Shown: positions 1 to 64,000 of the stretch, piece after piece
Layout: every line of letters begins with the position of its first letter
How positions within the stretch are numbered: position 1 is the first letter of the stretch
Assembly (NCBI GenBank): GCA_016214905.1
Contig: JACRMQ010000007.1
Location: 396,408 to 460,407 of the forward strand
DNA from: Ignavibacteriales bacterium
GTDB lineage: Bacteria > Bacteroidota > Ignavibacteria > UBA10030 > SZUA-254
DNA: 64,000 nt
Direction of reading: 5' to 3'
Notes under the pieces: generated by a model
Told to the model about the DNA's origin: nothing
Database searches by the model: none
What the model saw: the letters and a program-made list of their open reading frames with translations, nothing else
Position numbers and translations under genes: made by a program

Positions 1-1
1 A

Positions 2-694
2 ATTCTTTCGAGTTATGGACATGCAATTGCAATCAGGCATGATCTTGTTCCGGGTGAGGGAAATAAATATATGCGCGAAGTAGCTGAGCATGCAACCGTT
101 CCTGTTTTAAACATGCAGTGCGATATAGATCATCCGTTCCAGACACTCGCCGATCTCATGACTATTCGTGAAGAGTTCGGAAAAAATCTCCGCGGTAAAA
201 AGATTGCCGTCTCATGGGCTTACGCTCCAAGTTACGCCAAGCCGATGTCGGTGCCGCAGGGATTGATTACACTAATGCCGCGTTTCGGGCTCGACGTTGT
301 TCTTGCTCATCCGCCGGAATATAAATTGATGGACAGTGAAGTCGAGTACGCGAAGAAAGCCGCAAAAGAGAATGGAACAAAGTTTGAAATAGTAGATTCG
401 ATGGATGAGGCATTCGAAGGCGCTCATATCGTTTACCCAAAATCGTGGGGAATAGAATCTCTTTTCCATACTCCTGAAAAAGCTTTGGAGATCTCGAAGA
501 AATACAAATATTGGATTTGCGATGAAAAGAAAATGAAGTTGACAAAAAAAGATTCCATCTATATGCACTGTCTACCCGCCGACCGCGGATACGAAGTTAC
601 CGACGCGGTTATAGACGGTCCACATTCACGAGTATTTCCGGAAGCCGAAAACAGGCTACATACTTGTAAAGCAGTTATGGCATTGACTATGTAA
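2..694 (+). CDS. Ornithine carbamoyltransferase-family protein (OTCase / N-acyl-ornithine transcarbamylase), 5'-truncated by window edge
   Basis: Frame stays open back to nt 2. Carries the OTCase motifs PVLNM..DHPFQTLADL and the HCLP motif (MHCLPADRG). Confidence 0.75.
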   Translation: MLSSYGHAIAIRHDLVPGEGNKYMREVAEHATVPVLNMQCDIDHPFQTLADLMTIREEFGKNLRGKKIAVSWAYAPSYAKPMSVPQGLITLMPRFGLDVVLAHPPEYKLMDSEVEYAKKAAKENGTKFEIVDSMDEAFEGAHIVYPKSWGIESLFHTPEKALEISKKYKYWICDEKKMKLTKKDSIYMHCLPADRGYEVTDAVIDGPHSRVFPEAENRLHTCKAVMALTM

Positions 695-741
695 AAACAA
701 AGTTGATATATGATGTAGGATTTATGAGATAGGAGGAAGAA

Positions 742-1185
742 ATGGCTCAGAAACAAAATGGTGGTTACAATAGGTTAGATATATATCATCTTGCACACGA
801 TCTAGCTGTTAAGATTCACAAATTGACATTGAGTTTACCCAAACATGAAACATATGAGGAGGGAAGTCAGGTCAGAAGATCGTCAAAATCTATTGCCGCA
901 AATATTGTCGAGGGTTATGTTCTGAGAAAATATAAGAATGAGTATTCGCATTACCTGTATCGTGCTCACGCCTCAACGGAAGAAACTATTGAACATTTAA
1001 AGTTAATTGTTGAAACAAAATCTTCTATTGAAGTTCAACTATGTGAAGAATTATTGAGTGAATATAAAAGATTAAGTTCAATGGTTTTTCATTTTATTAG
1101 AGCAGTTGAAACCAAACACGAAACCCCACTCTTTTTAAGAGAAGATTCAATTAATTATTCAGTTAACGATTTTCATGCACCCTAA
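742..1185 (+). CDS. Four-helix-bundle protein (23S rRNA intervening-sequence protein family)
   Basis: 147 aa. Characteristic YNRLDIYHLAHDLAVKIHKLTLSLPKHETYEEGSQVRRSSKSIAANIVEGY signature. Strong AGGAGGA RBS upstream. Confidence 0.75.
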   Translation: MAQKQNGGYNRLDIYHLAHDLAVKIHKLTLSLPKHETYEEGSQVRRSSKSIAANIVEGYVLRKYKNEYSHYLYRAHASTEETIEHLKLIVETKSSIEVQLCEELLSEYKRLSSMVFHFIRAVETKHETPLFLREDSINYSVNDFHAP

Positions 1186-2326
1186 ATCCTACATCCTAAA
1201 TCCTAAATCTCCAATTTCCTCAGATATTTATCAAGAGATTCTCTCCGCGCTCGAGCATGAAGAGTCGATCATGCTTGCGACTATCATCTCAACATCAGGA
1301 TCCACACCGGCATCTGCTTTATCAAAAATGCTCATCAAAAATGGTGGAACGGTTTCGGTTGGAACTGTTGGCGGTGGATGCATGGAAGGTGAGGTGATTC
1401 TCCATGCCAACCGGTTGTACAACGCACGTAAAGCGGAAATTCTGACATTCGAGTTGAATGAAGATGATATAGAGAGCGGATTGATTTGCGGCGGCAATCT
1501 CGATATTCTTATCGAACCGATCACGAAAAATTTTATTCCAATATTTCAGAAACTAAAAACACTCCGGGATGACGAAGAAGATTGTATTGTTGGAACTCTT
1601 TTAAACAAGGATAATACAGTAGCGAGCAAAATAATCTTCAAGCGGAATAGTGGAGAGATGAATGAATGGATTGTTGACAACGCACTCAACAACTCAACTA
1701 CTCAACTACTTCCACACTCCATTACTCCATTAATCCAACAATCCATTTCCAGGGTTTATCAAAAGAATGAAATTATTAGATTAAAAACCGAATCAGGTGA
1801 AATCATTCTCGAACCAATTTCCAGCACACCAAGCTTGATAATCTTCGGTGGCGGACATGTATCTAAGTTCGTTTCGCAATCGGCGGTGATGGTTGGGTTT
1901 CGCGTTACGATTGTTGATGATCGTGAAAAGTACGCAAATCCCGATAGATTCCCCGAAGCGGCTCAAACTATTGTGTCCGATTTTTCAGAAGCATTCTCGA
2001 AATTAACAATCAAACCAACCACGTATATTGTTATCGTCACACGCGGTCATAGTTACGATGAATTAGTTCTGGAACAAGCGGTAAAAACTCCTGCAAAGTA
2101 TATCGGTATGATCGGGAGTAAACGAAAGGTGCTGAAAACTTATGATCATCTTCGCCAATGCGGAATCAAAGATGAACAACTTGAACGTGTCCATGCACCG
2201 ATCGGGATCGATATCGCTGCTGCAACGGCAGAGGAAATTGCGGTAAGCATTACTGCAGAACTTGTGCGAATTCGCCGTGGTTCTTTGAAACCACCGCGAC
2301 ATTTAAAAGAAGATCTCGGATTCTAA
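1175..2326 (+). CDS. XdhC/CoxI family molybdoenzyme maturation protein
   Basis: 383 aa. Rossmann-like GGGHVS motif (IIFGGGHVSKFVSQSAVMVGFRVTIVDDRE) and two-domain XdhC architecture. Overlaps the previous gene by 11 nt. Confidence 0.7.
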   Translation: MHPKSYILNPKSPISSDIYQEILSALEHEESIMLATIISTSGSTPASALSKMLIKNGGTVSVGTVGGGCMEGEVILHANRLYNARKAEILTFELNEDDIESGLICGGNLDILIEPITKNFIPIFQKLKTLRDDEEDCIVGTLLNKDNTVASKIIFKRNSGEMNEWIVDNALNNSTTQLLPHSITPLIQQSISRVYQKNEIIRLKTESGEIILEPISSTPSLIIFGGGHVSKFVSQSAVMVGFRVTIVDDREKYANPDRFPEAAQTIVSDFSEAFSKLTIKPTTYIVIVTRGHSYDELVLEQAVKTPAKYIGMIGSKRKVLKTYDHLRQCGIKDEQLERVHAPIGIDIAAATAEEIAVSITAELVRIRRGSLKPPRHLKEDLGF

Positions 2327-2419
2327 TTTGTAGTGAAATCTCCAATTTTATCCGGCAACATCTTCAGTTATTTTTTCGTATAGTATCTCAAGGTATTAAT
2401 TAAATATTCCAGAGGTATC

Positions 2420-4660
2420 ATGAAATCGAAATCCAGATATAATTTCAATACAAAATTGTTTTATATTTTTATTACCACTGTAATAATATCATCATTCTTA
2501 TTGCCGATTGAATTATGTTTTTCTCAGGAAGAAACGACGGAAAACTCTTTCCCCGCAACATCCATTTCACAATCTATTAAGACACCCATCATTGATGGAT
2601 TTCTAGACGACTCGATTTGGATAGCCGCATCTCACATTACGAATTTCACCCAGCGCGAACCGGAAGAAGGGATGCCTGCGTCGGAGAAAACAGATATTGC
2701 TATTTCGTTCGACACACATAATTTATACATCGGTATCCGATGCTACGATTCCCAGGTAGATCAGCTTGTTGCGAATGAAATGAGATACGATGTCGATCTT
2801 TCCGAGAACGACCGGATCGAAATTCTAATCGATACATTCAACGATGACAGAAATGCATTTTTATTTTCAACAAATCCTCTCGGTGTTCAGCGTGATGGTC
2901 TTGTTCGTAATGAAGGAGAAAATTTAAACTGGGACTGGAACGGAGTATGGTTCTGCGAAACTCAAATCGATTCTCTTGGCTGGACAGCCGAGTTTGCTAT
3001 TCCTTTCCGAACTCTTCGCTTCGATGAGAACGGAACCGGTGAATGGGGAATCAATTTCGCGAGATTTATTCTGCGAAACAGGGAAGAAATATTTTCAACA
3101 CCAATTTTGCGCGACTACGGACCTCTGGGACAGTATAAGGTTTCAAAATTCAGACATCTCTCAGGATTCAAAAATATTTCACAGGGAACAGGACTTCAAA
3201 TAAAACCTTATGTGGCAGGTGGATTAGAGGATGATAAATTTAGCGGAAATATAAGTATAACGAATGCCGGGATTGATTTAAAGTACAGCATTACCACTAA
3301 TCTAACTGCCGACCTTACGTTAAACACCGATTTCGCACAGGTTGAATCTGATCAGGAAAAAATAAATCTCACCCGCTTCGATTTATATTATCCCGAAAAA
3401 CGTGATTTCTTTTTAGAAGGAGCAGGCATTTTCTGGTTCGGCGAAAGATTTTCCGGCAATTATGATGCATCGTTGTTATTCTTCAGTCGAAGAATAGGAT
3501 TATCGAAAGATGGCAGCGTTAAGATTCCCCTGCTTGGAGGTCTGAGAACTACCGGAAAAATCGGTTCAACCGACCTGGGTCTGCTCAGCATAGTAACAGA
3601 TAAGAAAAAAATCACCGGTGATGATAACAGCGAAATTGAAATACCCTTGACAAACATTTCTATTCTCAGGGTGAAACAGCCTATACGTGGTCAATCGAGT
3701 GTGGGATTTATCGGAATAAATAAACAAGCATCAAAAACAGCATACAACAGAACAGCAGGAGCTGATTGGAATGTTTATCTGACCGAGCAATTACAAGTCG
3801 GCGGTTTCGCTGCCAAAACATTCGATTATGGAATTACTAGTAATAACGGCGCTGCGAATATAGATTTAAATTATATGACTGATGAAATTGAACTCCAAGC
3901 TCAATACATGACGATAGATAACGGTTTCAATCCTGAAGTAGGTTACATGCCGCGCACCGGAGTGAGAAAAATTTATATTAGTTCCGCCGTTGCAACTCGG
4001 CCCGGAATTCTGGGTATTCGAAAAACTTACCTTTACGGTGAATTTGCTTATCACTCTAATCCCGATTGGACGCTTCAATCCAGTTACAATCTGCTTTCAA
4101 GTTATACTGTTTTCGAAAACGGAAGCGAGTTATTTATAGGTGTTCCTTGGCAAAAAGAAATATTAACTGAAGATTTCTATATACGTGATGAAACAATTAT
4201 TCCGGCAGGTACATACAATTTTACACGATTCGTTGCAGACTATTATTCCGACAGGAGCCGACCGCTTTCCGGCAACATTACTGAAAAATTCGGAAATTTT
4301 TATAACGGGACAATCAATACGCTCGAATTTGGTACATCATGGAAGCCCAACATGAATTGGAAATTCAATATGAGTTATCAGCGTAACGACTTAAAATTGC
4401 CAGTAGCTAACGGAAATTTTGCAACAAACCTGCTGATCGGCAGAATCAACTGGGCAATGACAACGAAGGTATTCAGCAAGTTGTTTATGCAATGGAACAA
4501 CGCAGATAAAGATGTGAACCTGAACCTGCTGTTTAATTATCAATATCTTCCTAATTCCGATATTTATATTGTTTACAACGAGCAATGGAATGTTCGGCAT
4601 TCACCGCATATCAATAACCGGACGATTATTGCCAAGGTTACTTATTTATTAAATATCTGA
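2420..4660 (+). CDS. Secreted DUF5916 / carbohydrate-binding-family-9-like domain protein
   Basis: 746 aa with an N-terminal signal peptide. N-terminal CBM9-like block (IDGFLDDSIWIAASHITNFTQREPEEG...HNLYIGIRCYD) followed by a long beta-rich region typical of Bacteroidota DUF5916 proteins. Confidence 0.55.
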   Translation: MKSKSRYNFNTKLFYIFITTVIISSFLLPIELCFSQEETTENSFPATSISQSIKTPIIDGFLDDSIWIAASHITNFTQREPEEGMPASEKTDIAISFDTHNLYIGIRCYDSQVDQLVANEMRYDVDLSENDRIEILIDTFNDDRNAFLFSTNPLGVQRDGLVRNEGENLNWDWNGVWFCETQIDSLGWTAEFAIPFRTLRFDENGTGEWGINFARFILRNREEIFSTPILRDYGPLGQYKVSKFRHLSGFKNISQGTGLQIKPYVAGGLEDDKFSGNISITNAGIDLKYSITTNLTADLTLNTDFAQVESDQEKINLTRFDLYYPEKRDFFLEGAGIFWFGERFSGNYDASLLFFSRRIGLSKDGSVKIPLLGGLRTTGKIGSTDLGLLSIVTDKKKITGDDNSEIEIPLTNISILRVKQPIRGQSSVGFIGINKQASKTAYNRTAGADWNVYLTEQLQVGGFAAKTFDYGITSNNGAANIDLNYMTDEIELQAQYMTIDNGFNPEVGYMPRTGVRKIYISSAVATRPGILGIRKTYLYGEFAYHSNPDWTLQSSYNLLSSYTVFENGSELFIGVPWQKEILTEDFYIRDETIIPAGTYNFTRFVADYYSDRSRPLSGNITEKFGNFYNGTINTLEFGTSWKPNMNWKFNMSYQRNDLKLPVANGNFATNLLIGRINWAMTTKVFSKLFMQWNNADKDVNLNLLFNYQYLPNSDIYIVYNEQWNVRHSPHINNRTIIAKVTYLLNI

Positions 4661-4807
4661 TCGGGGAATCATCAACACACACGCGACTTGAATGCGGACA
4701 AATATCTTGCTTCCTCGATCGTTCATCCCTTTTTGGACATCACGCTTACTTAGATTATATTTCCTACAAATTAAATCCTAAATCTTGAAACGTGAATTCT
4801 TAATCAT

Positions 4808-5410
4808 ATGATCTCCGGAATTATACTCGCTGCGGGTTCATCCCGACGGATGGGAAGTCCGAAATCTCTCCTTAAAATCGGAGAGAAAACATTTTTGCAA
4901 CATATCGTCGATGTTCTTCACTCTGCTCGCGTTATCGATATCGTTATAATACTTGGCGCAGAGGCGGAAGAAATTCGGAAATCTCTTTCATGGTTCGATG
5001 GTAAAACAGTTGTCAATGAAGATTGGCAAAAAGGACAACTAACTTCGATCATAAAAGGAATCGATGCGTTGGATTTAAATTCAACGGAACCGGAAGAGAT
5101 TAATGGAGCAATGATTTGCCCGGTTGATCACCCGCTTCTTATACAATCACTTTTGGTAGATTTACTTCAGGGATATTGGACATCGAAGAAGAAAATTATT
5201 ATACCCACATTCAACAGTAGACGCGGACACCCGGTTATTTTTGATAAAAAATATTTTGACGAACTCCGGTCTGCTTCGCATGATGTCGGAGCGCGGTCTG
5301 TTATTCATAAACATTCTGATGATGTTTGCGAAGTTCCCGTAAATGAAGAAGGTGTTTTGATTAATATCGACACGCAGGAGGATTATTTAAAATACATTTT
5401 GAAGCATTAA
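4808..5410 (+). CDS. MobA-like NTP transferase (molybdenum cofactor cytidylyl/guanylyltransferase, MocA-like)
   Basis: 200 aa. N-terminal GIILAAGSSRRMGSPK nucleotidyltransferase motif. Lies near the XdhC gene. Confidence 0.7.
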   Translation: MISGIILAAGSSRRMGSPKSLLKIGEKTFLQHIVDVLHSARVIDIVIILGAEAEEIRKSLSWFDGKTVVNEDWQKGQLTSIIKGIDALDLNSTEPEEINGAMICPVDHPLLIQSLLVDLLQGYWTSKKKIIIPTFNSRRGHPVIFDKKYFDELRSASHDVGARSVIHKHSDDVCEVPVNEEGVLINIDTQEDYLKYILKH

Positions 5411-5484
5411 TAATTGTCAATGATTAATTGTTAATAGATAATTGTTAATGCTTATCATAAATAAATTGAGAATAAGAAATTATC

Positions 5485-7014
5485 ATGAATAACGGTTACC
5501 TCCTCGGTTACGATATAGGCAAGTCATTCATCAAAGCGACACTTCTTGAAAGTGAGAAAGGAAGCGTAGTTGCTTCTGCTGTTTCACCTGAGAGAGAACT
5601 GGAAACTATAACACCTGAGCAAGGGTGGGTTGAACAAGATCCGGTGCTCTGGTGGGAAAATGTAAAACTTGTAACTGCGATACTGAAGCAGCAAGCCGGT
5701 TCAAAACTCGATGATCTCCGGGCAATCGGAATATCATATCAGATGCACGGTTTGGTTCTTGTCGATAAAAATCTTGAACTGCTGCGTCTTGCTATTCTTG
5801 GTAGCGATAACCGTGCGGAAGAAATCGGACGGCAGGCATTTGAATCTCTTGGAGAAGAGATTTGCATTCAGCGGTTGCTGAATTCTCCCGGCAGCTTCAC
5901 AGCATCAAAATTAAAATGGGTGATGGAAAATGAATACAAGATTTACAAACAAATTCATAAGATGATGCTTCCCGGCGATTACATCGGCATGATGATGACC
6001 GGGGAAATTTTGACAACACCTTCGGGACTATCGGAAGGAATAATGTGGGATTTTACCGAAGATAAAATAGCAGAAATGATTTTAAGACAGTACAACATTC
6101 ACCCATTAGTAATTCCCGATGTTGTTCCGAATTTTTATGATCACGGTGTGCTTACTGCTAAAGCTGCCGGTGAGTTGGGATTGAAACCCGGCATCAAAGT
6201 AACTTACCGTGCGGGTGACCAGTTCAGCAATGCATTGTCGTTAAATGTGTTACAGCCCGCCGAATGTTCTATAACTGCCGGTACTGCAGGAACCATTTTT
6301 TGCGTAACCGATAAATCGCTTGGCGATTCGCGATCGAGGATTAATACTTTTCTGCATGTTAATCATCGCAAAACCGATCCACGATTTGGAATACTGATTG
6401 AAGTAAATGCCACAGGCGTTCTTTATAGCTGGTTGAAAAAAAATATTGTTACATTCGGAAGCGACACGCTCTCGTATAATCAGATGAACCGGCTCGCCGA
6501 GCTGATTCCCGCAGGTTCCGAAGGGTTAACTGTTCTTCCGTACGGAAACGGATCCGAAAGAACACTTGAAAACAAATCGATTGGTGCATCGATATGCAAT
6601 CTCGATTTGAACATACATTCGAAAGCACACATCTTGAGAGCGGGACAGGAAGGAATTGTTTTCGCGTTGAAGCACGGGAGGGAAACTATGTCGGCGTTGG
6701 GTGTGGAGATAAAAGAAATGCGTGCCGGGAATTCAAATTTGTTTCTCAGTCCCGTTTTCTGTGAAGCGTTTGTAACAACCATGAATACAAAAGTAACACT
6801 CTTTAATACGGACGGATCGGAAGGTGCGGCGCGAGGTGCGGGTATAGGTGCCGGAATTTTTAATTCATTCGATGAAGCATTCATCGGATTGAAGCCGGCG
6901 AAAGTTATTGAACCAAACTCCAAGAAGAGAGAAACTTACCTTGAAGCATATATGCGATGGCACGATATGTTAATTAAGTTCTTGCCCGACAGAGCAAGAT
7001 TAGATTATGAATGA
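5485..7014 (+). CDS. FGGY-family carbohydrate kinase (xylulokinase-like)
   Basis: 509 aa. FGGY N- and C-terminal motifs (LGYDIGKSFIKATLL, QMHGLVLVD, GDQFSNALS). Confidence 0.7.
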   Translation: MNNGYLLGYDIGKSFIKATLLESEKGSVVASAVSPERELETITPEQGWVEQDPVLWWENVKLVTAILKQQAGSKLDDLRAIGISYQMHGLVLVDKNLELLRLAILGSDNRAEEIGRQAFESLGEEICIQRLLNSPGSFTASKLKWVMENEYKIYKQIHKMMLPGDYIGMMMTGEILTTPSGLSEGIMWDFTEDKIAEMILRQYNIHPLVIPDVVPNFYDHGVLTAKAAGELGLKPGIKVTYRAGDQFSNALSLNVLQPAECSITAGTAGTIFCVTDKSLGDSRSRINTFLHVNHRKTDPRFGILIEVNATGVLYSWLKKNIVTFGSDTLSYNQMNRLAELIPAGSEGLTVLPYGNGSERTLENKSIGASICNLDLNIHSKAHILRAGQEGIVFALKHGRETMSALGVEIKEMRAGNSNLFLSPVFCEAFVTTMNTKVTLFNTDGSEGAARGAGIGAGIFNSFDEAFIGLKPAKVIEPNSKKRETYLEAYMRWHDMLIKFLPDRARLDYE

Positions 7015-7681
7015 TTATTACGCTGACAAACTTTCAGCCGATCGGCTGAAGCAGGTTTACGAAATAGCTCCGCCGCGTGTGCAACAATATTTTGTTGCGG
7101 AAGTAAATCACGTTTTAAAAAATATCAACAGAGGTGATATAGTTTTAGATTTGGGCTGCGGTTACGGACGAATTATTCCGTCTCTTTCGAAGCGGGCAAG
7201 ATCAGTTGTTGGTATCGATACTTCCTTTTCTAGTTTGCTGATGGGAAAAGAAATGCTTTCTGAAATTTCAAATTATAACCTGCTGCAAATGGATGCGTTG
7301 CATCTCGGTTTCCGCGACAATAGTTTTGATGTTGTTGTTTGTATTCAAAACGGAATTTCAGCTTTCCACATCGATCAGAAAGAACTAATCAAAGAAAGCA
7401 TCCGCGTAACAAAGCGGTGCGGATTGATTTTATTTTCAACATATTCGGAAAAATTCTGGAACCACCGGCTCGAATGGTTTCAACTGCAATCTGAAGCTGG
7501 ATTGTTAGGTGAGATCGATTATGAAAAAACTCGTAACGGTGTAATTGTTTGCAAAGATGGATTTATGGCAACAACTGCTCAACCGGAACAGTTTTTATCT
7601 TTGGTATCCGGTTTGAATGTTGAGGCGGAAATTGTAGAAGTAGATGAATCGAGTTTGTTTTGTGAGATGAGGAAGTTATAG
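7007..7681 (+). CDS. Class I SAM-dependent methyltransferase
   Basis: 224 aa. Motif I VLDLGCGYGRI. Overlaps the FGGY kinase gene by 8 nt, so likely translationally coupled. Confidence 0.7.
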   Translation: MNDYYADKLSADRLKQVYEIAPPRVQQYFVAEVNHVLKNINRGDIVLDLGCGYGRIIPSLSKRARSVVGIDTSFSSLLMGKEMLSEISNYNLLQMDALHLGFRDNSFDVVVCIQNGISAFHIDQKELIKESIRVTKRCGLILFSTYSEKFWNHRLEWFQLQSEAGLLGEIDYEKTRNGVIVCKDGFMATTAQPEQFLSLVSGLNVEAEIVEVDESSLFCEMRKL

Positions 7682-7685
7682 TCGG

Positions 7686-7790
7686 TGTCACGAACCCCCG
7701 CCTGTCATACCTGCGGCAGGTATGCTGTGGGCAGGATTTCGTGACACATAAGTGATATCATTGTGGGTGTCATGGTATGGACCATGACAC
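7686..7790. terminator. Nested palindromic element between convergent genes. Likely a bidirectional terminator or REP-like element.
   Basis: Three elements are visible. GTGTCACGAA...TTCGTGACAC is a 10-bp stem (7686-7695 / 7738-7747). It encloses the perfect palindrome CATACCTGCGGCAGGTATG (7706-7724). A second hairpin GTGTCATGG-tatgga-CCATGACAC sits at 7768-7790. Confidence 0.5.
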
Positions 7791-7802
7791 GGGTTGATTT
7801 TC

Positions 7803-8858
7803 CTATACCGCTTTCCGCTTACGCATTATAATAGAAACAACCAATAAAATGATGAGCAATAATATTATTCCACCTGTTACAATAAAAGCCCAGACATTAA
7901 CAATACGCGACGAAGCATGCATAACATAAGGGGCGACTTTTGCCTGATCGGGTGTGAACTTCCACGTAACACTGTTTCCTTGTACCGTATGTCCGTTTGA
8001 TTCTAACAGCAATCCCGTCATGGTTGTAGTATATTCCCATGAGTCGGGAAATTTTATCAGTTTTTCTTTGGCATCGGATGATTTTATGATTTGTAGAACA
8101 GCCGGACGCAGTTTCTCGGTGATCGCTTTGCCGAAAATTTCTGTTGCAATGTTCGAGAAAATGGTCAGCATAATCTGGTCTTCGGAAAGCGTTTTATCTA
8201 CAAAATTATTGTTGGCTTTCGATATTGAATCGTATTTGCTAAGCTGATATGAAAACTGTTCTTTATTTTCACGGAGAAGAGAGGCTGTAATCGCAGGATC
8301 ATTCAGCTTTTCTGCGTTTTCGATAAATATCATATAAATATCTTCAAACCTATCTTTTTCTATCCATGCCTCGACTTTCTTTTTCAAAACTTCATCGTTT
8401 TCACCGCGCTGGAATTGTTCTATCTCTTCCGTAGTCAGAAAATCTGTAACGGGTACATGCCCAAATGGATTTTTAAACAGATACTTCTCGTTGTAATCGA
8501 TATAAGTATAAAACCACTGAAATCGTTTTTCAATTGAAGCATCTATTCGCATCGCTCTGGAAACACTCTCCGATAAATATTCAGCACGGAATTCTTCAGG
8601 TGTTCTGAACGATTTGGTTGAAGTGTATTCATAAGGTGCACTTGTGTCATCGCTTGTTTTCCATTCAACCGTCCATCCGTCGGAACCCAACGGGAATGCT
8701 TTCTCAGGTACGTTTTTCGATTGCAGTTTCATTGAAATTGTTCGCACGCATGATCCGTCGCTGCTAATGATGGTTTTAACTTTTTCTTCGAGACATCCTG
8801 TCAGAGAAATCAGCAATGGCAGTAATAATGTGATTATTATTTTATTGTTCGGTTTCAT
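7803..8858 (-). CDS. Lipoprotein with C-terminal transmembrane anchor, unknown function, co-operonic with ECF sigma/anti-sigma
   Basis: 351 aa. Lipobox LLISLTGC at the N-terminus and a hydrophobic C-terminal helix. Immediately downstream of the anti-sigma gene. Confidence 0.5.
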   Translation of the reverse strand: MKPNNKIIITLLLPLLISLTGCLEEKVKTIISSDGSCVRTISMKLQSKNVPEKAFPLGSDGWTVEWKTSDDTSAPYEYTSTKSFRTPEEFRAEYLSESVSRAMRIDASIEKRFQWFYTYIDYNEKYLFKNPFGHVPVTDFLTTEEIEQFQRGENDEVLKKKVEAWIEKDRFEDIYMIFIENAEKLNDPAITASLLRENKEQFSYQLSKYDSISKANNNFVDKTLSEDQIMLTIFSNIATEIFGKAITEKLRPAVLQIIKSSDAKEKLIKFPDSWEYTTTMTGLLLESNGHTVQGNSVTWKFTPDQAKVAPYVMHASSRIVNVWAFIVTGGIILLLIILLVVSIIMRKRKAV

Positions 8859-8860
8859 AA

Positions 8861-9595
8861 TTATTTATCTCCTTCTTGCGTTAATTGTTCAAGATCTTTC
8901 ATGAGTGCTTTGCCTTCTGTAGCTAAAATCTTTCGCTCGCGGTCATTGATTCCATCTTCGATGTTAACCTCCGATAGGTTCGGATACCGGGATGATAGAT
9001 AATCAAAAAGTCCGTTTTGCTTTTTGAATAATTCCAAAAGTTCCGAACCAATCATTCGCATAGGATCCAAGCTAATCCCAGCGTTATTTAATGAGGATGA
9101 AAAACCTTCTTTAACTTTCGGTGTTACTATGCCGAGAATGTTCCTCGCATCGGAGTTAGTATAAGAAATATCCGATCCGGTGTTTCTTTTCGTTGTGCGC
9201 AAATGCGTTTCCAGATCGGAAATTTTTCGTGCATCCCGCGATTGTTGTGTTACAAACAACAAAGTTGCAGACAAAACCATGATGCTCAATGCCGGTTTCA
9301 GCCACCCGAATATTACATCTAAATTCAGAGATTTCCTTTTGCTCACTGCATTCCTGCCATTTGTTTTCACAATCCGATTGATCATCTCGTTGACAAGAGA
9401 AATATCATCCGACATATCCGGAGTAGTTTCCCGAACCGGAGAAAGAGCAACATCAATCGAATGCAGTTGCTCTATAATATCCCTGCATTGAGAACAGTTC
9501 TTGGTATGTTCAATCACCTTCTGATTTTCATCAGCCGATAACTCACCTTTTCGATAAAGATAAATCAGAGGTTCTATTTTTCTGCATTCATTCAT
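8861..9595 (-). CDS. Anti-sigma factor (zf-HC2 zinc-finger type) with transmembrane segment
   Basis: 244 aa. N-terminal H-x3-C-x2-C motif (HTKNCSQCRD) and a central TM helix. Overlaps the sigma factor gene by 4 nt. Confidence 0.65.
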   Translation of the reverse strand: MNECRKIEPLIYLYRKGELSADENQKVIEHTKNCSQCRDIIEQLHSIDVALSPVRETTPDMSDDISLVNEMINRIVKTNGRNAVSKRKSLNLDVIFGWLKPALSIMVLSATLLFVTQQSRDARKISDLETHLRTTKRNTGSDISYTNSDARNILGIVTPKVKEGFSSSLNNAGISLDPMRMIGSELLELFKKQNGLFDYLSSRYPNLSEVNIEDGINDRERKILATEGKALMKDLEQLTQEGDK

Positions 9596-10188
9596 AATTG
9601 CTCACTTCCTTGCAATCGATTTACAGCGATGCGAATTCTCCGCCGTGCATAGCAGAGATTTGTTTTTACTGAACCGATTGACATACCAGCCATTTCCGCT
9701 ATTTCCTCAATTGAAAAATCCAGAATATCGCGAAGATGAAAAACAAGATATTCTTTCGGAGGCAGATTTCTTGATTCGGAAATGACATGATCGCAAAGAT
9801 CAGATTTCTCGGCTTCAGAATGGAAATCCCGGCTGTCGGCAACATCGTTATTCCCGAATAAACTTCCCGTGTAACCAAAAATATTTTTCTGCCGTGAATT
9901 CATTTTTATTTTGTCATAGCATAAATTGACAACGATCTTATAGATCCATGTGGTGAATTTAATTTCCTTGCGATATTTTCCAAGATTGTTCCAGACACGT
10001 ATAAATGCTTCCTGTACGACATCTTTTGAGTTCTCTTCGTCATGCAATAACCGGAACGCGACCGCGTATGCATATTGTTTCTGCGAGTCCATGAGCGATG
10101 CGAATGCCGCGATATCTCCGTCCAAGCTTTTCCGGACAAGTTCCGGCAAATCAGGTTTCTGCAGTTCCGATTTCTGTGAATTCCTCAT
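9592..10188 (-). CDS. RNA polymerase ECF-type sigma-70 factor
   Basis: 198 aa. Sigma-70 region 2 (FTTWIYKIVVNLCYD) and region 4 HTH (IEEIAEMAGMSIGSVKTNLCYARRRI). Confidence 0.8.
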   Translation of the reverse strand: MRNSQKSELQKPDLPELVRKSLDGDIAAFASLMDSQKQYAYAVAFRLLHDEENSKDVVQEAFIRVWNNLGKYRKEIKFTTWIYKIVVNLCYDKIKMNSRQKNIFGYTGSLFGNNDVADSRDFHSEAEKSDLCDHVISESRNLPPKEYLVFHLRDILDFSIEEIAEMAGMSIGSVKTNLCYARRRIRIAVNRLQGSEQL

Positions 10189-10488
10189 TGACTCTATTTA
10201 TATTCTTTTATAATGATACGACTGAAAGTTGTTATGGTTAAAAAATATAGTGAAATAAATTGGGAAATATATTGAGTAAAAGTTGGAAATTCCGTGAAAA
10301 CTGGTAGGATAAGCCAGATATGTTTAGTGGGATGGGGAAGATGGAAGTATGTTGTGATTATTTTTGATAACGTTCGGGGCTTTGTAAAGGAAGGCAATTA
10401 ATATCACTTCACTTTCGACCAGTAAAAAGTAAATAAAAAACACAACTGTTCAACTAACCACTGTCCACCCGTTTTTGCTAAGCCCTTG

Positions 10489-11193
10489 TTAGCTGTTACT
10501 ATACTTCTCGTTCGCATTGTCGTCTTCAAGTTTGATGTAATCGTTATCTGTTGAAAGAATTGATCGTGCTACCCAGCTTGGTTTAATGCTGTCGTAAAGA
10601 ATTTTGGAAAAAGTGCCACCGAAAATTAAAACTTCCTTCCCACTCGGAAGGGTTACAACTATTCCTTTATTATTTATCACAACAAAACCTTCTCTAACTG
10701 TTGTCTGTTTTCTTTTGATAGTTTCTTTTTCAGTCAACCACCTTGCTTTTAAGCCAAAGGAATTAAATGTGTCAATCAATGCATCAGCATTTATCCCAAT
10801 TATCACTTTCACTTTTCCAGTAAGAATGTCAATAATAAAGTCAGGGGGAAATGGTTTGCCAAACAATGGTTCCGATAGATTACTTGTTATGGATAGCCAG
10901 TCAATAATGAGGTAGTTCTCTGTTTGTTCTTTGAGTATTTGCTCAATTGCAAAGCCAGCCATTATTAGTTCCTTGTCACGATACATTCCAATGTGAACGC
11001 AAGAGTCAATAACATTGTAAGCCCAGATTTTTTCTTTTAAATCTTCATACAGTTTGCGAAGTTCTTTGTGATAGATTTCTGTTGTTACAATAGGTGTGAA
11101 TACGGTGATATTGCTACCTGAAACGGGGTCAATACCTTTATCATTGTTAATTACATCAACCGCACGGATTGCTCGTTCTTGTTGTCTTTGTAC
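10489..11193 (-). pseudogene. C-terminal continuation of the same frame. 69 open codons after the TGA, then the ATG-initiated 165-aa ORF 10489-10986. Either a pseudogene or a separately initiated CDS.
   Basis: I translated the minus strand from 11193 to 10987 by hand. It gives VQRQQERAIRAVDV...CVHIG with no stop, then runs into MYRDKELIMAGF. Confidence 0.4.
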
Positions 11194-11892
11194 TCACTTA
11201 ATTTGTTTGACCGTTGTCTCGTCAAACTTTTCTTTCAAACTTTCATCAGTTATTGAATCGATTGTTTTGCCAGCTTCTTTAAAGAAGTCAGCGATTAAGT
11301 CGTTAACCTTGCCTTCCTTTAACTCCATAATCCCGAAAACTTTTCCGTGACGAACCAATAAGTCACCAATCTGAACAAAGCTTGTCAAATCAGAAATCAA
11401 AGCAAAGTCACTTGGTGTTTTATTTATTTGTTCGGCAACTTGCATCGCATGTTCAAGGTTGGATGAATCAAGAAACTTTGCTGATTTCTCTTGAATATGA
11501 AATCTACGGGCTATGCAAATCTGTCCTCCGATGAGTTGCCAAACAATTCCATCCGCAATATGAGAGAAGTTATGAAGTCGCTGCTCAATAATCTTAATCT
11601 TGTTTTGTGTTTCCTGTTCTTTGGTTTTGTTTCTTTGTCTGCGAAATTCTTTTAACGCAACATTTGCTTCTCTTAGTAAGGTCTGATATTTTTTGATTTC
11701 CTCAATCAGTAGGTTTTGAGCAATTTTAAATCCATTATTGCAAGCATTGAAGAATTTTGTCTGAACATCTTTGCTCCAAGTTTTAGGTGGACCCTCTTTC
11801 AGTTGCTCAATGCCAACTGCATCCATACCATGCCCGAAAGCATAATCGGCAATTTGTTTAAGCTTTGTTCTATAATCCTCAATAGTGTCCAT
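11194..11892 (-). CDS. Hypothetical protein. N-terminal part of a ~467-codon reading frame that is interrupted by an in-frame TGA.
   Basis: 232 aa with no recognisable motif. Lies in an AT-rich region. Its stop TGA at 11194-11196 is in the same frame as the downstream ORF. Confidence 0.45.
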   Translation of the reverse strand: MDTIEDYRTKLKQIADYAFGHGMDAVGIEQLKEGPPKTWSKDVQTKFFNACNNGFKIAQNLLIEEIKKYQTLLREANVALKEFRRQRNKTKEQETQNKIKIIEQRLHNFSHIADGIVWQLIGGQICIARRFHIQEKSAKFLDSSNLEHAMQVAEQINKTPSDFALISDLTSFVQIGDLLVRHGKVFGIMELKEGKVNDLIADFFKEAGKTIDSITDESLKEKFDETTVKQIK

Positions 11893-12175
11893 CTCATTTT
11901 TGTAATCTGTCAGTTGTTAAATGCTCATAAGATTCAAGCTAACATGGCCGCCCAAGAGTTGCAGCGTATTAAGTGTATTGAATTAATAGGTTATCATACC
12001 AAAAGTCAAAGTTTGTAATAATAGAAGTTAAATTGTGAGAAGGTGTTTCTCGCGGGGGATCTCAAAAAAAGTCCTGTGTCATGCTGAATTTATTTCAGCA
12101 TCTATACAAAGGAGGCCATTTAGCGATGTTCAGATTCCGAAACAAGTTCGGAATGACTCCTTTTCTTGTTTTTAG

Positions 12176-13057
12176 TCAACCAAATACACCATTCCTCATC
12201 GCCGCGATATGATTCGGAGTTGTCCCACAGCATCCGCCGATAATTTTTACACCGACAGTCAGCAACTCCCGACTTTTTTCTGCCATGAACTCGGGTGTCT
12301 CATTGTAAATTAATTCACCGTTCTTCATTACCGGCAGTCCAGCGTTTGATTGAATTATTATCGGAAGATCGGTGTGCTTGCGGAATTCTTGGGCGATCTC
12401 AATCATCCTCTCAATACCATTACCGCAATTTGATCCGATTACATCAACACCGGCTTCCGTAAGTCCATCTACCGCTTGCTTAATCGAGACACCCATAATT
12501 GTATAAAACCCGCGTGGAGTTTTATCAAATGTCATTGTTGCACAAACAGGTATCTCTGAAGAAATTGATCTAACGGCTCTTACGGCAAGAATTGTTTCGT
12601 TTAAATCTGTCATGGTTTCAATGCAAATCAAATCTACACCGTTGCAGATCAATATTTTCAATTGTCGAAGATAAGACTCGAATATCGTAATCGATTTCGT
12701 GTCGCCAAATGGTTCTAAAAGTTTCCCAGATGGTCCGCATGATGCGGAAACATAAGCTTTGTCTTTAACCACTTTTCTTACTGCCTGCACGGCTTTTGAG
12801 TTTATTTCTTCTGTTTTATCGTCGAGGCCGTATGCTGAAAGTTTAAGTGGTGAACCACCGAATGTATTTGTCTGGATTATTTCAGCCCCCGCATCTAAAT
12901 ACAGACGAGCGATATCTTCTAAAACTTCAGGATGGTCAAGGTTCATCAACTCCGGACATTCACCCGGCTTTAATCCACGCTGGAAAAGCATTGTACCCAT
13001 CGCGCCATCGGCGATGATTACTTCTGGTCGCTTTAATCTTTCGACAAAAGATATCAT
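12176..13057 (-). CDS. Homocysteine S-methyltransferase domain protein (PF02574-like; MetH N-terminal-domain homolog), stand-alone
   Basis: 293 aa. Zn-ligand motifs NCG (IGSNCGNG) and GGCCGTTP near the C-terminus. Adjacent to the corrinoid protein gene. Confidence 0.75.
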   Translation of the reverse strand: MISFVERLKRPEVIIADGAMGTMLFQRGLKPGECPELMNLDHPEVLEDIARLYLDAGAEIIQTNTFGGSPLKLSAYGLDDKTEEINSKAVQAVRKVVKDKAYVSASCGPSGKLLEPFGDTKSITIFESYLRQLKILICNGVDLICIETMTDLNETILAVRAVRSISSEIPVCATMTFDKTPRGFYTIMGVSIKQAVDGLTEAGVDVIGSNCGNGIERMIEIAQEFRKHTDLPIIIQSNAGLPVMKNGELIYNETPEFMAEKSRELLTVGVKIIGGCCGTTPNHIAAMRNGVFG

Positions 13058-13172
13058 AATTATTTCTTAATGGTTCGGTGTTAGTTGTTGGTTATTTGTC
13101 ATTAGTTATTGGTCATTAGCTATTAGGCATTAACCATTGACTATTAACATTTGTTTTTCGGATATTATCTTT

Positions 13173-13811
13173 TCATGAATGTCCTAAAATGCGTTTGACG
13201 GATTCCACAGCGCTCATACCGTCGAAGCAATAAGCGTCCGCGCCAATCTCTTTTGCGTATTCAGAAGAAAGCGGCGCTCCGCCGACAATAAATTTTTTCT
13301 TTCCGTAAATCCGCCGTTCTCTTGCAAGATCAATCACCTTTTTCATAACCGGCATCGTTGTGGTGAGGAGTGCAGACATGCCGATTATTTCTGCATTTTC
13401 TTTTTCCGCTGTGTCGAGAAATTTTTCAGGAGAAACATCATTGCCTAAATCAATAACCTCGAAGCCAGCGCCTTTAAGCATAATGGCAACAAGATTTTTA
13501 CCGATGTCGTGCAAATCTCCTTGAACAGTTCCGATAACTACTTTGCCGATAGTTGGAATTCCTTCCTTAAGCATCAATGGTTTCAGCAAATCCATGCCGG
13601 TGTACATTGCTTTTGCCGCAAGTAGGACATCCGGCAGGAAAATCTCGTGCTGTTTGAATTTTTCTCCAACAACAGACATGCCGGCAATGAGTCCTTCATC
13701 GAGAATAGTTTTAGTGTCAATGTTTTCATTGATTGCCTGTTGAGTAAGCTCGGCAACATTCTTCGAGTTACCTTGTTGAAGTTGCTCAGAAAGTTTTTGT
13801 ATGATGTTCAT
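13173..13811 (-). CDS. Corrinoid (cobalamin-binding) protein, MtbC/MtmC/MttC-like
   Basis: 212 aa. B12-binding cap followed by a Rossmann-like B12-binding domain carrying the DxHxxG motif (GDLHDIGKN). Confidence 0.8.
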   Translation of the reverse strand: MNIIQKLSEQLQQGNSKNVAELTQQAINENIDTKTILDEGLIAGMSVVGEKFKQHEIFLPDVLLAAKAMYTGMDLLKPLMLKEGIPTIGKVVIGTVQGDLHDIGKNLVAIMLKGAGFEVIDLGNDVSPEKFLDTAEKENAEIIGMSALLTTTMPVMKKVIDLARERRIYGKKKFIVGGAPLSSEYAKEIGADAYCFDGMSAVESVKRILGHS

Positions 13812-13940
13812 GTTAATTCCAATATGTTCTCTGTTTTAAGTATTGAGTTTTCTAAATCTTGAATATTCCATCCTACATTATTCTTCATCCTATGCTATAC
13901 GCGGACATGCACGAGTTGATAGTAAATGTAATTCTTAATT

Positions 13941-14372
13941 TCATCTCATTATCATCATCTTAGAGAGAGCACTCCTATTGCCAACCTGACATTTTAGCAA
14001 GTAGACACCCGTATTGATATGGAAATCAGTCGCTTTGAATTTGTAGTTTCCAGATAATAGATAACCACTGAAAGCTTCGCAGATAAATTTATGATTTAAT
14101 TCTAAAAAGGAAATCGTTACCGTATTCTCCCGAAACACATGAAAACTTATGTCGGTAGTTGGAGAAAAAGGAGATGAAGAGGATGGAACGATTAACACAG
14201 AATCCTTCAAGGTGACCCCTGATAACGAATCTTGAAGTTTTGTGATATCACCCTTGACATATTGCTCCTCGAAAGGTATTAACGCTTCAGTAGATACAAC
14301 GTTCTTTGAGGAACATCCGTTTAGTAGATTAATGAATATTGCCAAAACTATCCGACTAGTAAGATTATTCAT
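13941..14372 (-). CDS. Small lipoprotein, unknown function, possible T9SS-type C-terminal sorting domain
   Basis: 143 aa. Signal plus lipobox (LLNGCSS). The C-terminal ~60 aa resemble Por/T9SS CTDs (GVYLLKCQVGN). Weak evidence. Confidence 0.35.
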   Translation of the reverse strand: MNNLTSRIVLAIFINLLNGCSSKNVVSTEALIPFEEQYVKGDITKLQDSLSGVTLKDSVLIVPSSSSPFSPTTDISFHVFRENTVTISFLELNHKFICEAFSGYLLSGNYKFKATDFHINTGVYLLKCQVGNRSALSKMMIMR

Positions 14373-14440
14373 AAACTAATTAATCCTAAGATATAAATAT
14401 TATTAAGTGTATGATTGTACATAACATCCATCATCCTTCA

Positions 14441-15157
14441 TCATTCATCCTTCATCGTTATTATTCTCTCCCTACATTCATGTGTTGCACAACTACCGCA
14501 GAATGCGAAAGTATCGTCAAATTGGAAAATCTTTTTCTTACCCGAAATAATAACTCCGCTTATCGACTTCAACGGTTCCATCAAAAAGCTTTCCCTTAGA
14601 CTGATACCTATATCCTCAGGATGAAGAGACTTAAATAATTTTCGTTGACCGCTTACATGCCAGCCGCAATATCCCGGACTGAAGCGAAGAACACCGCTTT
14701 CTGCTTTGAAACGGCCGATATTATTCAGGTGGGATCGGTAGTAATTTTCAATTGATTCGGCGGTCATTTCTGCTGCTTCCGAGGCAACGGCGTCAAGCAT
14801 AGAGCCGAGAGCAAAATCGTTTGTATAAAATAATCGCGATATTTCTGCGCACACTTCATCTTCGATTGTAACAGCAAAAAGAGCCAGATCGTCGGATGCT
14901 TCGAAGATATTTTTTACAGGTGAATCGGTTTCGTTATTTCCTTCTCCCGAGTATACATTTTTGAATTCTTCTTTTGATAATTCTTGTATAACACCAATAG
15001 GAAATGCAAGTTTACTAAAAATTGAGATTGCTTCCTCGGCAAGTTTAACCGTGCGTCCATTCACGTTAATGTGATTCGGAATCCCCTGTCGTTGGAGGAT
15101 TGTATTCACTCGTGGAATAACAGAGTTTACGGGTATGTTGATTATTTTTCGCATCAA
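14441..15157 (-). CDS. Methionine-synthase B12-activation (reactivation) domain protein (Met_synt_B12-like)
   Basis: 238 aa. Resembles stand-alone vitamin-B12-dependent methionine synthase activation-domain proteins. The ATG at 15152-15154 overlaps the MttB stop codon (ATGA-type overlap). Confidence 0.55.
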   Translation of the reverse strand: MMRKIINIPVNSVIPRVNTILQRQGIPNHINVNGRTVKLAEEAISIFSKLAFPIGVIQELSKEEFKNVYSGEGNNETDSPVKNIFEASDDLALFAVTIEDEVCAEISRLFYTNDFALGSMLDAVASEAAEMTAESIENYYRSHLNNIGRFKAESGVLRFSPGYCGWHVSGQRKLFKSLHPEDIGISLRESFLMEPLKSISGVIISGKKKIFQFDDTFAFCGSCATHECRERIITMKDE

Positions 15158-16626
15158 TCTCTTTTTGGCAATTCATTCATTCCAAATTTATGCGCTTCTG
15201 CCGACATTAGTTCTATCAAATCGGATTGAATATTTTCTGCAAGTCGTGTGGGCTGATACGACTTGAGTTGTTTTTCTATTTCACGAGTTGCTCGATCCCA
15301 TTCGGTTAAGCTTCCGTCTTCTTCCCAGCGTGAACGGTTTGCCCTGTTAATTACATTCCCCGGAAGATAATCTTCTCCTTTAAAATATTTTCTCGTATGG
15401 TCGGCAATGAGAAGATGTTTGTCGCGCAGCAATTCTTCGAATATCGGTAGGGAAGGAAAATCTTCCTTCGGTTCAATTCCATTTACTAATCGAAGCATTG
15501 TTCCGCAAATTTCGTTATCGATCACTAATTTTTCCAAACTGATGCAGCTTTCGAAATCGATCATTCCGGGACCGGAGATGTTATTTATACCTGCAAGAGC
15601 AGCAAGTGTTGCGCCGGTTGCAGTTTCAAATCCGGCTTGCACATCAAGCGACTTCGCATCAGTCAATCCGATATAAGCCTGTGTTGGTATGCCAAGATAT
15701 TTTCCAATTTCATTGTAAGCGCAGTCTATCATCATTGTTGCGATTGAACCCATTGGTGTAGTTTCATATCGGACATCGAAGAAAGCCGGTGAGCCGCCGT
15801 ATAAAACCGGTGTTCCCGGATTAAACATCTGACTTATTACAAGTCCGCTCAAAGTTTCCGCAGTGTGCTGGACAAGTGTTCCAACAATTGTCACCGGCGA
15901 CATGAAACCAGAAAGAGGCATCGCAATATATTCTACAGGAATAGAATAAGCGGAACAATCGATCAGGTTTTGCGATGTAACCTTGCTCCACTTCAATGGA
16001 GAAGTTGGACAACATGAAAATACAGTAAGTGGTTTGGCTTTTAGATTTTCTTTGGTGCCGCGGATAGCAAGCTGTAGATTTTTCATAATCTCAAAAGCTT
16101 CAATCGTAAACGCGCCTGTTACAACAGGTTTCTCGCAGTAAAGCAAATTTAGATAAAGGCGATAGCTGTCGGAAATTTTTTCGTGTACATCGGATGGAAT
16201 CATGGCGGTTGATTGGGATGCGATATTTTTCATCTTCGACATCAATTTTGCATAACGGATATAATCGGTAGTGGTTGGCTTCCTGACTGTTCTGGTTGAC
16301 CCGTCAAGATAATAAATTGCCGCCGAGCCGGGCGTGAAGTTCACATTGAAACCAGAAAGATCAACTGATTCGTTGCCAAGAATATCGTATAACTTGAATG
16401 AGTGTGGTGTGGCAGCGATTGCTTTATCGATTAAAGATTGAGTAAAAAATATTTTCTGTGTGTTTTTATCAACTCTCGCTCCGTGATCTGCAAGCAAAGT
16501 GAGTATTCGCTCGTTGTGAATTTCGATCCCGAGCTTACACATTATATCGCGGGCTTCTGAGATAATGCGTTCTTTTAGGTTGTTTTCCAAGAAACTGACA
16601 ACAGGTCTCAAATCTTTTCCTTTCAT
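15154..16626 (-). CDS. MttB-superfamily methyltransferase (non-pyrrolysine trimethylamine / glycine-betaine:corrinoid methyltransferase family)
   Basis: 490 aa. The N-terminus matches the MttB-family consensus (LxxxxLExIhxaslxILeevGvevhneeaLellkeaGarVD), here LENNLKERIISEARDIMCKLGIEIHNERILTLLADHGARVD. Length is typical for the family. No in-frame amber codon. Confidence 0.7.
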   Translation of the reverse strand: MKGKDLRPVVSFLENNLKERIISEARDIMCKLGIEIHNERILTLLADHGARVDKNTQKIFFTQSLIDKAIAATPHSFKLYDILGNESVDLSGFNVNFTPGSAAIYYLDGSTRTVRKPTTTDYIRYAKLMSKMKNIASQSTAMIPSDVHEKISDSYRLYLNLLYCEKPVVTGAFTIEAFEIMKNLQLAIRGTKENLKAKPLTVFSCCPTSPLKWSKVTSQNLIDCSAYSIPVEYIAMPLSGFMSPVTIVGTLVQHTAETLSGLVISQMFNPGTPVLYGGSPAFFDVRYETTPMGSIATMMIDCAYNEIGKYLGIPTQAYIGLTDAKSLDVQAGFETATGATLAALAGINNISGPGMIDFESCISLEKLVIDNEICGTMLRLVNGIEPKEDFPSLPIFEELLRDKHLLIADHTRKYFKGEDYLPGNVINRANRSRWEEDGSLTEWDRATREIEKQLKSYQPTRLAENIQSDLIELMSAEAHKFGMNELPKRD

Positions 16627-16731
16627 ATCTGAAATAGTAATCTAATATCTGAATATAAAATATATATTTCAACTTGATACAAAATCATATTAAATGTAAA
16701 TTACATTCCGTTATCAATTATGGAGATTTAA

Positions 16732-18219
16732 ATGAAATATGTCGCAGTGCTTTTAGTTTTAGTTCTCTATTCCGTTTCGATTTTCAGTCAACCCGCTAAA
16801 AATATGCCGGGTTTATCTAACATCTCACAAAAATATCTGATGAAGACCGTTACATATCTCGCCTCAAAAGAACTTGGCGGAAGATTGTCGGGTAGCGAAG
16901 GATATAATAAAGCCGCATCTTACATGGCAAACGAGTTTTCAAAGCTTGGATTGAACCCGTTCGGTGATAGCGCGTACTATCAGAATTTGAATGTTGAGTA
17001 CAATGAGATTTATTCTCCGGTGAAACTAAATCTGATTGAGGATGGAAATTTAAAGAAAGAATATAAACTTGGAAAAGATTTTGTTTGCAGAGAGTTGACA
17101 GGATCGGGACATGTTACAGCGCCAGTTGTGTTTTGCGGTTATGGATTGTCCAAACCGGAATTCGGTTATGATGATTATGCTGCAGTTGATGTTAAAGGAA
17201 AAATTGTCATTGTTTTCAAATCTAACCCTCCGTGGAAAATGAACGACACCTCGAACTGGGGAAACGGTTATCCCAGATTCAAAGCAAAGCTTGCGAAAGA
17301 ACATGGCGCGGTTGGAATACTCATTGTCTCGTTGCCAAACGATGCAAAACCACAAAAGGCAATCATCAGCGTGCTTGAGGGTGGCGGAGAGCAGGATGAA
17401 AATTTTCCGCAGTTTCATATTGATATCCCGGTCGTTGATGAAATTCTGACAGGTAGTGGCTTCACATTAAAAGATCTACAGACTAAAATAGATTCATCAA
17501 AACAATCCTTTGCCGTGCAAACTGCTTCTATCATAGAGATGGAAGTTCATTCAAAATATACGAAAGAAAAACCCACGATGAATATTGTCGGCAAGCTTGA
17601 GGGTTCCGACCCAAAATTGAAAAATGAATACGTTGTCGTTGGCGCGCATCTTGATCATGTTGGTGAGCAGGCGGGTGAGATTTACGCTCCGGGTGCGAAC
17701 GATAATGCCTCTGGTTCTGCCGCAGTTCTAGAAATTGCACGGGCATTCGTGAAGAGTAAAGTTAAACCTAAGCGATCAATAATTTTTGTTCTCTTAGCAA
17801 GCGAGGAGCTTGGATTAATCGGCTCGAAATATTTTGTAGATCATTCTCCCGTACCGTTAGAAAAAATTACTTCAATGATAAATCTTGATTGCGTTGGATA
17901 TGGCGACAGCATTCAGATCGGGAATGGAAAAAGTGCACCGAATCTTTGGAAAATTGCAAAACATCAGGATTCTCTATATACAAAGATGATGGTTGAAGCA
18001 ACGTGGAAGGGTGGTGGAGCTGATGCCGGACCGTTTCACGATAAAGGTATTCCGGCAGCATATTTTGTTACCACAAATAGCTATGCACACTTACATTATA
18101 TGACTGATACACCGGAAACGCTGAACAAGTCGTTGTTTGAAAAAATTACGAAACTTGCGTATTGTACGACATTCGAGGTTGTTCAAGGAAGATATAATAG
18201 AGAAGAAATTGTTAAATAG
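16732..18219 (+). CDS. M28-family aminopeptidase with PA domain, secreted
   Basis: 495 aa with a signal peptide. M28 Zn-ligand motifs (GAHLDHVG, GANDNASGSAAVLEIARAF, SEELGLIGS). Confidence 0.75.
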   Translation: MKYVAVLLVLVLYSVSIFSQPAKNMPGLSNISQKYLMKTVTYLASKELGGRLSGSEGYNKAASYMANEFSKLGLNPFGDSAYYQNLNVEYNEIYSPVKLNLIEDGNLKKEYKLGKDFVCRELTGSGHVTAPVVFCGYGLSKPEFGYDDYAAVDVKGKIVIVFKSNPPWKMNDTSNWGNGYPRFKAKLAKEHGAVGILIVSLPNDAKPQKAIISVLEGGGEQDENFPQFHIDIPVVDEILTGSGFTLKDLQTKIDSSKQSFAVQTASIIEMEVHSKYTKEKPTMNIVGKLEGSDPKLKNEYVVVGAHLDHVGEQAGEIYAPGANDNASGSAAVLEIARAFVKSKVKPKRSIIFVLLASEELGLIGSKYFVDHSPVPLEKITSMINLDCVGYGDSIQIGNGKSAPNLWKIAKHQDSLYTKMMVEATWKGGGADAGPFHDKGIPAAYFVTTNSYAHLHYMTDTPETLNKSLFEKITKLAYCTTFEVVQGRYNREEIVK

Positions 18220-18255
18220 AGTTTTCAACCATAAATATTTTATCGATAAAGTCGA

Positions 18256-19587
18256 ATGACGATAAAACCAAAACTAAATACTTTCGATACGACAATGATT
18301 GTTGTCAGTTTGGTGATTGGCATCGGAATTTTCCGCACGCCAGCAATTGTTGCATCATCAGTCAATAGTACTGAATTATTTTTTGCCGCATGGATATGCG
18401 GAGGAATATTTAGCTTCATAGGTGCGCTTACGTTTGCAGAAATTGGTTCGCGTTTTACGAAGCCGGGTGCGTATTATAAAGTTGTGGCAGAATGTTATCA
18501 CCCAGCAGCAGCGTTTATGCTGAATTGGGCGAACGTTGTTATTGTAAACACCGCAGGCACTGCAGCGGTTGCAATGATAGGAGCCGAGTATCTTACCCCG
18601 ACTTTGTTTTCTTCAGTTACCGATCTAACATTCACAACGCAACTTGTTGCCGCCGGATTAACACTTTTTCTTCTGGTTATAAATTACCTCGGAATCAAAA
18701 CAGGTGCGTGGACGCAGAATATTCTTACAATATTTAAAATAGGCATGATGCTGTTGATTGTAGCCGCGGCTTTTTACTTGGGCAATCAGTCATCACCTGT
18801 AGTTCAAGAAATTCCGGCCTCACATTCCTGGTGGATGGGATTTGCATTAGGATTGGTTTCTGTCTATTACACTTATGGCGGGTATCAGAATACTCTTAAC
18901 TTCGGCGGTGATGTACAATCTCCGAAGCGGAACATACCGCGTGCAATATTTTTCGGTATCGCAATCATAATAATTTTATACCTGCTTATTAATTGGGCGT
19001 ACATTCATCTGCTCGGATTAGAAGGTGTGTCGGGATCAAAACTTGTTGCAGCGGAAGTGGCTCGAGTTTGTTTCGGCAATTCAGCGTCAACCGTTATCTC
19101 AATAACAATTTTTCTCTCGGCAATGGGATTTGTAAACGTCACGTTAATGCAGATACCGAGGACATATTATGCAATGGCAATGGATGGCGCACTTCCTAAA
19201 ATATTTATGAGGATAAATAGCAAAACACAAGCACAGGAATTCACGCTTATATTTTTCGGTGGTATGGTACTATTGTCGATTTTTCTTTTGGGGACCTTCG
19301 AAAAACTTGTCAATTATATTATGTTCTTCGATAATCTGAACAATGCCATCGTTGCTTCGACGATATTTGTTCTCAGGAAGCAATCAAAAATAACTTCCGA
19401 AACAGATTCCTACAAAATGCCGTGGTTTCCCGTGATGCCGTTCTTATTTATATTGTTTTTATTAGGAATTTCGATAAATGTATTTATAAACCAGCCAACC
19501 GATACTTACATCGGAATTGGAATTTTAATAACCGGTTATCCGTTCTATCGTTTAATGAAGATGGTTAGGAGTGACAAAAATTCTTAA
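18256..19587 (+). CDS. APC-family amino acid permease (MmuP-like candidate)
   Basis: 443 aa with ~12 predicted TM helices and APC signature regions. Immediately upstream of a homocysteine S-methyltransferase gene, as in mmuP-mmuM. Confidence 0.65.
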   Translation: MTIKPKLNTFDTTMIVVSLVIGIGIFRTPAIVASSVNSTELFFAAWICGGIFSFIGALTFAEIGSRFTKPGAYYKVVAECYHPAAAFMLNWANVVIVNTAGTAAVAMIGAEYLTPTLFSSVTDLTFTTQLVAAGLTLFLLVINYLGIKTGAWTQNILTIFKIGMMLLIVAAAFYLGNQSSPVVQEIPASHSWWMGFALGLVSVYYTYGGYQNTLNFGGDVQSPKRNIPRAIFFGIAIIIILYLLINWAYIHLLGLEGVSGSKLVAAEVARVCFGNSASTVISITIFLSAMGFVNVTLMQIPRTYYAMAMDGALPKIFMRINSKTQAQEFTLIFFGGMVLLSIFLLGTFEKLVNYIMFFDNLNNAIVASTIFVLRKQSKITSETDSYKMPWFPVMPFLFILFLLGISINVFINQPTDTYIGIGILITGYPFYRLMKMVRSDKNS

Positions 19588-19706
19588 GCATTATTTTGTA
19601 TATTCAGGATGTTGTATTTTCAGATGGAAAAGATAATTTTGATGTGTATGGTTATAAATTTTCATGGAATCATTTTTAATTACCTGGGGCCACGTTAATT
19701 GAAAGT

Positions 19707-20594
19707 GTGCGACCGATGAATCATATTCTTAATCACATCTTAGATGATCAGCTGATTATTACAGATGGTGCATGGGGTACGGTGCTTCATGCGTTAGGAT
19801 TAAAACCCGGTGAATGCGCAGACAGCTGGAATATCAATAATCCCGAAAAAGTTAAACAAATCGCCCGCGCATATACCAAAGCCGGCAGTTGCATATTACT
19901 CACAAATACATTTCGGGCGAATCGGATAACACTTAAAACATTTAATCTTGATTCGAAAATTAAAGAAATCAATTCAACTGGTGTGAAAATATCAAAACAT
20001 GCGATCCGCGATCGAGGTTTTGTTTTTGCATCGATCGGTCCGATCGGCAGTTCTTTAGAAACGAATAAAATTCCCGACGAAGAACTAAAAGAAATATTTT
20101 ACGAACAGGCGATCATTCTGGCAGACGCCGGCGCAGACGCGATTGTAATTGAAAGTGTTTTCAATTTGAACGAAGGATATATTGCGTTGGAAGCGGTAAA
20201 ACGCACAGGATTACCGGTTGTTTTTTCTATGACTTTCGATAAAGAAAATTTATTAAGCTCAAAAGATGATTTACATGCAACGCACGAATACAAAGAGAAA
20301 TTATCCGGAGCGGATATAGTCGGACTCAACTGTGGAACCGGAGTGGAAGATAGTCTTCTTCACATAAAAAAAATACGAACATACACCAAAGCTCCTTTAT
20401 GGTTCAAACCAAGCGCTGGAATTCCATCCATTGTTCGGAATAAAATTGTATATTCGACTACGATAAAAAATTTTGTTGAATACTCGCGTGTTCTAAAATC
20501 TCTCGGCGTAAAATTTATTGGAGGATGCTGCGGCACAACACCGGAATATATTAAACTGCTGTCAATGACATTGCGGAATAAAAGTGAATCTTGA
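19707..20594 (+). CDS. Homocysteine S-methyltransferase (MmuM/BHMT-family) paralog
   Basis: 295 aa. ITDGAWGT N-terminal motif, NCG (VGLNCGTG) and GGCCGTTPEY motifs. Confidence 0.75.
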   Translation: MRPMNHILNHILDDQLIITDGAWGTVLHALGLKPGECADSWNINNPEKVKQIARAYTKAGSCILLTNTFRANRITLKTFNLDSKIKEINSTGVKISKHAIRDRGFVFASIGPIGSSLETNKIPDEELKEIFYEQAIILADAGADAIVIESVFNLNEGYIALEAVKRTGLPVVFSMTFDKENLLSSKDDLHATHEYKEKLSGADIVGLNCGTGVEDSLLHIKKIRTYTKAPLWFKPSAGIPSIVRNKIVYSTTIKNFVEYSRVLKSLGVKFIGGCCGTTPEYIKLLSMTLRNKSES

Positions 20595-20723
20595 TCGCTA
20601 AAGGAGATCATTATGAAATAATTGAAATTCATTCCCTTTAATGATATATTTATTCTATTTATCAACAGCGTTGTTATTAGCTGCTGTGAATGGTCGATTT
20701 CACTTTTAGTAAGGATTTAATGG

Positions 20724-22544
20724 ATGAAATTGCAAGTGCTCGATTGGATTATCGTTGTTGGTACGTTCATAATATGTTTTCTACCGGCGTTATATTTTAG
20801 CAAGCGCGCCGGAAAAAATACTTCTGAATTTTTCGCCTCAGGCAGATCTGTCCCGTGGTGGCTGGGAGGACTTTCGATGGTTGCAACTACATTCAGCAGC
20901 GATACGCCGAACCTTGTTACCGATATTGTACGACGCCAGGGAGTCGCAGGGAACTGGGTGTGGTGGGCTTTTGTGTTGACAGGAGTTTCAACGGTTTTCT
21001 TCTATGCACGACTCTGGCGCAGATCGGGAGTAATGACGGATCTTGAATTTTATGAACTGAGGTATTCAGGTAAAGCGGCGAGTTTTGTTAGAGGATTCAG
21101 ATCGATTTATTTAGGTTTGTTTTTTAACGCCATGATAATGGCGACAGTCAATTTAGCGGCATGCAAAATTGCCGGGATATTATTCGGGCTTGACCGCTGG
21201 CAAACGCTGATGATAGTTGGTGTACTTAATGTCGCGTTTGCTGCTCAGTCGGGTTTGTGGGGAGTTCTTGTCATCGACATGATTCAATTTTTTATCAAGA
21301 TGACTGCAGTAATTGCAGCAGCATACTTTGCTCTTCAACTTCCTGAAATTGGCGGAATGAGCGGCCTTGTTGAAAAACTTTCTCACACCAGCGGACCTAA
21401 TGGAATAAATTATCTTAATATTCTTCCCGACTTTACCAGTAATTGGGATATTGCGTTGGCTGTCTTTATTATGCCGATAGCAGTTCAATGGTGGGCTGTC
21501 TGGTATCCGGGTGCCGAACCCGGCGGCGGAAGTTATATCGCTCAGAGAATGCTTGCTTCAAAATCAGAAAAAGACTCACTCGGCGCGGTTTTATTTTTCA
21601 ATGTTGCACATTATGTCCTTCGTCCATGGCCCTGGATTATTGTTGGGCTTTGCTCTATTGTTATTTATCCGCAATTATCAGATATTCAAAACGCATTTCC
21701 GAATTTGGACCCGAAACTTCTCGGTCACGATATTGCATATCCCGCAATGTTAAAATTTTTACCTGTCGGTTTTATCGGGTTGATGGTAGGTGGACTTATT
21801 GCTGCGAATTCATCGACCATACTCACTCACCTAAATTGGGGTGCTTCGTATATTGTGCACGATTTTTATCGAAGGTTCATACGTAAAAATTCAGATGAAA
21901 AACATTATGTGCTGGTAGGTAGATTAGTGACTATCGGATTATTTTTATGCGGGGCAGGACTTGTTTTTGTTCTTGATACGGCAAAAGACACATTCGATAT
22001 GATATTACAAGTAGGCGCGGGTACCGGATTAATATATTTAATCCGATGGTTTTGGTGGCGTGTAAATGCCTGGTCGGAAGTTGTCGCTATGATTAGTTCA
22101 TTCGTGATCTCAATGATATTGTTTATTCTGAAAAAACAAGGAATTGAAATCAGCGTTCATATAGGGTTACTGACTACAATCTTTTTCACGACGGCATGCT
22201 GGCTTACCGCTGCATTTCTCGGTCCCCGTACCGACGAAAAAGTTCTTATCGATTTTTACAAAAAAGTTAAACCATTCGGTCCCGGTTGGAAGAGAATAAA
22301 AGAGAAGGCTGGGATTTCAGATTCAGATATCAAAAGTGCGAACGGGAATATACCTCTTGCACTTCTGGGTTGGTTTACAGGATGCATTGTGATATGGTCA
22401 TCTTTGTTCACAGTTGGAAATTTTTTATATGGAAGATTGAATTATGCAATCGGTTTACTTGTAGTTTTTATTGTCAGCGGCATTTCGCTTATATTCGTAA
22501 TTAGAAAATTGTGGTCGGATGGTGGTGAAACAAAAATCGAATGA
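20724..22544 (+). CDS. Sodium:solute symporter (SSS family)
   Basis: 606 aa, ~13-14 TM helices, SSS-type topology and motifs. Overlaps the downstream kinase gene by 4 nt. Confidence 0.65.
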   Translation: MKLQVLDWIIVVGTFIICFLPALYFSKRAGKNTSEFFASGRSVPWWLGGLSMVATTFSSDTPNLVTDIVRRQGVAGNWVWWAFVLTGVSTVFFYARLWRRSGVMTDLEFYELRYSGKAASFVRGFRSIYLGLFFNAMIMATVNLAACKIAGILFGLDRWQTLMIVGVLNVAFAAQSGLWGVLVIDMIQFFIKMTAVIAAAYFALQLPEIGGMSGLVEKLSHTSGPNGINYLNILPDFTSNWDIALAVFIMPIAVQWWAVWYPGAEPGGGSYIAQRMLASKSEKDSLGAVLFFNVAHYVLRPWPWIIVGLCSIVIYPQLSDIQNAFPNLDPKLLGHDIAYPAMLKFLPVGFIGLMVGGLIAANSSTILTHLNWGASYIVHDFYRRFIRKNSDEKHYVLVGRLVTIGLFLCGAGLVFVLDTAKDTFDMILQVGAGTGLIYLIRWFWWRVNAWSEVVAMISSFVISMILFILKKQGIEISVHIGLLTTIFFTTACWLTAAFLGPRTDEKVLIDFYKKVKPFGPGWKRIKEKAGISDSDIKSANGNIPLALLGWFTGCIVIWSSLFTVGNFLYGRLNYAIGLLVVFIVSGISLIFVIRKLWSDGGETKIE

Positions 22545-23632
22545 ACCAAATTCAAAAATTAAAAATATCAACACCCGGCAGGATATGCCTTTTTGGTGAA
22601 CATCAAGATTATCTGTTGTTACCTGTAATTCCCGCTGCGATATCGTTAAGGATAAGCATTGAAGGAGAGAGGCGTAAAGATGCTGAAATTACGTTAAAGT
22701 TACCGGATATTAATTCTGGAATTCGGTTTCCAATCACCAAGAATATTGAGTATGTTCTCGATAGAGATTATTTCCGGAGCGTTTTTAATGTATTACAAAA
22801 AAAGGGATTCACATTTTCATCCGGGTTGAACGGTATTGTGAAGGGAACAATACCGATTAGTTCCGGCACTTCAAGCTCATCTGCACTAGTTGTTTCGTGG
22901 ACAAATTTTTTGGCGCGGATGAGCGATCAAGCAAAAGACTTATCGGCAGGTGAAATTGCACGGATTGCCCATAGGGCCGAGGTGCTGGAATTTGGAGAAC
23001 CCGGCGGCATGATGGATCAGTATTCAACAGCGCTCGGTGGAATAATCCATCTCTCTTTTTATCCGGTAATTTCAATCAAACCGATAAACGTGAAAATGGG
23101 TGATTATGTGCTTGGTGATTCAAAATCACCTAAAGATACAAAAAGTATACTGTCACGGGTTAAAAACCGTATTATTCAAATTGTACAAAAACTTTCCATA
23201 CATTATCCTGAATTCTCTCTGCAATCGATTCAATTACTGGAGCTGGATCGGTTCAGGAAAGAATTAAACAATGATGAAATGGAGTTGCTTGAAGGAACAA
23301 TCCGTAATCGCGATATCACCATAGAAGCATTAAAGCTCTTAGAAACTTTTCCGCTTGATGGAAAGAAACTTGGAGCATTACTTAACGATCATCAACAAAT
23401 TTTGAGAGATGTTTTACAAATATCAACGGAGAAGATTGATAGAATGCTCGATGCCGCGATGGAAGCAGGAGCGTACGGCGGAAAGATCAACGGCTCGGGC
23501 GGCGGTGGCTGCATGTTTGTATACGCGCCGAAAAATACAGAAGTTATCGCCGAAGCCATAAAGAGGGCAGGCGGTAAAGCTTACATTGTTCGTGTTGATG
23601 AAGGAACACGTGTTGATCAAATGATAGAATGA
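22541..23632 (+). CDS. GHMP-family sugar kinase (galacto-/fuco-/N-acetylhexosamine-kinase-like)
   Basis: 363 aa. GHMP motif PISSGTSSSSALVVS and the N-terminal GRICLFGEHQDY motif typical of galactokinase-like enzymes. Confidence 0.65.
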   Translation: MNQIQKLKISTPGRICLFGEHQDYLLLPVIPAAISLRISIEGERRKDAEITLKLPDINSGIRFPITKNIEYVLDRDYFRSVFNVLQKKGFTFSSGLNGIVKGTIPISSGTSSSSALVVSWTNFLARMSDQAKDLSAGEIARIAHRAEVLEFGEPGGMMDQYSTALGGIIHLSFYPVISIKPINVKMGDYVLGDSKSPKDTKSILSRVKNRIIQIVQKLSIHYPEFSLQSIQLLELDRFRKELNNDEMELLEGTIRNRDITIEALKLLETFPLDGKKLGALLNDHQQILRDVLQISTEKIDRMLDAAMEAGAYGGKINGSGGGGCMFVYAPKNTEVIAEAIKRAGGKAYIVRVDEGTRVDQMIE

Positions 23633-24504
23633 AAATGAAAGAACCAAACATTGTTATTCTTGCAGGCGGTGTTTCTTCCAGAATGAAAAAACCGATCAAA
23701 CCGGTCGAAAATATCGATTCTTCTATCCTAAAGGATATTCATACGACATCCAAATCTATGCTGGGTGTCGGAGGGAACGCGCGTCCGTTCCTCGATTACC
23801 TCCTCTATAATATTGAAACAGCAAACTACACGAATGTGGTTATTGTTGTTGGTGAAAGAGATCCCGGTATTTATGATTATTATGAAAATAATAAAGGGAA
23901 AAATCAATTTAAACGACTGGGAATTTCTTATGCAGTTCAAAAAATTCCGGAAGGCAGAGTAAAACCGCTTGGAACAGCGGATGCTTTAATGATTGCACTT
24001 AAGTCAAAACCGGAATGGAGTGGACAAAGTTTCACGGTTTGTAATAGCGATAACCTGTATTCTGTGAGAGCTTTGAAAGCGATGATGGATGACTATCATG
24101 AAAATGGAATGATCGATTACGATAGATCAGTGCTTCGATTCGATCGGGCACGCATCGAAGCTTTCTCGGTTATTCGTAAAGACGCCGATGGTTTTTTAAT
24201 GGATATTGTAGAAAAACCATCTCCTCAGGATATAGAACAAGCTAAAGATGAGAAAGGAAGAATCGGTGTGAGTATGAATATATTTCGATTTTCATACGAC
24301 ATGATATTTCCATTTCTTGAAGATGTACCGATGCATTCGATAAGAAAGGAAAAAGAATTACCTTTAGCGGTAAAAATGATGATAGAGAAATATCCAGGTT
24401 CGATGTACACGATTCCTCTTGCCGAGCATGTAATAGATTTGACAAGTCAATCCGATATCTTCGATGTAAAAGAGTACCTTAAAAAGGAATATCCGAATTT
24501 TTAA
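23629..24504 (+). CDS. Sugar-1-phosphate nucleotidyltransferase (NTP_transferase family)
   Basis: 291 aa. N-terminal IVILAGGVSSRM pyrophosphorylase motif. Overlaps the kinase gene by 4 nt, so forms an operon with it. Confidence 0.65.
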   Translation: MKMKEPNIVILAGGVSSRMKKPIKPVENIDSSILKDIHTTSKSMLGVGGNARPFLDYLLYNIETANYTNVVIVVGERDPGIYDYYENNKGKNQFKRLGISYAVQKIPEGRVKPLGTADALMIALKSKPEWSGQSFTVCNSDNLYSVRALKAMMDDYHENGMIDYDRSVLRFDRARIEAFSVIRKDADGFLMDIVEKPSPQDIEQAKDEKGRIGVSMNIFRFSYDMIFPFLEDVPMHSIRKEKELPLAVKMMIEKYPGSMYTIPLAEHVIDLTSQSDIFDVKEYLKKEYPNF

Positions 24505-24580
24505 TAATCATTACTGACGTTCCCAAAAATATTTTTAATCTAACTGTTGTCTCATTAATTCAAATCCCAATGTAAATATT

Positions 24581-27500
24581 ATGAAATCGTTCATTCAGTT
24601 GTTAATGATAATTTTCTTCATCTGTTTATTATCTACCTTCGCTTGTTATTCACAGCAAAAAGAGATCATCATAAATGTTTCGAGTAAAAATGTCGATACT
24701 GTGCGATATATTTTGCCGGCTAATTATCAGAATGGTTTCAGAAAATCGGTTTCCGGTCAAACCATTGAGTACCATTCCAATCATCCCGATGCAAATCAAG
24801 CGTTACTCGTAAGAGCGAAGCGTGATGTTGGATCAATTTCGTGGGAAAGTGATACGCTAAAGGAAGATGGAAGTAATTTCTATAATCTCATCTGGCTTGC
24901 CGGCATCGAAAAGAGCGGATGGCAGCAAAGCACTCCTCACAAATTTGATTTTTATATAAATGGTGAGAAATGGTTTACGTTTAAAAATTTTAAAGACTCA
25001 TCGGCATCCTCCTGGAATGTTCAGGGAAATAGCGGAAGTGAATTATCTTTCGAGTCGAGTATAGCTGATAGGTTCGGAGATTTATTCGGATATATGAGAT
25101 TGAAATTACCTAAAGGCAATTTTAAATCCGGTTATCCATTGATCTTCGGAGTAAGAGGTGAAGATGCCGAGAGTCCGGATTGGTTCATGGCGTTCGAATA
25201 TTCATTTAACTTCACACCCCGATTGCGGTTGGAACCCGCGCTCCTTCGTACAAATTCTGTTCCTTCTCAAGTTATCCGGTTATCGCTGGATAATTTATTG
25301 CATGGAAGGTCGATAGAAATAATTGCTGATGATCAACGATCTATAAAAGAAACTTTGAAAGTCGGAGGAAATATATTCTTCATACCCGTTGATGAAGTTA
25401 AATCAGAAACGCAAATCCCTGTACTGTTTTCAATCGATGGAAAGATAGTTGAACGCAAGAACGTAACGTTGAAACCGGTAATTAGAAGAGAGATATATCT
25501 TTTATCGTATTCTCATAACGATATCGGATACACCGACTTACAACCTAATATCGAGAAAAAACAAATGCGGAATCTTGATGAGGCGTTACGGTTGATGGAA
25601 CAAACGAAAGGCTATCCTCCCGAAGCACAATACAAGTGGAACATGGAAGTGATCTGGGCGCTTGAAAGTTATATGAAGCAAGCTTCTGAAGAAAAACAAA
25701 AAGAAGTTGTCGATGCGATAAAAAATGGAAAACTCGGATTGAATGCGCTCTATGCAAATGTCTTGACAGGACTCGCAAGCAGTGTCGAGATGATGCACTT
25801 TACGGAATATGCGAGAAAATTGTCGGGCGAATATTCCGTTCCGATAACAACTGCCTGCGTTTCAGACATCCCTGGATTCACATGGGGGCTTGTTCCAACG
25901 CTTGCAAAAAGCGGAGTAAAATATTTTTCAAGCGCACCTAATAGTTTCGATCGTGTCGGTCATATTTATGAGATGGGTGACAAACCATTTTACTGGGAAT
26001 CTCAATCGGGGGAAGAAAAAGTATTGACGTGGATCGCTGCTGCGAGTTATGCGAGTTTTCACGAGGGAGATATTTCCCGGCTCGGAGATGAAAAGATTTT
26101 GAAAATGATGAGACGGCTCGATGAAAATAACTATCCGTATGATATCGTTCAGCTTCCGTACACGATCGGGGGTGATAATGGTCCACCCGATCCGAATCTT
26201 TCTGATTTTGTAAACCGATGGAATGAAAGATATGTGTCGCCACGTTTAATCATCTCGATTCATAATCAAATGTTCAATGAATTTGAGAAGAAGTACGGTT
26301 CAACTCTTCCAATACTTAAGGGCGATTTGACACCGTATTGGGAAGACGGTGCGTTTTCTACTTCGAAAGAAACATTTCAAAATCGTCACGCAGCAGATAG
26401 GTTAATTCAAAGTGAAGTCGTTTGGTCAATGCTATCACCGGATAATTTCCCCGGCCAAGATTATTATAATGCGTGGCGGCAAGTCGTTCTGTACGATGAA
26501 CATACCTGGGGTGCGCATAATAGCGTTGCAAATCCTGATTCTTCGTTTGTCAAAGGTCAGTGGAATATTAAAAAACAATTTGCAACCGATGCAGACAGCA
26601 TGTCAAACTTATTACTGGAGAAAGCTTTCGGCACCTCGAAAAAGGAGAATGGTTCAATCGATGTTTATAACACGAATTCATGGTATAGAACCGATTTGGT
26701 TGTTCTACCCAAAGAAAAAAATTTGGCAGGCGACCTTGTGGTTAATGAGAAAGGGAAAAAGATTGCATCGCAGCGGCTCACTACGGGTGAGCTCGCATTT
26801 GTTGCGGATAATGTTCCACCCTTTTCAGCAAAACGTTTTTTTGTTAAAACCGGAAAAGCATACCAAAAAGGAAATACGAAAATATACGGAACTTCTATTG
26901 AGAATCAATTGCTCTCGGCAACAATAAATGGAAACAGAGGAACAATCGATGAACTGATCCGGAAGAGAGACGGCAAGCAGTTGGTTCGCGCTAATGGCTC
27001 ATCAGGTTTGAACCGTTATCTTTATGTTCCCGGAAAGAATCCGGACAGCGTGCAATATCTGAAAAACATAACTATCAAGGTTAAAGAGCGCGGACCGGTT
27101 ATGGTATCGCTTGTTGTAGTCGGTGATGCCCCCGGATGCAGAAAATATTCTTCCGAGATAAGAATAATCGATGGTATCGAAAGGATCGATATAATAAATA
27201 ATATCGACAAGATTGCAATCCGCGAAAAAGAAGGAGTACACTTTGAATTCCCATTCAATATTTCCGATGGACAATTGCGTTACGACGTTGCAGTTGGAAT
27301 TGTTCAGCCCGAAAAAGATCAGATTCCGGGTTCATGTAAGAATTTTTTCTCTACACAAAGCTTCGTAGATATTTCGAATGAAGAATTAGGAGTTACGTTG
27401 GCTTCTCCGGATGCTTCGCTGATAGAGATCGGTTCTATTAATGCGGAGAAACCATGGATGAAAACGATAGAACCATCTCAAACTATTTATTCGTACGTAA

Positions 27501-27919
27501 TGAATAACTACTGGCACACTAATTACAAAGCTGATCAGGAAGGTCCTGTAACATTTCGGTATTCAATTATGCCGCATGCCCAATTCAAACCTGAAGCTGC
27601 TATCAGGTTCGGGATTGAACAGCGACAAACTTTGATTGTCGCACCTGCCTCGGTAAAAGGTATCTCCTCGCTCTGCACTGTTGAGCCATCAAGTGTCATT
27701 ATAAATTCTATCAAACCATATCCAATTTCCAACGGCTGGCTTGCTGAAATCTATAACGCAAGCGCCAAAACACAGAACGCATCTATTCACTGGAACAAAT
27801 CGATACCGGTAGAGATGCGTCTTAGCAGTGTTAACGGAGAATTTGGTGGAAAAATCCAAACCCCAATCCAGATTCCTGCATACGGATCTCGTTTCATTCG
27901 CATTGATAGAAAGAAATAG
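24581..27919 (+). CDS. Glycoside hydrolase family 38-like alpha-mannosidase, secreted
   Basis: 1112 aa with a signal peptide. GH38 N-terminal metal-site motif LLSYSHNDIGYTD (compare PHSHNDPGW). Size and multi-domain layout fit bacterial GH38. Confidence 0.55.
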   Translation: MKSFIQLLMIIFFICLLSTFACYSQQKEIIINVSSKNVDTVRYILPANYQNGFRKSVSGQTIEYHSNHPDANQALLVRAKRDVGSISWESDTLKEDGSNFYNLIWLAGIEKSGWQQSTPHKFDFYINGEKWFTFKNFKDSSASSWNVQGNSGSELSFESSIADRFGDLFGYMRLKLPKGNFKSGYPLIFGVRGEDAESPDWFMAFEYSFNFTPRLRLEPALLRTNSVPSQVIRLSLDNLLHGRSIEIIADDQRSIKETLKVGGNIFFIPVDEVKSETQIPVLFSIDGKIVERKNVTLKPVIRREIYLLSYSHNDIGYTDLQPNIEKKQMRNLDEALRLMEQTKGYPPEAQYKWNMEVIWALESYMKQASEEKQKEVVDAIKNGKLGLNALYANVLTGLASSVEMMHFTEYARKLSGEYSVPITTACVSDIPGFTWGLVPTLAKSGVKYFSSAPNSFDRVGHIYEMGDKPFYWESQSGEEKVLTWIAAASYASFHEGDISRLGDEKILKMMRRLDENNYPYDIVQLPYTIGGDNGPPDPNLSDFVNRWNERYVSPRLIISIHNQMFNEFEKKYGSTLPILKGDLTPYWEDGAFSTSKETFQNRHAADRLIQSEVVWSMLSPDNFPGQDYYNAWRQVVLYDEHTWGAHNSVANPDSSFVKGQWNIKKQFATDADSMSNLLLEKAFGTSKKENGSIDVYNTNSWYRTDLVVLPKEKNLAGDLVVNEKGKKIASQRLTTGELAFVADNVPPFSAKRFFVKTGKAYQKGNTKIYGTSIENQLLSATINGNRGTIDELIRKRDGKQLVRANGSSGLNRYLYVPGKNPDSVQYLKNITIKVKERGPVMVSLVVVGDAPGCRKYSSEIRIIDGIERIDIINNIDKIAIREKEGVHFEFPFNISDGQLRYDVAVGIVQPEKDQIPGSCKNFFSTQSFVDISNEELGVTLASPDASLIEIGSINAEKPWMKTIEPSQTIYSYVMNNYWHTNYKADQEGPVTFRYSIMPHAQFKPEAAIRFGIEQRQTLIVAPASVKGISSLCTVEPSSVIINSIKPYPISNGWLAEIYNASAKTQNASIHWNKSIPVEMRLSSVNGEFGGKIQTPIQIPAYGSRFIRIDRKK

Positions 27920-27920
27920 T

Positions 27921-29729
27921 ATGAAAAGATTATCGATTTTCGGATTATGTATTCTCCTTTTCGGAGTGTATCCTTTACTTTACGGGCAGGCGCCTACGCA
28001 TACGTTTGCGATCAGTGAGAAGGATTTTCTGCTCGACGGAAAACCATTCCAGATAATCAGCGGAGAAATGCATCCTGCGCGCATTCCCAAAGAATATTGG
28101 CGGCACCGCGTTCAAATGGCAAAAGCTATGGGATGCAATACCATTGCGGCATATATTTTTTGGAATTACCATGAGTCAGAACCGGGAGTGTTTGATTTCA
28201 AAACAGATAATCGTGACATAGCTGAGTTTATTAAAATTGTTCAACAGGAAAATATGTGGATTCTGTTTCGTCCCGGTCCATATGTTTGCGCCGAGTGGGA
28301 GTTCGGAGGATTGCCACCTTATCTGTTACGAATCAACGACATAAAAGTGCGTTGCATGGATCAACGATATATGTCCGCTGTCGAAAGATATCTCTCAAAA
28401 CTTGCATCGTTAATATATCCGCATCAAGTAACACAAGGCGGTCCGATATTAATGGTGCAAATAGAAAATGAATATGGTAGCTATGGAAACGATAAATATT
28501 ATCTTGAAGAACTTAGAACAATTTGGAGAAAGAATAAAATCGATGTACCATTCTACACCGCTGATGGTCCTACACCATATATGCTTGAGGCGGGAAATAT
28601 CGATGGTGCGATAATAGGATTGGATTCGGGCTCGGATGAAAAGGCATTCGAAGAAGCAGCAAAACGAAATCCGAAAATACCGGCATTCAGCAGTGAAACT
28701 TATACCGGATGGCTCACTCATTGGGGAGAAAGCTGGGCTAAACCGGATACCGCCGATTTAATGCAGGAAGTAAAATTTTTACTCGATACAAAACGCTCGT
28801 TTAATTTTTATGTAATTCATGGAGGGACTAATTTCGGTTTTACCGCCGGCGCAAATTCGGGCGGTAAAGGATACGAACCTGATTTAACAAGTTACGATTA
28901 CGACGCACCGATAAACGAGCAGGGTCAACCGACTCATAAATATTTTGCGCTGAGGAATTTGATATCACAGTATGTCGGAAAACTGCCGGAAATTCCGGAA
29001 CCTATTCAGGCAATTGAAATTCCCGAAATCAAACTTTCAATACTAACCTCTGTATGGAATAACTTGCCGGAACCGGTTACATCAATTCAACCCAAACCGT
29101 TTGAGAGTTATAATCAGGACTACGGATTCATTCTCTATCAAACAAAACTGATCGGACACAAAAGCGGAAAGCTGACGATTACCGATCTTCATGATTACGC
29201 AACAGTTTTTCTGAATGGTCAATACATCGGAAAGTTGTATAGAGGAGATGGTGAGAAAACTATAGAATTGCCTAAAAGTGAATTCAAGGATCCTATACTT
29301 GAAATTTTTGTAGAAGGAATGGGTAGAATTAATTTTGCTCAACATCTAATCGATCGAAAGGGAATTACTGAAAGGGTCACACTCAACGGAATGACATTAA
29401 TGAACTGGGAGGTTTATAATCTCCCGTTTTCCCAAAGCTATATACAAAACCTTGTACCTTCTGGTATCGATACCGTGCGCAGGGGAGTTTTTTTTAGAGG
29501 AACATTCAGCTTGAATAACGTAGCGGATACATATATCGACTTAGCGAGTTATAAAAAAGGAATTGTCTGGATCAATGGACACAATCTCGGACGATATTGG
29601 GAAATCGGTCCCCAAAAACGTTTATATTGTCCCGCGCCATGGTTGATAACCGGGAAGAATGAGATAACAATCTTTGATCTTCTCCAAAACGAAGCAAAAT
29701 CTGTAAAGGGGATGAAGACTCTTGAATAG
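27921..29729 (+). CDS. GH35 beta-galactosidase, secreted
   Basis: GH35 motifs FWNYHESEPGVFDF, GPYVCAEWEFGGLP and QIENEYGSYG. The real start is the ATG at 27921 (MKRLSIFGL signal peptide). The tool's ORF start at 27828 overlaps the previous gene. Confidence 0.8.
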   Translation: MKRLSIFGLCILLFGVYPLLYGQAPTHTFAISEKDFLLDGKPFQIISGEMHPARIPKEYWRHRVQMAKAMGCNTIAAYIFWNYHESEPGVFDFKTDNRDIAEFIKIVQQENMWILFRPGPYVCAEWEFGGLPPYLLRINDIKVRCMDQRYMSAVERYLSKLASLIYPHQVTQGGPILMVQIENEYGSYGNDKYYLEELRTIWRKNKIDVPFYTADGPTPYMLEAGNIDGAIIGLDSGSDEKAFEEAAKRNPKIPAFSSETYTGWLTHWGESWAKPDTADLMQEVKFLLDTKRSFNFYVIHGGTNFGFTAGANSGGKGYEPDLTSYDYDAPINEQGQPTHKYFALRNLISQYVGKLPEIPEPIQAIEIPEIKLSILTSVWNNLPEPVTSIQPKPFESYNQDYGFILYQTKLIGHKSGKLTITDLHDYATVFLNGQYIGKLYRGDGEKTIELPKSEFKDPILEIFVEGMGRINFAQHLIDRKGITERVTLNGMTLMNWEVYNLPFSQSYIQNLVPSGIDTVRRGVFFRGTFSLNNVADTYIDLASYKKGIVWINGHNLGRYWEIGPQKRLYCPAPWLITGKNEITIFDLLQNEAKSVKGMKTLE

Positions 29730-29807
29730 AAATTAATATTGTAGTTTTTAACTGTTAATAGCGTTTTCCTGAATGATAAACTAAGACCGAATGGAGAATA
29801 ATACAAA

Positions 29808-31865
29808 ATGAAATTATCCTGCAAAATTTTCCTAATCACGTTTTTCTTCACAAATATTTACACGATTACGTACACACAATCTATTCAACCAGAAACAAAA
29901 TCCGAATATAATGCACGCATGGCATGGTGGAAAGAAGCGCGCTTCGGACTGTTCATTCATTGGGGACTCTATTCCGTTCCGGCAGGTGAGTGGAAAGGCA
30001 AGACGGAATATGGTGAGTGGATCCGAACATCGGCCCAAATCCCACTCGAAGAATATGATAAGTTTGTTGGACAATTCAATCCGGTCAAATTCAACGCCGA
30101 TGAGTGGGTTCGCTTGGCAAAAGATGCTGGCATGAAATATATTACCATCACAACAAAGCACCATGATGGTTTTTGTCTGTTCGATTCGAAATACACCGAC
30201 TTCGATATCATGTCGACTCCATTTAAACGAGACATAATGAAAGAATTGTCGGATGCTTGCCGCAAAGAAGGAATAAAAGTTTGCTGGTATCATTCGATTA
30301 TGGACTGGCATCATCCCGATTATCTACCTCGAAGAGATTGGGAAAAAATCCGCTCGACTGAAGGCGCAGACTATGATCGTTATGTCCGGTATGTGAAAAA
30401 TCAATTGCAGGAACTCACAACTAACTATGGAAATATTGGCGTGCTTTGGTTCGATGGTGAGTGGGAGGGCACATGGACCCGCGAACGGGGCAGAGATCTC
30501 TATAATTATGTCCGAGAATTACAGCCGAATATAATCATTAACAATCGTGTAGGTGCGGGACGATCAGGAATGGAAGGATTTTCCGAAGGTGAAGAATCCG
30601 CGGGTGATTTTGGAACTCCTGAACAGCAAATTCCTCCAACAGGTTTGCCGGATGTAAATTGGGAAACGTGCATGACGATGAACGATCACTGGGGATATAA
30701 CAGTCATGATGAGAACTGGAAATCGGTAAAAGATTTAGTGCAAAAAATAGCCGACATTGCTTCGAAAGGCGGTAACTTTTTATTGAATGTTGGTCCAACC
30801 TCCGAAGGTCTTTTCCCGCAGGCAAGCACAGACAGGCTGAAGGAAATTGGCAGATGGATGAAAATCAATGGCGAAGCAATTTATGGAACCGAGGCAAGTC
30901 CTTTTAAAAATCTGACCGGTGCTCGATGTACACAGAAATCGATTGACAGAGGCACTCGATTATATATGCACATCCTCGATTATCCGGTAGACGGAAAATT
31001 TATTGTGCACGGCATATTCAATAAACCGATGCAAGCTTTTCTTCTTTCAGATCCGCAAAGAAAATTGTTGACTGTCAATAGAGCGGAAGATGCGCTGGTA
31101 ATAACAGTTCCAACAATTCCTCCCGATACAATTAATACAGTTGTTGTGCTGGATGTGGAAGGGAGAACAGATGTAAACGATCCGCCGAATATCGATACTG
31201 AGTTCACAATATTTGTTGATCAACATGAAGTTGCCGTTAAATCGAATCGTGAGAATGATGAAACACATTATACAACAGATGGAACAATTCCTACTGTGTA
31301 TTCACCGACTGTCAGAGAGAACGTTAAGATAAAAGAAACGACAACGATCTCGGCACAATGTTTTCGTGATGGAAAAGTAGTAAGTGGAACTTCAAAAGCC
31401 ACTTTTGTTAAGGTTCAACCAAGGAGTTCTGAAACTTTAGAAAAACCTACAAATGGAATAAATTTCGCTTATTTTGAAGGTGATTGGGACAGTTTGCCAA
31501 ACTTCAGAAACCTTGAGCCTTTATGTAGTGGGACATTGTCAAATTATAATTTCACACCGCGGAAAGAAGTCGAATATTTCGGATTCGAATATAATGGTTA
31601 CATCAAAATTCCAACAGACGGAGTTTATATTTTTTATACTTCTTCAGATGATGGCAGTCGATTATATATTGGCAGTGAACTTGTTGTTGATAACGACGGA
31701 TTGCACGGCATGTCAGAAAAAAGCGGAGTTGTTGCATTGGCAAAAGGTTTTCATCCGATACGGGTAACATTTTTCGAAAAGACCGGAAGCGATGACTTGA
31801 AGGTCTCATATAAAGGACCGGGACTTAATAAACAAGTTATTCCTGATTCAGTATTATTCAAATAA
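29808..31865 (+). CDS. GH29 alpha-L-fucosidase with C-terminal PA14-like lectin domain
   Basis: 685 aa. GH29 motifs GLFIHWGLYSVPA, TKHHDGFCLFDS and VLWFDGEWEG. C-terminal PA14-like block (GYIKIPTDGVYIFYTSSDDGSRLYIGSELVVDNDG). Confidence 0.8.
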   Translation: MKLSCKIFLITFFFTNIYTITYTQSIQPETKSEYNARMAWWKEARFGLFIHWGLYSVPAGEWKGKTEYGEWIRTSAQIPLEEYDKFVGQFNPVKFNADEWVRLAKDAGMKYITITTKHHDGFCLFDSKYTDFDIMSTPFKRDIMKELSDACRKEGIKVCWYHSIMDWHHPDYLPRRDWEKIRSTEGADYDRYVRYVKNQLQELTTNYGNIGVLWFDGEWEGTWTRERGRDLYNYVRELQPNIIINNRVGAGRSGMEGFSEGEESAGDFGTPEQQIPPTGLPDVNWETCMTMNDHWGYNSHDENWKSVKDLVQKIADIASKGGNFLLNVGPTSEGLFPQASTDRLKEIGRWMKINGEAIYGTEASPFKNLTGARCTQKSIDRGTRLYMHILDYPVDGKFIVHGIFNKPMQAFLLSDPQRKLLTVNRAEDALVITVPTIPPDTINTVVVLDVEGRTDVNDPPNIDTEFTIFVDQHEVAVKSNRENDETHYTTDGTIPTVYSPTVRENVKIKETTTISAQCFRDGKVVSGTSKATFVKVQPRSSETLEKPTNGINFAYFEGDWDSLPNFRNLEPLCSGTLSNYNFTPRKEVEYFGFEYNGYIKIPTDGVYIFYTSSDDGSRLYIGSELVVDNDGLHGMSEKSGVVALAKGFHPIRVTFFEKTGSDDLKVSYKGPGLNKQVIPDSVLFK

Positions 31866-31910
31866 CTTTTACATCATAGTAGTCATATTTTCATTATTGG
31901 TAACAATCAT

Positions 31911-33365
31911 ATGAATTATTTCAAGATTTTAATAATTTCGAGTCTTCTTGTTTTCTGTGCCGGTATACTTTTATCTCAGGAAGATGAAGCTCATTATGTT
32001 CCGGTGAAGGACAAAGAAGTGCAAAAAAAACTTGCGCAATGGCAAGATGCAAAATTTGGTTTGCTGATGCATTGGGGGACTTACAGTCAATGGGGGATTG
32101 TTGAGTCATGGTCGCTTTGCGGCGAGGATGAAGGTTGGTGTCAGCGAACGGGTCCTTATGCGGATGATTATGAAAAATATAAGCAAGCTTACCGCGATTT
32201 GAAAAAGACATTCAACCCGATAAAATTCAATCCTGAAAAATGGGCTATTGCCGCAAAGGATGCCGGAATGAAATATGTTGTTTTTACAACGAAGCATCAC
32301 GACGGTTTCTGTATGTTCGATACAAAAACAACCGATTACAAAATCACATCGGGTGAATGTCAATTCAGTTCAAATCCTAAATCGAATATCACAAAAGAAA
32401 TTTTTAAAGAGTTCAGAAAAAATGAAATGATGACCGGAACATATTTCTCCAAACCGGATTGGAGCTCCGATTATTACTGGTGGTCATACTTTCCTACACC
32501 CGATAGACATATAAATTATAATCCGTCAAAACATCCTGAACGATGGAAGCAATTTCAGGATTTCACACATAATCAAATTGAAGAATTGATGACGGGATAC
32601 GGGCCGGTTGATATTCTCTGGCTCGATGGTGCGTGGGTGCGCCCGCTCGAGAATATGCCGAAAGAATTTGAATCGTGGGCAAAAAAAGATATGTTCAATC
32701 AGGATGTGAATATTCCGCGCATTGCCGTAATGGCGCGAACTCATCAACCGGGATTGATTATCGTTGACCGATGGGTGAACGGAGAATATGAAAATTATCT
32801 GACTCCCGAGAATAAAGTTCCTGAAAAGGCGATGACTGTTCCATGGGAAGCATGTATCCCGATAGCAACGAGCTGGTCGTACAAACAGAACGATAGCTAC
32901 AAGTCTGAAAGGGAATTAGTTCATTTGCTGGTTGATATTGTTGCAAAAGGAGGAAATCTGCTGCTCAACATTGCGCCATCTCCGGATGGTGAATGGGATT
33001 CCGTTGCATACGAAAGACTTAAAGGTATTGGAGAATGGATGAAACTAAATAACGAAGCAATCTATTCCACTAAACCGGTTTACCCATACAAGACAGAAAA
33101 TGTTTGCTTTACTTCCGGCAAAGACGATTTAATCTATGCAATCTATCTAGGTGATGACAAGACACAAGAAATACCACAGATGGTTACTTTGCCGAGCAAT
33201 AAAATCACAAAAGGTAAACAAATATATTTGCTGGGATATGAATCCAAGTTGAAAATTAAAAAACATCTCGTTGGATCGAAAGAAAAAATTTTGGTTGAGA
33301 TCCCCGACAAATTCAGAAAATCGTTACCTTATAAACATACATTAACTTTTAAGTTGATTCAATGA
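31911..33365 (+). CDS. GH29 alpha-L-fucosidase
   Basis: 484 aa. Motifs GLLMHWGTYSQWG, TKHHDGFCMFDT and ILWLDGAW. Confidence 0.8.
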   Translation: MNYFKILIISSLLVFCAGILLSQEDEAHYVPVKDKEVQKKLAQWQDAKFGLLMHWGTYSQWGIVESWSLCGEDEGWCQRTGPYADDYEKYKQAYRDLKKTFNPIKFNPEKWAIAAKDAGMKYVVFTTKHHDGFCMFDTKTTDYKITSGECQFSSNPKSNITKEIFKEFRKNEMMTGTYFSKPDWSSDYYWWSYFPTPDRHINYNPSKHPERWKQFQDFTHNQIEELMTGYGPVDILWLDGAWVRPLENMPKEFESWAKKDMFNQDVNIPRIAVMARTHQPGLIIVDRWVNGEYENYLTPENKVPEKAMTVPWEACIPIATSWSYKQNDSYKSERELVHLLVDIVAKGGNLLLNIAPSPDGEWDSVAYERLKGIGEWMKLNNEAIYSTKPVYPYKTENVCFTSGKDDLIYAIYLGDDKTQEIPQMVTLPSNKITKGKQIYLLGYESKLKIKKHLVGSKEKILVEIPDKFRKSLPYKHTLTFKLIQ

Positions 33366-33375
33366 TATTCGACAT

Positions 33376-35736
33376 ATGAAAAAAGTCCTCAAGCAATTTT
33401 TGATAATATTAATAGGTGTTTTTATTTTTTCCTCCGGAATTGTATTTTCCGAACCTGATAACAAAAAACTCTCAATTATTCCCACACCCTCACAGGTTAA
33501 TTTTCACAAAGGATATTTTTTATTAAACCCTCAAACAAAAATCATTTATTCTGGAAATAACTCGGAATCAAAATTTACTGTTGAATATATTGCAAAAATT
33601 ATTCGAGGTTCTACCGAATTTAAATTACCGGTTAAAGACGTCGTTAAAATGCCATCAAAGAATTATATTTTTTTCAATTACATTCACGATGAAAATCTTG
33701 GCAAGGAAGGTTATAAACTGGATGTTGATAAAGATAAAATAAGTGTTGGTGCAAATTCCAGCGCCGGTTTTTTCTATGCGGTTCAAACGATATTACAATT
33801 ACTACCTTCGGAAATTTATGGTCGGAAAAAAGTTAAACATGTTCAATGGAAAATTCCGTGTATCTCTATTGTGGACAAACCCCGCTTTCAATGGCGAGGG
33901 ATGCATTTGGATGTCAGCAGACACTTTTTCCCCGCTGAATTTATCAAAACATATATTGATATGCTTGCGCTGCACAAGATGAATGTTTTTCATTGGCATC
34001 TTACCGACGATCAGGGATGGAGAGTTGAAATAAAGAAATATCCTAAACTTATATCTATCGGTGCATGGCGTGTAGATCGCGAAGATCGGTTATGGAACGA
34101 CCGTGAACCACAGCATGAAGGGGAAAAAGCAACTTACGGTGGTTTTTATACTCAGGATGAGATCAAGGAGATAGTAAAATATGCTGCTGAACGGCAAATC
34201 ACGATTGTTCCTGAAATAGAGTTGCCGGCACACTCCGGTGCAGTGCTTGCGGCATATCCGGAATATTCTTGCACGGGAGGACCGTTCACCGTTCCTCCCG
34301 GTAGTGTCTGGCCCATCACTACTCTTTATTGTGCGGGCAACGATAGTACATTTGAATTTATTGAATCAATTTTAGATGAAGTAATAAATTTATTCCCTGG
34401 AACATTTATCCATATCGGTGGTGATGAAGCTGATAAAACTGAATGGAGCAAATGTCAGAAATGTCAGGCACGGATCAAAGCTGAACGATTGAAAGGTGAA
34501 AACGAGCTTCAGAGTTATTTTATAAAGCGTATTGAAAAATTTATTGTTTCAAAAAACCGACGGATAATCGGTTGGGATGAAATTCTGGAAGGTGGCATCG
34601 CACCGGAAGCAACAGTCATGTCGTGGCGCGGTATGGATGGAGGAATCGCCGCCGCAAGAATGAACCATGATGTTGTTATGACTCCCGGCTCGCATTGCTA
34701 TTTCGATTACTATCAAGGTAAACCCGATTTTGAGCCGTTGGCAATCGGCGGTTATACTCCGTTAAAGAAGGTTTATGAATTTGAACCGATACCGGATAGT
34801 TTAACTTTTGAACAATCTAAACATATATTAGGCGCACAGGCAAATGTTTGGACTGAATTTATTGCGACACCGGAACATTTTCAGTATATGACTTTACCTC
34901 GAATGGCGGCAATGGCTGAAGTGTTGTGGTCGCCAAAACAAATGCGGGACTGGAATGAATTTATTCCAAGGATTGAAGTGCAAATTGAGCGTTATAATAA
35001 ATTAAATTATAACCATGCAAAAAGCGCTTATCTTATTTCAATATCTGCATCGCTGGATTCTGTAAAAAAAGAATTCGGTTTTGAATTATCGAACGAAATG
35101 CAATCGAAAGAAATGCGCTATACTCTCGACGGAAAAGAACCGACTATTCATTCCACTAAATATGTGAAGCCATTCAATGTAAATAAATCAACAGTTGTAA
35201 AAGCAGTTGCGTTTCATAAGGGAAAGGCGATTGGCGTTGTTTCGGAACAAAAAGTTTATTTACACAAAGCACTTTTTAAACCGGTAACATTAAAATATCC
35301 TTACTATAAATATAACGGCGGTGGTGAATTAGGATTGACGAACGGAATTCGCGGCACAAAATCTTATAACGACGGCAATTGGCAGGGATTCGAACAAAAC
35401 GATTTAGAAGCGATAATTGATCTCGGTTATGTAAAACAAATTAATAGTATTTCAACCGGTTTTCTTCAAAATACGAATTCCTGGATATTTTTCCCTTCGC
35501 TTGTCGAATACAAAATTTCTGAAGACGGCGTTTCATATAGTGCGATAACACACTTCGATCAACCTGTTGCAACGGGTCATCGGGAAGTCGAGATAAAAGA
35601 ATTTTCTTTTGAATTGAAAGATGCAAAAGCACGTTTCATTAAAGTGATTGCTAAAAATATCGGTCAGTGCCCGGATTGGCACATTGGCAAAGGTGGCAAG
35701 GTGTGGTTATTCATTGATGAGATTGTCGTAGAATAA
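33376..35736 (+). CDS. GH20 beta-N-acetylhexosaminidase with C-terminal F5/8 type C (discoidin)-like domain
   Basis: 786 aa. GH20 motifs FHWHLTDDQGWRVE and HIGGDEA. C-terminal beta-sandwich region. Confidence 0.8.
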   Translation: MKKVLKQFLIILIGVFIFSSGIVFSEPDNKKLSIIPTPSQVNFHKGYFLLNPQTKIIYSGNNSESKFTVEYIAKIIRGSTEFKLPVKDVVKMPSKNYIFFNYIHDENLGKEGYKLDVDKDKISVGANSSAGFFYAVQTILQLLPSEIYGRKKVKHVQWKIPCISIVDKPRFQWRGMHLDVSRHFFPAEFIKTYIDMLALHKMNVFHWHLTDDQGWRVEIKKYPKLISIGAWRVDREDRLWNDREPQHEGEKATYGGFYTQDEIKEIVKYAAERQITIVPEIELPAHSGAVLAAYPEYSCTGGPFTVPPGSVWPITTLYCAGNDSTFEFIESILDEVINLFPGTFIHIGGDEADKTEWSKCQKCQARIKAERLKGENELQSYFIKRIEKFIVSKNRRIIGWDEILEGGIAPEATVMSWRGMDGGIAAARMNHDVVMTPGSHCYFDYYQGKPDFEPLAIGGYTPLKKVYEFEPIPDSLTFEQSKHILGAQANVWTEFIATPEHFQYMTLPRMAAMAEVLWSPKQMRDWNEFIPRIEVQIERYNKLNYNHAKSAYLISISASLDSVKKEFGFELSNEMQSKEMRYTLDGKEPTIHSTKYVKPFNVNKSTVVKAVAFHKGKAIGVVSEQKVYLHKALFKPVTLKYPYYKYNGGGELGLTNGIRGTKSYNDGNWQGFEQNDLEAIIDLGYVKQINSISTGFLQNTNSWIFFPSLVEYKISEDGVSYSAITHFDQPVATGHREVEIKEFSFELKDAKARFIKVIAKNIGQCPDWHIGKGGKVWLFIDEIVVE

Positions 35737-35802
35737 CTCCTCTGTTTGTATGTGTCTCATCGAAATTAAATTCAAACATAAAATTAATCATCTAAAAATA
35801 AC

Positions 35803-38334
35803 ATGACACACTCTAAAATATTTCGGAAAATTATTTTTATTTTCTTCTTCCTTATAAATTTTATTTTTGCACAGACTTCCGATACGTTAATACTCCGTCA
35901 AGGGATGGCGCTTCAACTATTAAGAGGATATGGAGAAACAATCATTGCTCCAAATCCTGTCGAAGCGAATTTGGCTTTAGGAAAATGGGAATCACCATCA
36001 AAAGGGGAAAGCGTAACTTTTGTTAATGGCGAAGAGCATCAATGGATAATGTTAAACGCCGATTCATCCGGCTGGTTTGAAGATTCGGTCTTAACTGGCT
36101 GCTATCTTTATTTTTCGGTCGAGATGAAAAAGAAAACCATTATGATTCTCGAAGCGATGGGAAATGAAATGGTGTACATCAACGGTGTACCCCGTTCCGG
36201 TAATCCGTATGGATTGAAAGACACATACGAATCATGGGAAACAAATTTCCAGTACTCACGCCTTCCGTTGCAGCTTGAGAAAGGAAAGAATGAATTTCTT
36301 TTCCGCTGTCAGCGAGGCCGCTTCAAAGCAAAACTTTATAACCCATCAAAAAATATAATGTTCAATACTCGCGATATAACAATACCCGATTTTATAGTCG
36401 GAGAGAAAATTGACACATGGGGTTCGGTGGTAATCGTGAATGCTTCAGATAAAACACTTAATAATCTTAAGATTAAAACAACCATTGAAAAAAAAGAAGG
36501 AAAGTCGATTCAGGTTCCAATTATTCAGCCGATGAGTGTTCGGAAAGTAGGATTTCCATTGATCTCGGAAGCGATTAATCAGAAAGGAGTTACCGATGTT
36601 TGTGTTACTTTGTTCGAAACACATTCTGGTAAAAACATTATTATTGATACTGTAAATATTCCGTTAAGGGTGCTGAATTTTTCGGATAATCATAAAGAAA
36701 CATTCATCAGTAAAATCGATGGCAGTGTACAATATTACGGGATTAATCCCGCGGTCGGATCGAACAAAGAAAAATTTACAGCACTTTTTCTTTCGCTTCA
36801 CGGAGCGGGGGTTGATGCGGTGAATCAATCAGGTTCCTATTATCCAAAAACATGGGGACATATCGTCGCACCTACAAATCGCAGACCATACGGATATAAT
36901 TGGGAGGAATGGGGAAGATTAGATGCAATGGAAACAATGGAAATTGTAAAACAACGTTATCGAATTGATGAAAATCGGATTTACCTCACCGGTCATTCGA
37001 TGGGCGGTCATGGAGTTTGGCATATCGGCTCACTCTTTCCGGATAAATTTGCAGCAATTGGACCAAGCGCCGGATGGATTAGTTTTTGGACATATCGTTT
37101 CCGGGGACAAAATGTTTTAGACACAACTGATATCAGGAAAATGATTCGTCGGGCAACAACACCTAGCGAGACATTTATGCATGTCGATAATTATAAACAG
37201 CTCGGTGCTTACATCTTACATGGCTCTGATGATGATAATGTTTATCCCGAACAAGCAAGGATGATGGTTGATGAACTCAACAAACATAACTATAAAGATT
37301 TTATTTATCACGAGCAAAAAGGTGTAGGTCATTGGTGGGATTTATCCGATGAACCAGGTGCGGATTGTGTAGATTGGGCACCGATGTTCGATTTTTTTGC
37401 ACGTCATGCGCGTCCGCAGAAAGAACGTATCAGAGAAATAAATTTTAAAACATCTAATCCGGGAGTGTCGTCAAAAAATAATTGGATCACGATAGATGCA
37501 CAGATTGAGCAACTGAAAATCAGTTCGGCAAATATTCGGTTCGATCCGGGAATGAATCGATTTGTCGGTACAACAGACAATATCGCACGACTCGCTTTTG
37601 ATCTCGATATGGTCAAAACGACAGACACTCTTATAATAGAGTTAGACAGTCAAAAAGTTGTTACTGCCGGAGTTAAATCTGATGACGGAAAAATGTGGAT
37701 AAGTAAAAAAGGTGGACAATGGATTATAGATGGAAAGCCGTCTTTGTTAGAAAAAGGGGCGCACCGTTACGGGGCTTTTAAGGAAGCATTCCGGAACCAG
37801 ATGATTTTTGTATATGGTACGGATGGCACACAAGAAGAAAATGAATGGGCTTTCAATAAAGCCCGCTATGATGCGGAGAAATTCTGGTACCAGGGTAATG
37901 GTTCGATTGATATTTATGCCGACAAAGATTTCGATCCGTCAAAATTTTCCGACAGAAATATAGTTCTCTACGGAAATAGAAATACAAACAAAGCTTGGGG
38001 CAAACTTTTATCCGATAGTCCCGTGCAAGTTGGAAAGGGTTTTGTAAAAATCGGTGAAAAGAAAATTTCAGAAAACGACCTGTGCTGTATTTTCATCAGA
38101 CCAAGGGCCGGAAGTAATATCGCGAGCGTTGCAGCTATTTCAGGAACAGGCATTATCGGCATGAAGTTGAGTAACAGGTTGCCATATATGAATCCGGGAA
38201 TAGGTCTTCCGGATTGCACAATTATGAATCAAGATATTCTTAGCCATGGTGAAGAGGGTGTAGTAATGGCAGGATTTTTCGGACTTGACTGGAGTTTAGA
38301 AAAAGGCGATTTTGTATGGAATAAAAAACGATGA
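35803..38334 (+). CDS. Large secreted alpha/beta-hydrolase-fold serine hydrolase (esterase / S9-like), substrate unknown
   Basis: 843 aa. The GxSxG nucleophile elbow LTGHSMGGHGVW sits in the middle of the protein, flanked by N- and C-terminal beta-rich regions. N-terminal signal peptide. Confidence 0.5.
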   Translation: MTHSKIFRKIIFIFFFLINFIFAQTSDTLILRQGMALQLLRGYGETIIAPNPVEANLALGKWESPSKGESVTFVNGEEHQWIMLNADSSGWFEDSVLTGCYLYFSVEMKKKTIMILEAMGNEMVYINGVPRSGNPYGLKDTYESWETNFQYSRLPLQLEKGKNEFLFRCQRGRFKAKLYNPSKNIMFNTRDITIPDFIVGEKIDTWGSVVIVNASDKTLNNLKIKTTIEKKEGKSIQVPIIQPMSVRKVGFPLISEAINQKGVTDVCVTLFETHSGKNIIIDTVNIPLRVLNFSDNHKETFISKIDGSVQYYGINPAVGSNKEKFTALFLSLHGAGVDAVNQSGSYYPKTWGHIVAPTNRRPYGYNWEEWGRLDAMETMEIVKQRYRIDENRIYLTGHSMGGHGVWHIGSLFPDKFAAIGPSAGWISFWTYRFRGQNVLDTTDIRKMIRRATTPSETFMHVDNYKQLGAYILHGSDDDNVYPEQARMMVDELNKHNYKDFIYHEQKGVGHWWDLSDEPGADCVDWAPMFDFFARHARPQKERIREINFKTSNPGVSSKNNWITIDAQIEQLKISSANIRFDPGMNRFVGTTDNIARLAFDLDMVKTTDTLIIELDSQKVVTAGVKSDDGKMWISKKGGQWIIDGKPSLLEKGAHRYGAFKEAFRNQMIFVYGTDGTQEENEWAFNKARYDAEKFWYQGNGSIDIYADKDFDPSKFSDRNIVLYGNRNTNKAWGKLLSDSPVQVGKGFVKIGEKKISENDLCCIFIRPRAGSNIASVAAISGTGIIGMKLSNRLPYMNPGIGLPDCTIMNQDILSHGEEGVVMAGFFGLDWSLEKGDFVWNKKR

Positions 38335-38340
38335 TAATCA

Positions 38341-40566
38341 GTGAATCAACTTAAATTATTAATTCATTCAAGAGAAAAAAATATGAAAAATGCCCGATTA
38401 ATATTAATTGTATTGTGTGTCGTTTCGTTTTCAACAGCACAGGAGAAAAAATCGCTTACATTCGATCAGATTTTTAAAAATAGTGAACCTAAATTGATTC
38501 AATTGTTACCAACTATCTCAAGTTGGGCTGACGACGATCATTATCTTGAAACGAAGAAAAAAGATGGTATAGAAAAAGTTTATTCGGTTGATGCCCTGAC
38601 AGGAAAGGAGACTTTGTACAGAGATATCAATCAATACAAGACAATGGTTGATTCTGAAATCGTTGTGGATCAACCCGCAACTAACAATAAAGATTATGAT
38701 AAATTGATATATGCTAAAGAAAACGATCTTTATTACTTGAATGTGAAAAATAAATTGTTTAAGAGACTAACAAACGATTCCGTCGAAGAAAAAAATCCAA
38801 CAATCTCTCCCGATGGAAACTTTGTGGCTTTCACGCGCGATCACAATCTGTTTACAATTGATCTTAAAACCGGAACTGAAACGCAATATACATTCGATGG
38901 TAACGATGTTGTCTATAACGGTTGGGCTGCATGGATATATTATGAAGAAATTTTCGGTCGCCCGTCTAAGTACAAAGCATTTTGGTGGTCTCCCGATAGC
39001 AGACATATTGTATTTTACCGTTTCGATGAAAAGGATGTGCCCGTTTTTCCGCTATACAATGCGGAGGGACAGCACGGTTCGCTTGAAAATACTCGTTACC
39101 CAAAGGCGGGAGATAAAAATCCGGAAGTAAAATTCGGGATTATTACAGTTGAAGATAAAAAAATTGTTTGGGGTGATTTCAATGAAAAAGATGATCAATA
39201 TTTCGGCGAACCTTTCTGGACTCCTAATGGAGATCGCATGATTACGCAATGGATGAACCGGCAGCAGGATACTTTAATCTTGTATTCAATCGATCTTGTG
39301 ACCGGCAAGAGAAAAACCATTTATACCGAACATCAACCGACATGGGTTGATTGGGTTGAAAAGATTACCTTCCTGAAAAACGGTAAAGAGTTTTTTATTC
39401 AAAGTGATAAAAGCGGCTGGATGCATATATATCATTTTTCCATCGATGGCAAATTAATAAATCAAGTAACCGACGGTAAATGGGCGGTGGCAAATATTTT
39501 ATATGTCGACGAAGAGAAAAAAATAATTTATTTCACAGCACGTAAGGAAGTAACAACAAACACAGATTTTTATAAAATTAATTTTAACGGGAAAAAATTA
39601 ACACGATTAACATCGGGTGACTATTCGCATTCCGTAAATATCTCTCCAAAAGGAAAATATTTCATATCAACATATTCAAATATTTCCACGCCATCTTGCA
39701 TGGCAATTTTTGACAACAAAGGAAATGAAGTTAGAAAAATTGCAAACAGCCAGACCAAAGAATTCAACAACTACCTTATATCAAAATCCGAGTTATTCCA
39801 TGTTCCATCATCGGATAGTTACAATTTACCCGTAAAATGGACACTTCCGATAAATTTTGATGAAACGAAAAAATATCCGGTGTTGATCAGTGTTTACGGT
39901 GGTCCCGGTTCTTATGATGTATCGAATAGATGGGATGGTATACGTTCACAGTGGCTTGCGATGGAGGGTATAATTCAGATGTCAATCGATCATAGGGGTT
40001 CCCTTCATTTCGGCAAAGAGGGTAGTGCAAAAATGCACCGTCAGTTAGGGACGTGGGAGATGCACGATTATATCGAAGTTGCCAAATGGCTGTGCACTCA
40101 GCCGTTTATTGATACTTCTAAAATTTGCATCACGGGAGGAAGTTATGGCGGTTATGTTGCGGCATTGGCGCTGACATATGGCGCGGATTATTTTACACAC
40201 GGAATTGCATCTTATTCTGTTATCGATTATAAACTTTATGATTCTCATTATACCGAACGGTTTATGGATTCACCCTCGGAAAATCCGGACGGATATAAAA
40301 ATACATCTGTGCTCACATGGACAGATAGATACAAAGGATTACTGAGGATTGTTCACGGAACGATGGATGATAACGTTCATATGCAAAATATTTTGCAATT
40401 AGTCAGCAAGCTCGAAGATTCTAAAAAGCATTTCGAGTTGATGATATATCCTGGTGGAAGACACGGATGGGGTGGACCCAAAGCAACACATTTACGAAAT
40501 GAAAACTATCGTTTCTATTATAAGTATCTTTTAGAAAAAAATTTTCCCGATAATTTGTTCAATTAA
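38341..40566 (+). CDS. S9-family dipeptidyl-peptidase IV-like serine peptidase
   Basis: 741 aa. DPP-IV N-terminal propeller repeats. Catalytic GGSYGG motif (ITGGSYGGYVAALAL) plus C-terminal Asp/His. The probable start is MKNARL at 38383 with a signal peptide. Confidence 0.75.
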   Translation: MNQLKLLIHSREKNMKNARLILIVLCVVSFSTAQEKKSLTFDQIFKNSEPKLIQLLPTISSWADDDHYLETKKKDGIEKVYSVDALTGKETLYRDINQYKTMVDSEIVVDQPATNNKDYDKLIYAKENDLYYLNVKNKLFKRLTNDSVEEKNPTISPDGNFVAFTRDHNLFTIDLKTGTETQYTFDGNDVVYNGWAAWIYYEEIFGRPSKYKAFWWSPDSRHIVFYRFDEKDVPVFPLYNAEGQHGSLENTRYPKAGDKNPEVKFGIITVEDKKIVWGDFNEKDDQYFGEPFWTPNGDRMITQWMNRQQDTLILYSIDLVTGKRKTIYTEHQPTWVDWVEKITFLKNGKEFFIQSDKSGWMHIYHFSIDGKLINQVTDGKWAVANILYVDEEKKIIYFTARKEVTTNTDFYKINFNGKKLTRLTSGDYSHSVNISPKGKYFISTYSNISTPSCMAIFDNKGNEVRKIANSQTKEFNNYLISKSELFHVPSSDSYNLPVKWTLPINFDETKKYPVLISVYGGPGSYDVSNRWDGIRSQWLAMEGIIQMSIDHRGSLHFGKEGSAKMHRQLGTWEMHDYIEVAKWLCTQPFIDTSKICITGGSYGGYVAALALTYGADYFTHGIASYSVIDYKLYDSHYTERFMDSPSENPDGYKNTSVLTWTDRYKGLLRIVHGTMDDNVHMQNILQLVSKLEDSKKHFELMIYPGGRHGWGGPKATHLRNENYRFYYKYLLEKNFPDNLFN

Positions 40567-40569
40567 AAG

Positions 40570-43329
40570 GTGGCAGAAATGCAGAAAATAAAATATTATC
40601 TCAGTCTGATTATCATCGGCTTCGGTTTAATGAGTCCGGCAGATCTCATTGCAGTCTCAAAAGCAGATAGTGTAAAATCATATCAGTTAGAAAACGATAA
40701 AATTAAATTGTCGGTCACATTTCGTAACAATAAAATTACAGGTGATCAACTTGAAGTAAAAAGCAGTTGGGCAAAATCTTACGGTGGGACGACTCCAATT
40801 ATTATCAGAACCGATGGAGATTTTGGGCTTGATGTTATGTATACCGACTGGTCTGCCCCGGGCAAGATCAACAATGCCGATAATCCTGTTTTGTTATCGA
40901 AAAATAATTTTGAATTGGTTAATTCCGCGTCCGATGAAAAACCTGATGGGATTAGAGAACTTGTTTTCGATTTTAAGTCTAACGAAACAACAATTGACTT
41001 ACGGATTACATATCAATTATCAAATGATGATTTCTATATAAAAAGAAATCTTGCGGTAATGGATACTGCATTCGGGCATCATTTCTTAAGATGGTTCTGG
41101 CCAAACACCGGTGATCTCAATGGGGTCACAACAATAATTAAAGATGGCGGATTTGGTCAGCCGGTTGCATTCTTGACTAAAAGCGGCGGCGGTTTCTTCG
41201 GTGTGGAATACCCTGCGGCTGAAAATTCAATCATCAAATCCGGTAACGGTTACAAAATAAAATGTGGACAAGAATTTGGTGAGATAATAGGAAATGATTG
41301 GTTGAAAAGCGATTGGGTTGTCCAGGGGATTACACCGAATTCATACGTGAAAAATTGGTTCTCTCAATATTTGGACAATATCCGTGTCGCGCCTCTTCGA
41401 CCATATTCTCTATACAATACCTGGTACGATCTCCGTTCACCCGAATATCCCCGCTGGTCTCCGGAGAAAGTGATGAGCGAAAAAACCTCTTTACAAATGG
41501 TCGATGTTCTCAGAAAAAGTATGATTGAGAAATATAATATAAAGCTCGATGCGTTTGTGTTGGATGATGGCTGGGATGTTTATGAAAGTGATTGGGCGCT
41601 GCGGAAAGAACAGTGGCCCAATGGTTTGAAGCCTCTTGCCAATGAACTTAAAAAGACAAATACGTCGCTCGGTGTTTGGTTCGGTCCTACGGGTGGTTAT
41701 TCTTTTAGGATGAAACGCGTCAACTGGATGAAAGAGCATGGCTACGAGGTTGTTGGCAAAACTCGAAATAACTCAATGCTCTGCCTTGCGGGAAAAAACT
41801 ACAGTGACCTCTTTAGAAAGCGAGTTACGGACTTTGTAGCAAACGACGGAGTCGGATATTATAAATGGGATGGAATTCAATTTTCGTGCAGTGAACCCGG
41901 GCACGGACATCCGGTTGATATTTATTCCCGCCGCGCAGTGATGGAAAGTGTTGTTGAAAAATGTAATTCGGTGCGTGAGAAAAATCCTGATGTTTTCCTA
42001 AACATCACTTCGGGTACGTGGCTAAGTCCGTGGTGGGTAAAATACGCCAATACAATCTGGATGCAGGGAATGGATTACGGGTTTTCCGATGTCCCTTCAA
42101 TAAGCCAGCGCGATGGCGCAATAACATACCGTGATTTTGTTTTATATGACGATTTCAAACAGCAGAATTTCTGGTTCCCGATTGCAAACCTGATGACACA
42201 TGGAATTATAAAGGGGAAACATGAATCTGTCGGGATTGAAACAGAACCTCTCGATAAATTTACCGATGATGTTTTGCTTTACTTTGCCCGCGGCGTTGCG
42301 ATGTATGAGCTTTACATCTCACCAGATATTCTCACCGAAGGAGAGTGGACTTCGATTTCAAAATCTATGGCATGGGCAAGAGACCGTTTTCCGATTTTGA
42401 TGAACTCAGAAATGGTGGGCGGAAATCCTCTGAAGGGTGAAGCATACGCTCATGTGCATTTTAAAGATTCTCATGCGATAATTGCTGCCCGCAATCCGGT
42501 AATTGAATCATCGGTATTAAAAATTAAATTAGACCCCACTTTCGGTCTCGATCCGAAATCATCCTCTTTGGTTTTAGAAAGAATCTATCCAACAAGATGG
42601 ATTTCTCCGAAACTTTACAGGTCGGGAGAAACAATTTCATTGCCGCTGGATGGATTCGAAACCGCAGTGTACGAAATGTATCCGCTTGAAGAAGCCACCA
42701 CTCCTCTCGTATCCGGAGTTGTATTCGATGCGACAAACGAAAAAGGAAATGAATACAAAATCAATTATCATAGTTCTTCTTCCGATGCAAAATTATTAAA
42801 TCCATCTATCGTAAAAAATGCAACCGCAAAATCATTCTCAATCAAAAAAGAGAATTCCGCGAAAATGGTGACTGAAAGTTCTGTTCAATCGGATCTAAAC
42901 GAAAAATCTAAAATCAACATTCGATTAAACATTTCTAATTTCACAAAAGATGGAATGATTGCAATCTTATTAACTCCCGACAAATCTTTAGCTCCGAAAG
43001 CGAAGCCGGATTTATCGGTGTTAATCGACGGTAAGTTGGATTCCGTAAAGACTGAACCGCAGGAAGGAAAGTCACAGTGGTTTATGATAGATGTTTCTGA
43101 TGGCAGGCATGATGTAACAGTTCGGGTAACACCCGGTAAGGATGAAAAGGAATGGAAGGGTACTGCTTCCGTCTGGGCAATCGGAAAACAACAGCAGAAA
43201 ATAAAAGAAATTACTTTTGAAATGAAGAATGAAATAAAATCTAAACCGATGCCGCCGCTGCCTTGGTCTCCAGGTGAAGTGAGAAGAAATTTGAAACTTG
43301 GCGAAATAAAAATAAGTTGCATCAAGTAA
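40570..43329 (+). CDS. Large clan GH-D-like glycosidase (GH36/alpha-galactosidase or alpha-N-acetylgalactosaminidase-like)
   Basis: 919 aa. FVLDDGWD motif and a downstream YYKWDG nucleophile-type motif, as in GH36/GH27. Family assignment is tentative. Confidence 0.45.
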   Translation: MAEMQKIKYYLSLIIIGFGLMSPADLIAVSKADSVKSYQLENDKIKLSVTFRNNKITGDQLEVKSSWAKSYGGTTPIIIRTDGDFGLDVMYTDWSAPGKINNADNPVLLSKNNFELVNSASDEKPDGIRELVFDFKSNETTIDLRITYQLSNDDFYIKRNLAVMDTAFGHHFLRWFWPNTGDLNGVTTIIKDGGFGQPVAFLTKSGGGFFGVEYPAAENSIIKSGNGYKIKCGQEFGEIIGNDWLKSDWVVQGITPNSYVKNWFSQYLDNIRVAPLRPYSLYNTWYDLRSPEYPRWSPEKVMSEKTSLQMVDVLRKSMIEKYNIKLDAFVLDDGWDVYESDWALRKEQWPNGLKPLANELKKTNTSLGVWFGPTGGYSFRMKRVNWMKEHGYEVVGKTRNNSMLCLAGKNYSDLFRKRVTDFVANDGVGYYKWDGIQFSCSEPGHGHPVDIYSRRAVMESVVEKCNSVREKNPDVFLNITSGTWLSPWWVKYANTIWMQGMDYGFSDVPSISQRDGAITYRDFVLYDDFKQQNFWFPIANLMTHGIIKGKHESVGIETEPLDKFTDDVLLYFARGVAMYELYISPDILTEGEWTSISKSMAWARDRFPILMNSEMVGGNPLKGEAYAHVHFKDSHAIIAARNPVIESSVLKIKLDPTFGLDPKSSSLVLERIYPTRWISPKLYRSGETISLPLDGFETAVYEMYPLEEATTPLVSGVVFDATNEKGNEYKINYHSSSSDAKLLNPSIVKNATAKSFSIKKENSAKMVTESSVQSDLNEKSKINIRLNISNFTKDGMIAILLTPDKSLAPKAKPDLSVLIDGKLDSVKTEPQEGKSQWFMIDVSDGRHDVTVRVTPGKDEKEWKGTASVWAIGKQQQKIKEITFEMKNEIKSKPMPPLPWSPGEVRRNLKLGEIKISCIK

Positions 43330-43461
43330 ATAAATGTTTTAGCGTCACGGATAAATGGAGTAATTGATTGTTAGAAAGGTAGATCAATGAATTTCATAAT
43401 TCCAATATTCCATCAGTCCAATTTTTGCTTTTTCTATTTTAAATTATAGGAGTAATATTTT

Positions 43462-45462
43462 ATGAGAATACAATGGTTATTCCTCTGTGTAATATTGTTT
43501 GCGATTCTTCTGCCTGCACAAACCATTTATCTTGATGAACTGAATCTCTCTGCCATGGAATGTGGTTGGGGAACGCCGGAAGCTAACAAATCGGTGGGAG
43601 GGAACTCGCTCAAAGTAGGCGGACAAATTTTTAACCGCGGCGTGGGGACTCATGCTGTAAGCACTCTCCTGATGAACCTAGACGGTAAAGGGAAGCGTTT
43701 CACTTCATCTTTTGGATTAGATGATGAGGTGGCTGACGGCAAAGGAACGATAAAGTTTTTTATTATCGGTGACAGGAAAATTCTTTGGCAAAGTCCGGTT
43801 ATGAAAAAAGGAGATAAAGCAGAATTTGCAGACGTCGATCTTACCAATATCAAATTGTTGGGTTTGCTTGTTACAGATGGCGGTGATGATATAGATTATG
43901 ACCACGCCGATTGGTGTGATGCGAAGATTGAATTTACATCGAAACGCAAACCGGATGAGCTTGTAGTTAAAACTGTTATTGAACCGTATATACTTACTCC
44001 GAAACCTTCCGATTCACCCAAAATTAATGGAGCAAAAATTTTTGGTGTTAGACCGGGCAATCCTTTCCTCTACACAATTGCAGCTACAGGAAAACGACCG
44101 ATGAAATTTTTCGCCAACAATCTTCCCGTTGGATTATTACTTGATAATACCACGGGAATCATTACAGGAAAAGTCGATAAAGAATGTGAATACAATGTAA
44201 CCCTGATTGTACAGAACGATCTTGGTGATGCTAGGCGGGAGCTTCGCATAAAGGTGGGAAAACAAATCGCACTTACTCCACCAATGGGCTGGAATAGCTG
44301 GAATTGCTGGGCTTGTGCGGTTGATGACGCGAAGGTTCGTACTTCTGCCGATGCGATGGTTTCTTCCGGGTTGATTAATCATGGCTGGACGTACATCAAT
44401 ATTGATGATTGCTGGGAGATAAAACCGGATGCAAAAGAACCTGAACTTCAAGGCGAATTGCGCAATAAAGATGGCATGATCAATACAAACAAAAAATTTC
44501 CTGACATGAAATTGTTAGGCGATTATGTTCACAGTAAAGGATTAAAGCTAGGGATTTATTCCGGGCCTGGACCGTTGACCTGTGCCGGTTTTACGGCGAG
44601 TTATCAATTTGAAATTCAAGATGCTAAACAGTACGCCGAATGGGGTATCGATTATTTGAAATACGATTGGTGCTCTTACGGAAAAATTGCAAAAGATCAG
44701 AGTTTACCGGAGCTAAAAAAACCGTATCAAGTTATGCGTGATGCTTTAGACAAAGTGCCGCGAGATATTGTTTACAGTTTATGTCAGTATGGAATGGGAA
44801 ACGTATGGGAATGGGGCGAGGAAGTTGGCGGTAATTGCTGGCGAACTACCGGTGATATTACGGATACTTGGTCGAGTATGTCGGGCATCGGTTTCAATCA
44901 GGCGGGACATGAAAAATTTGCCGGACCCGGACACTGGAACGATCCCGATATGCTTGTGGTCGGACTTGTCGGCTGGGGACCCAATCTTCATCCAACAAAA
45001 TTGACTCCGGATGAACAATATACGCATATCAGTTTGTGGTCTTTACTCTGTTCGCCGCTTCTTATCGGTGCCGATATGAGCCGGCTTGATGATTTTACAT
45101 TGAATCTTCTAACGAATGATGAGGTAATAGAAATCAATCAGGATCCTCTCGGTATTCAGGCAAGAAGAATATTTAATGAAGACGGAAAACAAATCTGGAT
45201 AAAAGAAATGGAAGACGACTCGAAAGCTGTCGGTTTATTTTTCGCAGACGCAGGCAAGCGGGAACCTGTAGATTATTTTCAGTGGGATATTCAACCCAAG
45301 AAAACAAAAATAGTTTTGAAAGGATCGGATATCGGAATCAACGGTAAGTTCAGCGTGAGGGATGTTTGGCGGCAGAAGGATATTGGAGTTTTTGAAAACC
45401 AATTTGAAGCTGATATTCCATATCACGGCGTTATCTTGATTAAATGCAAAAGTAAAAATTAA
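43462..45462 (+). CDS. GH27 alpha-galactosidase / alpha-N-acetylgalactosaminidase with N-terminal NPCBM (NEW2) carbohydrate-binding domain
   Basis: 666 aa. N-terminal NPCBM-like block (LDELNLS...GWGT...). GH27 motifs PPMGWNSWNCW, INIDDCWE and IDYLKYDWC. Confidence 0.8.
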   Translation: MRIQWLFLCVILFAILLPAQTIYLDELNLSAMECGWGTPEANKSVGGNSLKVGGQIFNRGVGTHAVSTLLMNLDGKGKRFTSSFGLDDEVADGKGTIKFFIIGDRKILWQSPVMKKGDKAEFADVDLTNIKLLGLLVTDGGDDIDYDHADWCDAKIEFTSKRKPDELVVKTVIEPYILTPKPSDSPKINGAKIFGVRPGNPFLYTIAATGKRPMKFFANNLPVGLLLDNTTGIITGKVDKECEYNVTLIVQNDLGDARRELRIKVGKQIALTPPMGWNSWNCWACAVDDAKVRTSADAMVSSGLINHGWTYINIDDCWEIKPDAKEPELQGELRNKDGMINTNKKFPDMKLLGDYVHSKGLKLGIYSGPGPLTCAGFTASYQFEIQDAKQYAEWGIDYLKYDWCSYGKIAKDQSLPELKKPYQVMRDALDKVPRDIVYSLCQYGMGNVWEWGEEVGGNCWRTTGDITDTWSSMSGIGFNQAGHEKFAGPGHWNDPDMLVVGLVGWGPNLHPTKLTPDEQYTHISLWSLLCSPLLIGADMSRLDDFTLNLLTNDEVIEINQDPLGIQARRIFNEDGKQIWIKEMEDDSKAVGLFFADAGKREPVDYFQWDIQPKKTKIVLKGSDIGINGKFSVRDVWRQKDIGVFENQFEADIPYHGVILIKCKSKN

Positions 45463-45474
45463 AAAGGAAAAAAT

Positions 45475-46443
45475 ATGAAAAAATTATTGTTAATTATTCC
45501 AATCATTTTAATCTTTTCAATACCATCGGTTTCACAGGAAGCCAAATGGTACAAAGGAAACACTCATACGCACACTACGAATTCCGATGGCGATGAATTG
45601 CCGCGACGTGTAGTGAGATGGTATCTTGATCATGAATATAATTTTCTTGTGATAACCGATCATGACCGGTTTACAGATATAAAGTATCTTGATGCAGATG
45701 AGAACGATGATTTTATTCTTATTTCGGGAGAAGAAGTATCCGATCGTGCCGAGGGTAAGCCGGTTCATGTAAATGGAATTGGAATAAAAAATATCGTGGA
45801 TGCCCGGCATGGCAATACGAAACTTGAAACCATTCAGAATAATGTTGATGCAGTTATAGCAGCAGGAGGGATTCCTCAAATCAACCATCCGAACTGGAGG
45901 TATTCATTTAATGATTCTGTTCTTACAAAAATCAAAAATGCCAAACTTATTGAAGTCTACAATGTTAGCGAAGAAAACAATAATTATCCTGCAGGTGGAT
46001 TCTCTGGTACTGAAGAGATCTGGGATAAAGTATTATCACAGGGTGTGGTTTTGTACGGTGTGGTATCCGATGACGCTCACGATTACGTTGGAGAATTCAT
46101 GCCGGAAAAATCGCCACCAGGGACAGGATGGATTATGGTGCGAGCGAAAGAGTTGACCACTGACGCTATACTCAGTGCGCTGAATAATGGAGATTTTTAC
46201 GGAACCAATGGTGTATATTTGAAGGAATTGAATATTACCGATAAAGAATATGCTATTGAAGTTGATCCATCTCGGGATGCGAAATATACAATTCAATTTA
46301 TTGGTAATGAGGGAAAAATCCTCAAAGAAGAATATGGCTATAGAGCTTCATACCGTTTCAAGGGAGATGAAAAATATGTTCGTGCGAAAGTGACTTGCTC
46401 TTCCGGAGATTTTGCAATTACGCAACCGGTCTTTGTTAAGTAA
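45475..46443 (+). CDS. Secreted PHP-domain (CehA/McbA-type) metal-dependent phosphoesterase
   Basis: 322 aa. Signal peptide followed by GNTHTHTTNSDGD...VITDHD, the PHP metal-binding motifs. Confidence 0.6.
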   Translation: MKKLLLIIPIILIFSIPSVSQEAKWYKGNTHTHTTNSDGDELPRRVVRWYLDHEYNFLVITDHDRFTDIKYLDADENDDFILISGEEVSDRAEGKPVHVNGIGIKNIVDARHGNTKLETIQNNVDAVIAAGGIPQINHPNWRYSFNDSVLTKIKNAKLIEVYNVSEENNNYPAGGFSGTEEIWDKVLSQGVVLYGVVSDDAHDYVGEFMPEKSPPGTGWIMVRAKELTTDAILSALNNGDFYGTNGVYLKELNITDKEYAIEVDPSRDAKYTIQFIGNEGKILKEEYGYRASYRFKGDEKYVRAKVTCSSGDFAITQPVFVK

Positions 46444-46475
46444 CCGATACCGATCAATGATTTATAGAAAATGAT

Positions 46476-47939
46476 ATGATACTACGATTAATAATATTTA
46501 TACTTTTTCATGGTCTGGCGCCTTTATTTCTGTTCGCGCAAAATATAGGTGCACCGGTTCCGATCAATCCTATTCCATCCGAACGTCAACTCGCATGGCA
46601 AAACTTAGAGTATTACGGATTTCTTCATTTTACAGTTAATACTTTTACAGATAAAGAGTGGGGTTACGGCGATGAGCCCGAATCAGTTTTTAATCCTATC
46701 GATTTTGATGCAAATGAAATTGTCCGCATCGCGAAAGATGCCGGAATGGCCGGACTGATAATCACAGCTAAACATCACGATGGCTTTTGCTTGTGGCAAT
46801 CGAAATATACAGAGCATTCGGTTAAGAACAGTCCGTGGAAAAACGGTAAAGGAGATATTGTTAAAGAGTTATCGGATGCATGCCGCGAATATAATTTAAA
46901 ATTCGGTGTTTATCTTTCACCGTGGGACCGTAATCATAAAGATTACGGAAAACCCGAATACCTCGATTACTACAGAAATCAACTACATGAGTTGTTGACA
47001 AACTATGGTGAAATTTCTGAAGTGTGGTTCGACGGAGCATATGGCGGCGATGGTTACTACGGCGGAGCCCGCGAAAAAAGAATTATCGACCGTAAAACAT
47101 ATTATGACTGGGAAAATACATGGAAGATTGTCCGCGAGCTTCAACCCAACGCGGTAATTTTTAGCGATGTCGGACCTGATATCAGATGGGTTGGTAATGA
47201 GAATGGTTATTCAGGTGAAACATGCTGGTCGATGTATACTCCGAATGGGGAAAATTATGACACGCCTGCACCCGGTTATACAAAATATAAAGAGGGCATT
47301 GAAGGACACCGCGATGGAAAAAATTGGTTACCTGCTGAATGTGATGTTTCAATTAGACCTGGCTGGTTTTACCATACGAATGAAGATTCACTTGTGAAGT
47401 CACCGGAAGATTTATTCAGATTGTATCTGAAATCGGTTGGTCGCAATGGTTCGCTGCTTCTGAATATCCCGCCAAACCGCCGAGGCAGAATTAGTGACAA
47501 CGATGTAAAGTCATTGATGGGATTCAAACATCTCCGTGAATCAGTTTTCGCCAACAATTTGACAAAACTTGGACAGGCGACCGCATCAAACGTTCGTGGC
47601 AACAAGAAACAATTTGCGGCAAGTAATATTGTAGATGGAGACAAAGGTTCATACTGGGCAACGGATGATTCAGTAAAAAGCGCATCACTTATAGTTGATC
47701 TAGGAAAACTAACAGAGATAAAGTATATATTGTTGCAGGAATATATTGCACTCGGTCAACGTGTTGAATCATTTACGATTGAAGGATGTGATGGAAAGAT
47801 GTGGAAGAAGCTCGATTCGGGAACTACTATAGGACATAAACGGATTATTAAATTTCCACCAACAACCGTCAATAGAATTAAGTTAGATATTCAGAAAGCT
47901 AAAGCATGTCCCGTTATATCAAATCTTGAGATATTTTGA
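46476..47939 (+). CDS. GH29 alpha-L-fucosidase with C-terminal F5/8 type C domain
   Basis: 487 aa. Motifs TAKHHDGFCLWQS and VWFDGAYGG. C-terminal discoidin-like region (SNIVDGDKGSYWATDD). Confidence 0.8.
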   Translation: MILRLIIFILFHGLAPLFLFAQNIGAPVPINPIPSERQLAWQNLEYYGFLHFTVNTFTDKEWGYGDEPESVFNPIDFDANEIVRIAKDAGMAGLIITAKHHDGFCLWQSKYTEHSVKNSPWKNGKGDIVKELSDACREYNLKFGVYLSPWDRNHKDYGKPEYLDYYRNQLHELLTNYGEISEVWFDGAYGGDGYYGGAREKRIIDRKTYYDWENTWKIVRELQPNAVIFSDVGPDIRWVGNENGYSGETCWSMYTPNGENYDTPAPGYTKYKEGIEGHRDGKNWLPAECDVSIRPGWFYHTNEDSLVKSPEDLFRLYLKSVGRNGSLLLNIPPNRRGRISDNDVKSLMGFKHLRESVFANNLTKLGQATASNVRGNKKQFAASNIVDGDKGSYWATDDSVKSASLIVDLGKLTEIKYILLQEYIALGQRVESFTIEGCDGKMWKKLDSGTTIGHKRIIKFPPTTVNRIKLDIQKAKACPVISNLEIF

Positions 47940-48112
47940 AAAGTGTATTGTTGCATTAGTAAAGTTAAGTAATTTGAATATTAAGATTACTGAAATCTCA
48001 CGGATTCACACGCTTCAAGCCTGATCAAAAAACAAAATTTTTGGGATGAATTAGATCTCTTCGAACAGTAATTTCAAAAGGAACAGTTAAGTCTAAATAA
48101 TTTCAGAAAAAC

Positions 48113-48152
48113 TTGACAAACGGGAATTAATACTGTATATTATATACAGTAT
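48113..48152 (+). promoter_or_regulatory. Sigma70-type promoter (TTGACA-17 nt-TATATT) overlapped by a 23-bp perfect palindrome ATACTGTATAT-T-ATATACAGTAT. Candidate YtrA/GntR autoregulatory operator.
   Basis: TTGACA at 48113-48118, TATATT at 48136-48141, palindrome at 48130-48152, about 60 nt upstream of the GntR gene start. Confidence 0.6.
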
Positions 48153-48213
48153 ATACGATAATTACAATATAACATAAAAACATGCAAAATATAGTAAAAT
48201 ATCAAAGGTTTTC

Positions 48214-48591
48214 ATGAAGATTATAGTCTCAAATGCATCACAAGATCCGATTTATGAGCAGATTTGTAAACAGATAAAGGCACAAATCATATCCGGAGCT
48301 CTTGAAGAAGGAAGTGCTCTTCCGTCTATAAGAAAATTGGCACAAGAGTTACAAATAAGTGTCATCACTACAAAGCGAGCTTATGAGGAACTTGAAAAAG
48401 AAGGATTCATCGACAGCGTTGGGGGTAAAGGATGTTTTGTCGCGATGCAGAATAAGGAACTGCTTCGCGAGAAAAAAATTAAAAATGTAGAAGAGTTATT
48501 AAGTGATGCAGTTAAAGAAGCGAAGAAGTTTGGGGTATCATTTAAAGAAGTAAAAGAAATGTTGGAACTATTATATCATAACGAGGAATAA
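48214..48591 (+). CDS. GntR-family transcriptional regulator, YtrA subfamily
   Basis: 125 aa. N-terminal winged HTH (LPSIRKLAQELQISVITTKRAYEELEKEGFI) and a short C-terminal domain typical of YtrA-like regulators. Followed by an ABC ATPase. Confidence 0.75.
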   Translation: MKIIVSNASQDPIYEQICKQIKAQIISGALEEGSALPSIRKLAQELQISVITTKRAYEELEKEGFIDSVGGKGCFVAMQNKELLREKKIKNVEELLSDAVKEAKKFGVSFKEVKEMLELLYHNEE

Positions 48592-48595
48592 CATT

Positions 48596-49462
48596 ATGGA
48601 AAATGCTCTTGAGATAAATAATTTAAGAAAAGATTACGGAGACTTTCGTTTAAAAGATGTTACGTTCTCTCTGCCTGAAGGTTATATCATGGGATTAATC
48701 GGTCCGAACGGTGCGGGTAAAACAACAATCATAAAATTGATAATGAATCTTTTGATAAAGCAGGGTGGCAGCATTCGGGTATTTGGTAAAGATCATATCG
48801 AACATGAAGTAGATATTAAATCCCGGATAGGATTCGTATACGACAATCCGAATTATTATGAACACCTTAATCTTAAACAAGTAAAAAATATCATTCGTCC
48901 CTTCTATAAGAATTGGGATGATAAAGTTTTCATGAATCTTGTTGATAAATTCGAATTACCGTTGAAAAAGAATATCAGGAAATTCTCACGCGGTATGGTT
49001 ATGAAAGCAGCGATCGCAATTGCACTCTCACATCATGCCGACTTTATCATTATGGATGAACCGACCTCAGGATTAGATCCGATATTCAGAAGGGAACTGC
49101 TAGATTTACTTTATGACCTACTTCAGAGCGAGAAGAAATCGATTCTGTTTTCCACACATCTTACATCCGACTTAGAGCGTATAGCTGATTATATTACGTT
49201 CATACTGAATGGAAAAATCATTTTCTCTTCAAGCAAAAATGAAATAATGGAGACTTATGCGGTGATTAAAGGAGGGAACGATCTTCTAAACGAGGAAACA
49301 AAAAAATATTTTAAAGGGATTCGAAAAAATGAATTCGGTTTTGAAGCATTAACAAATAATGTTGAAGAGATAAAAGCGACTTTCGGTTCAGTTATTGTAA
49401 TTGAAAAAGCAACGCTGGAAGATATTATGTACTATAGTAACTTGAAAAATGGAAATTCTTAA
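48596..49462 (+). CDS. ABC transporter ATP-binding protein
   Basis: 288 aa. Walker A GPNGAGKTT and Walker B IIMDEPTSGLD. Degenerate signature motif FSRGMVMK. Confidence 0.8.
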   Translation: MENALEINNLRKDYGDFRLKDVTFSLPEGYIMGLIGPNGAGKTTIIKLIMNLLIKQGGSIRVFGKDHIEHEVDIKSRIGFVYDNPNYYEHLNLKQVKNIIRPFYKNWDDKVFMNLVDKFELPLKKNIRKFSRGMVMKAAIAIALSHHADFIIMDEPTSGLDPIFRRELLDLLYDLLQSEKKSILFSTHLTSDLERIADYITFILNGKIIFSSSKNEIMETYAVIKGGNDLLNEETKKYFKGIRKNEFGFEALTNNVEEIKATFGSVIVIEKATLEDIMYYSNLKNGNS

Positions 49463-50174
49463 TCTTATAAGAAAAGATTTTATTGCCGGAGCGATATTCC
49501 TTTTAGGTGTAGCCATCGTTATCCCTTTTATTGCATCTATTGCAATAGCTGCAATGATAGACGATTTTGGTGGAATCATTATTGGCATATTCACCTTTAT
49601 CGTTACCGCTTTATGTATCAGTGCTTCCTTTATTTTTATAGCGATTGACACTTCATTTGGAACAGAGATGACGTATGCAAGTTTACCCGTTAAACGATCT
49701 TCAATAATCGTTGCCCGATACATGTCATCAATTATTATTACCTTGTCAGGTTTCGGTTTGGTGATTTTAGCATGTCTATCATCGGTATATATTTTCAATC
49801 TATCCGATCCTGCTTTTCGTCTGCTTCTAAGTCCACGTGGTATAACGAGTATGATTTCATTTTTACTTTTTATTTTAACAATCATGCTCCCCTTCGTATT
49901 TAAATTTGGTCCGGGCAAAGGAGTAATAGCCGCACTGATATTGCAAATAAGTCTTGTGATAATCAGCCCGGTTTATAATTTTTTGATGAACGTATTGAAC
50001 GATATCTGGGATTTTGATATTACCTACATTTACAATTTACTTCATAACTTCCTAAACTGGATAATGACTTTGCCCGCTATTTATGCTTATCTCTTTGTAT
50101 TCGGCATCGTGTTGACTTTATATATCATTTCAATATCCTTATCAATTCGATTTTACAACAAGAGAGATTTATAA
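49449..50174 (+). CDS. Integral membrane protein, putative ABC-2-type permease component (paralog 1 of 4)
   Basis: 241 aa, ~6 TM helices. Conserved block SLPVKRSSIIVARYMSS is shared with the three downstream paralogs. Confidence 0.5.
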   Translation: MEILNLIRKDFIAGAIFLLGVAIVIPFIASIAIAAMIDDFGGIIIGIFTFIVTALCISASFIFIAIDTSFGTEMTYASLPVKRSSIIVARYMSSIIITLSGFGLVILACLSSVYIFNLSDPAFRLLLSPRGITSMISFLLFILTIMLPFVFKFGPGKGVIAALILQISLVIISPVYNFLMNVLNDIWDFDITYIYNLLHNFLNWIMTLPAIYAYLFVFGIVLTLYIISISLSIRFYNKRDL

Positions 50175-50179
50175 AAAAC

Positions 50180-50836
50180 ATGATGATATTGCAATTAATA
50201 TTAAAAGATATAAGAGCATATGGTAGCTTAATATTTCTTTGGATTCTTTTACCAATGGCGATTTTAAACTCTCTTTTCAGTTTAAGATTCTATCCTGTCG
50301 GCGGATTTATAATAGCAGGGTGTATGGTAATTGCAGTGGCTTGCTCCATTTTATCATTCTCAGAAAAGAAAAAGAATATTGAAATATTGACTCGTAGCCT
50401 ACCAGTAACAATTAGTGAAATTGTGATAGCTCGATTTTTAACTTCGGTCACCATATCGATCATTGGAATGATTTTCTATTACATAGGTACTTACATAGTC
50501 AACCAAATATATATTAATCCCAAGACTAATTTTGAAAATATCAACAGTCCAAAAGTTTTGTTCATTGCGACGTTTTACTTGTTACTTCATAATGCATTAT
50601 TCATTCCTGTAATGTTGAAATTCCGATTTCTCGGTTCGATATTGGCATTTGTTATAGCAATGTTCGCGACGATATTGATTACCGTCTCAATATTTAAACC
50701 TTACAGGTTGGATTTTAATCCATATTTTGGAACAAATGATTCAATTTTAATTTCAACTCTAACTTTATTTGCCATCTTGATACTGGTTATAGCATTTACG
50801 ATATCTCTGTTTGTCTATAAACGAAAAGAATTTTAG
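50180..50836 (+). CDS. Integral membrane protein, paralog 2 of 4
   Basis: 218 aa. N-terminus MMILQLILKDIRAY. Block SLPVTISEIVIARFLTS. Confidence 0.5.
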   Translation: MMILQLILKDIRAYGSLIFLWILLPMAILNSLFSLRFYPVGGFIIAGCMVIAVACSILSFSEKKKNIEILTRSLPVTISEIVIARFLTSVTISIIGMIFYYIGTYIVNQIYINPKTNFENINSPKVLFIATFYLLLHNALFIPVMLKFRFLGSILAFVIAMFATILITVSIFKPYRLDFNPYFGTNDSILISTLTLFAILILVIAFTISLFVYKRKEF

Positions 50837-50845
50837 AGGGAAACG

Positions 50846-51496
50846 ATGATTATCAAATTAATCCTGAAAGATTTAACAGCTTACAAAAAGAACATCATCC
50901 TGAATTTCTTAGCATTCATGATTCTTGGCAATATTTTTATCTTCCGTTATTATCCTTGGCATGTCTATATGATGTATGGATATTTGGCATTTGTTTTTAT
51001 TAGCACTTTTTTCTCGTTTATTGAAATAAATAAGAATGCTGAAGCTCTGACATGCAGTCTTCCTGTCAGCAGATCCGGAATTGTAATTGCAAGGTATCTC
51101 ACATCGGCTGTTTTGATGTTCGGTGGACTTGCACTGTGGTATCTAAACGGATTTGTTGCAGGAGCTGTATACACAGATGCGGCAACAGATTTTAATCGAG
51201 CTGCACATTTAAAAGTCCTCTTCATAGCTGTATTTTTCATAGTGCTACAAACCAGTATATTCCTGCCTGCTTTATTCAAATTCAGATTAATCGGAACAGT
51301 GCTAACATTTGTCGTAGCTCTTGTTGCGGCTGTAATAACTGTAGTTTTGATTTTCAGGCCCTACAGTCGCTCCTTCAATTCATATTTTGTAGAAGGAGAA
51401 TTGGTTGTTATCTCCATTTTAACATCAATAATGGTAGCAGCGCCGGCGCTTTCATTAGTAGTTTCATTAAGTCTTTTTAAAAGAAAAGATATTTGA
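50846..51496 (+). CDS. Integral membrane protein, paralog 3 of 4
   Basis: 216 aa. N-terminus MIIKLILKDLTAY. Block SLPVSRSGIVIARYLTS. Confidence 0.5.
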   Translation: MIIKLILKDLTAYKKNIILNFLAFMILGNIFIFRYYPWHVYMMYGYLAFVFISTFFSFIEINKNAEALTCSLPVSRSGIVIARYLTSAVLMFGGLALWYLNGFVAGAVYTDAATDFNRAAHLKVLFIAVFFIVLQTSIFLPALFKFRLIGTVLTFVVALVAAVITVVLIFRPYSRSFNSYFVEGELVVISILTSIMVAAPALSLVVSLSLFKRKDI

Positions 51497-51505
51497 GGCA
51501 ACGGT

Positions 51506-52159
51506 ATGATATTAAATTTGATTTTGAAGGATATTCGGGGTTACTGGAGATATATAATATTTTCTATCTTTCTGCCGGCAACTCTTTGGATCTCGATACT
51601 GATTATACCGCATTTCCCTGCTCGAGGTAATGTAATATTCTCCACTGCCGCTATAGTTGCAGCAATTTCCTATTTTGCCTTTTCGGAGAAAAAGCAGAGA
51701 CTCGAAACCCTCATTTGCAGTTTACCTATCTCGAGAAGGTCATTTGTCATAGCGCGGTACCTGTTTGCTCTTTGTGTCGCTATTTTTGGATTCGTAATAT
51801 TATACTGTGCATCATACGCAACTTATTTAATCTATTCAATACCGATTTCAGAATTTTTTATAACGTATAATCTGAAATCGTTTTTTATTGCACTTTATAT
51901 TATATCGGTTTCAGTCAGTTTCTTTTTCCCGTTTATTTATAAATTCAGAATTATGGGTATGATATTCACGCTTCCCATTGGATTTACTTTAGCAATGCAC
52001 TCGATGGTACTGATTTTTAATTTTACCAAACAATCGTACAAGCCATATTTTTTAGATACTGACTTTGTAAAAATTATTTTAATTACTCCTCTTATATTAA
52101 TTTTACCAATTATATCTGCAATGATATCAATAAAATTGTATGAACGGAAAAATATATAA
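51506..52159 (+). CDS. Integral membrane protein, paralog 4 of 4
   Basis: 217 aa. N-terminus MILNLILKDIRGY. Block SLPISRRSFVIARYLFA. Confidence 0.5.
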   Translation: MILNLILKDIRGYWRYIIFSIFLPATLWISILIIPHFPARGNVIFSTAAIVAAISYFAFSEKKQRLETLICSLPISRRSFVIARYLFALCVAIFGFVILYCASYATYLIYSIPISEFFITYNLKSFFIALYIISVSVSFFFPFIYKFRIMGMIFTLPIGFTLAMHSMVLIFNFTKQSYKPYFLDTDFVKIILITPLILILPIISAMISIKLYERKNI

Positions 52160-52176
52160 GAAAGGAATAAGGATAT

Positions 52177-52443
52177 ATGAGTAATATCTTTTTAACTGTT
52201 GCAATAATCTGTGTTCTCTGGGGAGTTGTTTCATCTATAGTAATTGTTTCCTTCCTATCGAATCACGGTGTGAAAATCAATTACTTCTTATTGAGATTAC
52301 TTTTACCAAAATATGTCGGACAGTATCGGAAAATTACACTCGAAGAAACTGGTAAGCCAGGCGGATGGTACTACTCGTTTGTAATATCTATGATTTCAGG
52401 GCTAACATTGGCGATTTTTGGGATATTACTGAGACAAACATGA
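52177..52443 (+). CDS. Small two-TM membrane protein
   Basis: 88 aa with two hydrophobic helices. Its stop overlaps the ATG of the next gene. Confidence 0.35.
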   Translation: MSNIFLTVAIICVLWGVVSSIVIVSFLSNHGVKINYFLLRLLLPKYVGQYRKITLEETGKPGGWYYSFVISMISGLTLAIFGILLRQT

Positions 52444-53591
52444 AGATATTCAATAAAATAAATATCAGATGGCTTGTAGCATTTCTAATTGTTTTTGCCG
52501 CATGTTCCCATAACAAACATCCCTTAGACGTCTGTATACGGGAATCGTTAACCGACCGGCTCGAGCAGTACGATGTGAAGGGTGCTTCAGTGGCTGTCAT
52601 ACTTCCGGATGGAACCATACACCGTGTGTGTGCAGGCATATCGCATGATACAGTGGCGGTGAAGCCAGCAATGCTCTTCGCCATTGGAAGTATTACCAAG
52701 AACATGGTCGCTGCGCTCATTCTTCAATTAGCTGAGGAAGGGTTGCTTTCGCTCGATGATCCACTGCATAAATGGCTTCCTCCATATCCTCACGTTGACA
52801 GTACAATCACCATCCGACAGATGCTAAACCACACCAGTGGTATCTTCATGTTCTGGGAAAACCAAAAACTGTGGGATGATCTCATCAAGTACCGCGATAG
52901 CGTATTTACTCCAGAAGTTGTCCTCACTTATTTGAAAGAACCTCACTTCGCTCCTGGCAAAGGGTTCAGATACTCGAACACAAACTATCTTTTACTCGCG
53001 ATGATTGCTACTCGAGCAACTCACTCGACACTCTCTGCGGAATTTCGAAGACGCTTCTGGCTACCACTCGGGCTTAAAAATACGTTCCTCTCTATAGAAG
53101 AGATAATACCGCAAGAAAAACTCGCGCATGTGTGGGGAGACAATTTCGAGAATAATGGTTCCAATAGAGACATTACATTTCTTCCAAGAACTTCGCACGA
53201 AAGTATTACTTACGGATCGTCGGGTGTGTTCACTACGGCGGAAGAACTTGCGCTTTGGTGTAAATCTCTTTTTGAAAATAGAATCCTAAAACCAAACTCC
53301 TTGAATCAAATGCTCAATTTCAATACCGAAGCATCGACTTCATGGTGTGATGGTTACGGTTTAGGTGTACAGGTATTCAAGAAGAAGATTACAGATGGAA
53401 AACTGGCATACGGGCACGGTGGAGGAAACATTGGCACCTCTACCTACATGGCATACCTGCCTGATTATGATGTGAGTGTTGTTGTCATGATCAACTTTTT
53501 CCACCCCCAATGCCCTAACAGGATGCTTGAAGATATTATTGAGATTGTAACGGATTACATTAATCTAAATGCAATGGGGAAAACTTTATGA
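52440..53591 (+). CDS. Serine hydrolase of the beta-lactamase/transpeptidase fold (class C beta-lactamase-like lipoprotein)
   Basis: SxxK motif FAIGSITKNM. The likely start is the ATG at 52440 (MKIFNKINIRWLVAFLIVFAACSH lipoprotein signal). The tool's ORF begins upstream at 52365. Confidence 0.7.
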   Translation: MKIFNKINIRWLVAFLIVFAACSHNKHPLDVCIRESLTDRLEQYDVKGASVAVILPDGTIHRVCAGISHDTVAVKPAMLFAIGSITKNMVAALILQLAEEGLLSLDDPLHKWLPPYPHVDSTITIRQMLNHTSGIFMFWENQKLWDDLIKYRDSVFTPEVVLTYLKEPHFAPGKGFRYSNTNYLLLAMIATRATHSTLSAEFRRRFWLPLGLKNTFLSIEEIIPQEKLAHVWGDNFENNGSNRDITFLPRTSHESITYGSSGVFTTAEELALWCKSLFENRILKPNSLNQMLNFNTEASTSWCDGYGLGVQVFKKKITDGKLAYGHGGGNIGTSTYMAYLPDYDVSVVVMINFFHPQCPNRMLEDIIEIVTDYINLNAMGKTL

Positions 53592-53645
53592 AGAGATGCC
53601 TGTGTTTTTTGTAAATTAAAAAGTGATAAATGGTTTAGATATTGT

Positions 53646-55130
53646 ATGAAAATCTTGAGATCTAAAATATTGTATATTCCTACAATATGTATTTTATTAC
53701 TTCTCATACCCAATTGCAGGCCCCATCGAGTTGGTGAAGACAGATTCTCAAGTGTCCGGTCGAAAATTAAAGACTTCATGGAAGACGAGAACGTCTCATC
53801 TGTTTCTGTCGCAGTAGCTCAACATGGAAAAATCATCTGGGAGGAATCGTTCGGCATGGCAAACCGTGAAAAACAAATCAAAGCGACACCAAATACGATG
53901 TACGAGATAGCATCAATTGCAAAAGTGTACACAACAACGGCGCTAATGATTCTTCAAGAGCGTGGTCTTCTTGATATCGATGCACCGGTTGAATCATATC
54001 TTGGTGATGTAAAGATAAAATCATTCGGGGTAGATGCATCCGGCGTTACACTCAGGCGAATCATTCAACATACATCAGGGCTACCCATGTTATGGGGCGA
54101 ACCGGCTGGTACAGACACAAATTTCCCAATCATGCAGAAGGAAATTTTCGATAGGTTTGCGATTCTTGCTTTTAAACCTGGAGAAAGAGAACTTTATTCG
54201 AACGTCGGTATTGGTCTGCTAACTTATGTCATCGAGAACGTATCGGGTAAATCGTACAGCGACTTTTTGAAGGAAAACATTTTTCTTCCCCTTGGATTGA
54301 CATACACCATTCGACTTACTACTCCACCATCAACAGATGAATATGCACAACAATACGATCATAGCGGAAAGCCGTGGACATACAACGAAGGATTTTATGC
54401 AAGTGCGGATGACCTTCTCCGTTTTGGAATGTTCCATCTCAAAAATCATCTACCTGATCAAAGGAAAATTCTTAGCGATTCGACAATCGATGTGATGCAA
54501 ACATCTATTGATCCTTACAGCGATTTCCGCCTCCCTTGGTGGGTCTGGGAATATGAAGGATATAAGACGTTGGTATTCACAGGTGCATCTGGAACAATTT
54601 TAGCACTCCTGCCTGAAGCAGACCTTGCAATTGTTGTCCTTGCAAATAAGATGCAGGCGAATACACCGAAGGTTTGCAAATGGATTGCTGATGAAATTCT
54701 TGATGACTTCGATGAGTCTAAACGACTCCCCACAAAAATTCGAACACATAAAAAAATTCAACCGCCAACTTTATCTCGGGTTGCACTTGCAGGTATCTGG
54801 CAAGGTTCTATCGTCACTCATGAGTGGGAACTACAAGTTGAGTTATCGCTTGGTAATACACCAATGATGCGTAGTCAGAATGTTGATGGATCGTGGGGAA
54901 GATGGATGGAGTCGATGTTTACACTCCGGGGCAATTATTCGGCAGGAATTTTCTCCGCATATTTCCCAATTCATATTCCTGTACATGATACCAAAGAACA
55001 TAATCATTGGACTTGGATATATGTTGGTTTACACAGAGACACACTTCGCGGATATGCAGTTGCCCATGCTGCGGACGGACCTCATTATGGGCTTCCTTAT
55101 TATATAAATCTGGAGAGGAAAAAGGATTAG
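53646..55130 (+). CDS. Serine hydrolase of the beta-lactamase/transpeptidase fold with C-terminal extension
   Basis: 494 aa with a signal peptide. SxxK motif YEIASIAKVYT. About 130 extra C-terminal residues. Confidence 0.7.
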   Translation: MKILRSKILYIPTICILLLLIPNCRPHRVGEDRFSSVRSKIKDFMEDENVSSVSVAVAQHGKIIWEESFGMANREKQIKATPNTMYEIASIAKVYTTTALMILQERGLLDIDAPVESYLGDVKIKSFGVDASGVTLRRIIQHTSGLPMLWGEPAGTDTNFPIMQKEIFDRFAILAFKPGERELYSNVGIGLLTYVIENVSGKSYSDFLKENIFLPLGLTYTIRLTTPPSTDEYAQQYDHSGKPWTYNEGFYASADDLLRFGMFHLKNHLPDQRKILSDSTIDVMQTSIDPYSDFRLPWWVWEYEGYKTLVFTGASGTILALLPEADLAIVVLANKMQANTPKVCKWIADEILDDFDESKRLPTKIRTHKKIQPPTLSRVALAGIWQGSIVTHEWELQVELSLGNTPMMRSQNVDGSWGRWMESMFTLRGNYSAGIFSAYFPIHIPVHDTKEHNHWTWIYVGLHRDTLRGYAVAHAADGPHYGLPYYINLERKKD

Positions 55131-55250
55131 TAATAATTGTCATCAATGATGGAGGATTCTTTTACAATATGAGGCATAAATACTGGCAATTAAATGAAGA
55201 TATGTTAACTACTCACAGAATGGAGCTGTCATTCTTACCCGTCTAATGAT

Positions 55251-56189
55251 TTGAAATTTGTTCGTAAATATGCATATTCAGAAAGATTTATGAAAGGCAT
55301 GGTATTCAATATTCAGCGATATTCTATAAACGATGGGCCAGGTATTCGTACAACCGTTTTCCTAAAAGGATGTCCGCTTCATTGTTTGTGGTGTCATAAT
55401 CCTGAATCAATTTCCACCGATCAAGAAATTGTTCTGCGGGAAGATAGATGTATCCGCTGCGGAAGCTGTATTGAATGCTGCAGCCAACATGCAATCCGGA
55501 ATGAAAGCAACCTTATCGTTACATCGTGTGAGAAATGTATAAGATGTGGAAACTGCGTTGAGGTATGCTATGCCGGCGGGCGGGAGATTGCGGGTAAAGA
55601 GATGTCTGTGGAAGATGTAGTGAAAGAAATTGAAAAAGATATCATCTTTTACAACAGGTCGACAGGTGGAGTTACATTTTCAGGTGGCGAGCCGTTTCTT
55701 CAACATTTGTTTCTAAAGTCTCTTCTCGAAAATTGTAAATCAAAAAACATTCATACGGCAGTAGATACAGCTGGATTTGTCGTGGAAAATATTTTAAACG
55801 GGTTTGAAAATTTGATCGATCTATTTCTATATGATATCAAAACCGTTGACGATTTCAAGCATCGCATGTTCACCGGCGGATCGAATAAAATAATTCTTGA
55901 TAATCTAAGGTTTTTGATAAATCAAGGGAATAATATAATTATTAGAGTACCCGTAATACCGGGATTTAACAATAATCTTCATGATATGAAGTTAGTAGGT
56001 GAGTTTGTTGATTCACTTAAAAATATTTCCGAAATTCATTTATTGCCATATCATAAATCAGGAACGGAAAAATATAAACGATTAGGGATAAAATTTGAAA
56101 TGAATGATGAACCACCTGATTCAACAGCAATGGAGCTTATTGCCGCTGAGATGAAAAAATATGTTCAAACAGTCAAGATAGGCGGATAA
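55251..56189 (+). CDS. Glycyl-radical-enzyme activating enzyme (radical SAM, with two auxiliary ferredoxin-type [4Fe-4S] motifs)
   Basis: Radical SAM motif GCPLHCLWCHNPE plus CIRCGSCIECC and CEKCIRCGNCVEVC. The probable start is MKGMVF at 55290. Confidence 0.8.
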   Translation: MKFVRKYAYSERFMKGMVFNIQRYSINDGPGIRTTVFLKGCPLHCLWCHNPESISTDQEIVLREDRCIRCGSCIECCSQHAIRNESNLIVTSCEKCIRCGNCVEVCYAGGREIAGKEMSVEDVVKEIEKDIIFYNRSTGGVTFSGGEPFLQHLFLKSLLENCKSKNIHTAVDTAGFVVENILNGFENLIDLFLYDIKTVDDFKHRMFTGGSNKIILDNLRFLINQGNNIIIRVPVIPGFNNNLHDMKLVGEFVDSLKNISEIHLLPYHKSGTEKYKRLGIKFEMNDEPPDSTAMELIAAEMKKYVQTVKIGG

Positions 56190-56190
56190 T

Positions 56191-58548
56191 ATGAACGACC
56201 GTGTAAAAAAATTACGGGAACAAAGCATCAACTCTGTGCCCACAATTTCATCAGAGCGGGCAAAACTTGTAACCAATTTCTATAAAAATTCAGAATCACT
56301 CCCCATACCTATTCAGAGAGCGCTGGTTTTCAAAACAATAATGGAAAACAAAACTATTTGCATTAATCATGGCGAGCTGATTGTTGGTGAACGCGGACCA
56401 GCCCCCAAAGCGACTTACACTTATCTGGAAATCTGTTGTCACATGTTGAGTGACTTAGAAACACTTCACAACCGCGAAAAGGTTTGGTTCAAAGTTGATG
56501 AAGAAACCCGGCGATTATACCGCGATGAATTTATTCCTTTCTGGAAAGAGAAAACCATTCGTGAAAAAATATTTAACGCTGTATCGGATGAATGGAAAGA
56601 TGCTTACTCTGCTGGTATCTTCACGGAGTTCATGGAGCAAAGGGCGCCGGGACATACGGTTCTCGATGATAAGATTTATCGAAAGGGGATGCTCGACCTT
56701 AAAAACGATATTGAACAAAGCCTGAAGTCGATTGATTTCAAAAATGACCCGGAAGCAAAATCTAAAGAAAATGAGTTGCAAGCAATGAACATCTGCGCGG
56801 ATGCAATCATCTCGTTTGCAAACCGTCATGCAGATAAAGTACATGAACTCGCATTTGTAGAAATTAATCCGGTTAGAAAATCGGAGTTGGAAGCAATTGA
56901 AAAAATTTGTCGTCGGGTCCCAGCTAACGCTCCGCAAAATTTCTGGGAAGCGCTTCAATATTACTGGTTCATTCACCTCGGAGTGGTTACCGAATTAAAT
57001 CCCTGGGATGCGTTCAATCCGGGACATCTCGATCGTCATCTCTATCCGTTTTATAAAAAAGGATTGGAGAATGAAACTCTTACAAAAGAAAAAGCTAAGG
57101 AATTACTCCAATGCTTCTGGGTAAAATTCAACAACCAGCCGGCACCGCCGAAGGTCGGTGTAACTGCAGCAGAAAGTTCAACTTACACCGACTTTGCAAA
57201 TATTAATTCAGGCGGGATAATGTCCGATGGCAGTGATGGTGTAAATGAATTAACATATCTTATTCTAGATGTTATCGACGAGATGAAATTAGTTCAGCCT
57301 AGTTCGAACATTCAGCTTAGTGAGAAAAATTCCGATGAGTTCCTGAAACATGCTTTGAAGATAATCAAAAATGGCCGCGGCCAGCCATCCATTTTTAATG
57401 CTGATACCGTCGTCGATGAAATGCTTCGGCAGGGAAAATCTATCGAAGATGCACGAAATGGAGGAACAAGTGGTTGCGTGGAAACAGGTGCTTTCGGAAA
57501 AGAAAGTTATATACTTACCGGATACTTCAACATTCCGAAAGTTTTCGAGATAACTTTAAACAACGGTGTTGATCCACGAACCGGAAGGAAAATCGGTCTT
57601 GAGACCGGAAATCCTGAACTGTTTAAATCTTTTGATGAATTAATGTTTGCTTTCGAAAAGCAGATGAAGCATTTCATCGATATTAAAATGAAAGGGAATC
57701 ATTCGATCGAAAGATTATACGCCGAAGAATTACCGGTACCATTCTTATCAATCCTGATTGATGATTGTATTTTAAAAGGAAAAGATTATAATAAAGGCGG
57801 AACGCGATACAACACGAATTATATTCAAGGTGTCGGCATAGGTACGATAACCGATTGTCTTGCATCGATCAAATATAATGTATTTGAGAAAAAAATCATT
57901 TCAATGACAGATATGTTGAAAATGCTTGCCGTAAACTTTGAAAGATTCGAACGAGAACAAATGCTTCTATTAAACAAAACTCCAAAGTACGGTAACGATG
58001 ATGATTATGCTGATGATTTGATGAAGCAGGTGTTCGAGATGTATTTCAAACTTGTTGACGGTAGACCAAATACTAAAGGTGGTCTGTACAGGATTAATTT
58101 ACTTCCGACGACATGCCACATCTATTTCGGTTCAGTCACAGGTGCAACACCAGATGGACGAAAAGCTTGGACTCCGCTCTCGGAAGGAATATCTCCCGTG
58201 CAAGGTGCGGATAGAAAAGGTCCGACAGCTGTGTTGAAGTCAGCGGGGAAGATGGATCATGTACGTACAGGTGGAACATTGTTGAACCAAAAGTTTACTC
58301 CTCAAATATTAGAAAGCGAAAAAGGACTTGATAGTCTTGCACATCTTGTACGCGGATATTTCATAATGGGCGGACATCATATTCAGTTTAATGTTGTCAC
58401 CGCACAAACCTTGCGCGAAGCACAGGCGCATCCCGAGCAACACCGTGATTTAATTGTGCGCGTTGCAGGCTATAGTGATTACTTCTGCGATTTGAGCAAG
58501 ACGCTGCAAGACGAGATTATTGCGAGGACGGAACATCAAGGATTCTAA
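56191..58548 (+). CDS. Glycyl radical enzyme (PFL family), eliminase/dehydratase-type Cys loop, substrate unknown
   Basis: 785 aa. C-terminal glycyl radical motif RVAGYSDYF. Single-Cys catalytic loop GTSGCVETG (Cys-x-Glu, as in glycerol dehydratase, CutC and HypD). No PFL-type Cys-Cys pair. Confidence 0.75.
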   Translation: MNDRVKKLREQSINSVPTISSERAKLVTNFYKNSESLPIPIQRALVFKTIMENKTICINHGELIVGERGPAPKATYTYLEICCHMLSDLETLHNREKVWFKVDEETRRLYRDEFIPFWKEKTIREKIFNAVSDEWKDAYSAGIFTEFMEQRAPGHTVLDDKIYRKGMLDLKNDIEQSLKSIDFKNDPEAKSKENELQAMNICADAIISFANRHADKVHELAFVEINPVRKSELEAIEKICRRVPANAPQNFWEALQYYWFIHLGVVTELNPWDAFNPGHLDRHLYPFYKKGLENETLTKEKAKELLQCFWVKFNNQPAPPKVGVTAAESSTYTDFANINSGGIMSDGSDGVNELTYLILDVIDEMKLVQPSSNIQLSEKNSDEFLKHALKIIKNGRGQPSIFNADTVVDEMLRQGKSIEDARNGGTSGCVETGAFGKESYILTGYFNIPKVFEITLNNGVDPRTGRKIGLETGNPELFKSFDELMFAFEKQMKHFIDIKMKGNHSIERLYAEELPVPFLSILIDDCILKGKDYNKGGTRYNTNYIQGVGIGTITDCLASIKYNVFEKKIISMTDMLKMLAVNFERFEREQMLLLNKTPKYGNDDDYADDLMKQVFEMYFKLVDGRPNTKGGLYRINLLPTTCHIYFGSVTGATPDGRKAWTPLSEGISPVQGADRKGPTAVLKSAGKMDHVRTGGTLLNQKFTPQILESEKGLDSLAHLVRGYFIMGGHHIQFNVVTAQTLREAQAHPEQHRDLIVRVAGYSDYFCDLSKTLQDEIIARTEHQGF

Positions 58549-58666
58549 TATCCTTAAACATATTTCTCACAAACGAAGGGAAAGTTAATTTTAAATATTT
58601 AACAGTATCATGGGGACAGTTATTTACCTAACGGAGGCGATTCTTCTACCGTCCCCACAATACATG

Positions 58667-61306
58667 TTATTTTATAATTTCAGCGGTCGTTTTCTTAACG
58701 AACTGTATGAGTCCGCGTTTATCAAGTGATACTTCAACCGTATCGGCATCGCTTATTGAGCCGGCGAGTATTTCTTCTGATAATTTGTTGACTATATATT
58801 TTTGAATCACACGCTTCAAAGGTCTGGCGCCAAGCGTAGGATCGTAACCGAGCTTGATGAGCCAATCTTTTGCTTCTTCGGTAAATTCGATCCGGATATT
58901 TTTTTGCTCAATCGTTTTTTGTAAACGTTTTATCTGGATATCTATAATTCGCCTGAGATCGTTTCGGTTTAAAAGTTTGAAGAGGATTATTTCATCGATA
59001 CGGTTCAAAAATTCCGGCCTGATCGATTGACGAAGCATATCGAATAATGTAACCCGCAACTCGCTATAAATCTTTTCAAGTTCACCGTTCGAAATAATAT
59101 CACCACTCAATCTTTCCTGAATCAACTGCGATCCAAGATTTGAGGTCATGATGATTATTGTGTTCTTAAAATTGACGGTTCGACCTTTATTGTCGGTTAA
59201 ACGTCCTTCATCCAAAACCTGTAATAATAAATTAAAAACTTCCGGATGTGCTTTTTCTATTTCATCGAGCAATACAACAGAATATGGTTTTCGCCGAACT
59301 GTTTCTGTAAGCTGACCGCCTTCTTCGTAACCAACGTAACCAGGAGGTGCGCCTATCAGCCGGGAAACGGAGAATTTCTCCATATACTCACTCATATCAA
59401 TTCGTATCAACGCGCTTTCATCGTTGAATAGAAACTCTGCAAGTGCGCGTGCAAGCTCAGTTTTACCGACACCTGTTGAGCCGAGAAATATGAATGAGCC
59501 AATCGGCTTTTTTTCGTCTTGCAAACCAGCACGGCTGCGGCGTATGGCGTCGGCAACGGCATGCACGGCTTCTTCCTGACCGACAAGCCGTTCGTGAAGT
59601 CGCTCTTCGAGGTGAAGAAGTTTCGTCCGCTCGCTTTCTAACATTCGGTTTAGCGGGATGCCTGTCCAGCGAGAAACAATTTCGGCAATATCTTCGGCAT
59701 CGACCTCTTCCTTCAACATTTTTTTATCTTGTTGAATTTCTGCAAGCTTGATGCTTGCCTTTTGCAATTCTTTTTCAAGAGAAGCTATTATTCCATACCG
59801 CAGTTCAGCAACACGCGCGAGATTTCCCGACCGTTCATTTTGTTCAGCTTCATTTTTTGCGTTCTCGATATCACCTTTCATTTTTCTTATAGATTGAATA
59901 AGCTCTTTTTCGTTTTGCCAATGCGCGCGCAGTCCTGAGCGCTCCTGATTCAACTCGGCTAATTCTTTATTTATATCTTTCAATCGCCCTTTCGTGGCTT
60001 CATCGGTTTCACGTTTTACCGCCTCGCGTTCAATTTCAAGTTGTTTAATGCGACGCTCAATTTCATCGAGTTCTTCGGGTAGAGAATCTATTTCAATTCT
60101 GAGTTTCGAAGCGGCTTCATCCACTAAATCGATTGCTTTATCGGGTAAAAAACGATCGCTGATATAACGGTGGCTTAATTGTGTCGCTGCTACAATGGCG
60201 CCATCAGTGATGCGAACACCGTGATGGATTTCGTATCGTTCTTTAAGTCCGCGTAATATTGATATAGTGTCTTCAACTGTCGGCTCATCTATGAGAACCG
60301 GTTGAAACCTGCGCTCAAGCGCGGGATCTTTTTCTATATGCTTTCTGTACTCATCTATCGTTGTTGCGCCGATTGCCCGAAGTTCGCCTTTTGCGAGAGC
60401 CGGCTTTAACATGTTCGCCGCGTCAACCGCACCTTGTGCTGCGCCCGCTCCCACGAGTGTGTGAAGTTCATCTATAAATAAAATAATCTCTCCCTGAGAT
60501 TCGGTTACTTCCTTGAGAACTGCTTTGAGACGCTCTTCAAATTGTCCGCGAAAACTTGTACCCGCCACAAGTGTGCCCATATCGAGAGCTATAATTCGTT
60601 TTGTTTTTAGATTTTCGGGAACATCGCCTTGTATGATCCTATGAGCGATTCCCTCGGCTATGGCGGTCTTTCCAACACCCGGCTCACCGATAAGAACGGG
60701 ATTATTTTTTGTGCGGCGTGAAAGAACCTGAAGCACGCGTCGAATTTCTTCATCCCGCCCGATTACCGGATCGAGTTTTCCTTTGCGTGCAAGCTCGTTA
60801 AGATCTCTGCCAAATCTTTGTAGCGATTGATATTTCTCTTCAGGCGTTTGATCGGTTACTCGTTGTGTACCGCGGATATCTTTGAGCGCTTTATAAATTT
60901 GATCTTTCGATACACCCTGACTGTTAAGAAGTTGCGCTGCGGATGATTTACCTGTAACGATACCAAGAAGCAGATGTTCAGTGCTGACATATTCATCTTT
61001 GAGTGATTGTGCTTCTTTCAAAGAGTTATCGAAAATTTGTGCAAGCGTTTGACTTATGAATTGATTTCCTGTGCCTGCGCTAGTGACTTTCGGAAGTTTT
61101 TCAATCGCTTCATTAATTTTTATTTTGATGTAATTAAGATTAGCTCCGATTTTTTGAAGTATAGGTGCAATTAAACCTTCGCTGTCCTGAACCAGCGCGG
61201 CAAGCACATGTTCCGGCTCGATCGATTGATTACCGCAACTCGCGGCAATTTCCTGCGCGTTCTGTACTGCCTCCTGTGATTTAATTGTGAATTTATGAAA
61301 GTTCAT
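58667..61306 (-). CDS. clpB: ClpB (Hsp100) disaggregase, AAA+ ATPase with two nucleotide-binding domains
   Basis: 879 aa. Clp N-domain repeats, two Walker A motifs (GEPGVGKTA and GSTGVGKTE) and the middle coiled-coil domain. Confidence 0.9.
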
Positions 61307-61317
61307 ATTTATAAATT

Positions 61318-61554
61318 TTACTTAACAACATCTTTATCGCCATTGCTTTCTTGCTCTTCCATCTTCTTTCCGGCTTTTTCTTCCATAACGTATTCGATTG
61401 CTTCCTGCTTATTTTTTGGTTGGAAGTCGTGAAATGCAGTTAATGTTGCTATTCCATGTGAACCGCGCCACGATACCCATCGTTTCTTTGTGGCGTAAAC
61501 CAAGAAAACCACACCAAGAATAAGAATAATTAAAAACCAGATTGCGTCTGTCAT
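61318..61554 (-). CDS. Small single-pass membrane protein between dnaK and clpB
   Basis: 78 aa. N-terminal TM helix ([17 protein letters not shown]) and a charged C-terminus. Lies 11 nt from the clpB start. Confidence 0.4.
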
Positions 61555-61601
61555 ATTAAATAGAGCCCACTTTGAAGGTGGGCTCCATTTCCTTAGTAAT
61601 G

Positions 61602-63551
61602 TTATTTATCCTTCTCGTCAACAACTTCGAACGATGCATCCTCAACCGCTTTATCGTTCTTTTTTGTGCCGTTGCCTGCGGCATTTGGTTCACCGGTTGG
61701 CGGAGGAGGCGGTGCGCCGGCTTGCTGTTGTTTTTGCCCTCCGGCGGTGGCTTTTTGATACATCGCAGTGGAAGCTTCGTTCCAAATATTATTCAAAGAT
61801 TCCATCTTTGCTTTGATATCCGCTATGTTATTGTTTTTAATAGCTGCATCGAGAGCATCTGCCGCTGATTCGACTTTCGATTTTATGTCGGATGGAATTT
61901 TATCGCCGAATTCCTTCAACTGTTTACGTGTTTGGAATACGAGATTGTCGGCTTGATTTTTTGTATCCACTTCTTCTCTTCGTTTTTTATCTTCTGCAGA
62001 ATGTGCCTGCGCATCGGTTTTCATTTTATCAACTTCTTCTTTGCTTAAACCGCTTGAAGATGTTATGCGTATGCTTTGTTCTTTGTTTGTAGCTTTATCT
62101 TTTGCGGTTACATGAAGCATACCGTTCGCATCGATATCGAATGTAACTTCGATCTGAGGAACCCCTCGTGGAGCCGGCGGAATTCCGTCTAAATGAAATC
62201 TGCCGAGCGTCCTGTTGTCTATTGCCATAGGTCGTTCACCCTGCAATATGTGAATTTCAACAGATGGTTGACTGTCGGATGCGGTTGAAAATATTTCACT
62301 TTTCTTTGTAGGTATCGTGGTGTTCGCCTGGATCATTTGCGTGGTAACCCCACCCAGCGTTTCGATACCGAGTGTTAATGGTGTAACATCGAGTAATAAA
62401 ACGTCTGTAACGTCACCGGATAAAACACCTCCTTGTATTGCTGCTCCAACCGCAACAACTTCATCGGGGTTTACACCTTTATGTCCCTCTTTACCGAATA
62501 TTTCTTTCACAAGCTGCTGAACTCGCGGTACTCGTGTCATACCACCGACAAGAATAATCTCCTCAATCTGATTTGGATTGAGTGAGGCATCTCGCATAGC
62601 TTTTTCGACTGGGGGAATACACCGTTGAATCAAATCCTCAACAAGTTGTTCAAACTTAGCGCGTGTGATGGTAAGATTTAAATGTTTTGGACCTTCGGCG
62701 GTAGCGGTAATAAACGGCAGATTGACTTCAGTCTGCATAAGCTGGGAGAGTTCCATCTTTGCTTTTTCTGCTGCCTCGCGTAAGCGCTGAAGCGCCATCG
62801 GATCTTTACGTAAATCGATGCCTTCCTGTTTTTTAAATTCATCGGCAATGTAATCAACTAATCGATGATCGAAATTATCTCCGCCAAGATGCGTATCGCC
62901 ATTTGTCGATTTGACTTCGAAAACACCTTCACCGAGTTCAAGTATCGAGATATCGAATGTGCCACCACCTAGATCGAACACGGCAACCTTCATGTCTTTA
63001 TGTTTTTTATCTAGACCGTATGCTAGTGCGGCTGCGGTAGGTTCGTTGATAATTCTGCGAACATTCAAACCGGCAATTTCGCCTGCTTCTTTTGTAGCTT
63101 GTCTTTGAGCATCATTAAAGTATGCCGGAACAGTAATAACCGCGTCTGTAACTTTGGTGCCGAGATAATCCTCAGCGGTTTGTTTCATTTTTTGTAAAAT
63201 CATCGCGCTGATTTCCGGAGGTGAATAAATCCGGTCGTCTATCTTTACACGCGCCGTATTATTATCTCCCTGAACGACTTTGTATGGGATGAGTTTCATC
63301 TCTTCTGTCACTTCATTTTGAAATCTTCCCATGAAGCGCTTAATCGAGAATACTGTGTTCTGTGAATTTGTAACTGCTTGTCGTTTGGCTGCCTGACCAA
63401 CAAGTCGTTCACCGCTTTTTGGAAAACCGACGACCGATGGCGTAGTTCTGGCGCCCTCAGCATTTGCAATCACTGTTGGATCTTTACCTTCCATTACAGC
63501 AACCACTGAGTTTGTTGTTCCTAAATCGATACCAATAATTTTACCCGACAT
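61602..63551 (-). CDS. dnaK: Molecular chaperone DnaK (Hsp70)
   Basis: [14 protein letters not shown] at the N-terminus and DLGGGTFD. The likely start is the ATG at 63551, which has an AAAGGAG RBS. The tool's ORF extends to a TTG at 63569. Confidence 0.9.
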
Positions 63552-63833
63552 TTTAAAACTCCTTTTCAAAATAAGACATTTTTCTCCTCGGAGTCGATCT
63601 CCTAAGAAATAAATTTTTAATACTATACTACTAACTTACAATAGATATGCCACAGGAAATAAAAATAATATGTTGTTTTTCTTCAATAATCAGCATTTAA
63701 TAATCACCTTATTTGAGAGAAACATGACACAACTGCCATCATGGCATGGCTGATTAGACTATTGGCAGGAGCTGGAAAAAATGGCAGAAAAACATCCTTG
63801 ACTTTTACGCGCAATTTTCATAATCTGAACGCG

Positions 63834-64000
63834 ATGATAGAATCTGAAATCCGTCAGTTTATTAGCTCTAAAATTTTTGGAAAAAAGATTTATTGTTTTG
63901 ATTTGATTGACTCCACAAATTTGAAAGCGAAACAATTTCTTCAAGAAGGTGTCGATGAAGGGACGGTTGTAATTGCCGATGAGCAAACAGCGGGAAGGGG
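63834..64000 (+). CDS. Biotin-[acetyl-CoA-carboxylase] ligase (BirA family), 3'-truncated by window edge
   Basis: Translation MIESEIRQFISSKIFGKKIYCFDLIDSTNLKAKQFLQEGVDEGTVVIADEQTAGRG contains the BPL motifs DSTN and QTAGRG. Confidence 0.6.
   Translation, partial: MIESEIRQFISSKIFGKKIYCFDLIDSTNLKAKQFLQEGVDEGTVVIADEQTAGR

Follow-up and report, generated by a model that had tools for sequence, protein, structure and literature searches.

The minus-strand locus at positions 10489-11892 of the window (the whole 64,000-nucleotide stretch of Ignavibacteriales DNA that was analyzed) is very probably a recent nonsense pseudogene of an ordinary kind, derived from one gene of about 467 codons. In the NCBI annotation of this Ignavibacteriales MAG, recovered by exact look-up, the same interval is occupied by two hypothetical proteins, HZB59_08980 (232 aa, MBI5021556.1) and HZB59_08975 (157 aa, beginning at the second ATG). 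An earlier note on this DNA had described two ORFs (11194-11892 and 10489-10986) lying in one minus-strand frame, separated by a TGA and by 69 open codons and flanked by non-coding DNA. The ORF listing and the translation agree on the shared frame, and the translation of 10489-11892 contains a single internal stop, the TGA at 11194-11196, as its sole interruption. The 69 codons between this TGA and the first ATG of the distal ORF are indeed open, with no ATG, GTG, TTG or stop among codons 234-302, and the non-coding flanks measure 300 nt (10189-10488) and 283 nt (11893-12175). The frame is closed 5' of the first ATG of the disrupted gene. The features of the locus are listed in Table 1.

Table 1. 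Features of the disrupted gene and of the variable unit that carries it (positions in the window)
Feature	Position	Strand	Description	Basis
Whole disrupted gene	10489..11892	minus	467 codons including the internal stop	Translation and full-length homology
N-terminal fragment	11197..11892	minus	Codons 1-232; helical bundle (~1-120) and beta-meander with D168, D177 and E190-x-K192	
Putative PD-(D/E)xK-type active site	11317..11391	minus	Codons 168-192, D168...G176-D177...E190-L-K192, SDLTSFVQIGDLLVRHGKVFGIMELK	
Premature TGA at the invariant Arg233 codon	11194..11196	minus		Homolog alignments
Open stretch 3' of the stop	10987..11193	minus	69 codons (234-302) without a start; conserved Q237, D251, G253, D255 and Y274	
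C-terminal remainder, alpha/beta domain	10489..10986	minus	Codons 303-467 and TAA (165 aa)	
Upstream region, promoter and 5' leader moving with the gene (promoter presumed)	11893..12014	minus		Homology to L046 ends at ~12014
Islet 3' non-coding tail	10374..10488	minus		Synteny on the sigma side ends at ~10371-10373

The joined 467-aa product, with X at the position of the stop, matched more than 150 homologs, nearly all of 446-480 aa, which are uninterrupted and cover both halves of the protein. Coverage of the joined query was 95-100% (>100 homologs), and the best homolog, aligned over 99% of the length, was 88% identical (E 9.5e-267). Since homology extends over the full length on both sides of the stop, the joined frame is no chance alignment. 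The alignments show conservation running unbroken through the 69-codon linker, which holds the invariant Q237. A search of 185,579 species-representative genomes revealed copies with no detected frameshift or truncation at 29 of 34 loci, 3 of these 29 running into a contig end. The view of a single long gene interrupted by a nonsense codon, put forward in the earlier note, is borne out by these comparisons: the homologs are single genes, uninterrupted at the site of the TGA, and are not divided into two separate genes with their own starts.

The TGA aligns with Arg233, a residue that is invariant in 66 close homologs and that does not vary either in 21 sequences of ~25-30% identity drawn from several phyla. 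Among 136 cluster representatives (21-49% identity) only seven columns are invariant, namely D168, D177, E190, K192, G194, R233 and Q237. The disrupted gene keeps six of these seven residues and has TGA in place of R233. Cys, Sec or a stop never occurs at position 233 in the ~200 family members aligned. Judged by its sequence, the locus is a member of this family by descent, and a defective one.

Codon 233 is AGA in the 88%-identical homolog (P0001). An intact 467-aa protein (P0268) falls in the same 90% cluster as the 232-aa fragment, and its contig (L046, run SRR29054605) differs from the window gene at 34 of 1404 nt (97.6% DNA identity) and carries CGG at codon 233. These alleles indicate that the lesion was the change of a seemingly essential Arg sense codon into a nonsense codon, most simply by the path CGG to CGA to TGA. 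With the ancestral Arg233 codon (CGR or AGA) turned into TGA, translation now ends after 232 residues, just past the beta-strands bearing D168/D177/E190-x-K192, and the invariant R233 and Q237 as well as the whole C-terminal alpha/beta domain are lost. Since the 69 codons downstream offer no start codon, the distal part would not be made as a separate protein, and an unexpressed distal part together with the early stop would leave the copy non-functional.

The presence of two gene calls in the NCBI annotation (HZB59_08980, 232 aa; HZB59_08975, 157 aa) and the retention of D168, D177 and ExK in the N-terminal fragment would also fit a naturally split version of the gene, in which a 232-aa N-terminal protein and a separately started C-terminal protein are used together or alone. 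However, the 69 conserved codons after the stop have no start codon, and the first ATG of the distal ORF falls within the conserved CxHIGMYRD motif, indicating that it is not a genuine gene start. No homolog has a two-gene layout at this point, and the other broken copies of the family break elsewhere. A split would moreover forfeit the invariant R233 and Q237 along with 69 conserved residues, and the conserved A117 and H126 are changed within the N-terminal fragment itself. A natural split is therefore considered very improbable.

A sequencing or assembly error, with an Arg codon and an intact gene in the real genome, was another possibility listed in the earlier note. The defect is a change of the single-base type, and the remaining ORF is clean, with neither a frameshift nor a second stop, which speaks for an error. 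On the other hand, Logan contigs from runs SRR12113394 (L008, 5.6 kb), SRR12113396 (L002) and SRR12113397 (L001) match the window at 100% identity through the TGA. These three runs were assembled separately, with a different assembler; they probably come from the MAG's own study and represent independent libraries and assemblies, not independent populations. The nearest intact allele, with CGG, is two substitutions away from TGA, the window lineage has extra non-synonymous changes at conserved sites, and no other broken gene was found across the 64-kb window. The recurrence of the TGA in contigs of three separate runs speaks against a sequencing error, and we regard an error of either kind as very unlikely.

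The remaining alternative is functional recoding, by which the UGA would be decoded as selenocysteine, or passed by programmed or leaky read-through, to give the full-length protein. Of the bacterial stop codons UGA is the leakiest, and the frame 3' of it is still fully open and well conserved in this gene. Read-through might hold a toxic effector at a very low level, and near-cognate decoding of UGA could perhaps even put Arg back. Against recoding, the homologous position is occupied by the invariant Arg, and the protein would probably be inactivated if Trp were inserted there; genes of this genome routinely end in TGA, and constraint is relaxed in the window lineage. No SECIS-like hairpin is formed by the RNA that follows: folding of the 75 nt that begin with the UGA (-8.5 kcal/mol) was no more stable than that of shuffled sequence (z = 0.26), and the scan for SECIS or other RNA families 3' of the UGA gave no Rfam match even at E <= 10. 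None of the aligned homologs has a stop at the same position, the conservation of which is taken as a mark of read-through. Bacterial selenoprotein genes share with the window gene an in-frame UGA in an otherwise open and conserved frame; the window gene differs from them in lacking a SECIS-like structure and in having homologs with Arg rather than Cys or Sec. The suggestion of recoding or read-through in the earlier note is contradicted by the invariant Arg and by the outcome of the SECIS and Rfam searches, and functional recoding appears extremely unlikely, although near-cognate read-through may give some low-level function. Two more specific candidates were rejected: selenocysteine, given the invariant Arg in relatives and the lack of a SECIS-like fold or Rfam match, and an alternative genetic code, given that TGA terminates 17 of the 46 long ORFs in the window (94% coding).

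Among the four possibilities of the earlier note, a recent pseudogene is the one supported, by the hit on an invariant Arg, by the existence of an intact allele at 97.6% identity and by relaxed constraint. With P0001 as outgroup, the derived changes in the window lineage comprise 10 non-synonymous changes plus the nonsense change versus 5 synonymous ones, and those in the intact sister lineage 3 non-synonymous versus 4 synonymous. The 10:5 of the window lineage departs from the long-term window-P0001 ratio of 54:113 (Fisher p = 0.011), and the excess relative to the intact sister lineage alone is not significant (p = 0.38); the counts are small, and N/S ratios are generally inflated on short branches. 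The excess of replacements points to decay after inactivation. Two window-specific changes, A117V and H126C, fall in columns with a conservation of at least 90%, both 5' of the stop, which argues against a truncated protein still under selection. No second disabling lesion, either frameshift or further stop, was found in the disrupted gene, indicating that the inactivation was recent.

The locus shares with ordinary nonsense pseudogenes of the CGA to TGA type a premature stop at a conserved sense codon, an intact, nearly identical allele and an early relaxation of constraint. It differs from them in nothing essential, the window copy being just unusually fresh, with one lesion. If the locus is such a pseudogene, HZB59_08975 and HZB59_08980 should become one flagged pseudogene instead of two hypothetical proteins, and the in-frame TGA would represent decay, not recoding.

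The earlier note had recognized no motif in the protein. This remains true of database matches, none of which was significant, but not of the alignment itself, since an invariant D-D-ExK-R-Q constellation is present. Searches with the window protein and 96 diverse members gave no significant family in Pfam, NCBIfam, PHROGs or PADLOC, and in PADLOC-DB 2.0 neither the window protein nor P0268 nor the E. coli homolog had a match below E 0.06. The PDB-sequence profile search returned one spurious match only, and Foldseek against the PDB nothing at E <= 0.001. The check by remote homology and structure prediction proposed in the earlier note has in this way yielded no significant match and no PDB relative, together with a confident AlphaFold2 model; by these searches, the overall architecture of the predicted fold has no solved structural relative.

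The AlphaFold2 model, built from 66 sequences (pLDDT 85.5, pTM 0.83), has three parts. A long helical bundle (residues ~1-120) is followed by a small beta-meander with strands at 162-166, 178-182 and 185-189 and then by helices, of which that at 225-250 bears Q230, R233 and Q237; the third part is a C-terminal alpha/beta domain (residues ~290-445). In the model strand 2 starts with D177 and strand 3 finishes with E190-x-K192, which would be the arrangement of a PD-(D/E)xK site. The motif region itself has moderate pLDDT (59-80), and, of the alpha-beta-beta-beta-alpha-beta core of that superfamily, the fourth strand lies apart from the rest in the model, with a long helical insert in between.

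The arrangement D168...G176-D177...E190-L-K192 is invariant in the 136 representatives, at identities down to 21%, and the sequence GDLLVxxxxxxGIxELKEG presumably resembles a NERD/Shedu-type core. The family was compared with the PD-(D/E)xK superfamily (Shedu SduA/DUF4263, NERD-like, Hjc, VRR-NUC and CARF- or reverse transcriptase-fused domains). Shared features are the invariant G-D177 at the start of a strand with E190-x-K192 on the next strand 13 residues on, a helix before the meander and another after it, a context of defence islands and mobile elements, and weak model matches. The latter are all sub-threshold (RTasPDDEXK 0.065, CARF_PDDEXK 0.0027, SduA 0.039, DruK 0.067): no known PD-(D/E)xK member showed significant profile or structural similarity, HMM matches being confined to E 0.003-0.07. 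The family differs from the superfamily in this lack of a significant HMM or structural match, in its ~120-residue N-terminal bundle and ~200-residue C-terminal domain, both without recognized relatives, and in the additional invariant R233 and Q237 on the long helix after the core. From the conserved residues and the model, a PD-(D/E)xK-type nuclease or defence function of the intact protein can be proposed tentatively, as a possibility of somewhat less than even likelihood.

The family comprises 931 representatives at 50% identity (E <= 1e-3), 416 of them at E <= 1e-30, among 1.84 billion proteins, with members such as E. coli WP_000982358.1 and Aquirufa VR479_00745. Its distribution is patchy. 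Most members are from Bacteroidota, and others occur in Pseudomonadota, Myxococcota, Cyanobacteria, Bacillota, Acidobacteriota, Chlorobiaceae and Riflebacteria, as well as on enterobacterial and Bacillus plasmids. Homologs occur singly in defence or mobile islands, where their neighbours include integrases, reverse transcriptases, RES, Lamassu, MADS, CAP12-TIR, GmrSD and AbiEii-like ATPases. An all-against-all BLAST of the neighbours revealed no conserved partner gene across 36 loci. The literature, searched by accession and for AbiH-linked systems, yielded no description of the family. Several longer members (P0130, P0136, P0140, P0150 and that at L032 7909-9996) carry an extra N-terminal domain of ~210 aa, for a total of 670-695 aa; this domain had no Pfam or PADLOC match in the ten longer members scanned.

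Of 5426 complete E. coli genomes, 68 carry a distant member (hhalign probability 99.9%, E 2.4e-33), which lies inside a lambdoid prophage and directly downstream of an AbiH gene. The pair was observed in the prophage of E. coli DETEC-E601 (L052 7970-10359, WP_000982358.1) and, with order and orientation kept, on the Enterobacter plasmid pMS-37c (L051 4921-7272, WP_170851394.1). AbiH is a Sir2-like abortive-infection protein that works as a single gene (PMC13064643). The AbiH gene and the homolog may form a two-gene cassette or may simply be two adjacent single-gene defences. Carriage of the family by phages appears rare, with one distant match in IMG/VR and none in INPHARED for the E. coli homolog. 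The family resembles AbiH-like single-gene defence cargo in being a solitary gene with its own promoter, placed in variable hot spots and patchy across phyla, and in having a member adjacent to the AbiH gene, both in E. coli prophages and on the Enterobacter plasmid. It differs in being known from sequence alone and in its absence from PADLOC-DB 2023 and PHROGs. The family is conserved, horizontally mobile and associated with defence islands, and the E. coli prophage copies allow direct laboratory testing.

Besides the window gene, broken copies were found at 5 of the 34 loci (~15%), three frameshifted (L025, L030 and L036) and two truncated (L028 and L044), indicating that loss of function is common in the family. 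Each of the five is disrupted at a different position, and one lies in a complete Flavobacterium genome. The share of broken copies hints that the gene is costly to carry.

The intact protein could act as a stand-alone metal-dependent nuclease effector on invading or host nucleic acid, its gene travelling as solitary cargo on prophages, plasmids and defence or mobile islands. The loss seen in this Ignavibacteriales population would then be one more case of the turnover common among costly accessory or defence genes, and the frequent loss of costly or toxic genes would explain the inactivation. The intact family may constitute an undescribed single-gene anti-phage or anti-plasmid effector, a reading less likely than not. 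Such an effector would be composed of the predicted helical bundle, a divergent PD-(D/E)xK-like core with its R-x3-Q helix and an unassigned alpha/beta domain. Were it true, the window would hold one of the family's frequent inactivation events, fitting a carriage cost.

The gene had been placed by the earlier note in an AT-rich islet that would fit horizontal acquisition. The islet is real in composition, at 36.0% GC versus a window mean of 39.6% (sd 2.1), but the dip is weak, in the 6th percentile of 2-kb windows. The lowest GC of the window is found elsewhere, at ~48800-50500 (32-33% over 2 kb), a stretch far more AT-rich than the islet. For horizontal acquisition, the breaks in synteny and the patchy distribution of the family are better evidence than this dip. 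The contig of the intact allele (L046) aligns to window positions 12014-10199, and its first 191 nt are unrelated to the window. Two contigs of related genomes (L047, 86% nucleotide identity; L048, 79%) share the ECF sigma/anti-sigma block, and their alignments end at 10373 and 10371, respectively, 185 nt upstream of the sigma gene. The ends of homology in these three contigs delimit a variable unit at ~10374-12014 (~1.6 kb) consisting of presumed promoter, gene and short 3' tail and located at a site of variable content 5' of the ECF sigma gene. At the same spot L047 (3517-5748) has a KAP-family NTPase and an unrelated 232-aa protein in place of the pseudogene, indicating that the site is a cargo hot spot; in L047 the corrinoid methyltransferase genes do not adjoin that spot. 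The sequence around the islet was searched for att-like sites and for flanking repeats, direct or inverted, and gave short repeats at chance level only; the promoter and terminator scan gave nothing above shuffled expectation.

Logan contigs of several runs break at exact points flanking the islet. At one flank, 12138 is the last position of L010 and L011 and 12107 the first of L001 and L002; at the other, L001 stops at 10179 and L009 begins at 10208. The contig ends at 12107-12138 and 10179-10208 form overlaps of ~30 nt and are branch points of the assembly graph, and their sequences are not repeated within the window. The branch points beside the islet may represent co-existing strain variants.

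Directly upstream of the islet, on the minus strand at 12176-16626, is a corrinoid-dependent methyl-transfer cluster with a homocysteine S-methyltransferase-family gene, a B12-binding protein, a Met_synt_B12-like protein and an MttB-family gene. The last of these (ORF 15154-16626), an uninterrupted 490-aa MttB-family methyltransferase, contains at 15567-15666 (minus strand) a match to Rfam PYLIS_3, the pyrrolysine insertion sequence of mttB (42.7 bits versus a gathering score of 38). Since the ORF has no in-frame TAG, it encodes a non-pyrrolysine MttB homolog, and the PYLIS_3 match most likely reflects conservation of the coding sequence.

Follow-up and report, generated by a model that had tools for sequence, protein, structure and literature searches.

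Four genes encoding the parts of a putative corrinoid-dependent methyl transfer system are clustered on the minus strand of the window, which is the entire 64-kb stretch of DNA that was analyzed. The cluster also includes a small open reading frame (ORF) and is preceded by a single intergenic region:

16627-16731, minus strand: intergenic region of 105 bp, the presumed promoter of the operon, shared with a divergent M28 peptidase gene
15154-16626, minus strand: MttB-superfamily methyltransferase (non-pyrrolysine), 490 aa, PF06253; proposed MT1 (methyl donor:corrinoid)
14441-15157, minus strand: stand-alone activation protein (Act) of the MetH type, predicted AdoMet-binding reactivation, PF02965
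13941-14372, minus strand: small ORF between the Act and corrinoid genes, 143 aa, outside the conserved module
13173-13811, minus strand: corrinoid (cobalamin-binding) carrier of the methylamine-methyltransferase type (Corr), 212 aa, PF02607 and PF02310
12176-13057, minus strand: stand-alone Zn-type homocysteine S-methyltransferase (HMT), 293 aa, PF02574; proposed MT2 (methyl-corrinoid:homocysteine)

All four domain assignments made in the original prediction were matched at these positions in Pfam searches. Upstream of the operon, the region at 16627-16731 is the sole non-coding DNA. Weak sigma-70-like matches (9/12) occur there at 16672-16644, but shuffled sequence scores equally well. SAM, B12, and other riboswitches were not found upstream of the cluster in the window or in the 15 related loci that were searched, and thus no regulatory tie of the cluster to methionine was apparent.

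The MttB homolog matched the MTTB family PF06253 with an E-value of 1.2e-69. The ORF is unbroken with zero in-frame stops and, as predicted originally, without an amber codon. The pyrrolysine (Pyl) position is occupied by Leu321 in the window protein and by Leu or Met in all 80 relatives; the codon is UUG in the window gene, which also bears a PYLIS-like coding remnant. The score against TIGR02369 was 339 bits, which is under the cutoff of 525, and sequence matches in the PDB included MtgB (2qne/9yce; 181 bits) and Methanosarcina barkeri MttB (7xcl; 160 bits). Identity to MtgB was ~27% in a multiple alignment. Residues Y97, R312, H348, and F356 of MtgB bind glycine betaine, and R312 is reported to be conserved among all characterized members (PMC13080624). 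The corresponding positions in the window protein are S101, Q316, S351, and E359; the Arg that binds the carboxylate is absent. Among 79 clade members the signature S101/Q316/L321/S351/E359 shows little or no variation, and it is common to a large uncharacterized MttB branch. Thus, the predicted donor pocket differs from the glycine betaine pocket of MtgB, and the 'betaine-homocysteine' label in the original prediction is not sustained by the S, Q, S, and E replacements in the clade. Judged from these residues, glycine betaine probably is not the methyl donor. In a pocket that differs from that of MtgB and lacks this Arg, a donor that is not acidic appears more likely than glycine betaine; a cationic or small methylated amine would be an example.

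The Act start overlaps the MttB stop, as had been noted originally. The overlap with the MttB TGA is 1 nt if translation begins at the ATG at 15154 (237 aa), which is the likely start, and 4 nt if it begins at the TTG (238 aa); Act is translationally coupled to the MttB gene. The protein matched Met_synt_B12 (PF02965) (E-value 4.3e-11; 43 bits, cutoff 25) and is 100% identical to HZB59_09000 from an Ignavibacteriales MAG. An AF2 model (pLDDT 91) was closest in Foldseek searches to Thermotoga maritima TM0269 (1j6r; E 2.7e-12, TMt 0.83), and the reactivation domains of MetH ranked next. Act carries the motif R158-FSPG-Y163, although the Arg of this RxxxGY motif varies in part of the family: it is present in 29 of 58 sequences in a wider family set and in 90% or more of a closer set. 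Four cysteines (Cys164, Cys220, Cys223, and Cys228) are invariant and may form a site that participates in cofactor reactivation.

The corrinoid protein matched both PF02607 (7.6e-22) and PF02310 (1.3e-29), and scored more highly with the NCBIfam models for MtgC-type (205 bits) and pyl_corrinoid (194 bits) proteins than with metH (140 bits). The DxHxxG motif is D99-L-H101-D-I-G104, and D99xH101xxG104, S146xL148, and GG are invariant among 55 homologs. The HMT protein matched PF02574 with an E-value of 9.3e-69; scores were 280 bits for the YitJ N-terminal domain, 226 for the alphaproteobacterial 'Bhmt' (PRK07534), which is MtgE in the naming of Mausz et al. (PMC12478193), 166 for metH, and 101 for the MmuM type. 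The Zn cysteines are C211, C276, and C277. The first two are present in 52 of 52 sequences, C277 is conserved as judged from its mark of at least 97% in the conservation line, and the DGAxG and ETM motifs are conserved also.

The small ORF at 13941-14372 matched no Pfam or NCBIfam family at threshold and showed weak hints of a T9SS sorting tail (E 0.065) and a lipoprotein signal (E 0.13). The original prediction described a small lipoprotein gene that interrupts the cluster; the lipoprotein signal is weak. Two Logan contigs from the same organism carry the ORF as a called gene, and it was missing from all 80 related loci. It is an insertion that is lineage-restricted among the compared loci, and not a component of the module.

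The order MttB-Act-Corr-HMT on one strand was retained in 47 of the 56 related loci whose sequence extends 3 kb or more past the MttB gene on its downstream side, and the four genes therefore are grouped far more often than by chance. A non-conserved neighborhood, which the original prediction had named as counter-evidence, accordingly no longer stands against it. The related loci cover at least 11 phyla: Ignavibacteriota, Bacteroidota, Zixibacteria, Planctomycetota, Cloacimonadota, Gemmatimonadota, Acidobacteriota, KSB1, Marinimicrobia, Fischerbacteria, and Stahlbacteria. Gaps within the module are mostly 0-50 bp, with the Act start again overlapping the MttB stop, and in most loci that between Corr and HMT ranges from about -40 to +65 bp. 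Across phyla, MttB, Corr, and HMT have median identities of 66%, 65%, and 61%, respectively, to the window proteins, a degree of conservation that is taken to fit a housekeeping role. The flanks are not conserved, with the next commonest gene family present in just 6 of 80 loci, and in most loci no transporter that could import an external donor lies next to the cluster. In a minority of loci (L045, L051, L065, and L071), MttB and Corr genes occur without Act or HMT nearby. As the original prediction held for the cluster, a methyl-THF-binding (pterin-binding) module was found neither there nor anywhere in the 64-kb window, and no pterin-binding, MtgA-like, or RamA gene was a conserved neighbor within 10 kb on either side in 80 loci. 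Genes for MetF2 or C1 oxidation did not accompany the cluster in the related loci. Thus, the four-gene module is real and is kept across many phyla.

The four conserved genes probably specify a multi-subunit cobalamin-dependent homocysteine methyltransferase, that is, a methionine synthase of mixed parts. MT1, an MttB-family TIM barrel, would take methyl from a donor other than folate and load it onto Co(I) of the small corrinoid carrier, MT2 would pass the methyl of methyl-Co(III) through its Zn site to homocysteine to yield methionine, and Act would restore the oxidized Co(II) cofactor by reductive methylation with S-adenosylmethionine. We infer that this relay from donor to MttB homolog to cobalt to HMT is the best reading. 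The original prediction arrived at the same architecture, which is upheld, whereas its betaine label and its claim of novelty are not: Williams et al. (2022, PMC9324843) had independently put forward the same hypothesis, and Mausz et al. (2025, PMC12478193) showed genetically that one corrinoid protein connects MtgB with split MetH modules in Ruegeria. Literature searches found no biochemical or genetic characterization of the four-gene cluster.

Alternatively, Corr, HMT, and Act may constitute a split MetH within an MtgBCDE-like shared-corrinoid network, with the folate-binding methyltransferase (MtgD-, MetH-Fol-, or MtgA-like) encoded elsewhere and the MttB homolog as an extra, mainly catabolic input whose methyl groups pass chiefly to tetrahydrofolate and secondarily to homocysteine. 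There is genetic precedent in Ruegeria pomeroyi, in which one corrinoid protein, MtgC, serves MtgB and the split MetH alike, and MtgD is required for growth on glycine betaine and for methionine synthesis; the mtgD gene is not linked to those of several of its partners (Mausz et al., 2025, PMC12478193). The search for a pterin-binding gene spanned the window and 10 kb to either side of each related locus, and a distant gene is possible. Nevertheless, we regard this arrangement as unlikely. The folate module was linked in 0 of 80 loci, the cluster is unaccompanied by RamA, MetF2, or C1-oxidation genes, and HMT is tightly linked here, whereas marine proteobacterial mtgE usually is not near mtgBCD (PMC12478193). 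Moreover, an activation domain of the SAM type is better suited to an anabolic enzyme of low flux than to a catabolic enzyme. To our knowledge, such domains are known outside this cluster from MetH systems only; RamA is the reactivator in catabolic MttB-family systems (PMC12478193).

Some stand-alone enzymes of the HMT family take methyl directly from SAM or S-methylmethionine without a corrinoid. PF02574 includes MmuM and BHMT types that need no corrinoid, and a second HMT paralog adjoins an amino acid permease gene 3 kb away in the window. The cluster HMT conceivably could use SAM or S-methylmethionine in the manner of MmuM, or methylate another thiol, and lie beside an MttB-Corr-Act demethylase for regulatory or salvage reasons only. 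However, the cluster protein is just 37.5% identical to the permease-linked paralog, its YitJ, MtgE, and MetH scores far exceed that for MmuM, its gene abuts that of Corr in most loci in at least 11 phyla, and removal of MT2 would leave the other three proteins without a methyl acceptor. This reading is very improbable. Also very improbable is that the donor is endogenous, such as 5-methyl-tetrahydrofolate, with the MttB homolog as a non-homologous substitute for the folate barrel of MetH in a disguised folate-dependent split enzyme. Both proteins are TIM barrels that offer methyl to a corrinoid, conservation across phyla is strong, most loci lack a transporter or genes to degrade the demethylated product further, and some MAGs, including Zixibacteria, reportedly have 'MttB' as the lone corrinoid methyltransferase and no MetH (PMC12484752). 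Yet all characterized MttB-superfamily enzymes act on methylated amines, and no pterin-binding motif or family match was detected. Furthermore, Williams et al. (2022, PMC9324843) describe Candidatus Electryoneota MAGs that bear the cluster and also a canonical full-length MetH, with which such an enzyme would be redundant; the module thus is not necessarily the primary methionine synthase.

Returning to the proposed mixed-part methionine synthase, the closest known counterpart is the cluster that Williams et al. (2022, Environ Microbiol, PMC9324843) report in Ca. Electryoneota and 'diverse bacteria'. That short genomic hypothesis presents the same four gene families and proposes the same function, in which methionine would be made through a corrinoid with the methyl of an unknown donor. 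The window cluster is a further instance of this type, in Ignavibacteriales, and its identical architecture suggests that it belongs to the same subclade. The synteny statistics, pocket residues, four-cysteine motif in Act, window-specific ORF insertion, and PYLIS-like remnant extend the earlier description. The MtgBCDE system of R. pomeroyi and Phaeobacter inhibens, a dual glycine betaine demethylase and split methionine synthase (Mausz et al., 2025, PMC12478193; split MetH of Price et al.), similarly has one cobalamin carrier, a stand-alone corrinoid protein, that is shared by a PF06253 enzyme and a separately encoded homocysteine module (PF02574). However, MtgBCDE includes pterin-binding MtgD, which both functions need, employs RamA/DUF1638 for reactivation, and often is encoded by unlinked genes, with mtgE usually apart from mtgBCD (PMC12478193). 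The window module instead is a tight four-gene operon with a SAM-type activation protein and without MtgD, RamA, or the betaine-binding residues of MtgB, and cluster hosts are mostly anaerobic non-proteobacterial lineages.

The PF02574, PF02607/PF02310, and PF02965 modules of MetH, and of the split T. maritima TM0268 and TM0269 pair, all are present in the window cluster, and TM0269 has the fold most similar to that of Act. The MetH Fol module (PF00809) is replaced by the MttB-family barrel, Corr resembles methylamine-type carriers (205 bits) more than it does the MetH Cob domain (140 bits), and Act has an additional C-terminal CxxCxxxxC. The glycine betaine:THF methyltransferase system MtgABC of Desulfitobacterium hafniense and its relatives (MtcB, MtpB, MtyB, and MthB of Eubacterium limosum) likewise pair a non-Pyl MttB-superfamily MT1 with a cognate small corrinoid protein, and MtgB shares Leu at the Pyl position with the window homolog. 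In contrast, MT2 is a THF methyltransferase and reactivation is by RamA in MtgABC, compared with the thiol-directed HMT and the SAM-type domain here. Finally, zinc BHMT, including the SAR11-type Bhmt, performs the net chemistry that was proposed originally, folate-independent transfer from an N-methyl donor to homocysteine by a PF02574 Zn enzyme, but does so alone, with betaine bound directly to the enzyme and no need of cobalamin, whereas in the window module the methyl group, probably not from betaine, would travel via a separate MT1 and the corrinoid protein.

Five open reading frames lie on the minus strand of the window between positions 12176 and 16626, four of which were assigned to families in Pfam and NCBIfam scans. 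Their positions, with those of cysteine codons in the activation protein, are as follows.

Features of the cluster (window positions)
15154-16626, minus strand: MttB-superfamily protein of 490 aa, the proposed MT1 component (PF06253, E = 1.2e-69)
14441-15157, minus strand: Act, a stand-alone MetH-type activation protein (PF02965 MetH activation domain, E = 4.3e-11, above the gathering score)
14666-14668, minus strand: Cys-164 of Act
14474-14500, minus strand: Cys-220, Cys-223 and Cys-228 of Act
13941-14372, minus strand: 143-aa open reading frame with no family assignment
13173-13811, minus strand: Corr, a two-domain corrinoid protein (PF02607 and PF02310, both above cutoff)
12176-13057, minus strand: HMT, a homocysteine S-methyltransferase, the proposed MT2 component (PF02574, E = 9.3e-69)

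The scans upheld the four domain assignments (MttB, Met_synt_B12, corrinoid and HMT) of the original prediction, and the overlap that it described between the start of Act and the stop of the MttB gene was seen as TGATG, in which the ATG of the former overlaps the TGA of the latter. The four genes occupy ~3.7 kb when the insertion is left out and comprise, in one place, exactly the families of a cluster type that Williams et al. (2022; PMC9324843) report from Ca. Electryoneota MAGs and "diverse bacteria", namely a non-Pyl MtgB/MttB homologue, a homocysteine S-methyltransferase, a corrinoid protein and an activation protein. By its gene content, the window cluster is a further instance of this reported cluster type.

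The MttB homologue matched PF06253 along its full length (residues 8-474 of 490; 235 bits against a cutoff of 25) and belongs to that family, and its score of 339 bits against TIGR02369, the Pyl-MttB equivalog, fell below the 525-bit cutoff and places it outside that group. Act scored 43 bits against PF02965 (cutoff 25), and its profile, fold and motif are those of a MetH activation domain. Profile (PF02574, 233 bits) and motifs mark HMT as a Zn-type homocysteine S-methyltransferase: zinc ligands C211 and C276 are identical in 52/52 homologues, and the third ligand C277 and the homocysteine-binding-type motifs D17-G-A-x-G21 and E147-T-M are at least 97% conserved on the conservation line. Corr carries D99xH101xxG104, S146xL and GG motifs that are invariant in homologues, as befits the cognate corrinoid protein. 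It scored 205 bits with the MtgC-type NCBIfam model versus 140 bits with the MetH Cob module, and 194 bits against TIGR02370, slightly under the cutoff of 215. By these profile scores Corr is nearer to methylamine-type carriers than to the MetH Cob module; the equivalog cutoffs for MtgC and MtbC were not reached, and Corr therefore falls outside any named specific subfamily. The cluster proteins are separate chains, each scoring far below the 1011-bit cutoff for canonical MetH (TIGR02082/PRK09490).

Conservation of the neighborhood was assessed by scanning one genome per species, which produced 197 stretches with relatives of the MttB homologue. The best 80 of these, loci in which the relative is 64-96% identical to the window protein, derive from Ignavibacteriota/Bacteroidota, Zixibacteria, Planctomycetota, Cloacimonadota, Gemmatimonadota, Acidobacteriota, Marinimicrobia, KSB1, Calditrichia, Fischerbacteria and Stahlbacteria. 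When the window proteins were used as tblastn queries, the order MttB-Act-Corr-HMT on a single strand was found in nearly all of the best 80 of 197 loci, whereas a Bacteroidota subgroup has the order Act-MttB-Corr-HMT. The grouping of the four genes in the original prediction was borne out, as all four lie within 6 kb in 47 of the 56 loci that have at least 3 kb downstream of MttB, and in one further locus of those 56 HMT is placed after an inserted gene. Spacers between module genes typically range from -4 to +50 bp, and the overlap between the MttB stop and Act start recurs. All-versus-all clustering of open reading frames in the best 80 of 197 loci revealed no other conserved gene family beside the module in more than six loci, which indicates that the module is self-contained. 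No co-travelling pterin-binding/MtgA-type methyltransferase, RamA activase or C1-oxidation gene was found within 10 kb on either side in the best 80 loci, nor did Pfam and NCBIfam scans detect MetH, MetE, MetF, a pterin-binding protein (PF00809) or RamA among ~45 of the 47 window open reading frames of at least 150 aa (all except 71-694 and 4808-5410). The module is genuine, occurs widely and makes functional sense as a unit.

Two neighboring genes recur on a smaller scale. An AdiC-like basic amino acid/polyamine antiporter (375 bits with the arginine/agmatine antiporter model) adjoins the module in five to six loci of the FCB group (Bacteroidota/Ignavibacteriota; L007, L008, L038, L059, L077, and L004), and a CBS-domain protein of ~145 aa lies 3' of HMT in four Cloacimonadota-type loci (L031, L032, L040 and L041). 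Both are lineage-specific and offer only hints toward a cationic substrate. The interruption of the cluster by a small lipoprotein gene, as originally described, was confirmed as regards the inserted 143-aa open reading frame, but its lipoprotein signal, like its T9SS sorting tail, was sub-threshold only. This open reading frame has a counterpart in none of the best 80 of 197 related loci. The closest relatives, L001 and L005, instead bear a 97-aa open reading frame between the Corr and HMT genes (L001, 13274-13567; L005, 4978-5271) which by eye from its sequence is ParE/RelE-type toxin-like, and the window insertion sits one spacer upstream of that site. Both open reading frames are small, lineage-specific spacer insertions outside the system. 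No SAM, cobalamin or other riboswitch was detected 5' of the operon, either in the window or in 15 loci with long leaders, the only matches in that search being to the PYLIS_3 model inside the MttB reading frame. A promoter and terminator scan of the window operon produced nothing above shuffled background, and there was no minus-strand intergenic terminator, the sole matches on that strand falling within the Corr reading frame.

The MttB homologue scored 181 bits against Desulfitobacterium hafniense MtgB (2qne/9yce) and 160 bits against Methanosarcina barkeri MttB in phmmer comparisons with PDB sequences, and is ~27-28% identical to each in a multiple alignment whose references were MtgB and MttB only, rebuilt from PDB alignments. 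The pyrrolysine position (Pyl334 of MttB) aligns to Leu321, encoded by UUG, and there is no in-frame UAG; among the best 80 of 197 relatives this residue is Leu in 76 and Met in four, which agrees with the non-Pyl classification that had been proposed. The Rfam PYLIS_3 model, which was built on the region of mttB beginning at the UAG, matches inside the reading frame (15567-15666, minus strand) with UUG standing at the UAG of the model. Matches also occur in 11 relatives (including loci L006, L011, L013, L016, L023, L049, L063 and L069), scoring 38-48 bits (gathering score 38). A role as a recoding signal was rejected because the "UAG" position is UUG/Leu. As several pairs of the model are non-canonical, the matches look like homology to the coding sequence of true mttB, inherited or shared, a reading that is consistent with the placement of such homologues nearer to MttB than to MtgB by Williams et al. 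(2022; PMC9324843).

The substrate pocket differs from that of characterized family members. The betaine site of MtgB, defined by mutagenesis and a substrate-bound structure, consists of Y97 and F356, which make cation-pi contacts, and of R312 and H348, which bind the carboxylate; R312 is conserved in every characterized member of the superfamily (PMC13080624). The corresponding residues in the window protein by phmmer alignment (2qne/9yce) are S101, E359, Q316 and S351, each of them either invariant or conserved at 95% or more among 79 clade members. The H348 column moves by one residue in a MAFFT alignment and the other three columns are stable. Tyr364 and Gly372 of M. barkeri MttB correspond to S351 and E359. 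In a full-library search, uncharacterized MttB-family representatives (P0121-P0270) graded from 62% to ~33% identity, and the combination S101-[Q/H]316-x321-S351-E359 was common to most of them down to ~33%. MtgB and MttB both lie beyond the best 150 library matches, and MtgB (YRLxF) and Pyl-MttB (GYOYG) are outside the S-[Q/H]-x-S-E signature. The pocket is thus shared across a large branch of the MttB superfamily that is still unstudied. The invariant Glu and missing Arg argue against an acidic quaternary amine as donor. Thus, the betaine assignment of the original prediction found no support at the MtgB betaine-binding positions, and the label "betaine-homocysteine" is not supported at the level of sequence.

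An AlphaFold model of Act, built with 54 homologues, had a pLDDT of 91, with confidence of ~60 in the last ~30 residues. The top Foldseek match was Thermotoga maritima TM0269 (E = 2.7e-12, TMt 0.83), followed by MetH reactivation domains from E. coli, Thermus and human (E ~1e-8). Act shares 100% identity with HZB59_09000 from an Ignavibacteriales MAG, which assigns the window to Ignavibacteriota. It contains R158-F-S-P-G-Y163, in which SPGY never varies and the Arg does so in some family members; this RxxxGY motif is the predicted AdoMet-binding site. Four cysteines are invariant: C164 directly follows SPGY, and C220, C223 and C228 form a C-terminal CxxCxxxxC. TM0269 lacks the latter motif, which in Act lies beyond the end of the T. 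maritima protein. The four-cysteine set is probably a metal or Fe-S site.

These data are best read as a methyl relay, inferred at each transfer step, that has three components and a repair protein of its own. The MttB homologue would move a methyl group from a non-folate donor to Co(I) on Corr, HMT would pass it from Corr to Zn-activated homocysteine, and Co(II) formed by oxidative escape would be re-methylated by Act with SAM. A repair domain of the SAM type, in place of the ATP-dependent RamA found in catabolic systems, suits a low-flux anabolic enzyme. The general mechanism originally advanced thereby stands as the best available explanation, but its novelty does not, as the pathway taken to be undescribed was in print as a hypothesis (Williams et al., 2022, PMC9324843), and a related system in Ruegeria has been examined genetically (Mausz et al., 2025, PMC12478193). 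No biochemical characterization of the four-gene module was found in literature searches.

Genetic studies in Ruegeria revealed a single corrinoid protein that works with an MttB-family betaine methyltransferase as well as with a split MetH (Mausz et al., 2025; PMC12478193). A comparable network here, with Corr shared by a folate methyltransferase encoded elsewhere in the genome, is considered unlikely, albeit with a real precedent. It is distinctly improbable that the MttB homologue itself draws on CH3-THF or some other endogenous donor: the absence of transporters and the strong conservation would fit such a donor, whereas family precedent and the co-occurrence of the module with MetH in Electryoneota speak against it. 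The chance is slimmer still that HMT acts alone as an MmuM-type enzyme, given its tight linkage to the carrier gene and its NCBIfam scores, which were best for the YitJ N-terminal model (280 bits), followed by the alphaproteobacterial "Bhmt" model (226 bits), whose model protein is MtgE of Mausz et al. (2025; PMC12478193), and only 101 bits for the MmuM type.

Within the methyl relay, a more specific and decidedly tentative proposal, which we would not expect to hold in all its parts, joins three elements. The S-[Q/H]-x-S-E branch, without the carboxylate-binding Arg, would activate a donor that no characterized member uses without pyrrolysine, either a small methylamine able to diffuse, for instance protonated trimethylamine, or a methyl carrier of endogenous origin; the module would serve anaerobic lineages without MetH, including some Zixibacteria and others, as their primary methionine synthase, dependent on B12 but not on folate; and the four invariant cysteines of Act would carry a redox-active metal or Fe-S center. 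If so, Act would be a self-contained reductive-methylation unit that needs neither flavodoxin-type partners nor RamA. A 2025 MAG study read the "MttB" of Zixibacteria and others as trimethylamine methyltransferases feeding HgcA in MAGs that are without MetH (PMC12484752), and the latter absence is compatible with the module acting as their methionine synthase.

Other genes in the window were also inspected. An APC-family amino acid permease (18256-19587, plus strand) is followed by a second HMT paralogue (19707-20594, plus strand) which is 37.5% identical to the cluster HMT, a layout that resembles mmuP/mmuM for S-methylmethionine uptake and use. Similar paralogues occur near the cluster in L001 (79%) and L003 (48%), where no APC permease was detected nearby. 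A long single-strand glycan-utilization island (20724-47939, plus strand) encodes an SSS transporter, a GHMP (galactokinase-like) kinase, a nucleotidyltransferase, GH38, GH35, three GH29 fucosidases, a GH20 hexosaminidase, melibiase/alpha-galactosidases, a CehA/McbA metallohydrolase and two S9 peptidases. The SSS transporter (20724-22544), a homologue of which (52% identical) lies 3' of HMT in one KSB1 locus, was rejected as a donor importer because it heads a glycan-use operon of GHMP kinase, nucleotidyltransferase, GH38, GH35 and fucosidase genes. An ABC ATPase and four tandem paralogous ABC-2 membrane proteins of ~217-241 aa each (48596-52159, plus strand) lie in the region of lowest GC in the window (0.34). 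The segment at 55251-58548 (plus strand) encodes a glycyl-radical enzyme activase and then trans-4-hydroxy-L-proline dehydratase HypD (NF043068), which points to an anaerobic, amino acid-fermenting lifestyle; the glycyl-radical enzyme (56191-58548) was rejected as a choline TMA-lyase, and hence as a source of trimethylamine, as it is HypD (1325 bits, cutoff 1100). Downstream of the cluster and on its strand lie genes for an ECF sigma factor (sigma-70 ECF family, NCBIfam) and its zf-HC2 anti-sigma partner (8861-10188), a pair that was not detected in related loci with queries comprising the module genes and their immediate neighbors.

If the relay operates as proposed, many anaerobic and mostly uncultured phyla would be able to make methionine, and hence to sustain all SAM-dependent methylation, from a methylated compound with no need for folate; sulfur amino acid synthesis would be tied directly to environmental methylamine or osmolyte pools and to cobalamin supply; and a function would be assigned to a large uncharacterized part of the MttB superfamily. 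MAG studies routinely label such genes "trimethylamine methyltransferase" and read them as evidence of methylotrophy or as mercury-methylation partners. In Ruegeria, the MtgBCDE system requires both RamA and the pterin-binding MtgD, and mtgE usually lies apart from its partner genes (Mausz et al., 2025; PMC12478193), whereas neither a shared pterin-binding MtgD nor RamA/DUF1638 reactivation accompanies the present module in the window or within 10 kb in the best 80 loci. The module is a mosaic: MT1 and the carrier belong to the methylamine type, MT2 and the repair domain to the MetH type.

Follow-up and report, generated by a model that had tools for sequence, protein, structure and literature searches.

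The locus at positions 48113-55130 raises the question of whether a short GntR regulator gene, an ABC transporter with four membrane paralogs and two beta-lactamase-fold hydrolase genes belong to one functional unit, and of what such a unit might do. It lies in a 64-kb stretch of DNA from an Ignavibacteriales bacterium (hereafter the window), where the initial annotation had proposed an envelope-stress or antimicrobial-detoxification module. Every item of that feature list is present, with three corrections that concern the start of hydrolase 1, the signature motif of the ATPase and the class C label of the hydrolases (Table 1). We consider that the operon probably encodes a self-repressed, inducible exporter of the ABC-2 (type V) class that resembles Pmt and Cln and combines one ATPase with four permeases. 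What was observed directly comprises the families and folds of the proteins, the conservation of motifs and operator, and synteny. Modules of this kind are known and widespread, and the locus holds one of their variants, not a new system. The operon is tight: all genes lie on the plus strand and overlap or nearly abut (successive gaps of 4, -14, 5, 9, 9, 17, -4, and 54 nt), and no terminator-like site was found between the genes from the regulator through hydrolase 2.

Table 1. Features of the operon, with positions counted from the first nucleotide of the window.
Feature	Position	Strand	Remarks
-35 box TTGACA	48113..48118	+	best sigma70-like site of the region
Perfect 23-bp palindrome ATACTGTATAT-T-ATATACAGTAT (11+1+11)	48130..48152		overlaps the -10 box
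-10 box TATATT	48136..48141	+	17-nt spacer after the -35 box
Four phased 9-bp direct repeats ATTATATAC, AGTATATAC, GATAATTAC, AATATAAC(A)	48139..48174	+	clade consensus RRTAWWWAC
Conserved operator core, 16-mer TATATACAGTATATAC	48141..48156		comparison of 14 loci
YtrA-subfamily GntR repressor, PmtR-like, 125 aa	48214..48591	+	PF00392, E 3e-16
PmtA-like ABC ATPase, 288 aa	48596..49462	+	PF00005; FSRGM signature (FSRGMVMK)
Permease 1, long type, 241 aa	49449..50174	+	PF13346, E 2.9e-18; 14-nt overlap with ATPase gene
Permease 2, 218 aa	50180..50836	+	PF13346, E 1.3e-17
Permease 3, 216 aa	50846..51496	+	PF13346, E 1.9e-16
Permease 4, 217 aa	51506..52159	+	PF13346, E 1.6e-18
Two-TM protein, 88 aa	52177..52443	+	conserved; loop motif VKINxFLLR..PKYVxQYKKIT.EETG
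S12-type serine hydrolase 1, 383 aa	52440..53591	+	PF00144, E 1.6e-55; predicted lipoprotein
S12-type serine hydrolase 2, 494 aa	53646..55130	+	PF00144, E 3.3e-59 (residues 37-341)

The sigma70 promoter predicted ahead of the regulator gene was recovered as the top-scoring site of this type within 47600-56300, with 11/12 positions matched at the 17-nt spacing. The perfect palindrome described over its -10 box is real as well, and no other in the 64 kb has arms of 11 nt or more around a spacer of up to 3 nt; first-order Markov simulations gave a chance level of 0.13 per window, with one or more in 7/60 simulations. Among the loci compared this perfect form is confined to the window. Its left arm is not conserved, having two mismatches in L090 (a related locus whose ATPase is 91% identical) and being absent in L172 and L173. 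The operator core is shared by 14 independent loci, which span several phyla; Firmicutes relatives carry related long palindromes. The 16-mer is exact in nine of these loci and has one or two mismatches in the other five, and it contains a 7+1+7 palindrome (TATATAC-A-GTATATA) and the self-complementary GTATATAC. In each locus (10-20 kb each) it is the single top-scoring match, always upstream of the GntR gene and roughly 60-110 nt before its start codon; in the 64-kb window it is found once, against a chance expectation of 0.09. A TTGAC(A/T) box is kept upstream of the core in L087, L088, L090, L122, L127, L083, and L172-L175, and L090 has, as read off its sequence, an identical -10 hexamer at identical spacing. 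Autorepression, first suggested by the palindrome, is strongly supported by this comparison and would act through the predicted operator at the promoter.

The phased 9-bp repeats probably form an extended operator; 50 units from ten loci, read in one register, have T3 in 82%, A4 in 80%, A8 in 88% and C9 in 82%. In Staphylococcus aureus, a 36-bp stretch across the transcription start is protected by PmtR, which PSM peptides release from the DNA (PMC5080381); by analogy, four units of 9 bp, equal to this footprint in length, might correspond to it. A GntR dimer, or several dimers, would bind the core and the repeats, and since the sites run from the -10 box to the early transcribed region, a bound repressor would close the regulator promoter and so silence all genes of the operon.

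The regulator is indeed of the YtrA type, and among solved structures it is closest to the short GntR proteins 4HAM, 3NEU, and 4R1H, and also to 3BY6. Its closest curated model is NCBIfam PmtR, which it matches over the full length (1-125/125) with 149 bits, below the equivalog cut-off of 200, and its identity among clade relatives is 70-95%. The ATPase, in turn, is closest to NCBIfam PmtA (318 bits over 1-278/282, below the cut-off of 350). Its structural model has a C-terminal ACT-like "basket" domain and a terminal helix, as in PmtC, and the full-length fold matches are TM_1403, NosF, and PmtC (6XJI_C). The signature motif had been called degenerate, which the comparison contradicts: F130, S131, G133, M134, M136, and K137 are invariant across 22 relatives, as are Walker A, Walker B with E155, and H188, and the motif shares the pattern [Y/F]-S-x-G-M with the YSMGM signature of PmtC and PmtA, which is functional and contributes its S and G to nucleotide binding in the solved structure (PMC7527219). 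The single ATPase would form the motor dimer. Its top sequence matches also include ABCA-type lipid transporters.

All four membrane paralogs proved to be ABC-2 subunits of family PF13346. Their mutual identity is only 19-38% (38% for permeases 2 and 3), and the paralogy is therefore old, while each has a matching counterpart in L090 that is 66-87% identical (87% for permease 4). The idea of a four-fold permease amplification is not supported, since arrays of 2-6 PF13346 permeases after one ATPase are the rule in the clade (14 relatives from Ignavibacteriales, KSB1, and Cloacimonetes). Permease 1 forms a single orthologous clade, is present at every clade locus and is the best-conserved permease (28-78% identical among relatives). 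The Logan gene calls lack it and give an antisense ORF in its place.

The N-terminal and LPVxRxxxVIARYL-type blocks noted earlier are genuine and were seen here as M-x-I-L-x-L-I-L-K-D and SLPVxRxxIVIARYL; K8, D9, S71, L72, P73, R76, R83, and Y84 are kept in the four paralogs and 64 family members. The AF2 model of permease 3 (pLDDT 88) has six TM helices, an N-terminal helix and a short helix in the TM2/3 loop, and among type V membrane domains its fold is matched by CcmB, NosY, and PmtD with TM-scores of 0.53-0.59 (Foldseek probability 1.0, E-values marginal at about 0.04). In this model the conserved blocks fall on helix 2-12 and on the helix 65-70/loop region, and thus map to the elements CnH and CpH with which PmtD contacts its ATPase (PMC7527219). 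All four permeases would accordingly retain a connecting helix and a coupling-loop motif for docking of the ATPase, the remainder having diverged, and might act as alternative or mixed membrane halves. Searches of the permeases with the PmtB model (E 0.15-0.85) and of a four-paralog profile against solved chains, PmtD included (E up to 10), gave no match. In related loci the regulator and the ATPase are 65-95% identical where the permeases drop to 25-55%; this contrast of rates is consistent with a motor and a switch that stay fixed while the parts facing the substrate evolve fast.

Alternatively, the operon might encode a transporter that, like several of type V, exports or flips a lipid, glycolipid or lipid-linked precursor of the cell's own envelope. 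Different lipid species would then be served by different permeases, with the cell wall as the target of the S12 enzymes. The best fold matches of the permease model do include the non-peptide type V systems CcmB, NosY, and the efflux pump Rv1217c-1218c, and the ATPase has the ABCA-type matches given above. However, Pmt and Cln, and likewise Ytr, respond to peptides or cell-wall antibiotics and do not serve housekeeping lipid export, and a repressed, inducible, fast-evolving permease set of variable size fits defense better than a core envelope function, so that we regard a lipid exporter as improbable.

The exporter reading draws on pmtR-pmtABCD of S. aureus, the phenol-soluble modulin exporter with its repressor. 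Both systems begin with a YtrA-type GntR gene that represses its own promoter (predicted in the window), both have the ATPase signature and "basket" described above together with six-TM type V permeases, and the best curated models of regulator and ATPase are Pmt components matched over their full length. They differ in that the scores fall under the equivalog cut-offs, that Pmt has two ATPases and two permeases (A2B2 and C2D2 complexes) instead of one ATPase and four permeases, that the window permeases match neither the PmtB model nor, as a profile, PmtD, that the host is a diderm without known PSM peptides, and that the permease genes of the window are followed by those for the 88-aa membrane protein and the two S12 hydrolases. 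Our statements on DNA binding, on the inducer and the substrate, on how the subunits pair and on the role of the hydrolases are inferences. The likeliest role by this analogy would be that of an inducible pump which clears hydrophobic or amphipathic compounds, most likely peptides, out of the membrane, as PmtCD extracts amphipathic peptides and protects against them (PMC9974410). PmtAB, the closer Pmt half by sequence, has no known substrate (PMC9974410), which counts against the exporter reading, as does the failure to identify a gene for a substrate, inducer or peptide within the 64-kb window.

Several permease paralogs sharing one ATPase are found in LanFEG systems (NisFEG, EpiFEG, MutFEG), in which one ATPase gene is accompanied by two different ABC-2 permease genes whose products form a mixed membrane pair. 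LanFEG genes occur in lantibiotic clusters under two-component systems. The model scores of the window proteins are far under the LanFEG cut-offs, with 128 vs. 310 bits for the ATPase and 20.9 vs. 145 for permease 2 with the MutE/EpiE lantibiotic-immunity permease model. NisFEG is described as heterotetrameric (bioRxiv 10.1101/2025.10.09.681468). Pmt and LanFEG are both immunity exporters, and the pump might, like them, guard a producer from its own amphipathic peptide or bacteriocin, to which the weak resemblance of permease 2 to MutE/EpiE would correspond. Such self-immunity is very unlikely, given that the operon is flanked by a fucosidase and a glycyl-radical enzyme pair and adjoins neither a gene for a peptide precursor or modification enzyme nor a biosynthetic cluster, and that every related locus has other flanks.

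The YtrA subfamily takes its name from ytrABCDEF of Bacillus subtilis, which is induced by cell-wall antibiotics. There, too, a short GntR repressor gene stands ahead of ABC transporter genes; compared by description, the operon differs from that of the window in its two ATPases and its different permease set, which includes an FtsX/MacB-like subunit. Similar in architecture is clnRAB of Clostridioides difficile, with a YtrA-type regulator, an ABC ATPase and an ABC-2 permease in one autoregulated operon, although it has a single permease and a pleiotropic regulator. ClnR binds the amphipathic peptide LL-37 and controls many genes, and ClnRAB has been described as mainly a signaling system and less a resistance pump (PMC6117091), which counts against an exporter. 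The identical order of GntR, ATPase and ABC-2 permease in the window might denote a sensing device, as in ClnRAB or YtrBCDEF of B. subtilis, in which the transporter mainly signals to the regulator or alters the envelope with little direct resistance and the permease paralogs widen the range of signals sensed. We consider this unlikely, as the nearest curated models are components of the Pmt exporter and not of a sensor, and no wider regulon is visible locally because the window has only a single copy of the operator 16-mer. The divergence of the permeases beside a conserved ATPase is compatible with sensing or with a pump. For the exporter, the inducer that frees the repressor would, by analogy with PmtR and ClnR, be an amphipathic peptide or another compound that acts on membranes in a similar way, and Pmt and ClnRAB make an envelope-stress or detoxification role plausible by analogy.

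Downstream of the pump genes, the two-TM micro-protein is present as described; it has no Pfam or NCBIfam match and comes after the last permease in L090, L086, L122, L127, L172, and L173. Both hydrolases are beta-lactamase-fold (PF00144) proteins as initially annotated, but not class C enzymes, scoring 64 bits (hydrolase 1) and 111 bits (hydrolase 2) with a class C model whose cut-off is 415; they are predicted to be S12 peptidase-like lipoproteins. Hydrolase 1 (SITK at 84, YSN at 178, HGG at 326) most likely starts at 52440 (MKIFNK...), with a lipoprotein-like signal ending in FAAC and an ATGA overlap with the 88-aa stop codon; the start of the longest ORF, at 52365, is unlikely. The solved proteins nearest to hydrolase 1 are alkaline D-peptidase 4Y7P and R61 DD-peptidase 1CEF. 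Hydrolase 2 (SIAK at 90, YSN at 184, no clear third catalytic motif) has an N-terminal signal or lipoprotein-like sequence and a C-terminal extension of about 150 aa, and is closest to Pab87 (2QMI), Flp (4GDN), and LACTB. With the S12 D-stereospecific peptidases (alkaline D-peptidase, R61, Pab87) the two share the PF00144 fold and the SxxK and YxN motifs at low identity. Resistance peptidases of the BogQ type belong here too: BogQ is an S12 member, and gramicidin A is hydrolysed by D-stereospecific peptidase activity (PMC9541196). The window enzymes may hydrolyse expelled or incoming peptides that contain D-amino acids.

These genes are less firmly tied to the pump. The arrangement had been called non-standard, which is not so for the widespread regulator/ATPase/permease core and does hold for the hydrolase pair, found in the window and in two of 13 independent related loci. 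Since it is missing from the other 11, its functional coupling to the pump is weak. With slightly less than an even chance, the two hydrolase genes are mere neighbors of a standard GntR-ABC cassette, as perhaps is the 88-aa gene, and do ordinary cell-wall peptide or peptidoglycan-recycling work with no functional tie to the pump. Indeed, downstream of the cassette PF00144 genes are confined to the window, L090, and L083/84, and are absent from L085-L089, L122, L127, and L172-L175; in L083/84 inserted genes interrupt the cassette. Moreover, for the 88-aa protein the majority of 80 metagenome homologs lie in unrelated contexts, mainly away from ABC genes. On the other side stand the gaps of 17 and -4 nt with the ATGA overlap, the lack of a terminator-like site between the genes, and L090, which keeps the permease 4-to-hydrolase 1 block although the gene immediately upstream of its cassette differs. 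Unrelated neighbors would be compatible with the pump and contradict only the earlier idea of a single module. For the exporter as we read it, the 88-aa protein and the two S12 lipoproteins would be lineage-specific additions, probably co-transcribed. In loci without PF00144 the cassette is followed by transglutaminase-like, HEAT-repeat, peptidase or unrelated genes (Transglut_core in L087, L088, L172, and L173; S9/S15/S46 in L087; M1 in L089; Trypsin_2 in L173), and this recurrence of hydrolases and peptidases, which also speaks against mere neighborhood, hints at a looser functional theme.

The regulator and the ATPase encoded at 48113-55130 are close relatives of the corresponding components of Pmt, the PSM exporter and repressor of S. 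aureus (pmtR-pmtABCD), and are not equivalogs of them. Every gene that the initial annotation had listed was recovered by ORF calls and Pfam searches, nine genes in total, all on the plus strand (Table). From the regulator to hydrolase 2 the intergenic gaps are, in order, 4, -14, 5, 9, 9, 17, -4, and 54 nt, no terminator-like sites were found between the genes of this block, and a further 120-159 nt separate hydrolase 2 from a gene for a glycyl-radical-enzyme activase. Co-transcription of the two hydrolase genes with the cassette, that is regulator, ATPase and permeases, is likely in the lineage of the window.

Table. Features in and around the nine-gene block
Feature	Position	Strand	Evidence
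Sigma70-like site	48113-48141		TTGACA-17 nt-TATATT
Perfect palindrome, 23 bp	48130-48152		
Phased 9-bp direct repeats	48139-48174		
Conserved 16-mer	48141-48156		
GntR regulator, 125 aa	48214-48591	+	PF00392, E 3.4e-16, residues 14-76
ABC ATPase, 288 aa	48596-49462	+	NCBIfam PmtA model, 318 bits
Permease 1	49449-50174	+	PF13346, E 2.9e-18
Permease 2	50180-50836	+	PF13346
Permease 3	50846-51496	+	PF13346; AF2 model
Permease 4	51506-52159	+	PF13346
88-aa two-TM protein	52177-52443	+	without family assignment
Hydrolase 1	52440-53591	+	PF00144, beta-lactamase fold
Hydrolase 2	53646-55130	+	PF00144, beta-lactamase fold
Antisense ORF of Logan calls	49388-49918	-	
Glycyl-radical-enzyme activase and PFL-like glycyl radical enzyme	55290-58548	+	746 bits (PFL-like enzyme)
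ClpB and DnaK	58667-61306, 61602-63569	-	

The regulator is a member of the YtrA subfamily, as had been proposed from the sequence. Its GntR winged helix-turn-helix domain is N-terminal and is followed by a C-terminal part of about 50 aa, its length falls within the about 120-130 aa of this subfamily, and its gene lies directly 5' of the ATPase gene with a palindromic core at its own promoter. Among solved proteins the regulator is closest to short GntR members of the YtrA type, namely 4HAM (134 aa), 3NEU (125 aa), 4R1H (128 aa), and 3BY6 (126 aa), with alignments extending to about residue 117 of the regulator. Among NCBIfam models the best was PmtR (NF047563; 149 bits, aligned over 1-125/125, cut-off 200).

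The ATPase likewise found its best NCBIfam model in PmtA (NF047565; aligned over 1-278/282, cut-off 350). The initial annotation had called its signature motif, FSRGMVMK, degenerate. This description did not hold, since F130, S131, G133, M134, M136, and K137 show no variation among 22 relatives and the motif has the [aromatic]-S-x-G-M form of Pmt: PmtC and PmtA carry YSMGM where LSGGQ is usual, and the Ser and Gly of this motif bind nucleotide in the PmtCD structure (PMC7527219). Walker A, Walker B with E155, and the H-loop histidine H188 are also invariant in the same 22 relatives, and these catalytic motifs, together with a signature form that is functional in Pmt, rule out a degenerate and possibly inactive ATPase. 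The C-terminal domain, modeled with block-mean pLDDT values of 90-94 over residues 221-280, is predicted to have the layout of the ACT 'basket' domain of PmtC (PMC7527219), and full-length fold matches of the model include TM_1403, NosF, and PmtC. The window protein thus appears to combine the two features by which a Pmt-type ATPase is recognized, the S-x-G-M signature and the 'basket' domain. A scan of the genome collection with the pattern DEPTSGLDP, taken from the ATPase alignment, proved too generic; the matches listed were mostly Firmicutes and distant ABC ATPases, with no close relatives among them. The loci of close relatives were obtained by exact-protein look-ups.

The promoter region bears out the initial description of a sigma70 promoter 5' of the regulator and of a perfect 23-bp palindrome. 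The sigma70-like site is the best in the region (11/12 positions matched), and the palindrome is the only perfect one in the 64 kb whose arms reach 11 nt or more, where 0.13 are expected per window. We compared the DNA 5' of the orthologous regulator between the window and 13 further independent loci, drawn from Ignavibacteriales-like genomes, from KSB1 and Cloacimonetes, and from unassigned metagenome contigs; the ATPases of these loci share 65-91% identity with that of the window. What is conserved is a 16-mer, TATATACAGTATATAC, which is exact in 9 of the 14 loci, carries one or two mismatches in the remaining five, and lies roughly 60-110 nt 5' of the regulator start codon. It is the top-scoring match in every 10-20 kb locus, with an additional weaker two-mismatch match within a permease gene of L175, and occurs at one place in the 64-kb window (expected 0.09). 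The left palindrome arm is unconserved, having two mismatches in L090, the 91%-identical close relative, and being missing in L172 and L173. The -35 box TTGAC(A/T) is kept 5' of the core across loci.

On the 3' side of the core, 2-3 further 9-bp units follow in phase in all loci, giving 4-5 phased direct repeats in total that begin 2 nt before the core, of which the 16 bp of the core make up most of the first two. Over 50 units, conservation is 80-88% at positions 3, 4, 8, and 9 of their consensus, RRTAWWWAC, and the repeats were seen at the matching position in L083, L086-L090, L122, and L127. Tandem Repeats Finder reported a 14-nt period for the operator, not the 9-nt phasing, which is visible only when the loci are compared in register. 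The 9-bp phase is less than one helical turn, and the predicted reader is a dimeric wHTH protein. Core and phased units together point to a likely operator length of about 36-45 bp. We infer that this corresponds to the 36-bp footprint of S. aureus PmtR across the transcription start (PMC5080381). In Firmicutes relatives, whose ATPases are 40-58% identical, the same word forms long palindromes, such as GGATATACTGTATATATAACGATATATACAGTATATCC in L007. With a palindromic core conserved at the promoter in 14 loci, autorepression, which had been thought likely from the embedded -10 box, is well supported by the comparison: the regulator would repress its own promoter. No riboswitch or other RNA element was found in the leader with Rfam.

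The four permeases are members of PF13346 (ABC2_membrane_5), an ABC-2 family: permeases 1-4 score 66.6, 64.4, 60.7, and 67.4 bits against a threshold of 25 bits, each over the full model (1-205/205). Six TM helices, as initially described, are seen in the AF2 model of permease 3 (pLDDT 88), along with the other type V features, a connecting N-terminal helix (residues 2-12) and a short coupling helix (65-70) in the TM2/3 loop. A profile of the four paralogs had no match among all solved chains at E up to 10, PmtD included, so the fold was taken from this model, whose best Foldseek matches are CcmB, NosY, and PmtD (TM-score 0.53-0.59, probability 1.0, E about 0.04). The two blocks noted as shared by the paralogs are real. 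They coincide with the N-terminal helix and the TM2/3 loop, and K8, D9, S71, L72, P73, R76, R83, and Y84 are invariant or nearly so across 64 family members. In PmtD the connecting and coupling helices pack against the ATPase (PMC7527219), which suggests that all four paralogs retain the ATPase-docking elements while the remainder diverges. The identities agree with this: regulator and ATPase are at 65-95% in relatives whose permeases are down to 25-55%.

A four-fold permease amplification had been proposed, and as a recent tandem event it is ruled out. Pairwise alignment of the four paralogs, a check that the initial annotation had recommended, gave only 19-38% identity, and each has its own counterpart in L090 (66-87% identical). 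Neighbour-joining places the long first permeases of all clade loci together in a single orthologous clade, and the short permeases fall into older groups, permeases 2-4 each pairing with their own L090 counterpart. Because of these identities and this pairing, the duplications must be regarded as old. Permease 1 is missing from the Logan metagenome gene calls for the window locus and L090/L091, where an ORF of 165-198 aa on the opposite strand is called instead; the plus-strand ORF, with its PF13346 match, is annotated in the NCBI record.

The number of permeases per single ATPase is two in L089, three in L085, L087, L088, L172, L173, and L175, four in the window, L090, L086, L122, L127, and L083/84 (two copies fragmentary), and six in L174, the largest array seen. 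In this last locus the six PF13346 genes are consecutive after a lone ATPase gene (L174:9045-13047; ATPase 80% identical). One or two permeases are found in the more distant relatives, of which most are Firmicutes. The single-ATPase, multi-permease layout recurs in several phyla, and no description of it was found. Two cassettes in tandem occur in an Aminicenantes genome, where GntR-ATPase-two permeases is followed directly by GntR-ATPase-one permease (L008:9513-14101). The L083 cassette is decaying (L083:11828-12217, 12861-13938, and 15714-16961), with a PDDEXK_3 gene inserted between permeases 1 and 2 and the third and fourth permeases fragmentary or split.

The resemblance to Pmt lies in the S-x-G-M signature and the 'basket' domain of the ATPase and in the best models of regulator and ATPase. 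Both proteins stay below the equivalog cut-offs, however, and whereas Pmt has two ATPase-permease pairs (PmtAB and PmtCD), the window has one ATPase and four permeases, none of which matches the PmtB model (E 0.15-0.85); a PSM-like gene was not seen in the window. For failing the cut-offs, differing in gene content and lacking a PmtB match, the block falls outside the Pmt system, and by analogy it would work like Pmt or C. difficile Cln (clnRAB). An anti-phage defence system was rejected, as PADLOC gave generic HTH and P-loop matches only. LanFEG lantibiotic-immunity transporters have two different ABC-2 permeases and one common ATPase, a precedent for different permeases using one ATPase, as proposed here; the LanFEG models reached 128 of the required 309.75 bits for the ATPase (TIGR03740) and 20.9 of 145.2 for the permease (TIGR03732, MutE/EpiE).

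According to the mechanism we propose, the repressor would sit on core and repeats, over the -10 box and the transcript start, until an amphipathic compound frees it, by analogy with PmtR, which PSMs release from DNA (PMC5080381), and ClnR, which binds LL-37 (PMC6117091). The operon might then supply a single ATPase dimer together with as many as four different membrane halves. PmtCD pulls hydrophobic peptides from the membrane and confers protection against them (PMC9974410); the pump may similarly clear membrane-partitioned compounds, with differing permease pairs broadening the substrate range. A wider reading, which we consider rather unlikely, is that in Ignavibacteriales, KSB1, and Cloacimonetes a single dimer of a Pmt-type ATPase would be the shared motor for 2-6 interchangeable permeases, whose homo- and heterodimers would act as combinatorial exporters with differing substrates, and that some lineages would add secreted D-peptidase-like or transglutaminase-like hydrolases destroying the exported compounds. 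If true, this would amount to a modular, fast-evolving peptide-antibiotic defence in uncultured diderm bacteria.

Modules of a YtrA/PmtR-type regulator and an ABC-2 exporter have so far been described almost exclusively in Firmicutes pathogens, where they serve to export toxins or to sense and withstand peptides of the host. Here this pair of motor and switch occurs in uncultured Ignavibacteriales and neighbouring phyla, with the operator word nearly unchanged and the membrane subunit multiplied to 2-6 divergent paralogs per ATPase, which raises a testable question of ABC assembly, namely which pairs form and on which substrates they act. From the comparison come a consensus for the operator and a map of docking motifs, ready for use in such experiments. 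The practical weight is modest and the overall design familiar, the multi-permease layout being a variation on it.

Both hydrolases belong to the S12 peptidase group (PF00144; 189 and 201 bits for hydrolases 1 and 2) and contain SxxK and Y-x-N, as SITK/YSN/HGG in hydrolase 1 and SIAK/YSN in hydrolase 2. Their earlier description as class-C-like has to be revised: against the class C beta-lactamase model NF033085 (cut-off 415) they reach 64 and 111 bits, over the N-terminal half only, and their nearest solved relatives are S12 peptidases, alkaline D-peptidase (4Y7P) and R61 DD-peptidase for hydrolase 1 and Pab87, Flp, and LACTB for hydrolase 2. Hydrolase 1 most likely starts at 52440 and not at 52365, the longest-ORF start, because the former gives a lipoprotein-like N-terminus (MKIFNKINIRWLVAFLIVFAAC) and an ATGA overlap with the upstream stop codon and is also the start in public gene calls. 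BogQ, a D-stereospecific resistance peptidase, is also an S12 member (PMC9541196), and the lipoprotein hydrolases of the window could break down D-amino-acid-containing peptides outside the cytoplasmic membrane. A functional tie to the pump is possible but weak. Only in the window, L090, and L083/84 is the cassette followed by PF00144 genes; transglutaminase-like genes lie 3' of it in L087, L088, L172, and L173, other peptidases in L087, L089, and L173, and unrelated genes in the remaining loci. The hydrolase link that gave the block its unusual look is thus lineage-specific. The transglutaminase-core proteins are large, often with TPR, and are encoded directly 3' of the cassette, in the position of the PF00144 genes of the window (L172:9459-11879, L173:8579-10996, L087:5356-8697, L088:12974-15019). 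In L083 a Transglut_core gene lies upstream of the cassette, and an opposite-strand DUF4143 ATPase gene parts the two PF00144 genes.

The 88-aa protein matches no model in Pfam or NCBIfam, and its family as a whole matched none in Pfam. Its cytoplasmic loop is strongly conserved (VKINxFLLR..PKYVxQYKKIT.EETG), and in seven loci (window, L090, L086, L122, L127, L172, and L173) its gene comes after the last permease. Among its 80 metagenome homologs (L092-L171), chiefly on sediment and freshwater contigs, permeases lie upstream in only four to five, which rules out an obligate module part, and nearly all long loci are without ABC genes; the neighbours sampled are heterogeneous (metallo-beta-lactamase/TPR, OYE, radical SAM, TonB_C, Ser/Thr kinase). 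The protein is a loosely linked companion and not part of the core. On the 3' side of the operon, the genes for the activase and the PFL-like glycyl radical enzyme are followed further downstream by ClpB and DnaK. In L090 ClpB/DnaK are found on the upstream side of the cassette, a rearrangement of the neighbourhood between close relatives.

Follow-up and report, generated by a model that had tools for sequence, protein, structure and literature searches.

A predicted hypD operon for trans-4-hydroxy-L-proline dehydration adjoining a fucosidase-rich locus in an Ignavibacteriales bacterium

Introduction

The 64-kb stretch of Ignavibacteriales DNA analyzed here (the window) encodes a glycyl radical enzyme (GRE) and an accompanying activase, which raises the question of what substrate the GRE acts upon. 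An earlier, sequence-only reading had left that substrate unassigned, with propanediol dehydratase and trans-4-hydroxy-L-proline dehydratase (HypD) both considered plausible, and the exact protein present in NCBI from an Ignavibacteriales MAG (MBI5021589.1) is labelled only "glycyl radical protein". HypD is an oxygen-sensitive enzyme that takes water from hydroxyproline (Hyp), which the turnover of collagen and plant cell-wall proteins yields in abundance. As described below, standard tools suffice to assign the substrate, the one predicted being trans-4-hydroxy-L-proline, and we consider it very probable from sequence that the activase and GRE genes constitute the hypD operon of this bacterium, with trans-4-hydroxy-L-proline dehydratase and its activase as products. 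The pair has operon structure, and the GRE belongs to the HypD family and retains every catalytic and substrate-binding residue. It is an ordinary copy of known HypD and its activating enzyme, and its sole mildly unusual trait is the large sugar- and peptide-degrading cluster that adjoins it.

Results

Both genes are encoded on the forward strand, with the activase stop codon ending at position 56189 and the hypD ATG following at 56191, such that a single base separates them. The GRE gene (56191..58548; 785 aa) was identified as hypD from the NCBIfam model NF043068, the PDB entry 6vxc and the active-site residues. Both open reading frames lie where the sequence-only reading had placed them. 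The GRE has two signature motifs, the Cys loop GCVE at 57472..57483 (forward strand; residues 428-431), in which the lone Cys429 serves as the thiyl radical site, and the glycyl radical motif RVAGYSDYF at 58459..58485 (forward strand; residues 757-765). Cys429, Glu431 and Gly760 correspond to Cys434, Glu436 and Gly765 of Clostridioides difficile HypD, respectively.

The activase is a radical SAM protein whose mechanical open reading frame begins at TTG 55251 (312 aa). Alternative starts are ATG 55290 (299 aa; used by NCBI for MBI5021588.1) and ATG 55299 (296 aa; used by Logan), and as the family models match only from residue 16, one of these two ATG codons is more likely to be the true start than the TTG, placing the gene at 55290..56189 or 55299..56189. 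In the numbering of the TTG reading frame, the translation contains a radical-SAM cluster motif, CX3CX2C, with Cys41, Cys45 and Cys48 (55371..55394, forward strand), followed by two ferredoxin-like CX2CX2CX3C motifs comprising Cys67/70/73/77 and Cys96/99/102/106 (55449..55568, forward strand). Pfam matches to PF04055 and Fer4_12, and to Fer4, Fer4_10 and Fer4_21 at residues 60-106, bear out the two extra ferredoxin-like clusters that had been read from the sequence, and auxiliary [4Fe-4S] clusters of this kind are typical of eliminase-class GRE activases. The protein passes the general GRE-activase model TIGR02494 (365.5 bits; cut-off, 174). The HypD-activase equivalog NF043069 is its best specific model, yet the score of 371.5 bits lies below the cut-off of 425; on the strength of its adjacency to hypD we classify the protein as a GRE activase serving HypD.

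With respect to the GRE itself, Pfam domains PF02901 (PFL-like; 746 bits, profile positions 1-647 of 647) and PF01228 (Gly_radical; 129 bits, residues 664-766) were both recovered. At the level of substrate-specific models, the protein passes the NCBIfam equivalog for HypD, NF043068 (glycl_HYPD), with 1325.5 bits against a cut-off of 1100 and a match that spans profile positions 1-783 of 784; a chance match is ruled out, as the E-values are effectively zero. The next substrate-specific model, for sulfopropanediol dehydratase, scores 553 bits against a cut-off of 1000, and the choline TMA-lyase (CutC) model TIGR04394 gives 514.4 bits against 1050. The argument that the size of the protein sets it apart from CutC proved weak, the CutC core model itself having 789 positions. 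Across the candidates considered, pyruvate formate-lyase (PFL), CutC, sulfopropanediol dehydratase, the indoleacetate and HPA decarboxylases and HplG each fell short of the curated cut-off or scored far lower than HypD.

These scores also bear on whether the Cys loop had been misjudged and the protein is in fact PFL or another GRE that forms or cleaves C–C bonds. The shared PFL-like fold is the only point in its favor. With the PFL model TIGR01255 the protein reaches only 125.7 bits where the cut-off is 994, matches to PFL structures stay at about 100 bits, and the loop holds a lone Cys followed by Val-Glu rather than the Cys-Cys of PFL. We regard this alternative as having a negligible chance of being correct, and the original placement of the enzyme in the Cys-x-Glu eliminase class holds.

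Among solved structures, the best match is C. difficile HypD (6vxc; 1088.8 bits, residues 3-782), to which the GRE aligns with a single 1-aa gap and 58.6% identity. The HypD family assignment is settled by the equivalog HMM together with 59% identity to an enzyme of solved structure. For comparison, clostridial HypDs with only 55% identity to the C. difficile enzyme come from strains that consume Hyp (PMC9044972). Relative to C. difficile HypD (6VXC/6VXE) and its activating enzyme, HypD-AE, the window pair shares a full-length collinear alignment, the Gly loop and the CXE loop, and an activase located directly upstream on the same strand with CX3CX2C and two auxiliary-cluster motifs. The hosts differ, one being a gut Firmicute and the other an environmental Ignavibacteriales bacterium.

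We then compared active-site residues, for which roles in C. difficile HypD have been defined by crystal structure and mutagenesis (PMC7077986). All 15 of its catalytic and binding residues (F152, R156, H160, W277, D278, K326, S334, D339, F340, C434, V435, E436, Y450, T645 and G765 in C. difficile numbering) are identical in the GRE, and each is invariant or present in 79 of 80 sequences when the window protein is aligned with 79 relatives. Specifically, the HypD-specific Asp278, Asp339 and His160 are represented by Asp273, Asp334 and His155, which all 80 sequences share. The residues that bind the Hyp carboxylate and ring are likewise kept as S329, Y445, T640, F335, F147 and W272, the counterparts of Ser334, Tyr450, Thr645, Phe340, Phe152 and Trp277.

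This degree of conservation is relevant to a narrower alternative, namely that this HypD-clade enzyme acts on a close variant of free Hyp, such as a different isomer, Hyp with an N-modification or a small Hyp-containing molecule freed from glycoproteins. Such a substrate would fit a glycosidase locus that lacks proC and so differs from the Clostridial prototype, an activase that scores under the HypD-activase equivalog cut-off, and the fact that the characterized HypDs include none from the environmental FCB group. Nonetheless, all of the residues that touch the Hyp hydroxyl, amine, carboxylate and ring match those of C. difficile HypD and are invariant in relatives, so that no scope for a changed substrate is apparent. 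Moreover, HplG (7vua), a known Hyp-isomer GRE, scores only 411 bits. We consider a variant substrate very improbable.

The same pocket speaks to the other candidate proposed from the sequence, a B12-independent 1,2-propanediol or glycerol dehydratase that would use propanediol derived from fucose freed by the neighboring fucosidases. Glycerol dehydratase (GD; 1R8W) and propanediol dehydratase (PD; 5I2A) are eliminase-class GREs like the window enzyme, with comparable lengths, a CXE loop and an activase that carries several clusters. Their alignment scores, however, are about half of that obtained with HypD (552 bits for 1r8w and 504 for 5i2a, versus 1089). HypDs strictly conserve Asp278 and Asp339, which other eliminases do not, and the conserved pocket Phe is Phe333 in GD and Phe338 in PD (PMC7077986). 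In our alignment, glycerol dehydratase differs at these HypD-specific positions and at a further one, Ser334, having Phe in place of S334, Met in place of D339 and His in place of D278, whereas the window enzyme has Ser329, Asp334 and Asp273 at these positions. In the comparison with the HypD, GD and PD structures, a check called for by the sequence-only reading, all 15 HypD residues were kept and the GD and PD pocket residues differed.

The genomic context was next considered. Upstream of hypD lies a glycoprotein-degrading locus (24581..47939, forward strand; Pfam and NCBIfam matches) that contains GH38, GH35, GH20 and three GH29 genes, an S9 peptidase and DPP-IV, as well as two alpha-galactosidase-type proteins and one CehA/McbA-family metallohydrolase. 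The fucosidase-rich locus and the peptidases that the sequence-only reading described in the window are indeed present, the GH29 fucosidases at 29808-31865, 31911-33365 and 46476-47939, the S9 peptidase at 35803-38334, DPP-IV at 38341-40566 and an M28 peptidase at 16732-18219. The three GH29 fucosidases upstream of hypD, and the embedding of hypD among fucosidases in its closest relative among the matches listed, are what the propanediol dehydratase proposal has in its favor. Set against this, genes for a BMC shell, aldehyde dehydrogenase, fucose isomerase, fuculose aldolase and lactaldehyde reductase were all absent from the window, which encodes none of the fucose-to-lactaldehyde steps. With half the HypD score, Ser in place of Phe and no partner genes in the window, a propanediol or glycerol dehydratase is extremely improbable; of the two substrates originally entertained, it is Hyp that the equivalog and the residues support.

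Between hypD and the nearest GH29 gene are a GntR-ABC cassette and two genes for beta-lactamase-fold hydrolases, the latter being the immediate upstream neighbors of the hypD pair. Considered as hypD partners, the beta-lactamase-fold pair and the ABC cassette had no homologue in 80 related loci apart from generic ABC ATPase matches, and the beta-lactamase-fold neighbors say nothing about the GRE substrate. A promoter and terminator scan of 47.8-58.8 kb returned sites no more numerous than in shuffled sequence.

The related loci compared (L001-L080) come from Ignavibacteriota, Bacteroidota, Acidobacteriota, KSB1 and Chloroflexota MAGs. These environmental HypD homologues resemble the window pair, with 63-77% identity, activase-first order and an invariant active site. 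More broadly, a scan of one genome per species confirmed at least 594 relatives (594 of the 600 matches listed), and the enzyme is very widespread among MAGs from soils, fens and sediments, in agreement with published expectations. The activase-first order to which attention had been drawn is real, but it does not distinguish this locus: at least 63 of the 80 related loci share it, as does the C. difficile hypD locus, and it is the family norm.

Genes adjacent to hypD in the relatives are proline- and Hyp-related, and include an M24 peptidase directly downstream (13 loci), OCD/mu-crystallin (6), proline-racemase family (5), aldehyde dehydrogenase (4) and SSF symporter (3) genes. Many of the relatives have an M24 peptidase, an OCD-family, a proline-racemase-family or an aldehyde dehydrogenase gene beside hypD, whereas the window has none of these. 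P5C reductase (proC), P5C dehydrogenase, putA, proline reductase (prd) and Hyp epimerase genes were likewise absent from the 64-kb window. The lack of a neighboring proC is usual for hypD loci. An adjacent proC is a context trait confined to the Clostridial subgroup and is no defining feature of the family. Unlike in C. difficile, the window hypD is surrounded by glycosidases and peptidases; with neither an adjacent proC nor a prd context, a Stickland role is unlikely.

The closest relative among the matches listed (L001; Ignavibacteriota, 77% identity) has its hypD among GH95, GH31, GH29 and GH2 genes, and orthologues of two of the window GH29 genes flank hypD there.

Discussion

In terms of mechanism, our assignment would be consistent with the following sequence of events. 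The radical-SAM activase, with S-adenosylmethionine and a [4Fe-4S] cluster, would take a hydrogen from Gly760 to leave a stable radical on that glycine. At each catalytic cycle this radical would pass from Gly760 to Cys429, which would pull a hydrogen off C5 of trans-4-hydroxy-L-proline, and the 4-hydroxyl would then depart as water by way of the Asp273/His155/Glu431 network (Asp278/His160/Glu436 in C. difficile). The predicted product is delta-1-pyrroline-5-carboxylate (P5C), which could be reduced to proline or oxidized to glutamate by enzymes encoded beyond the window. We infer that the enzyme has HypD activity, what becomes of P5C, and that the Hyp derives from glycoproteins and peptides cut by the neighboring glycosidase and peptidase locus.

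The upstream locus may supply Hyp-containing peptides, and it is in this sense that we infer its link to hypD. The position of hypD inside a fucosidase-rich glycosidase locus, both here and in the closest relative, hints at the use of hydroxyproline-rich glycoproteins. A bolder proposal, which we advance only tentatively and consider less likely than its converse, is that the Ignavibacteriales hypD is the terminal step of a locus using hydroxyproline-rich fucosylated glycoproteins rather than a stand-alone amino-acid gene. Glycosidases would strip the glycans, the S9, DPP-IV and M28 peptidases would free Hyp, and HypD would convert it to P5C. If so, the linkage of hypD to GH29 genes in two Ignavibacteriota genomes would reflect co-regulation. 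Candidate glycoprotein sources include plant or algal extensins and arabinogalactan proteins, as well as animal glycoproteins and collagen debris. A literature search on HypD in Ignavibacteria or in glycoprotein-utilization loci returned nothing specific.

Overall, the generic NCBI label of MBI5021589.1 can be replaced by a specific predicted function, trans-4-hydroxy-L-proline dehydratase, and Ignavibacteriales join the anaerobes predicted to consume hydroxyproline. Knowledge of GRE chemistry is unchanged by this result, and the sole lead of note is the recurring physical linkage of hypD to fucosidase-rich glycan-degrading loci.

Identity of the glycyl radical enzyme

Both open reading frames of the hypD pair lie exactly where the sequence-only reading had placed them. 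The glycyl radical enzyme (GRE) gene (56191–58548, + strand) encodes 785 residues with full-length PFL-like (PF02901, 746 bits) and Gly_radical (PF01228, 129 bits) domains. Its glycyl radical motif, RVAGYSDYF, occupies residues 757–765 with the radical glycine at 760, and the Cys loop, GCVE, spans residues 428–431 with only one Cys, at 429. The protein exactly matches NCBI entry MBI5021589.1, annotated as "glycyl radical protein" on a 1.38-Mb contig of an Ignavibacteriales MAG, where the activase is MBI5021588.1 and ClpB is MBI5021590.1; an identical 12-kb stretch is found in the Logan assembly of SRR12113394. In the upstream radical-SAM GRE activase (55251–56189, + strand), Cys41/45/48 form a CX3CX2C motif, which is followed by CX2CX2CX3C motifs at both Cys67–77 and Cys96–106. 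Its mechanical start is a TTG, and since family profiles align from residue 16 onward only, the true start is probably ATG 55290 (299 aa, NCBI call) or ATG 55299 (296 aa, Logan call). The activase stop codon and the GRE start codon are a single nucleotide apart, and the two genes are therefore almost certainly co-transcribed. A promoter and terminator scan of 47.8–58.8 kb gave no excess of sites over shuffled sequence.

With respect to substrate, which the sequence-only reading had left unassigned, the GRE scored 1325.5 bits (cut-off 1100) over positions 1–783 of 784 of NF043068, the NCBIfam equivalog for trans-4-hydroxy-L-proline dehydratase (HypD). The next substrate-specific NCBIfam models remained far under their cut-offs, namely sulfopropanediol dehydratase (553 against 1000), CutC (514 against 1050) and PFL (126 against 994). 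Among all PDB sequences the top match was Clostridioides difficile HypD (6vxc/6vxe, 1088.8 bits), followed at a distance by glycerol dehydratase (552), propanediol dehydratase (504), HplG (411) and PFL (~100 bits). The two PFL scores exclude that enzyme, and the single-Cys GCVE loop bears out the earlier placement in the Cys-x-Glu eliminase class. Alignment to C. difficile HypD covers residues 3–782 with one 1-residue gap and 58.6% identity, which is inside the functional range: hydroxyproline is consumed by commensal Clostridia whose HypD shares no more than 55% identity with that of C. difficile (PMC9044972). The substrate of the GRE is thus assignable at the level of sequence, as that of a predicted trans-4-hydroxy-L-proline dehydratase. 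The activase scored 371.5 bits against the HypD-activase equivalog model, under its cut-off of 425; this was still its best-scoring match, and the general GRE-activase model was passed.

Active site and proposed mechanism

Crystal structure and mutagenesis have defined the residue roles in C. difficile HypD, with radical sites at Gly765 and Cys434, acid–base and positioning functions for Glu436, Asp278, His160 and Asp339, carboxylate binding by Ser334, Tyr450 and Thr645, ring packing by Phe340, Phe152 and Trp277, and charge balance by Arg156 and Lys326 (PMC7077986). All 15 of the 15 active-site residues are identical in the window GRE, whose numbering is lower by 5 in the pairwise alignment. 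Across an alignment with 79 relatives (63–77% identity), 13 of these positions are invariant and two are conserved in 79 of 80 sequences. Ser334 stands where glycerol dehydratase, propanediol dehydratase, CutC and IslA have Phe (PMC7077986), and glycerol dehydratase aligns Phe, Met and His with Ser334, Asp339 and Asp278, respectively. HypD was one of the two candidates named earlier; the scores and these pocket residues contradict a fucose-linked propanediol dehydratase, and the window is without fucose-catabolic, BMC and aldehyde dehydrogenase genes. That a HypD-clade enzyme might act on a variant substrate is highly improbable and without sequence support.

By analogy with the family, the activase of this HypD would generate the Gly760 radical, which would move to Cys429 for removal of hydrogen from C5 of hydroxyproline. 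Asp273, His155 and Glu431 would then promote loss of the 4-hydroxyl as water, giving delta-1-pyrroline-5-carboxylate (P5C). Reduction to proline or oxidation to glutamate would fall to enzymes encoded elsewhere; the 64-kb window holds no gene for ProC, P5C dehydrogenase, proline reductase or hydroxyproline epimerase.

Distribution and gene order

Scanning one genome per species gave at least 600 matched stretches, at least 594 of them encoding HypD relatives. The best 80 of these relatives span many phyla and derive from MAGs of soil, fen and sediment; among the matches listed, an Ignavibacteriota MAG has the closest (77% identity). In 63 of these 80 loci the activase lies directly upstream on the same strand; three more were mis-scored owing to overlapping ORFs, and most others are apparently cut by contig ends. 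C. difficile has the order promoter, activase gene (RS17455), hypD (RS17450) and proC (RS17445) (PMC9044972). Since these loci and C. difficile share it, activase-first order is the family norm rather than a distinguishing feature, despite the emphasis that the sequence-only reading had placed on it. The contigs carrying two hypD relatives (L046 and L020, 67–68% identity) bear the labels "Nanoarchaeota archaeon" and "Caulobacteraceae bacterium". Neither would be an expected host for an oxygen-sensitive GRE of bacterial-type sequence, and contaminated bins or horizontal transfer may be responsible.

Certain genes recur next to hypD among the best 80 loci (L016, L028, L009, L057 and others). An M24 metallopeptidase resembling prolidase or Xaa-Pro aminopeptidase directly follows hypD in 13 of the 80. 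Other recurrent neighbors in this set are OCD/mu-crystallin (6), proline-racemase family (5), aldehyde dehydrogenase (4) and SSF symporter (3) genes, all compatible with proline and hydroxyproline metabolism. In contrast, none of these adjoins hypD in the window, where clpB and dnaK lie downstream in convergent orientation. The activase is immediately preceded by genes for two serine hydrolases of the PF00144 beta-lactamase fold (52440–53591 and 53646–55130, + strand), the second with a ~150-aa C-terminal extension lacking a domain match; both fall far under all class C, AmpH and D-aminopeptidase NCBIfam cut-offs and may be peptidases or esterases. Across the 80 related loci, hypD is accompanied neither by these genes nor by those of the GntR–ABC cassette preceding them, generic ABC ATPase matches aside.

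Other loci in the window

A corrinoid methyltransferase system occupies 12176–16626 (− strand) and 18256–20594 (+ strand). The former comprises an uninterrupted 490-aa MttB-family protein (15154–16626), a protein with a Met_synt_B12 activation domain (14441–15157), a B12-binding corrinoid protein (13173–13811) and a homocysteine S-methyltransferase-fold protein (12176–13057); the latter comprises an amino-acid permease (18256–19587) and a second S-methyl_trans gene (19707–20594). Because it scores 339 bits against a cut-off of 525 for the pyrrolysine TMA-methyltransferase model, the MttB-family protein is probably a non-Pyl quaternary-amine methyltransferase; glycine betaine, proline betaine or a similar compound is a possible substrate. 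A 746-aa DUF5916/CBM9 protein is encoded between XdhC-family and MobA-like NTP-transferase genes of molybdenum cofactor maturation (1175–2326, 2420–4660 and 4808–5410); the window showed no gene for a molybdoenzyme. On the − strand, genes for an ECF-type sigma factor (9592–10188), a zf-HC2 anti-sigma protein (8861–9595) and a 351-aa protein without a Pfam match (7803–8858) lie in succession.

Linkage to glycan degradation

Upstream of hypD on the same strand lies a 27-kb glycan/glycoprotein-degradation locus (20724–47939, + strand). It encodes GH38, GH35, three GH29 fucosidases, GH20 and two melibiase-type alpha-galactosidases (one with an NPCBM domain), along with an S9 peptidase or esterase, DPP-IV, a CehA/McbA-family metallohydrolase, an SSF symporter, a GHMP sugar kinase and a nucleotidyltransferase; no SusC/SusD-type genes turned up among the annotated ORFs of at least 150 aa. 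Judging from gene linkage, hydroxyproline would most plausibly derive from glycoproteins degraded by this locus, with glycosidases removing the glycans and neighboring peptidases freeing hydroxyproline-containing peptides.

A related arrangement is seen in the closest relative listed, L001 (CAVSHI010000001.1, 1–22352; Ignavibacteriota MAG), where GH95, GH31, GH29 (a GDSL–GH29 fusion), GH29–PA14 and GH2 genes surround hypD and its activase. The two GH29 genes of L001 share 68% and 66% identity with those at 46476–47939 and 29808–31865 in the window. In the window, a short GntR regulator, an ABC ATPase and four tandem ABC2_membrane_5 paralogues (48214–52159, + strand) separate GH29 gene 46476–47939 from the hypD operon. 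This cassette has low GC (0.34 against about 0.40), and it looks like an insertion because L001 has the orthologous GH29 gene immediately before the activase. The L001 activase frame is apparently split near its 3′ end (ORFs 9034–9888 and 9677–9952), which may be an assembly frameshift, and an ORF6N-domain protein is encoded just downstream of hypD. Weaker echoes of the linkage occur in L009 (GH20), L007 (GH29/GH20 fusion) and L004 (DPP-IV).

The hypD–activase pair, correctly observed from the outset, is itself an ordinary member of a well-characterized family in an uncultured Ignavibacteriales host. Its sole, mildly novel aspect is the conserved linkage of hypD to fucosidase-rich glycan loci in Ignavibacteriota.
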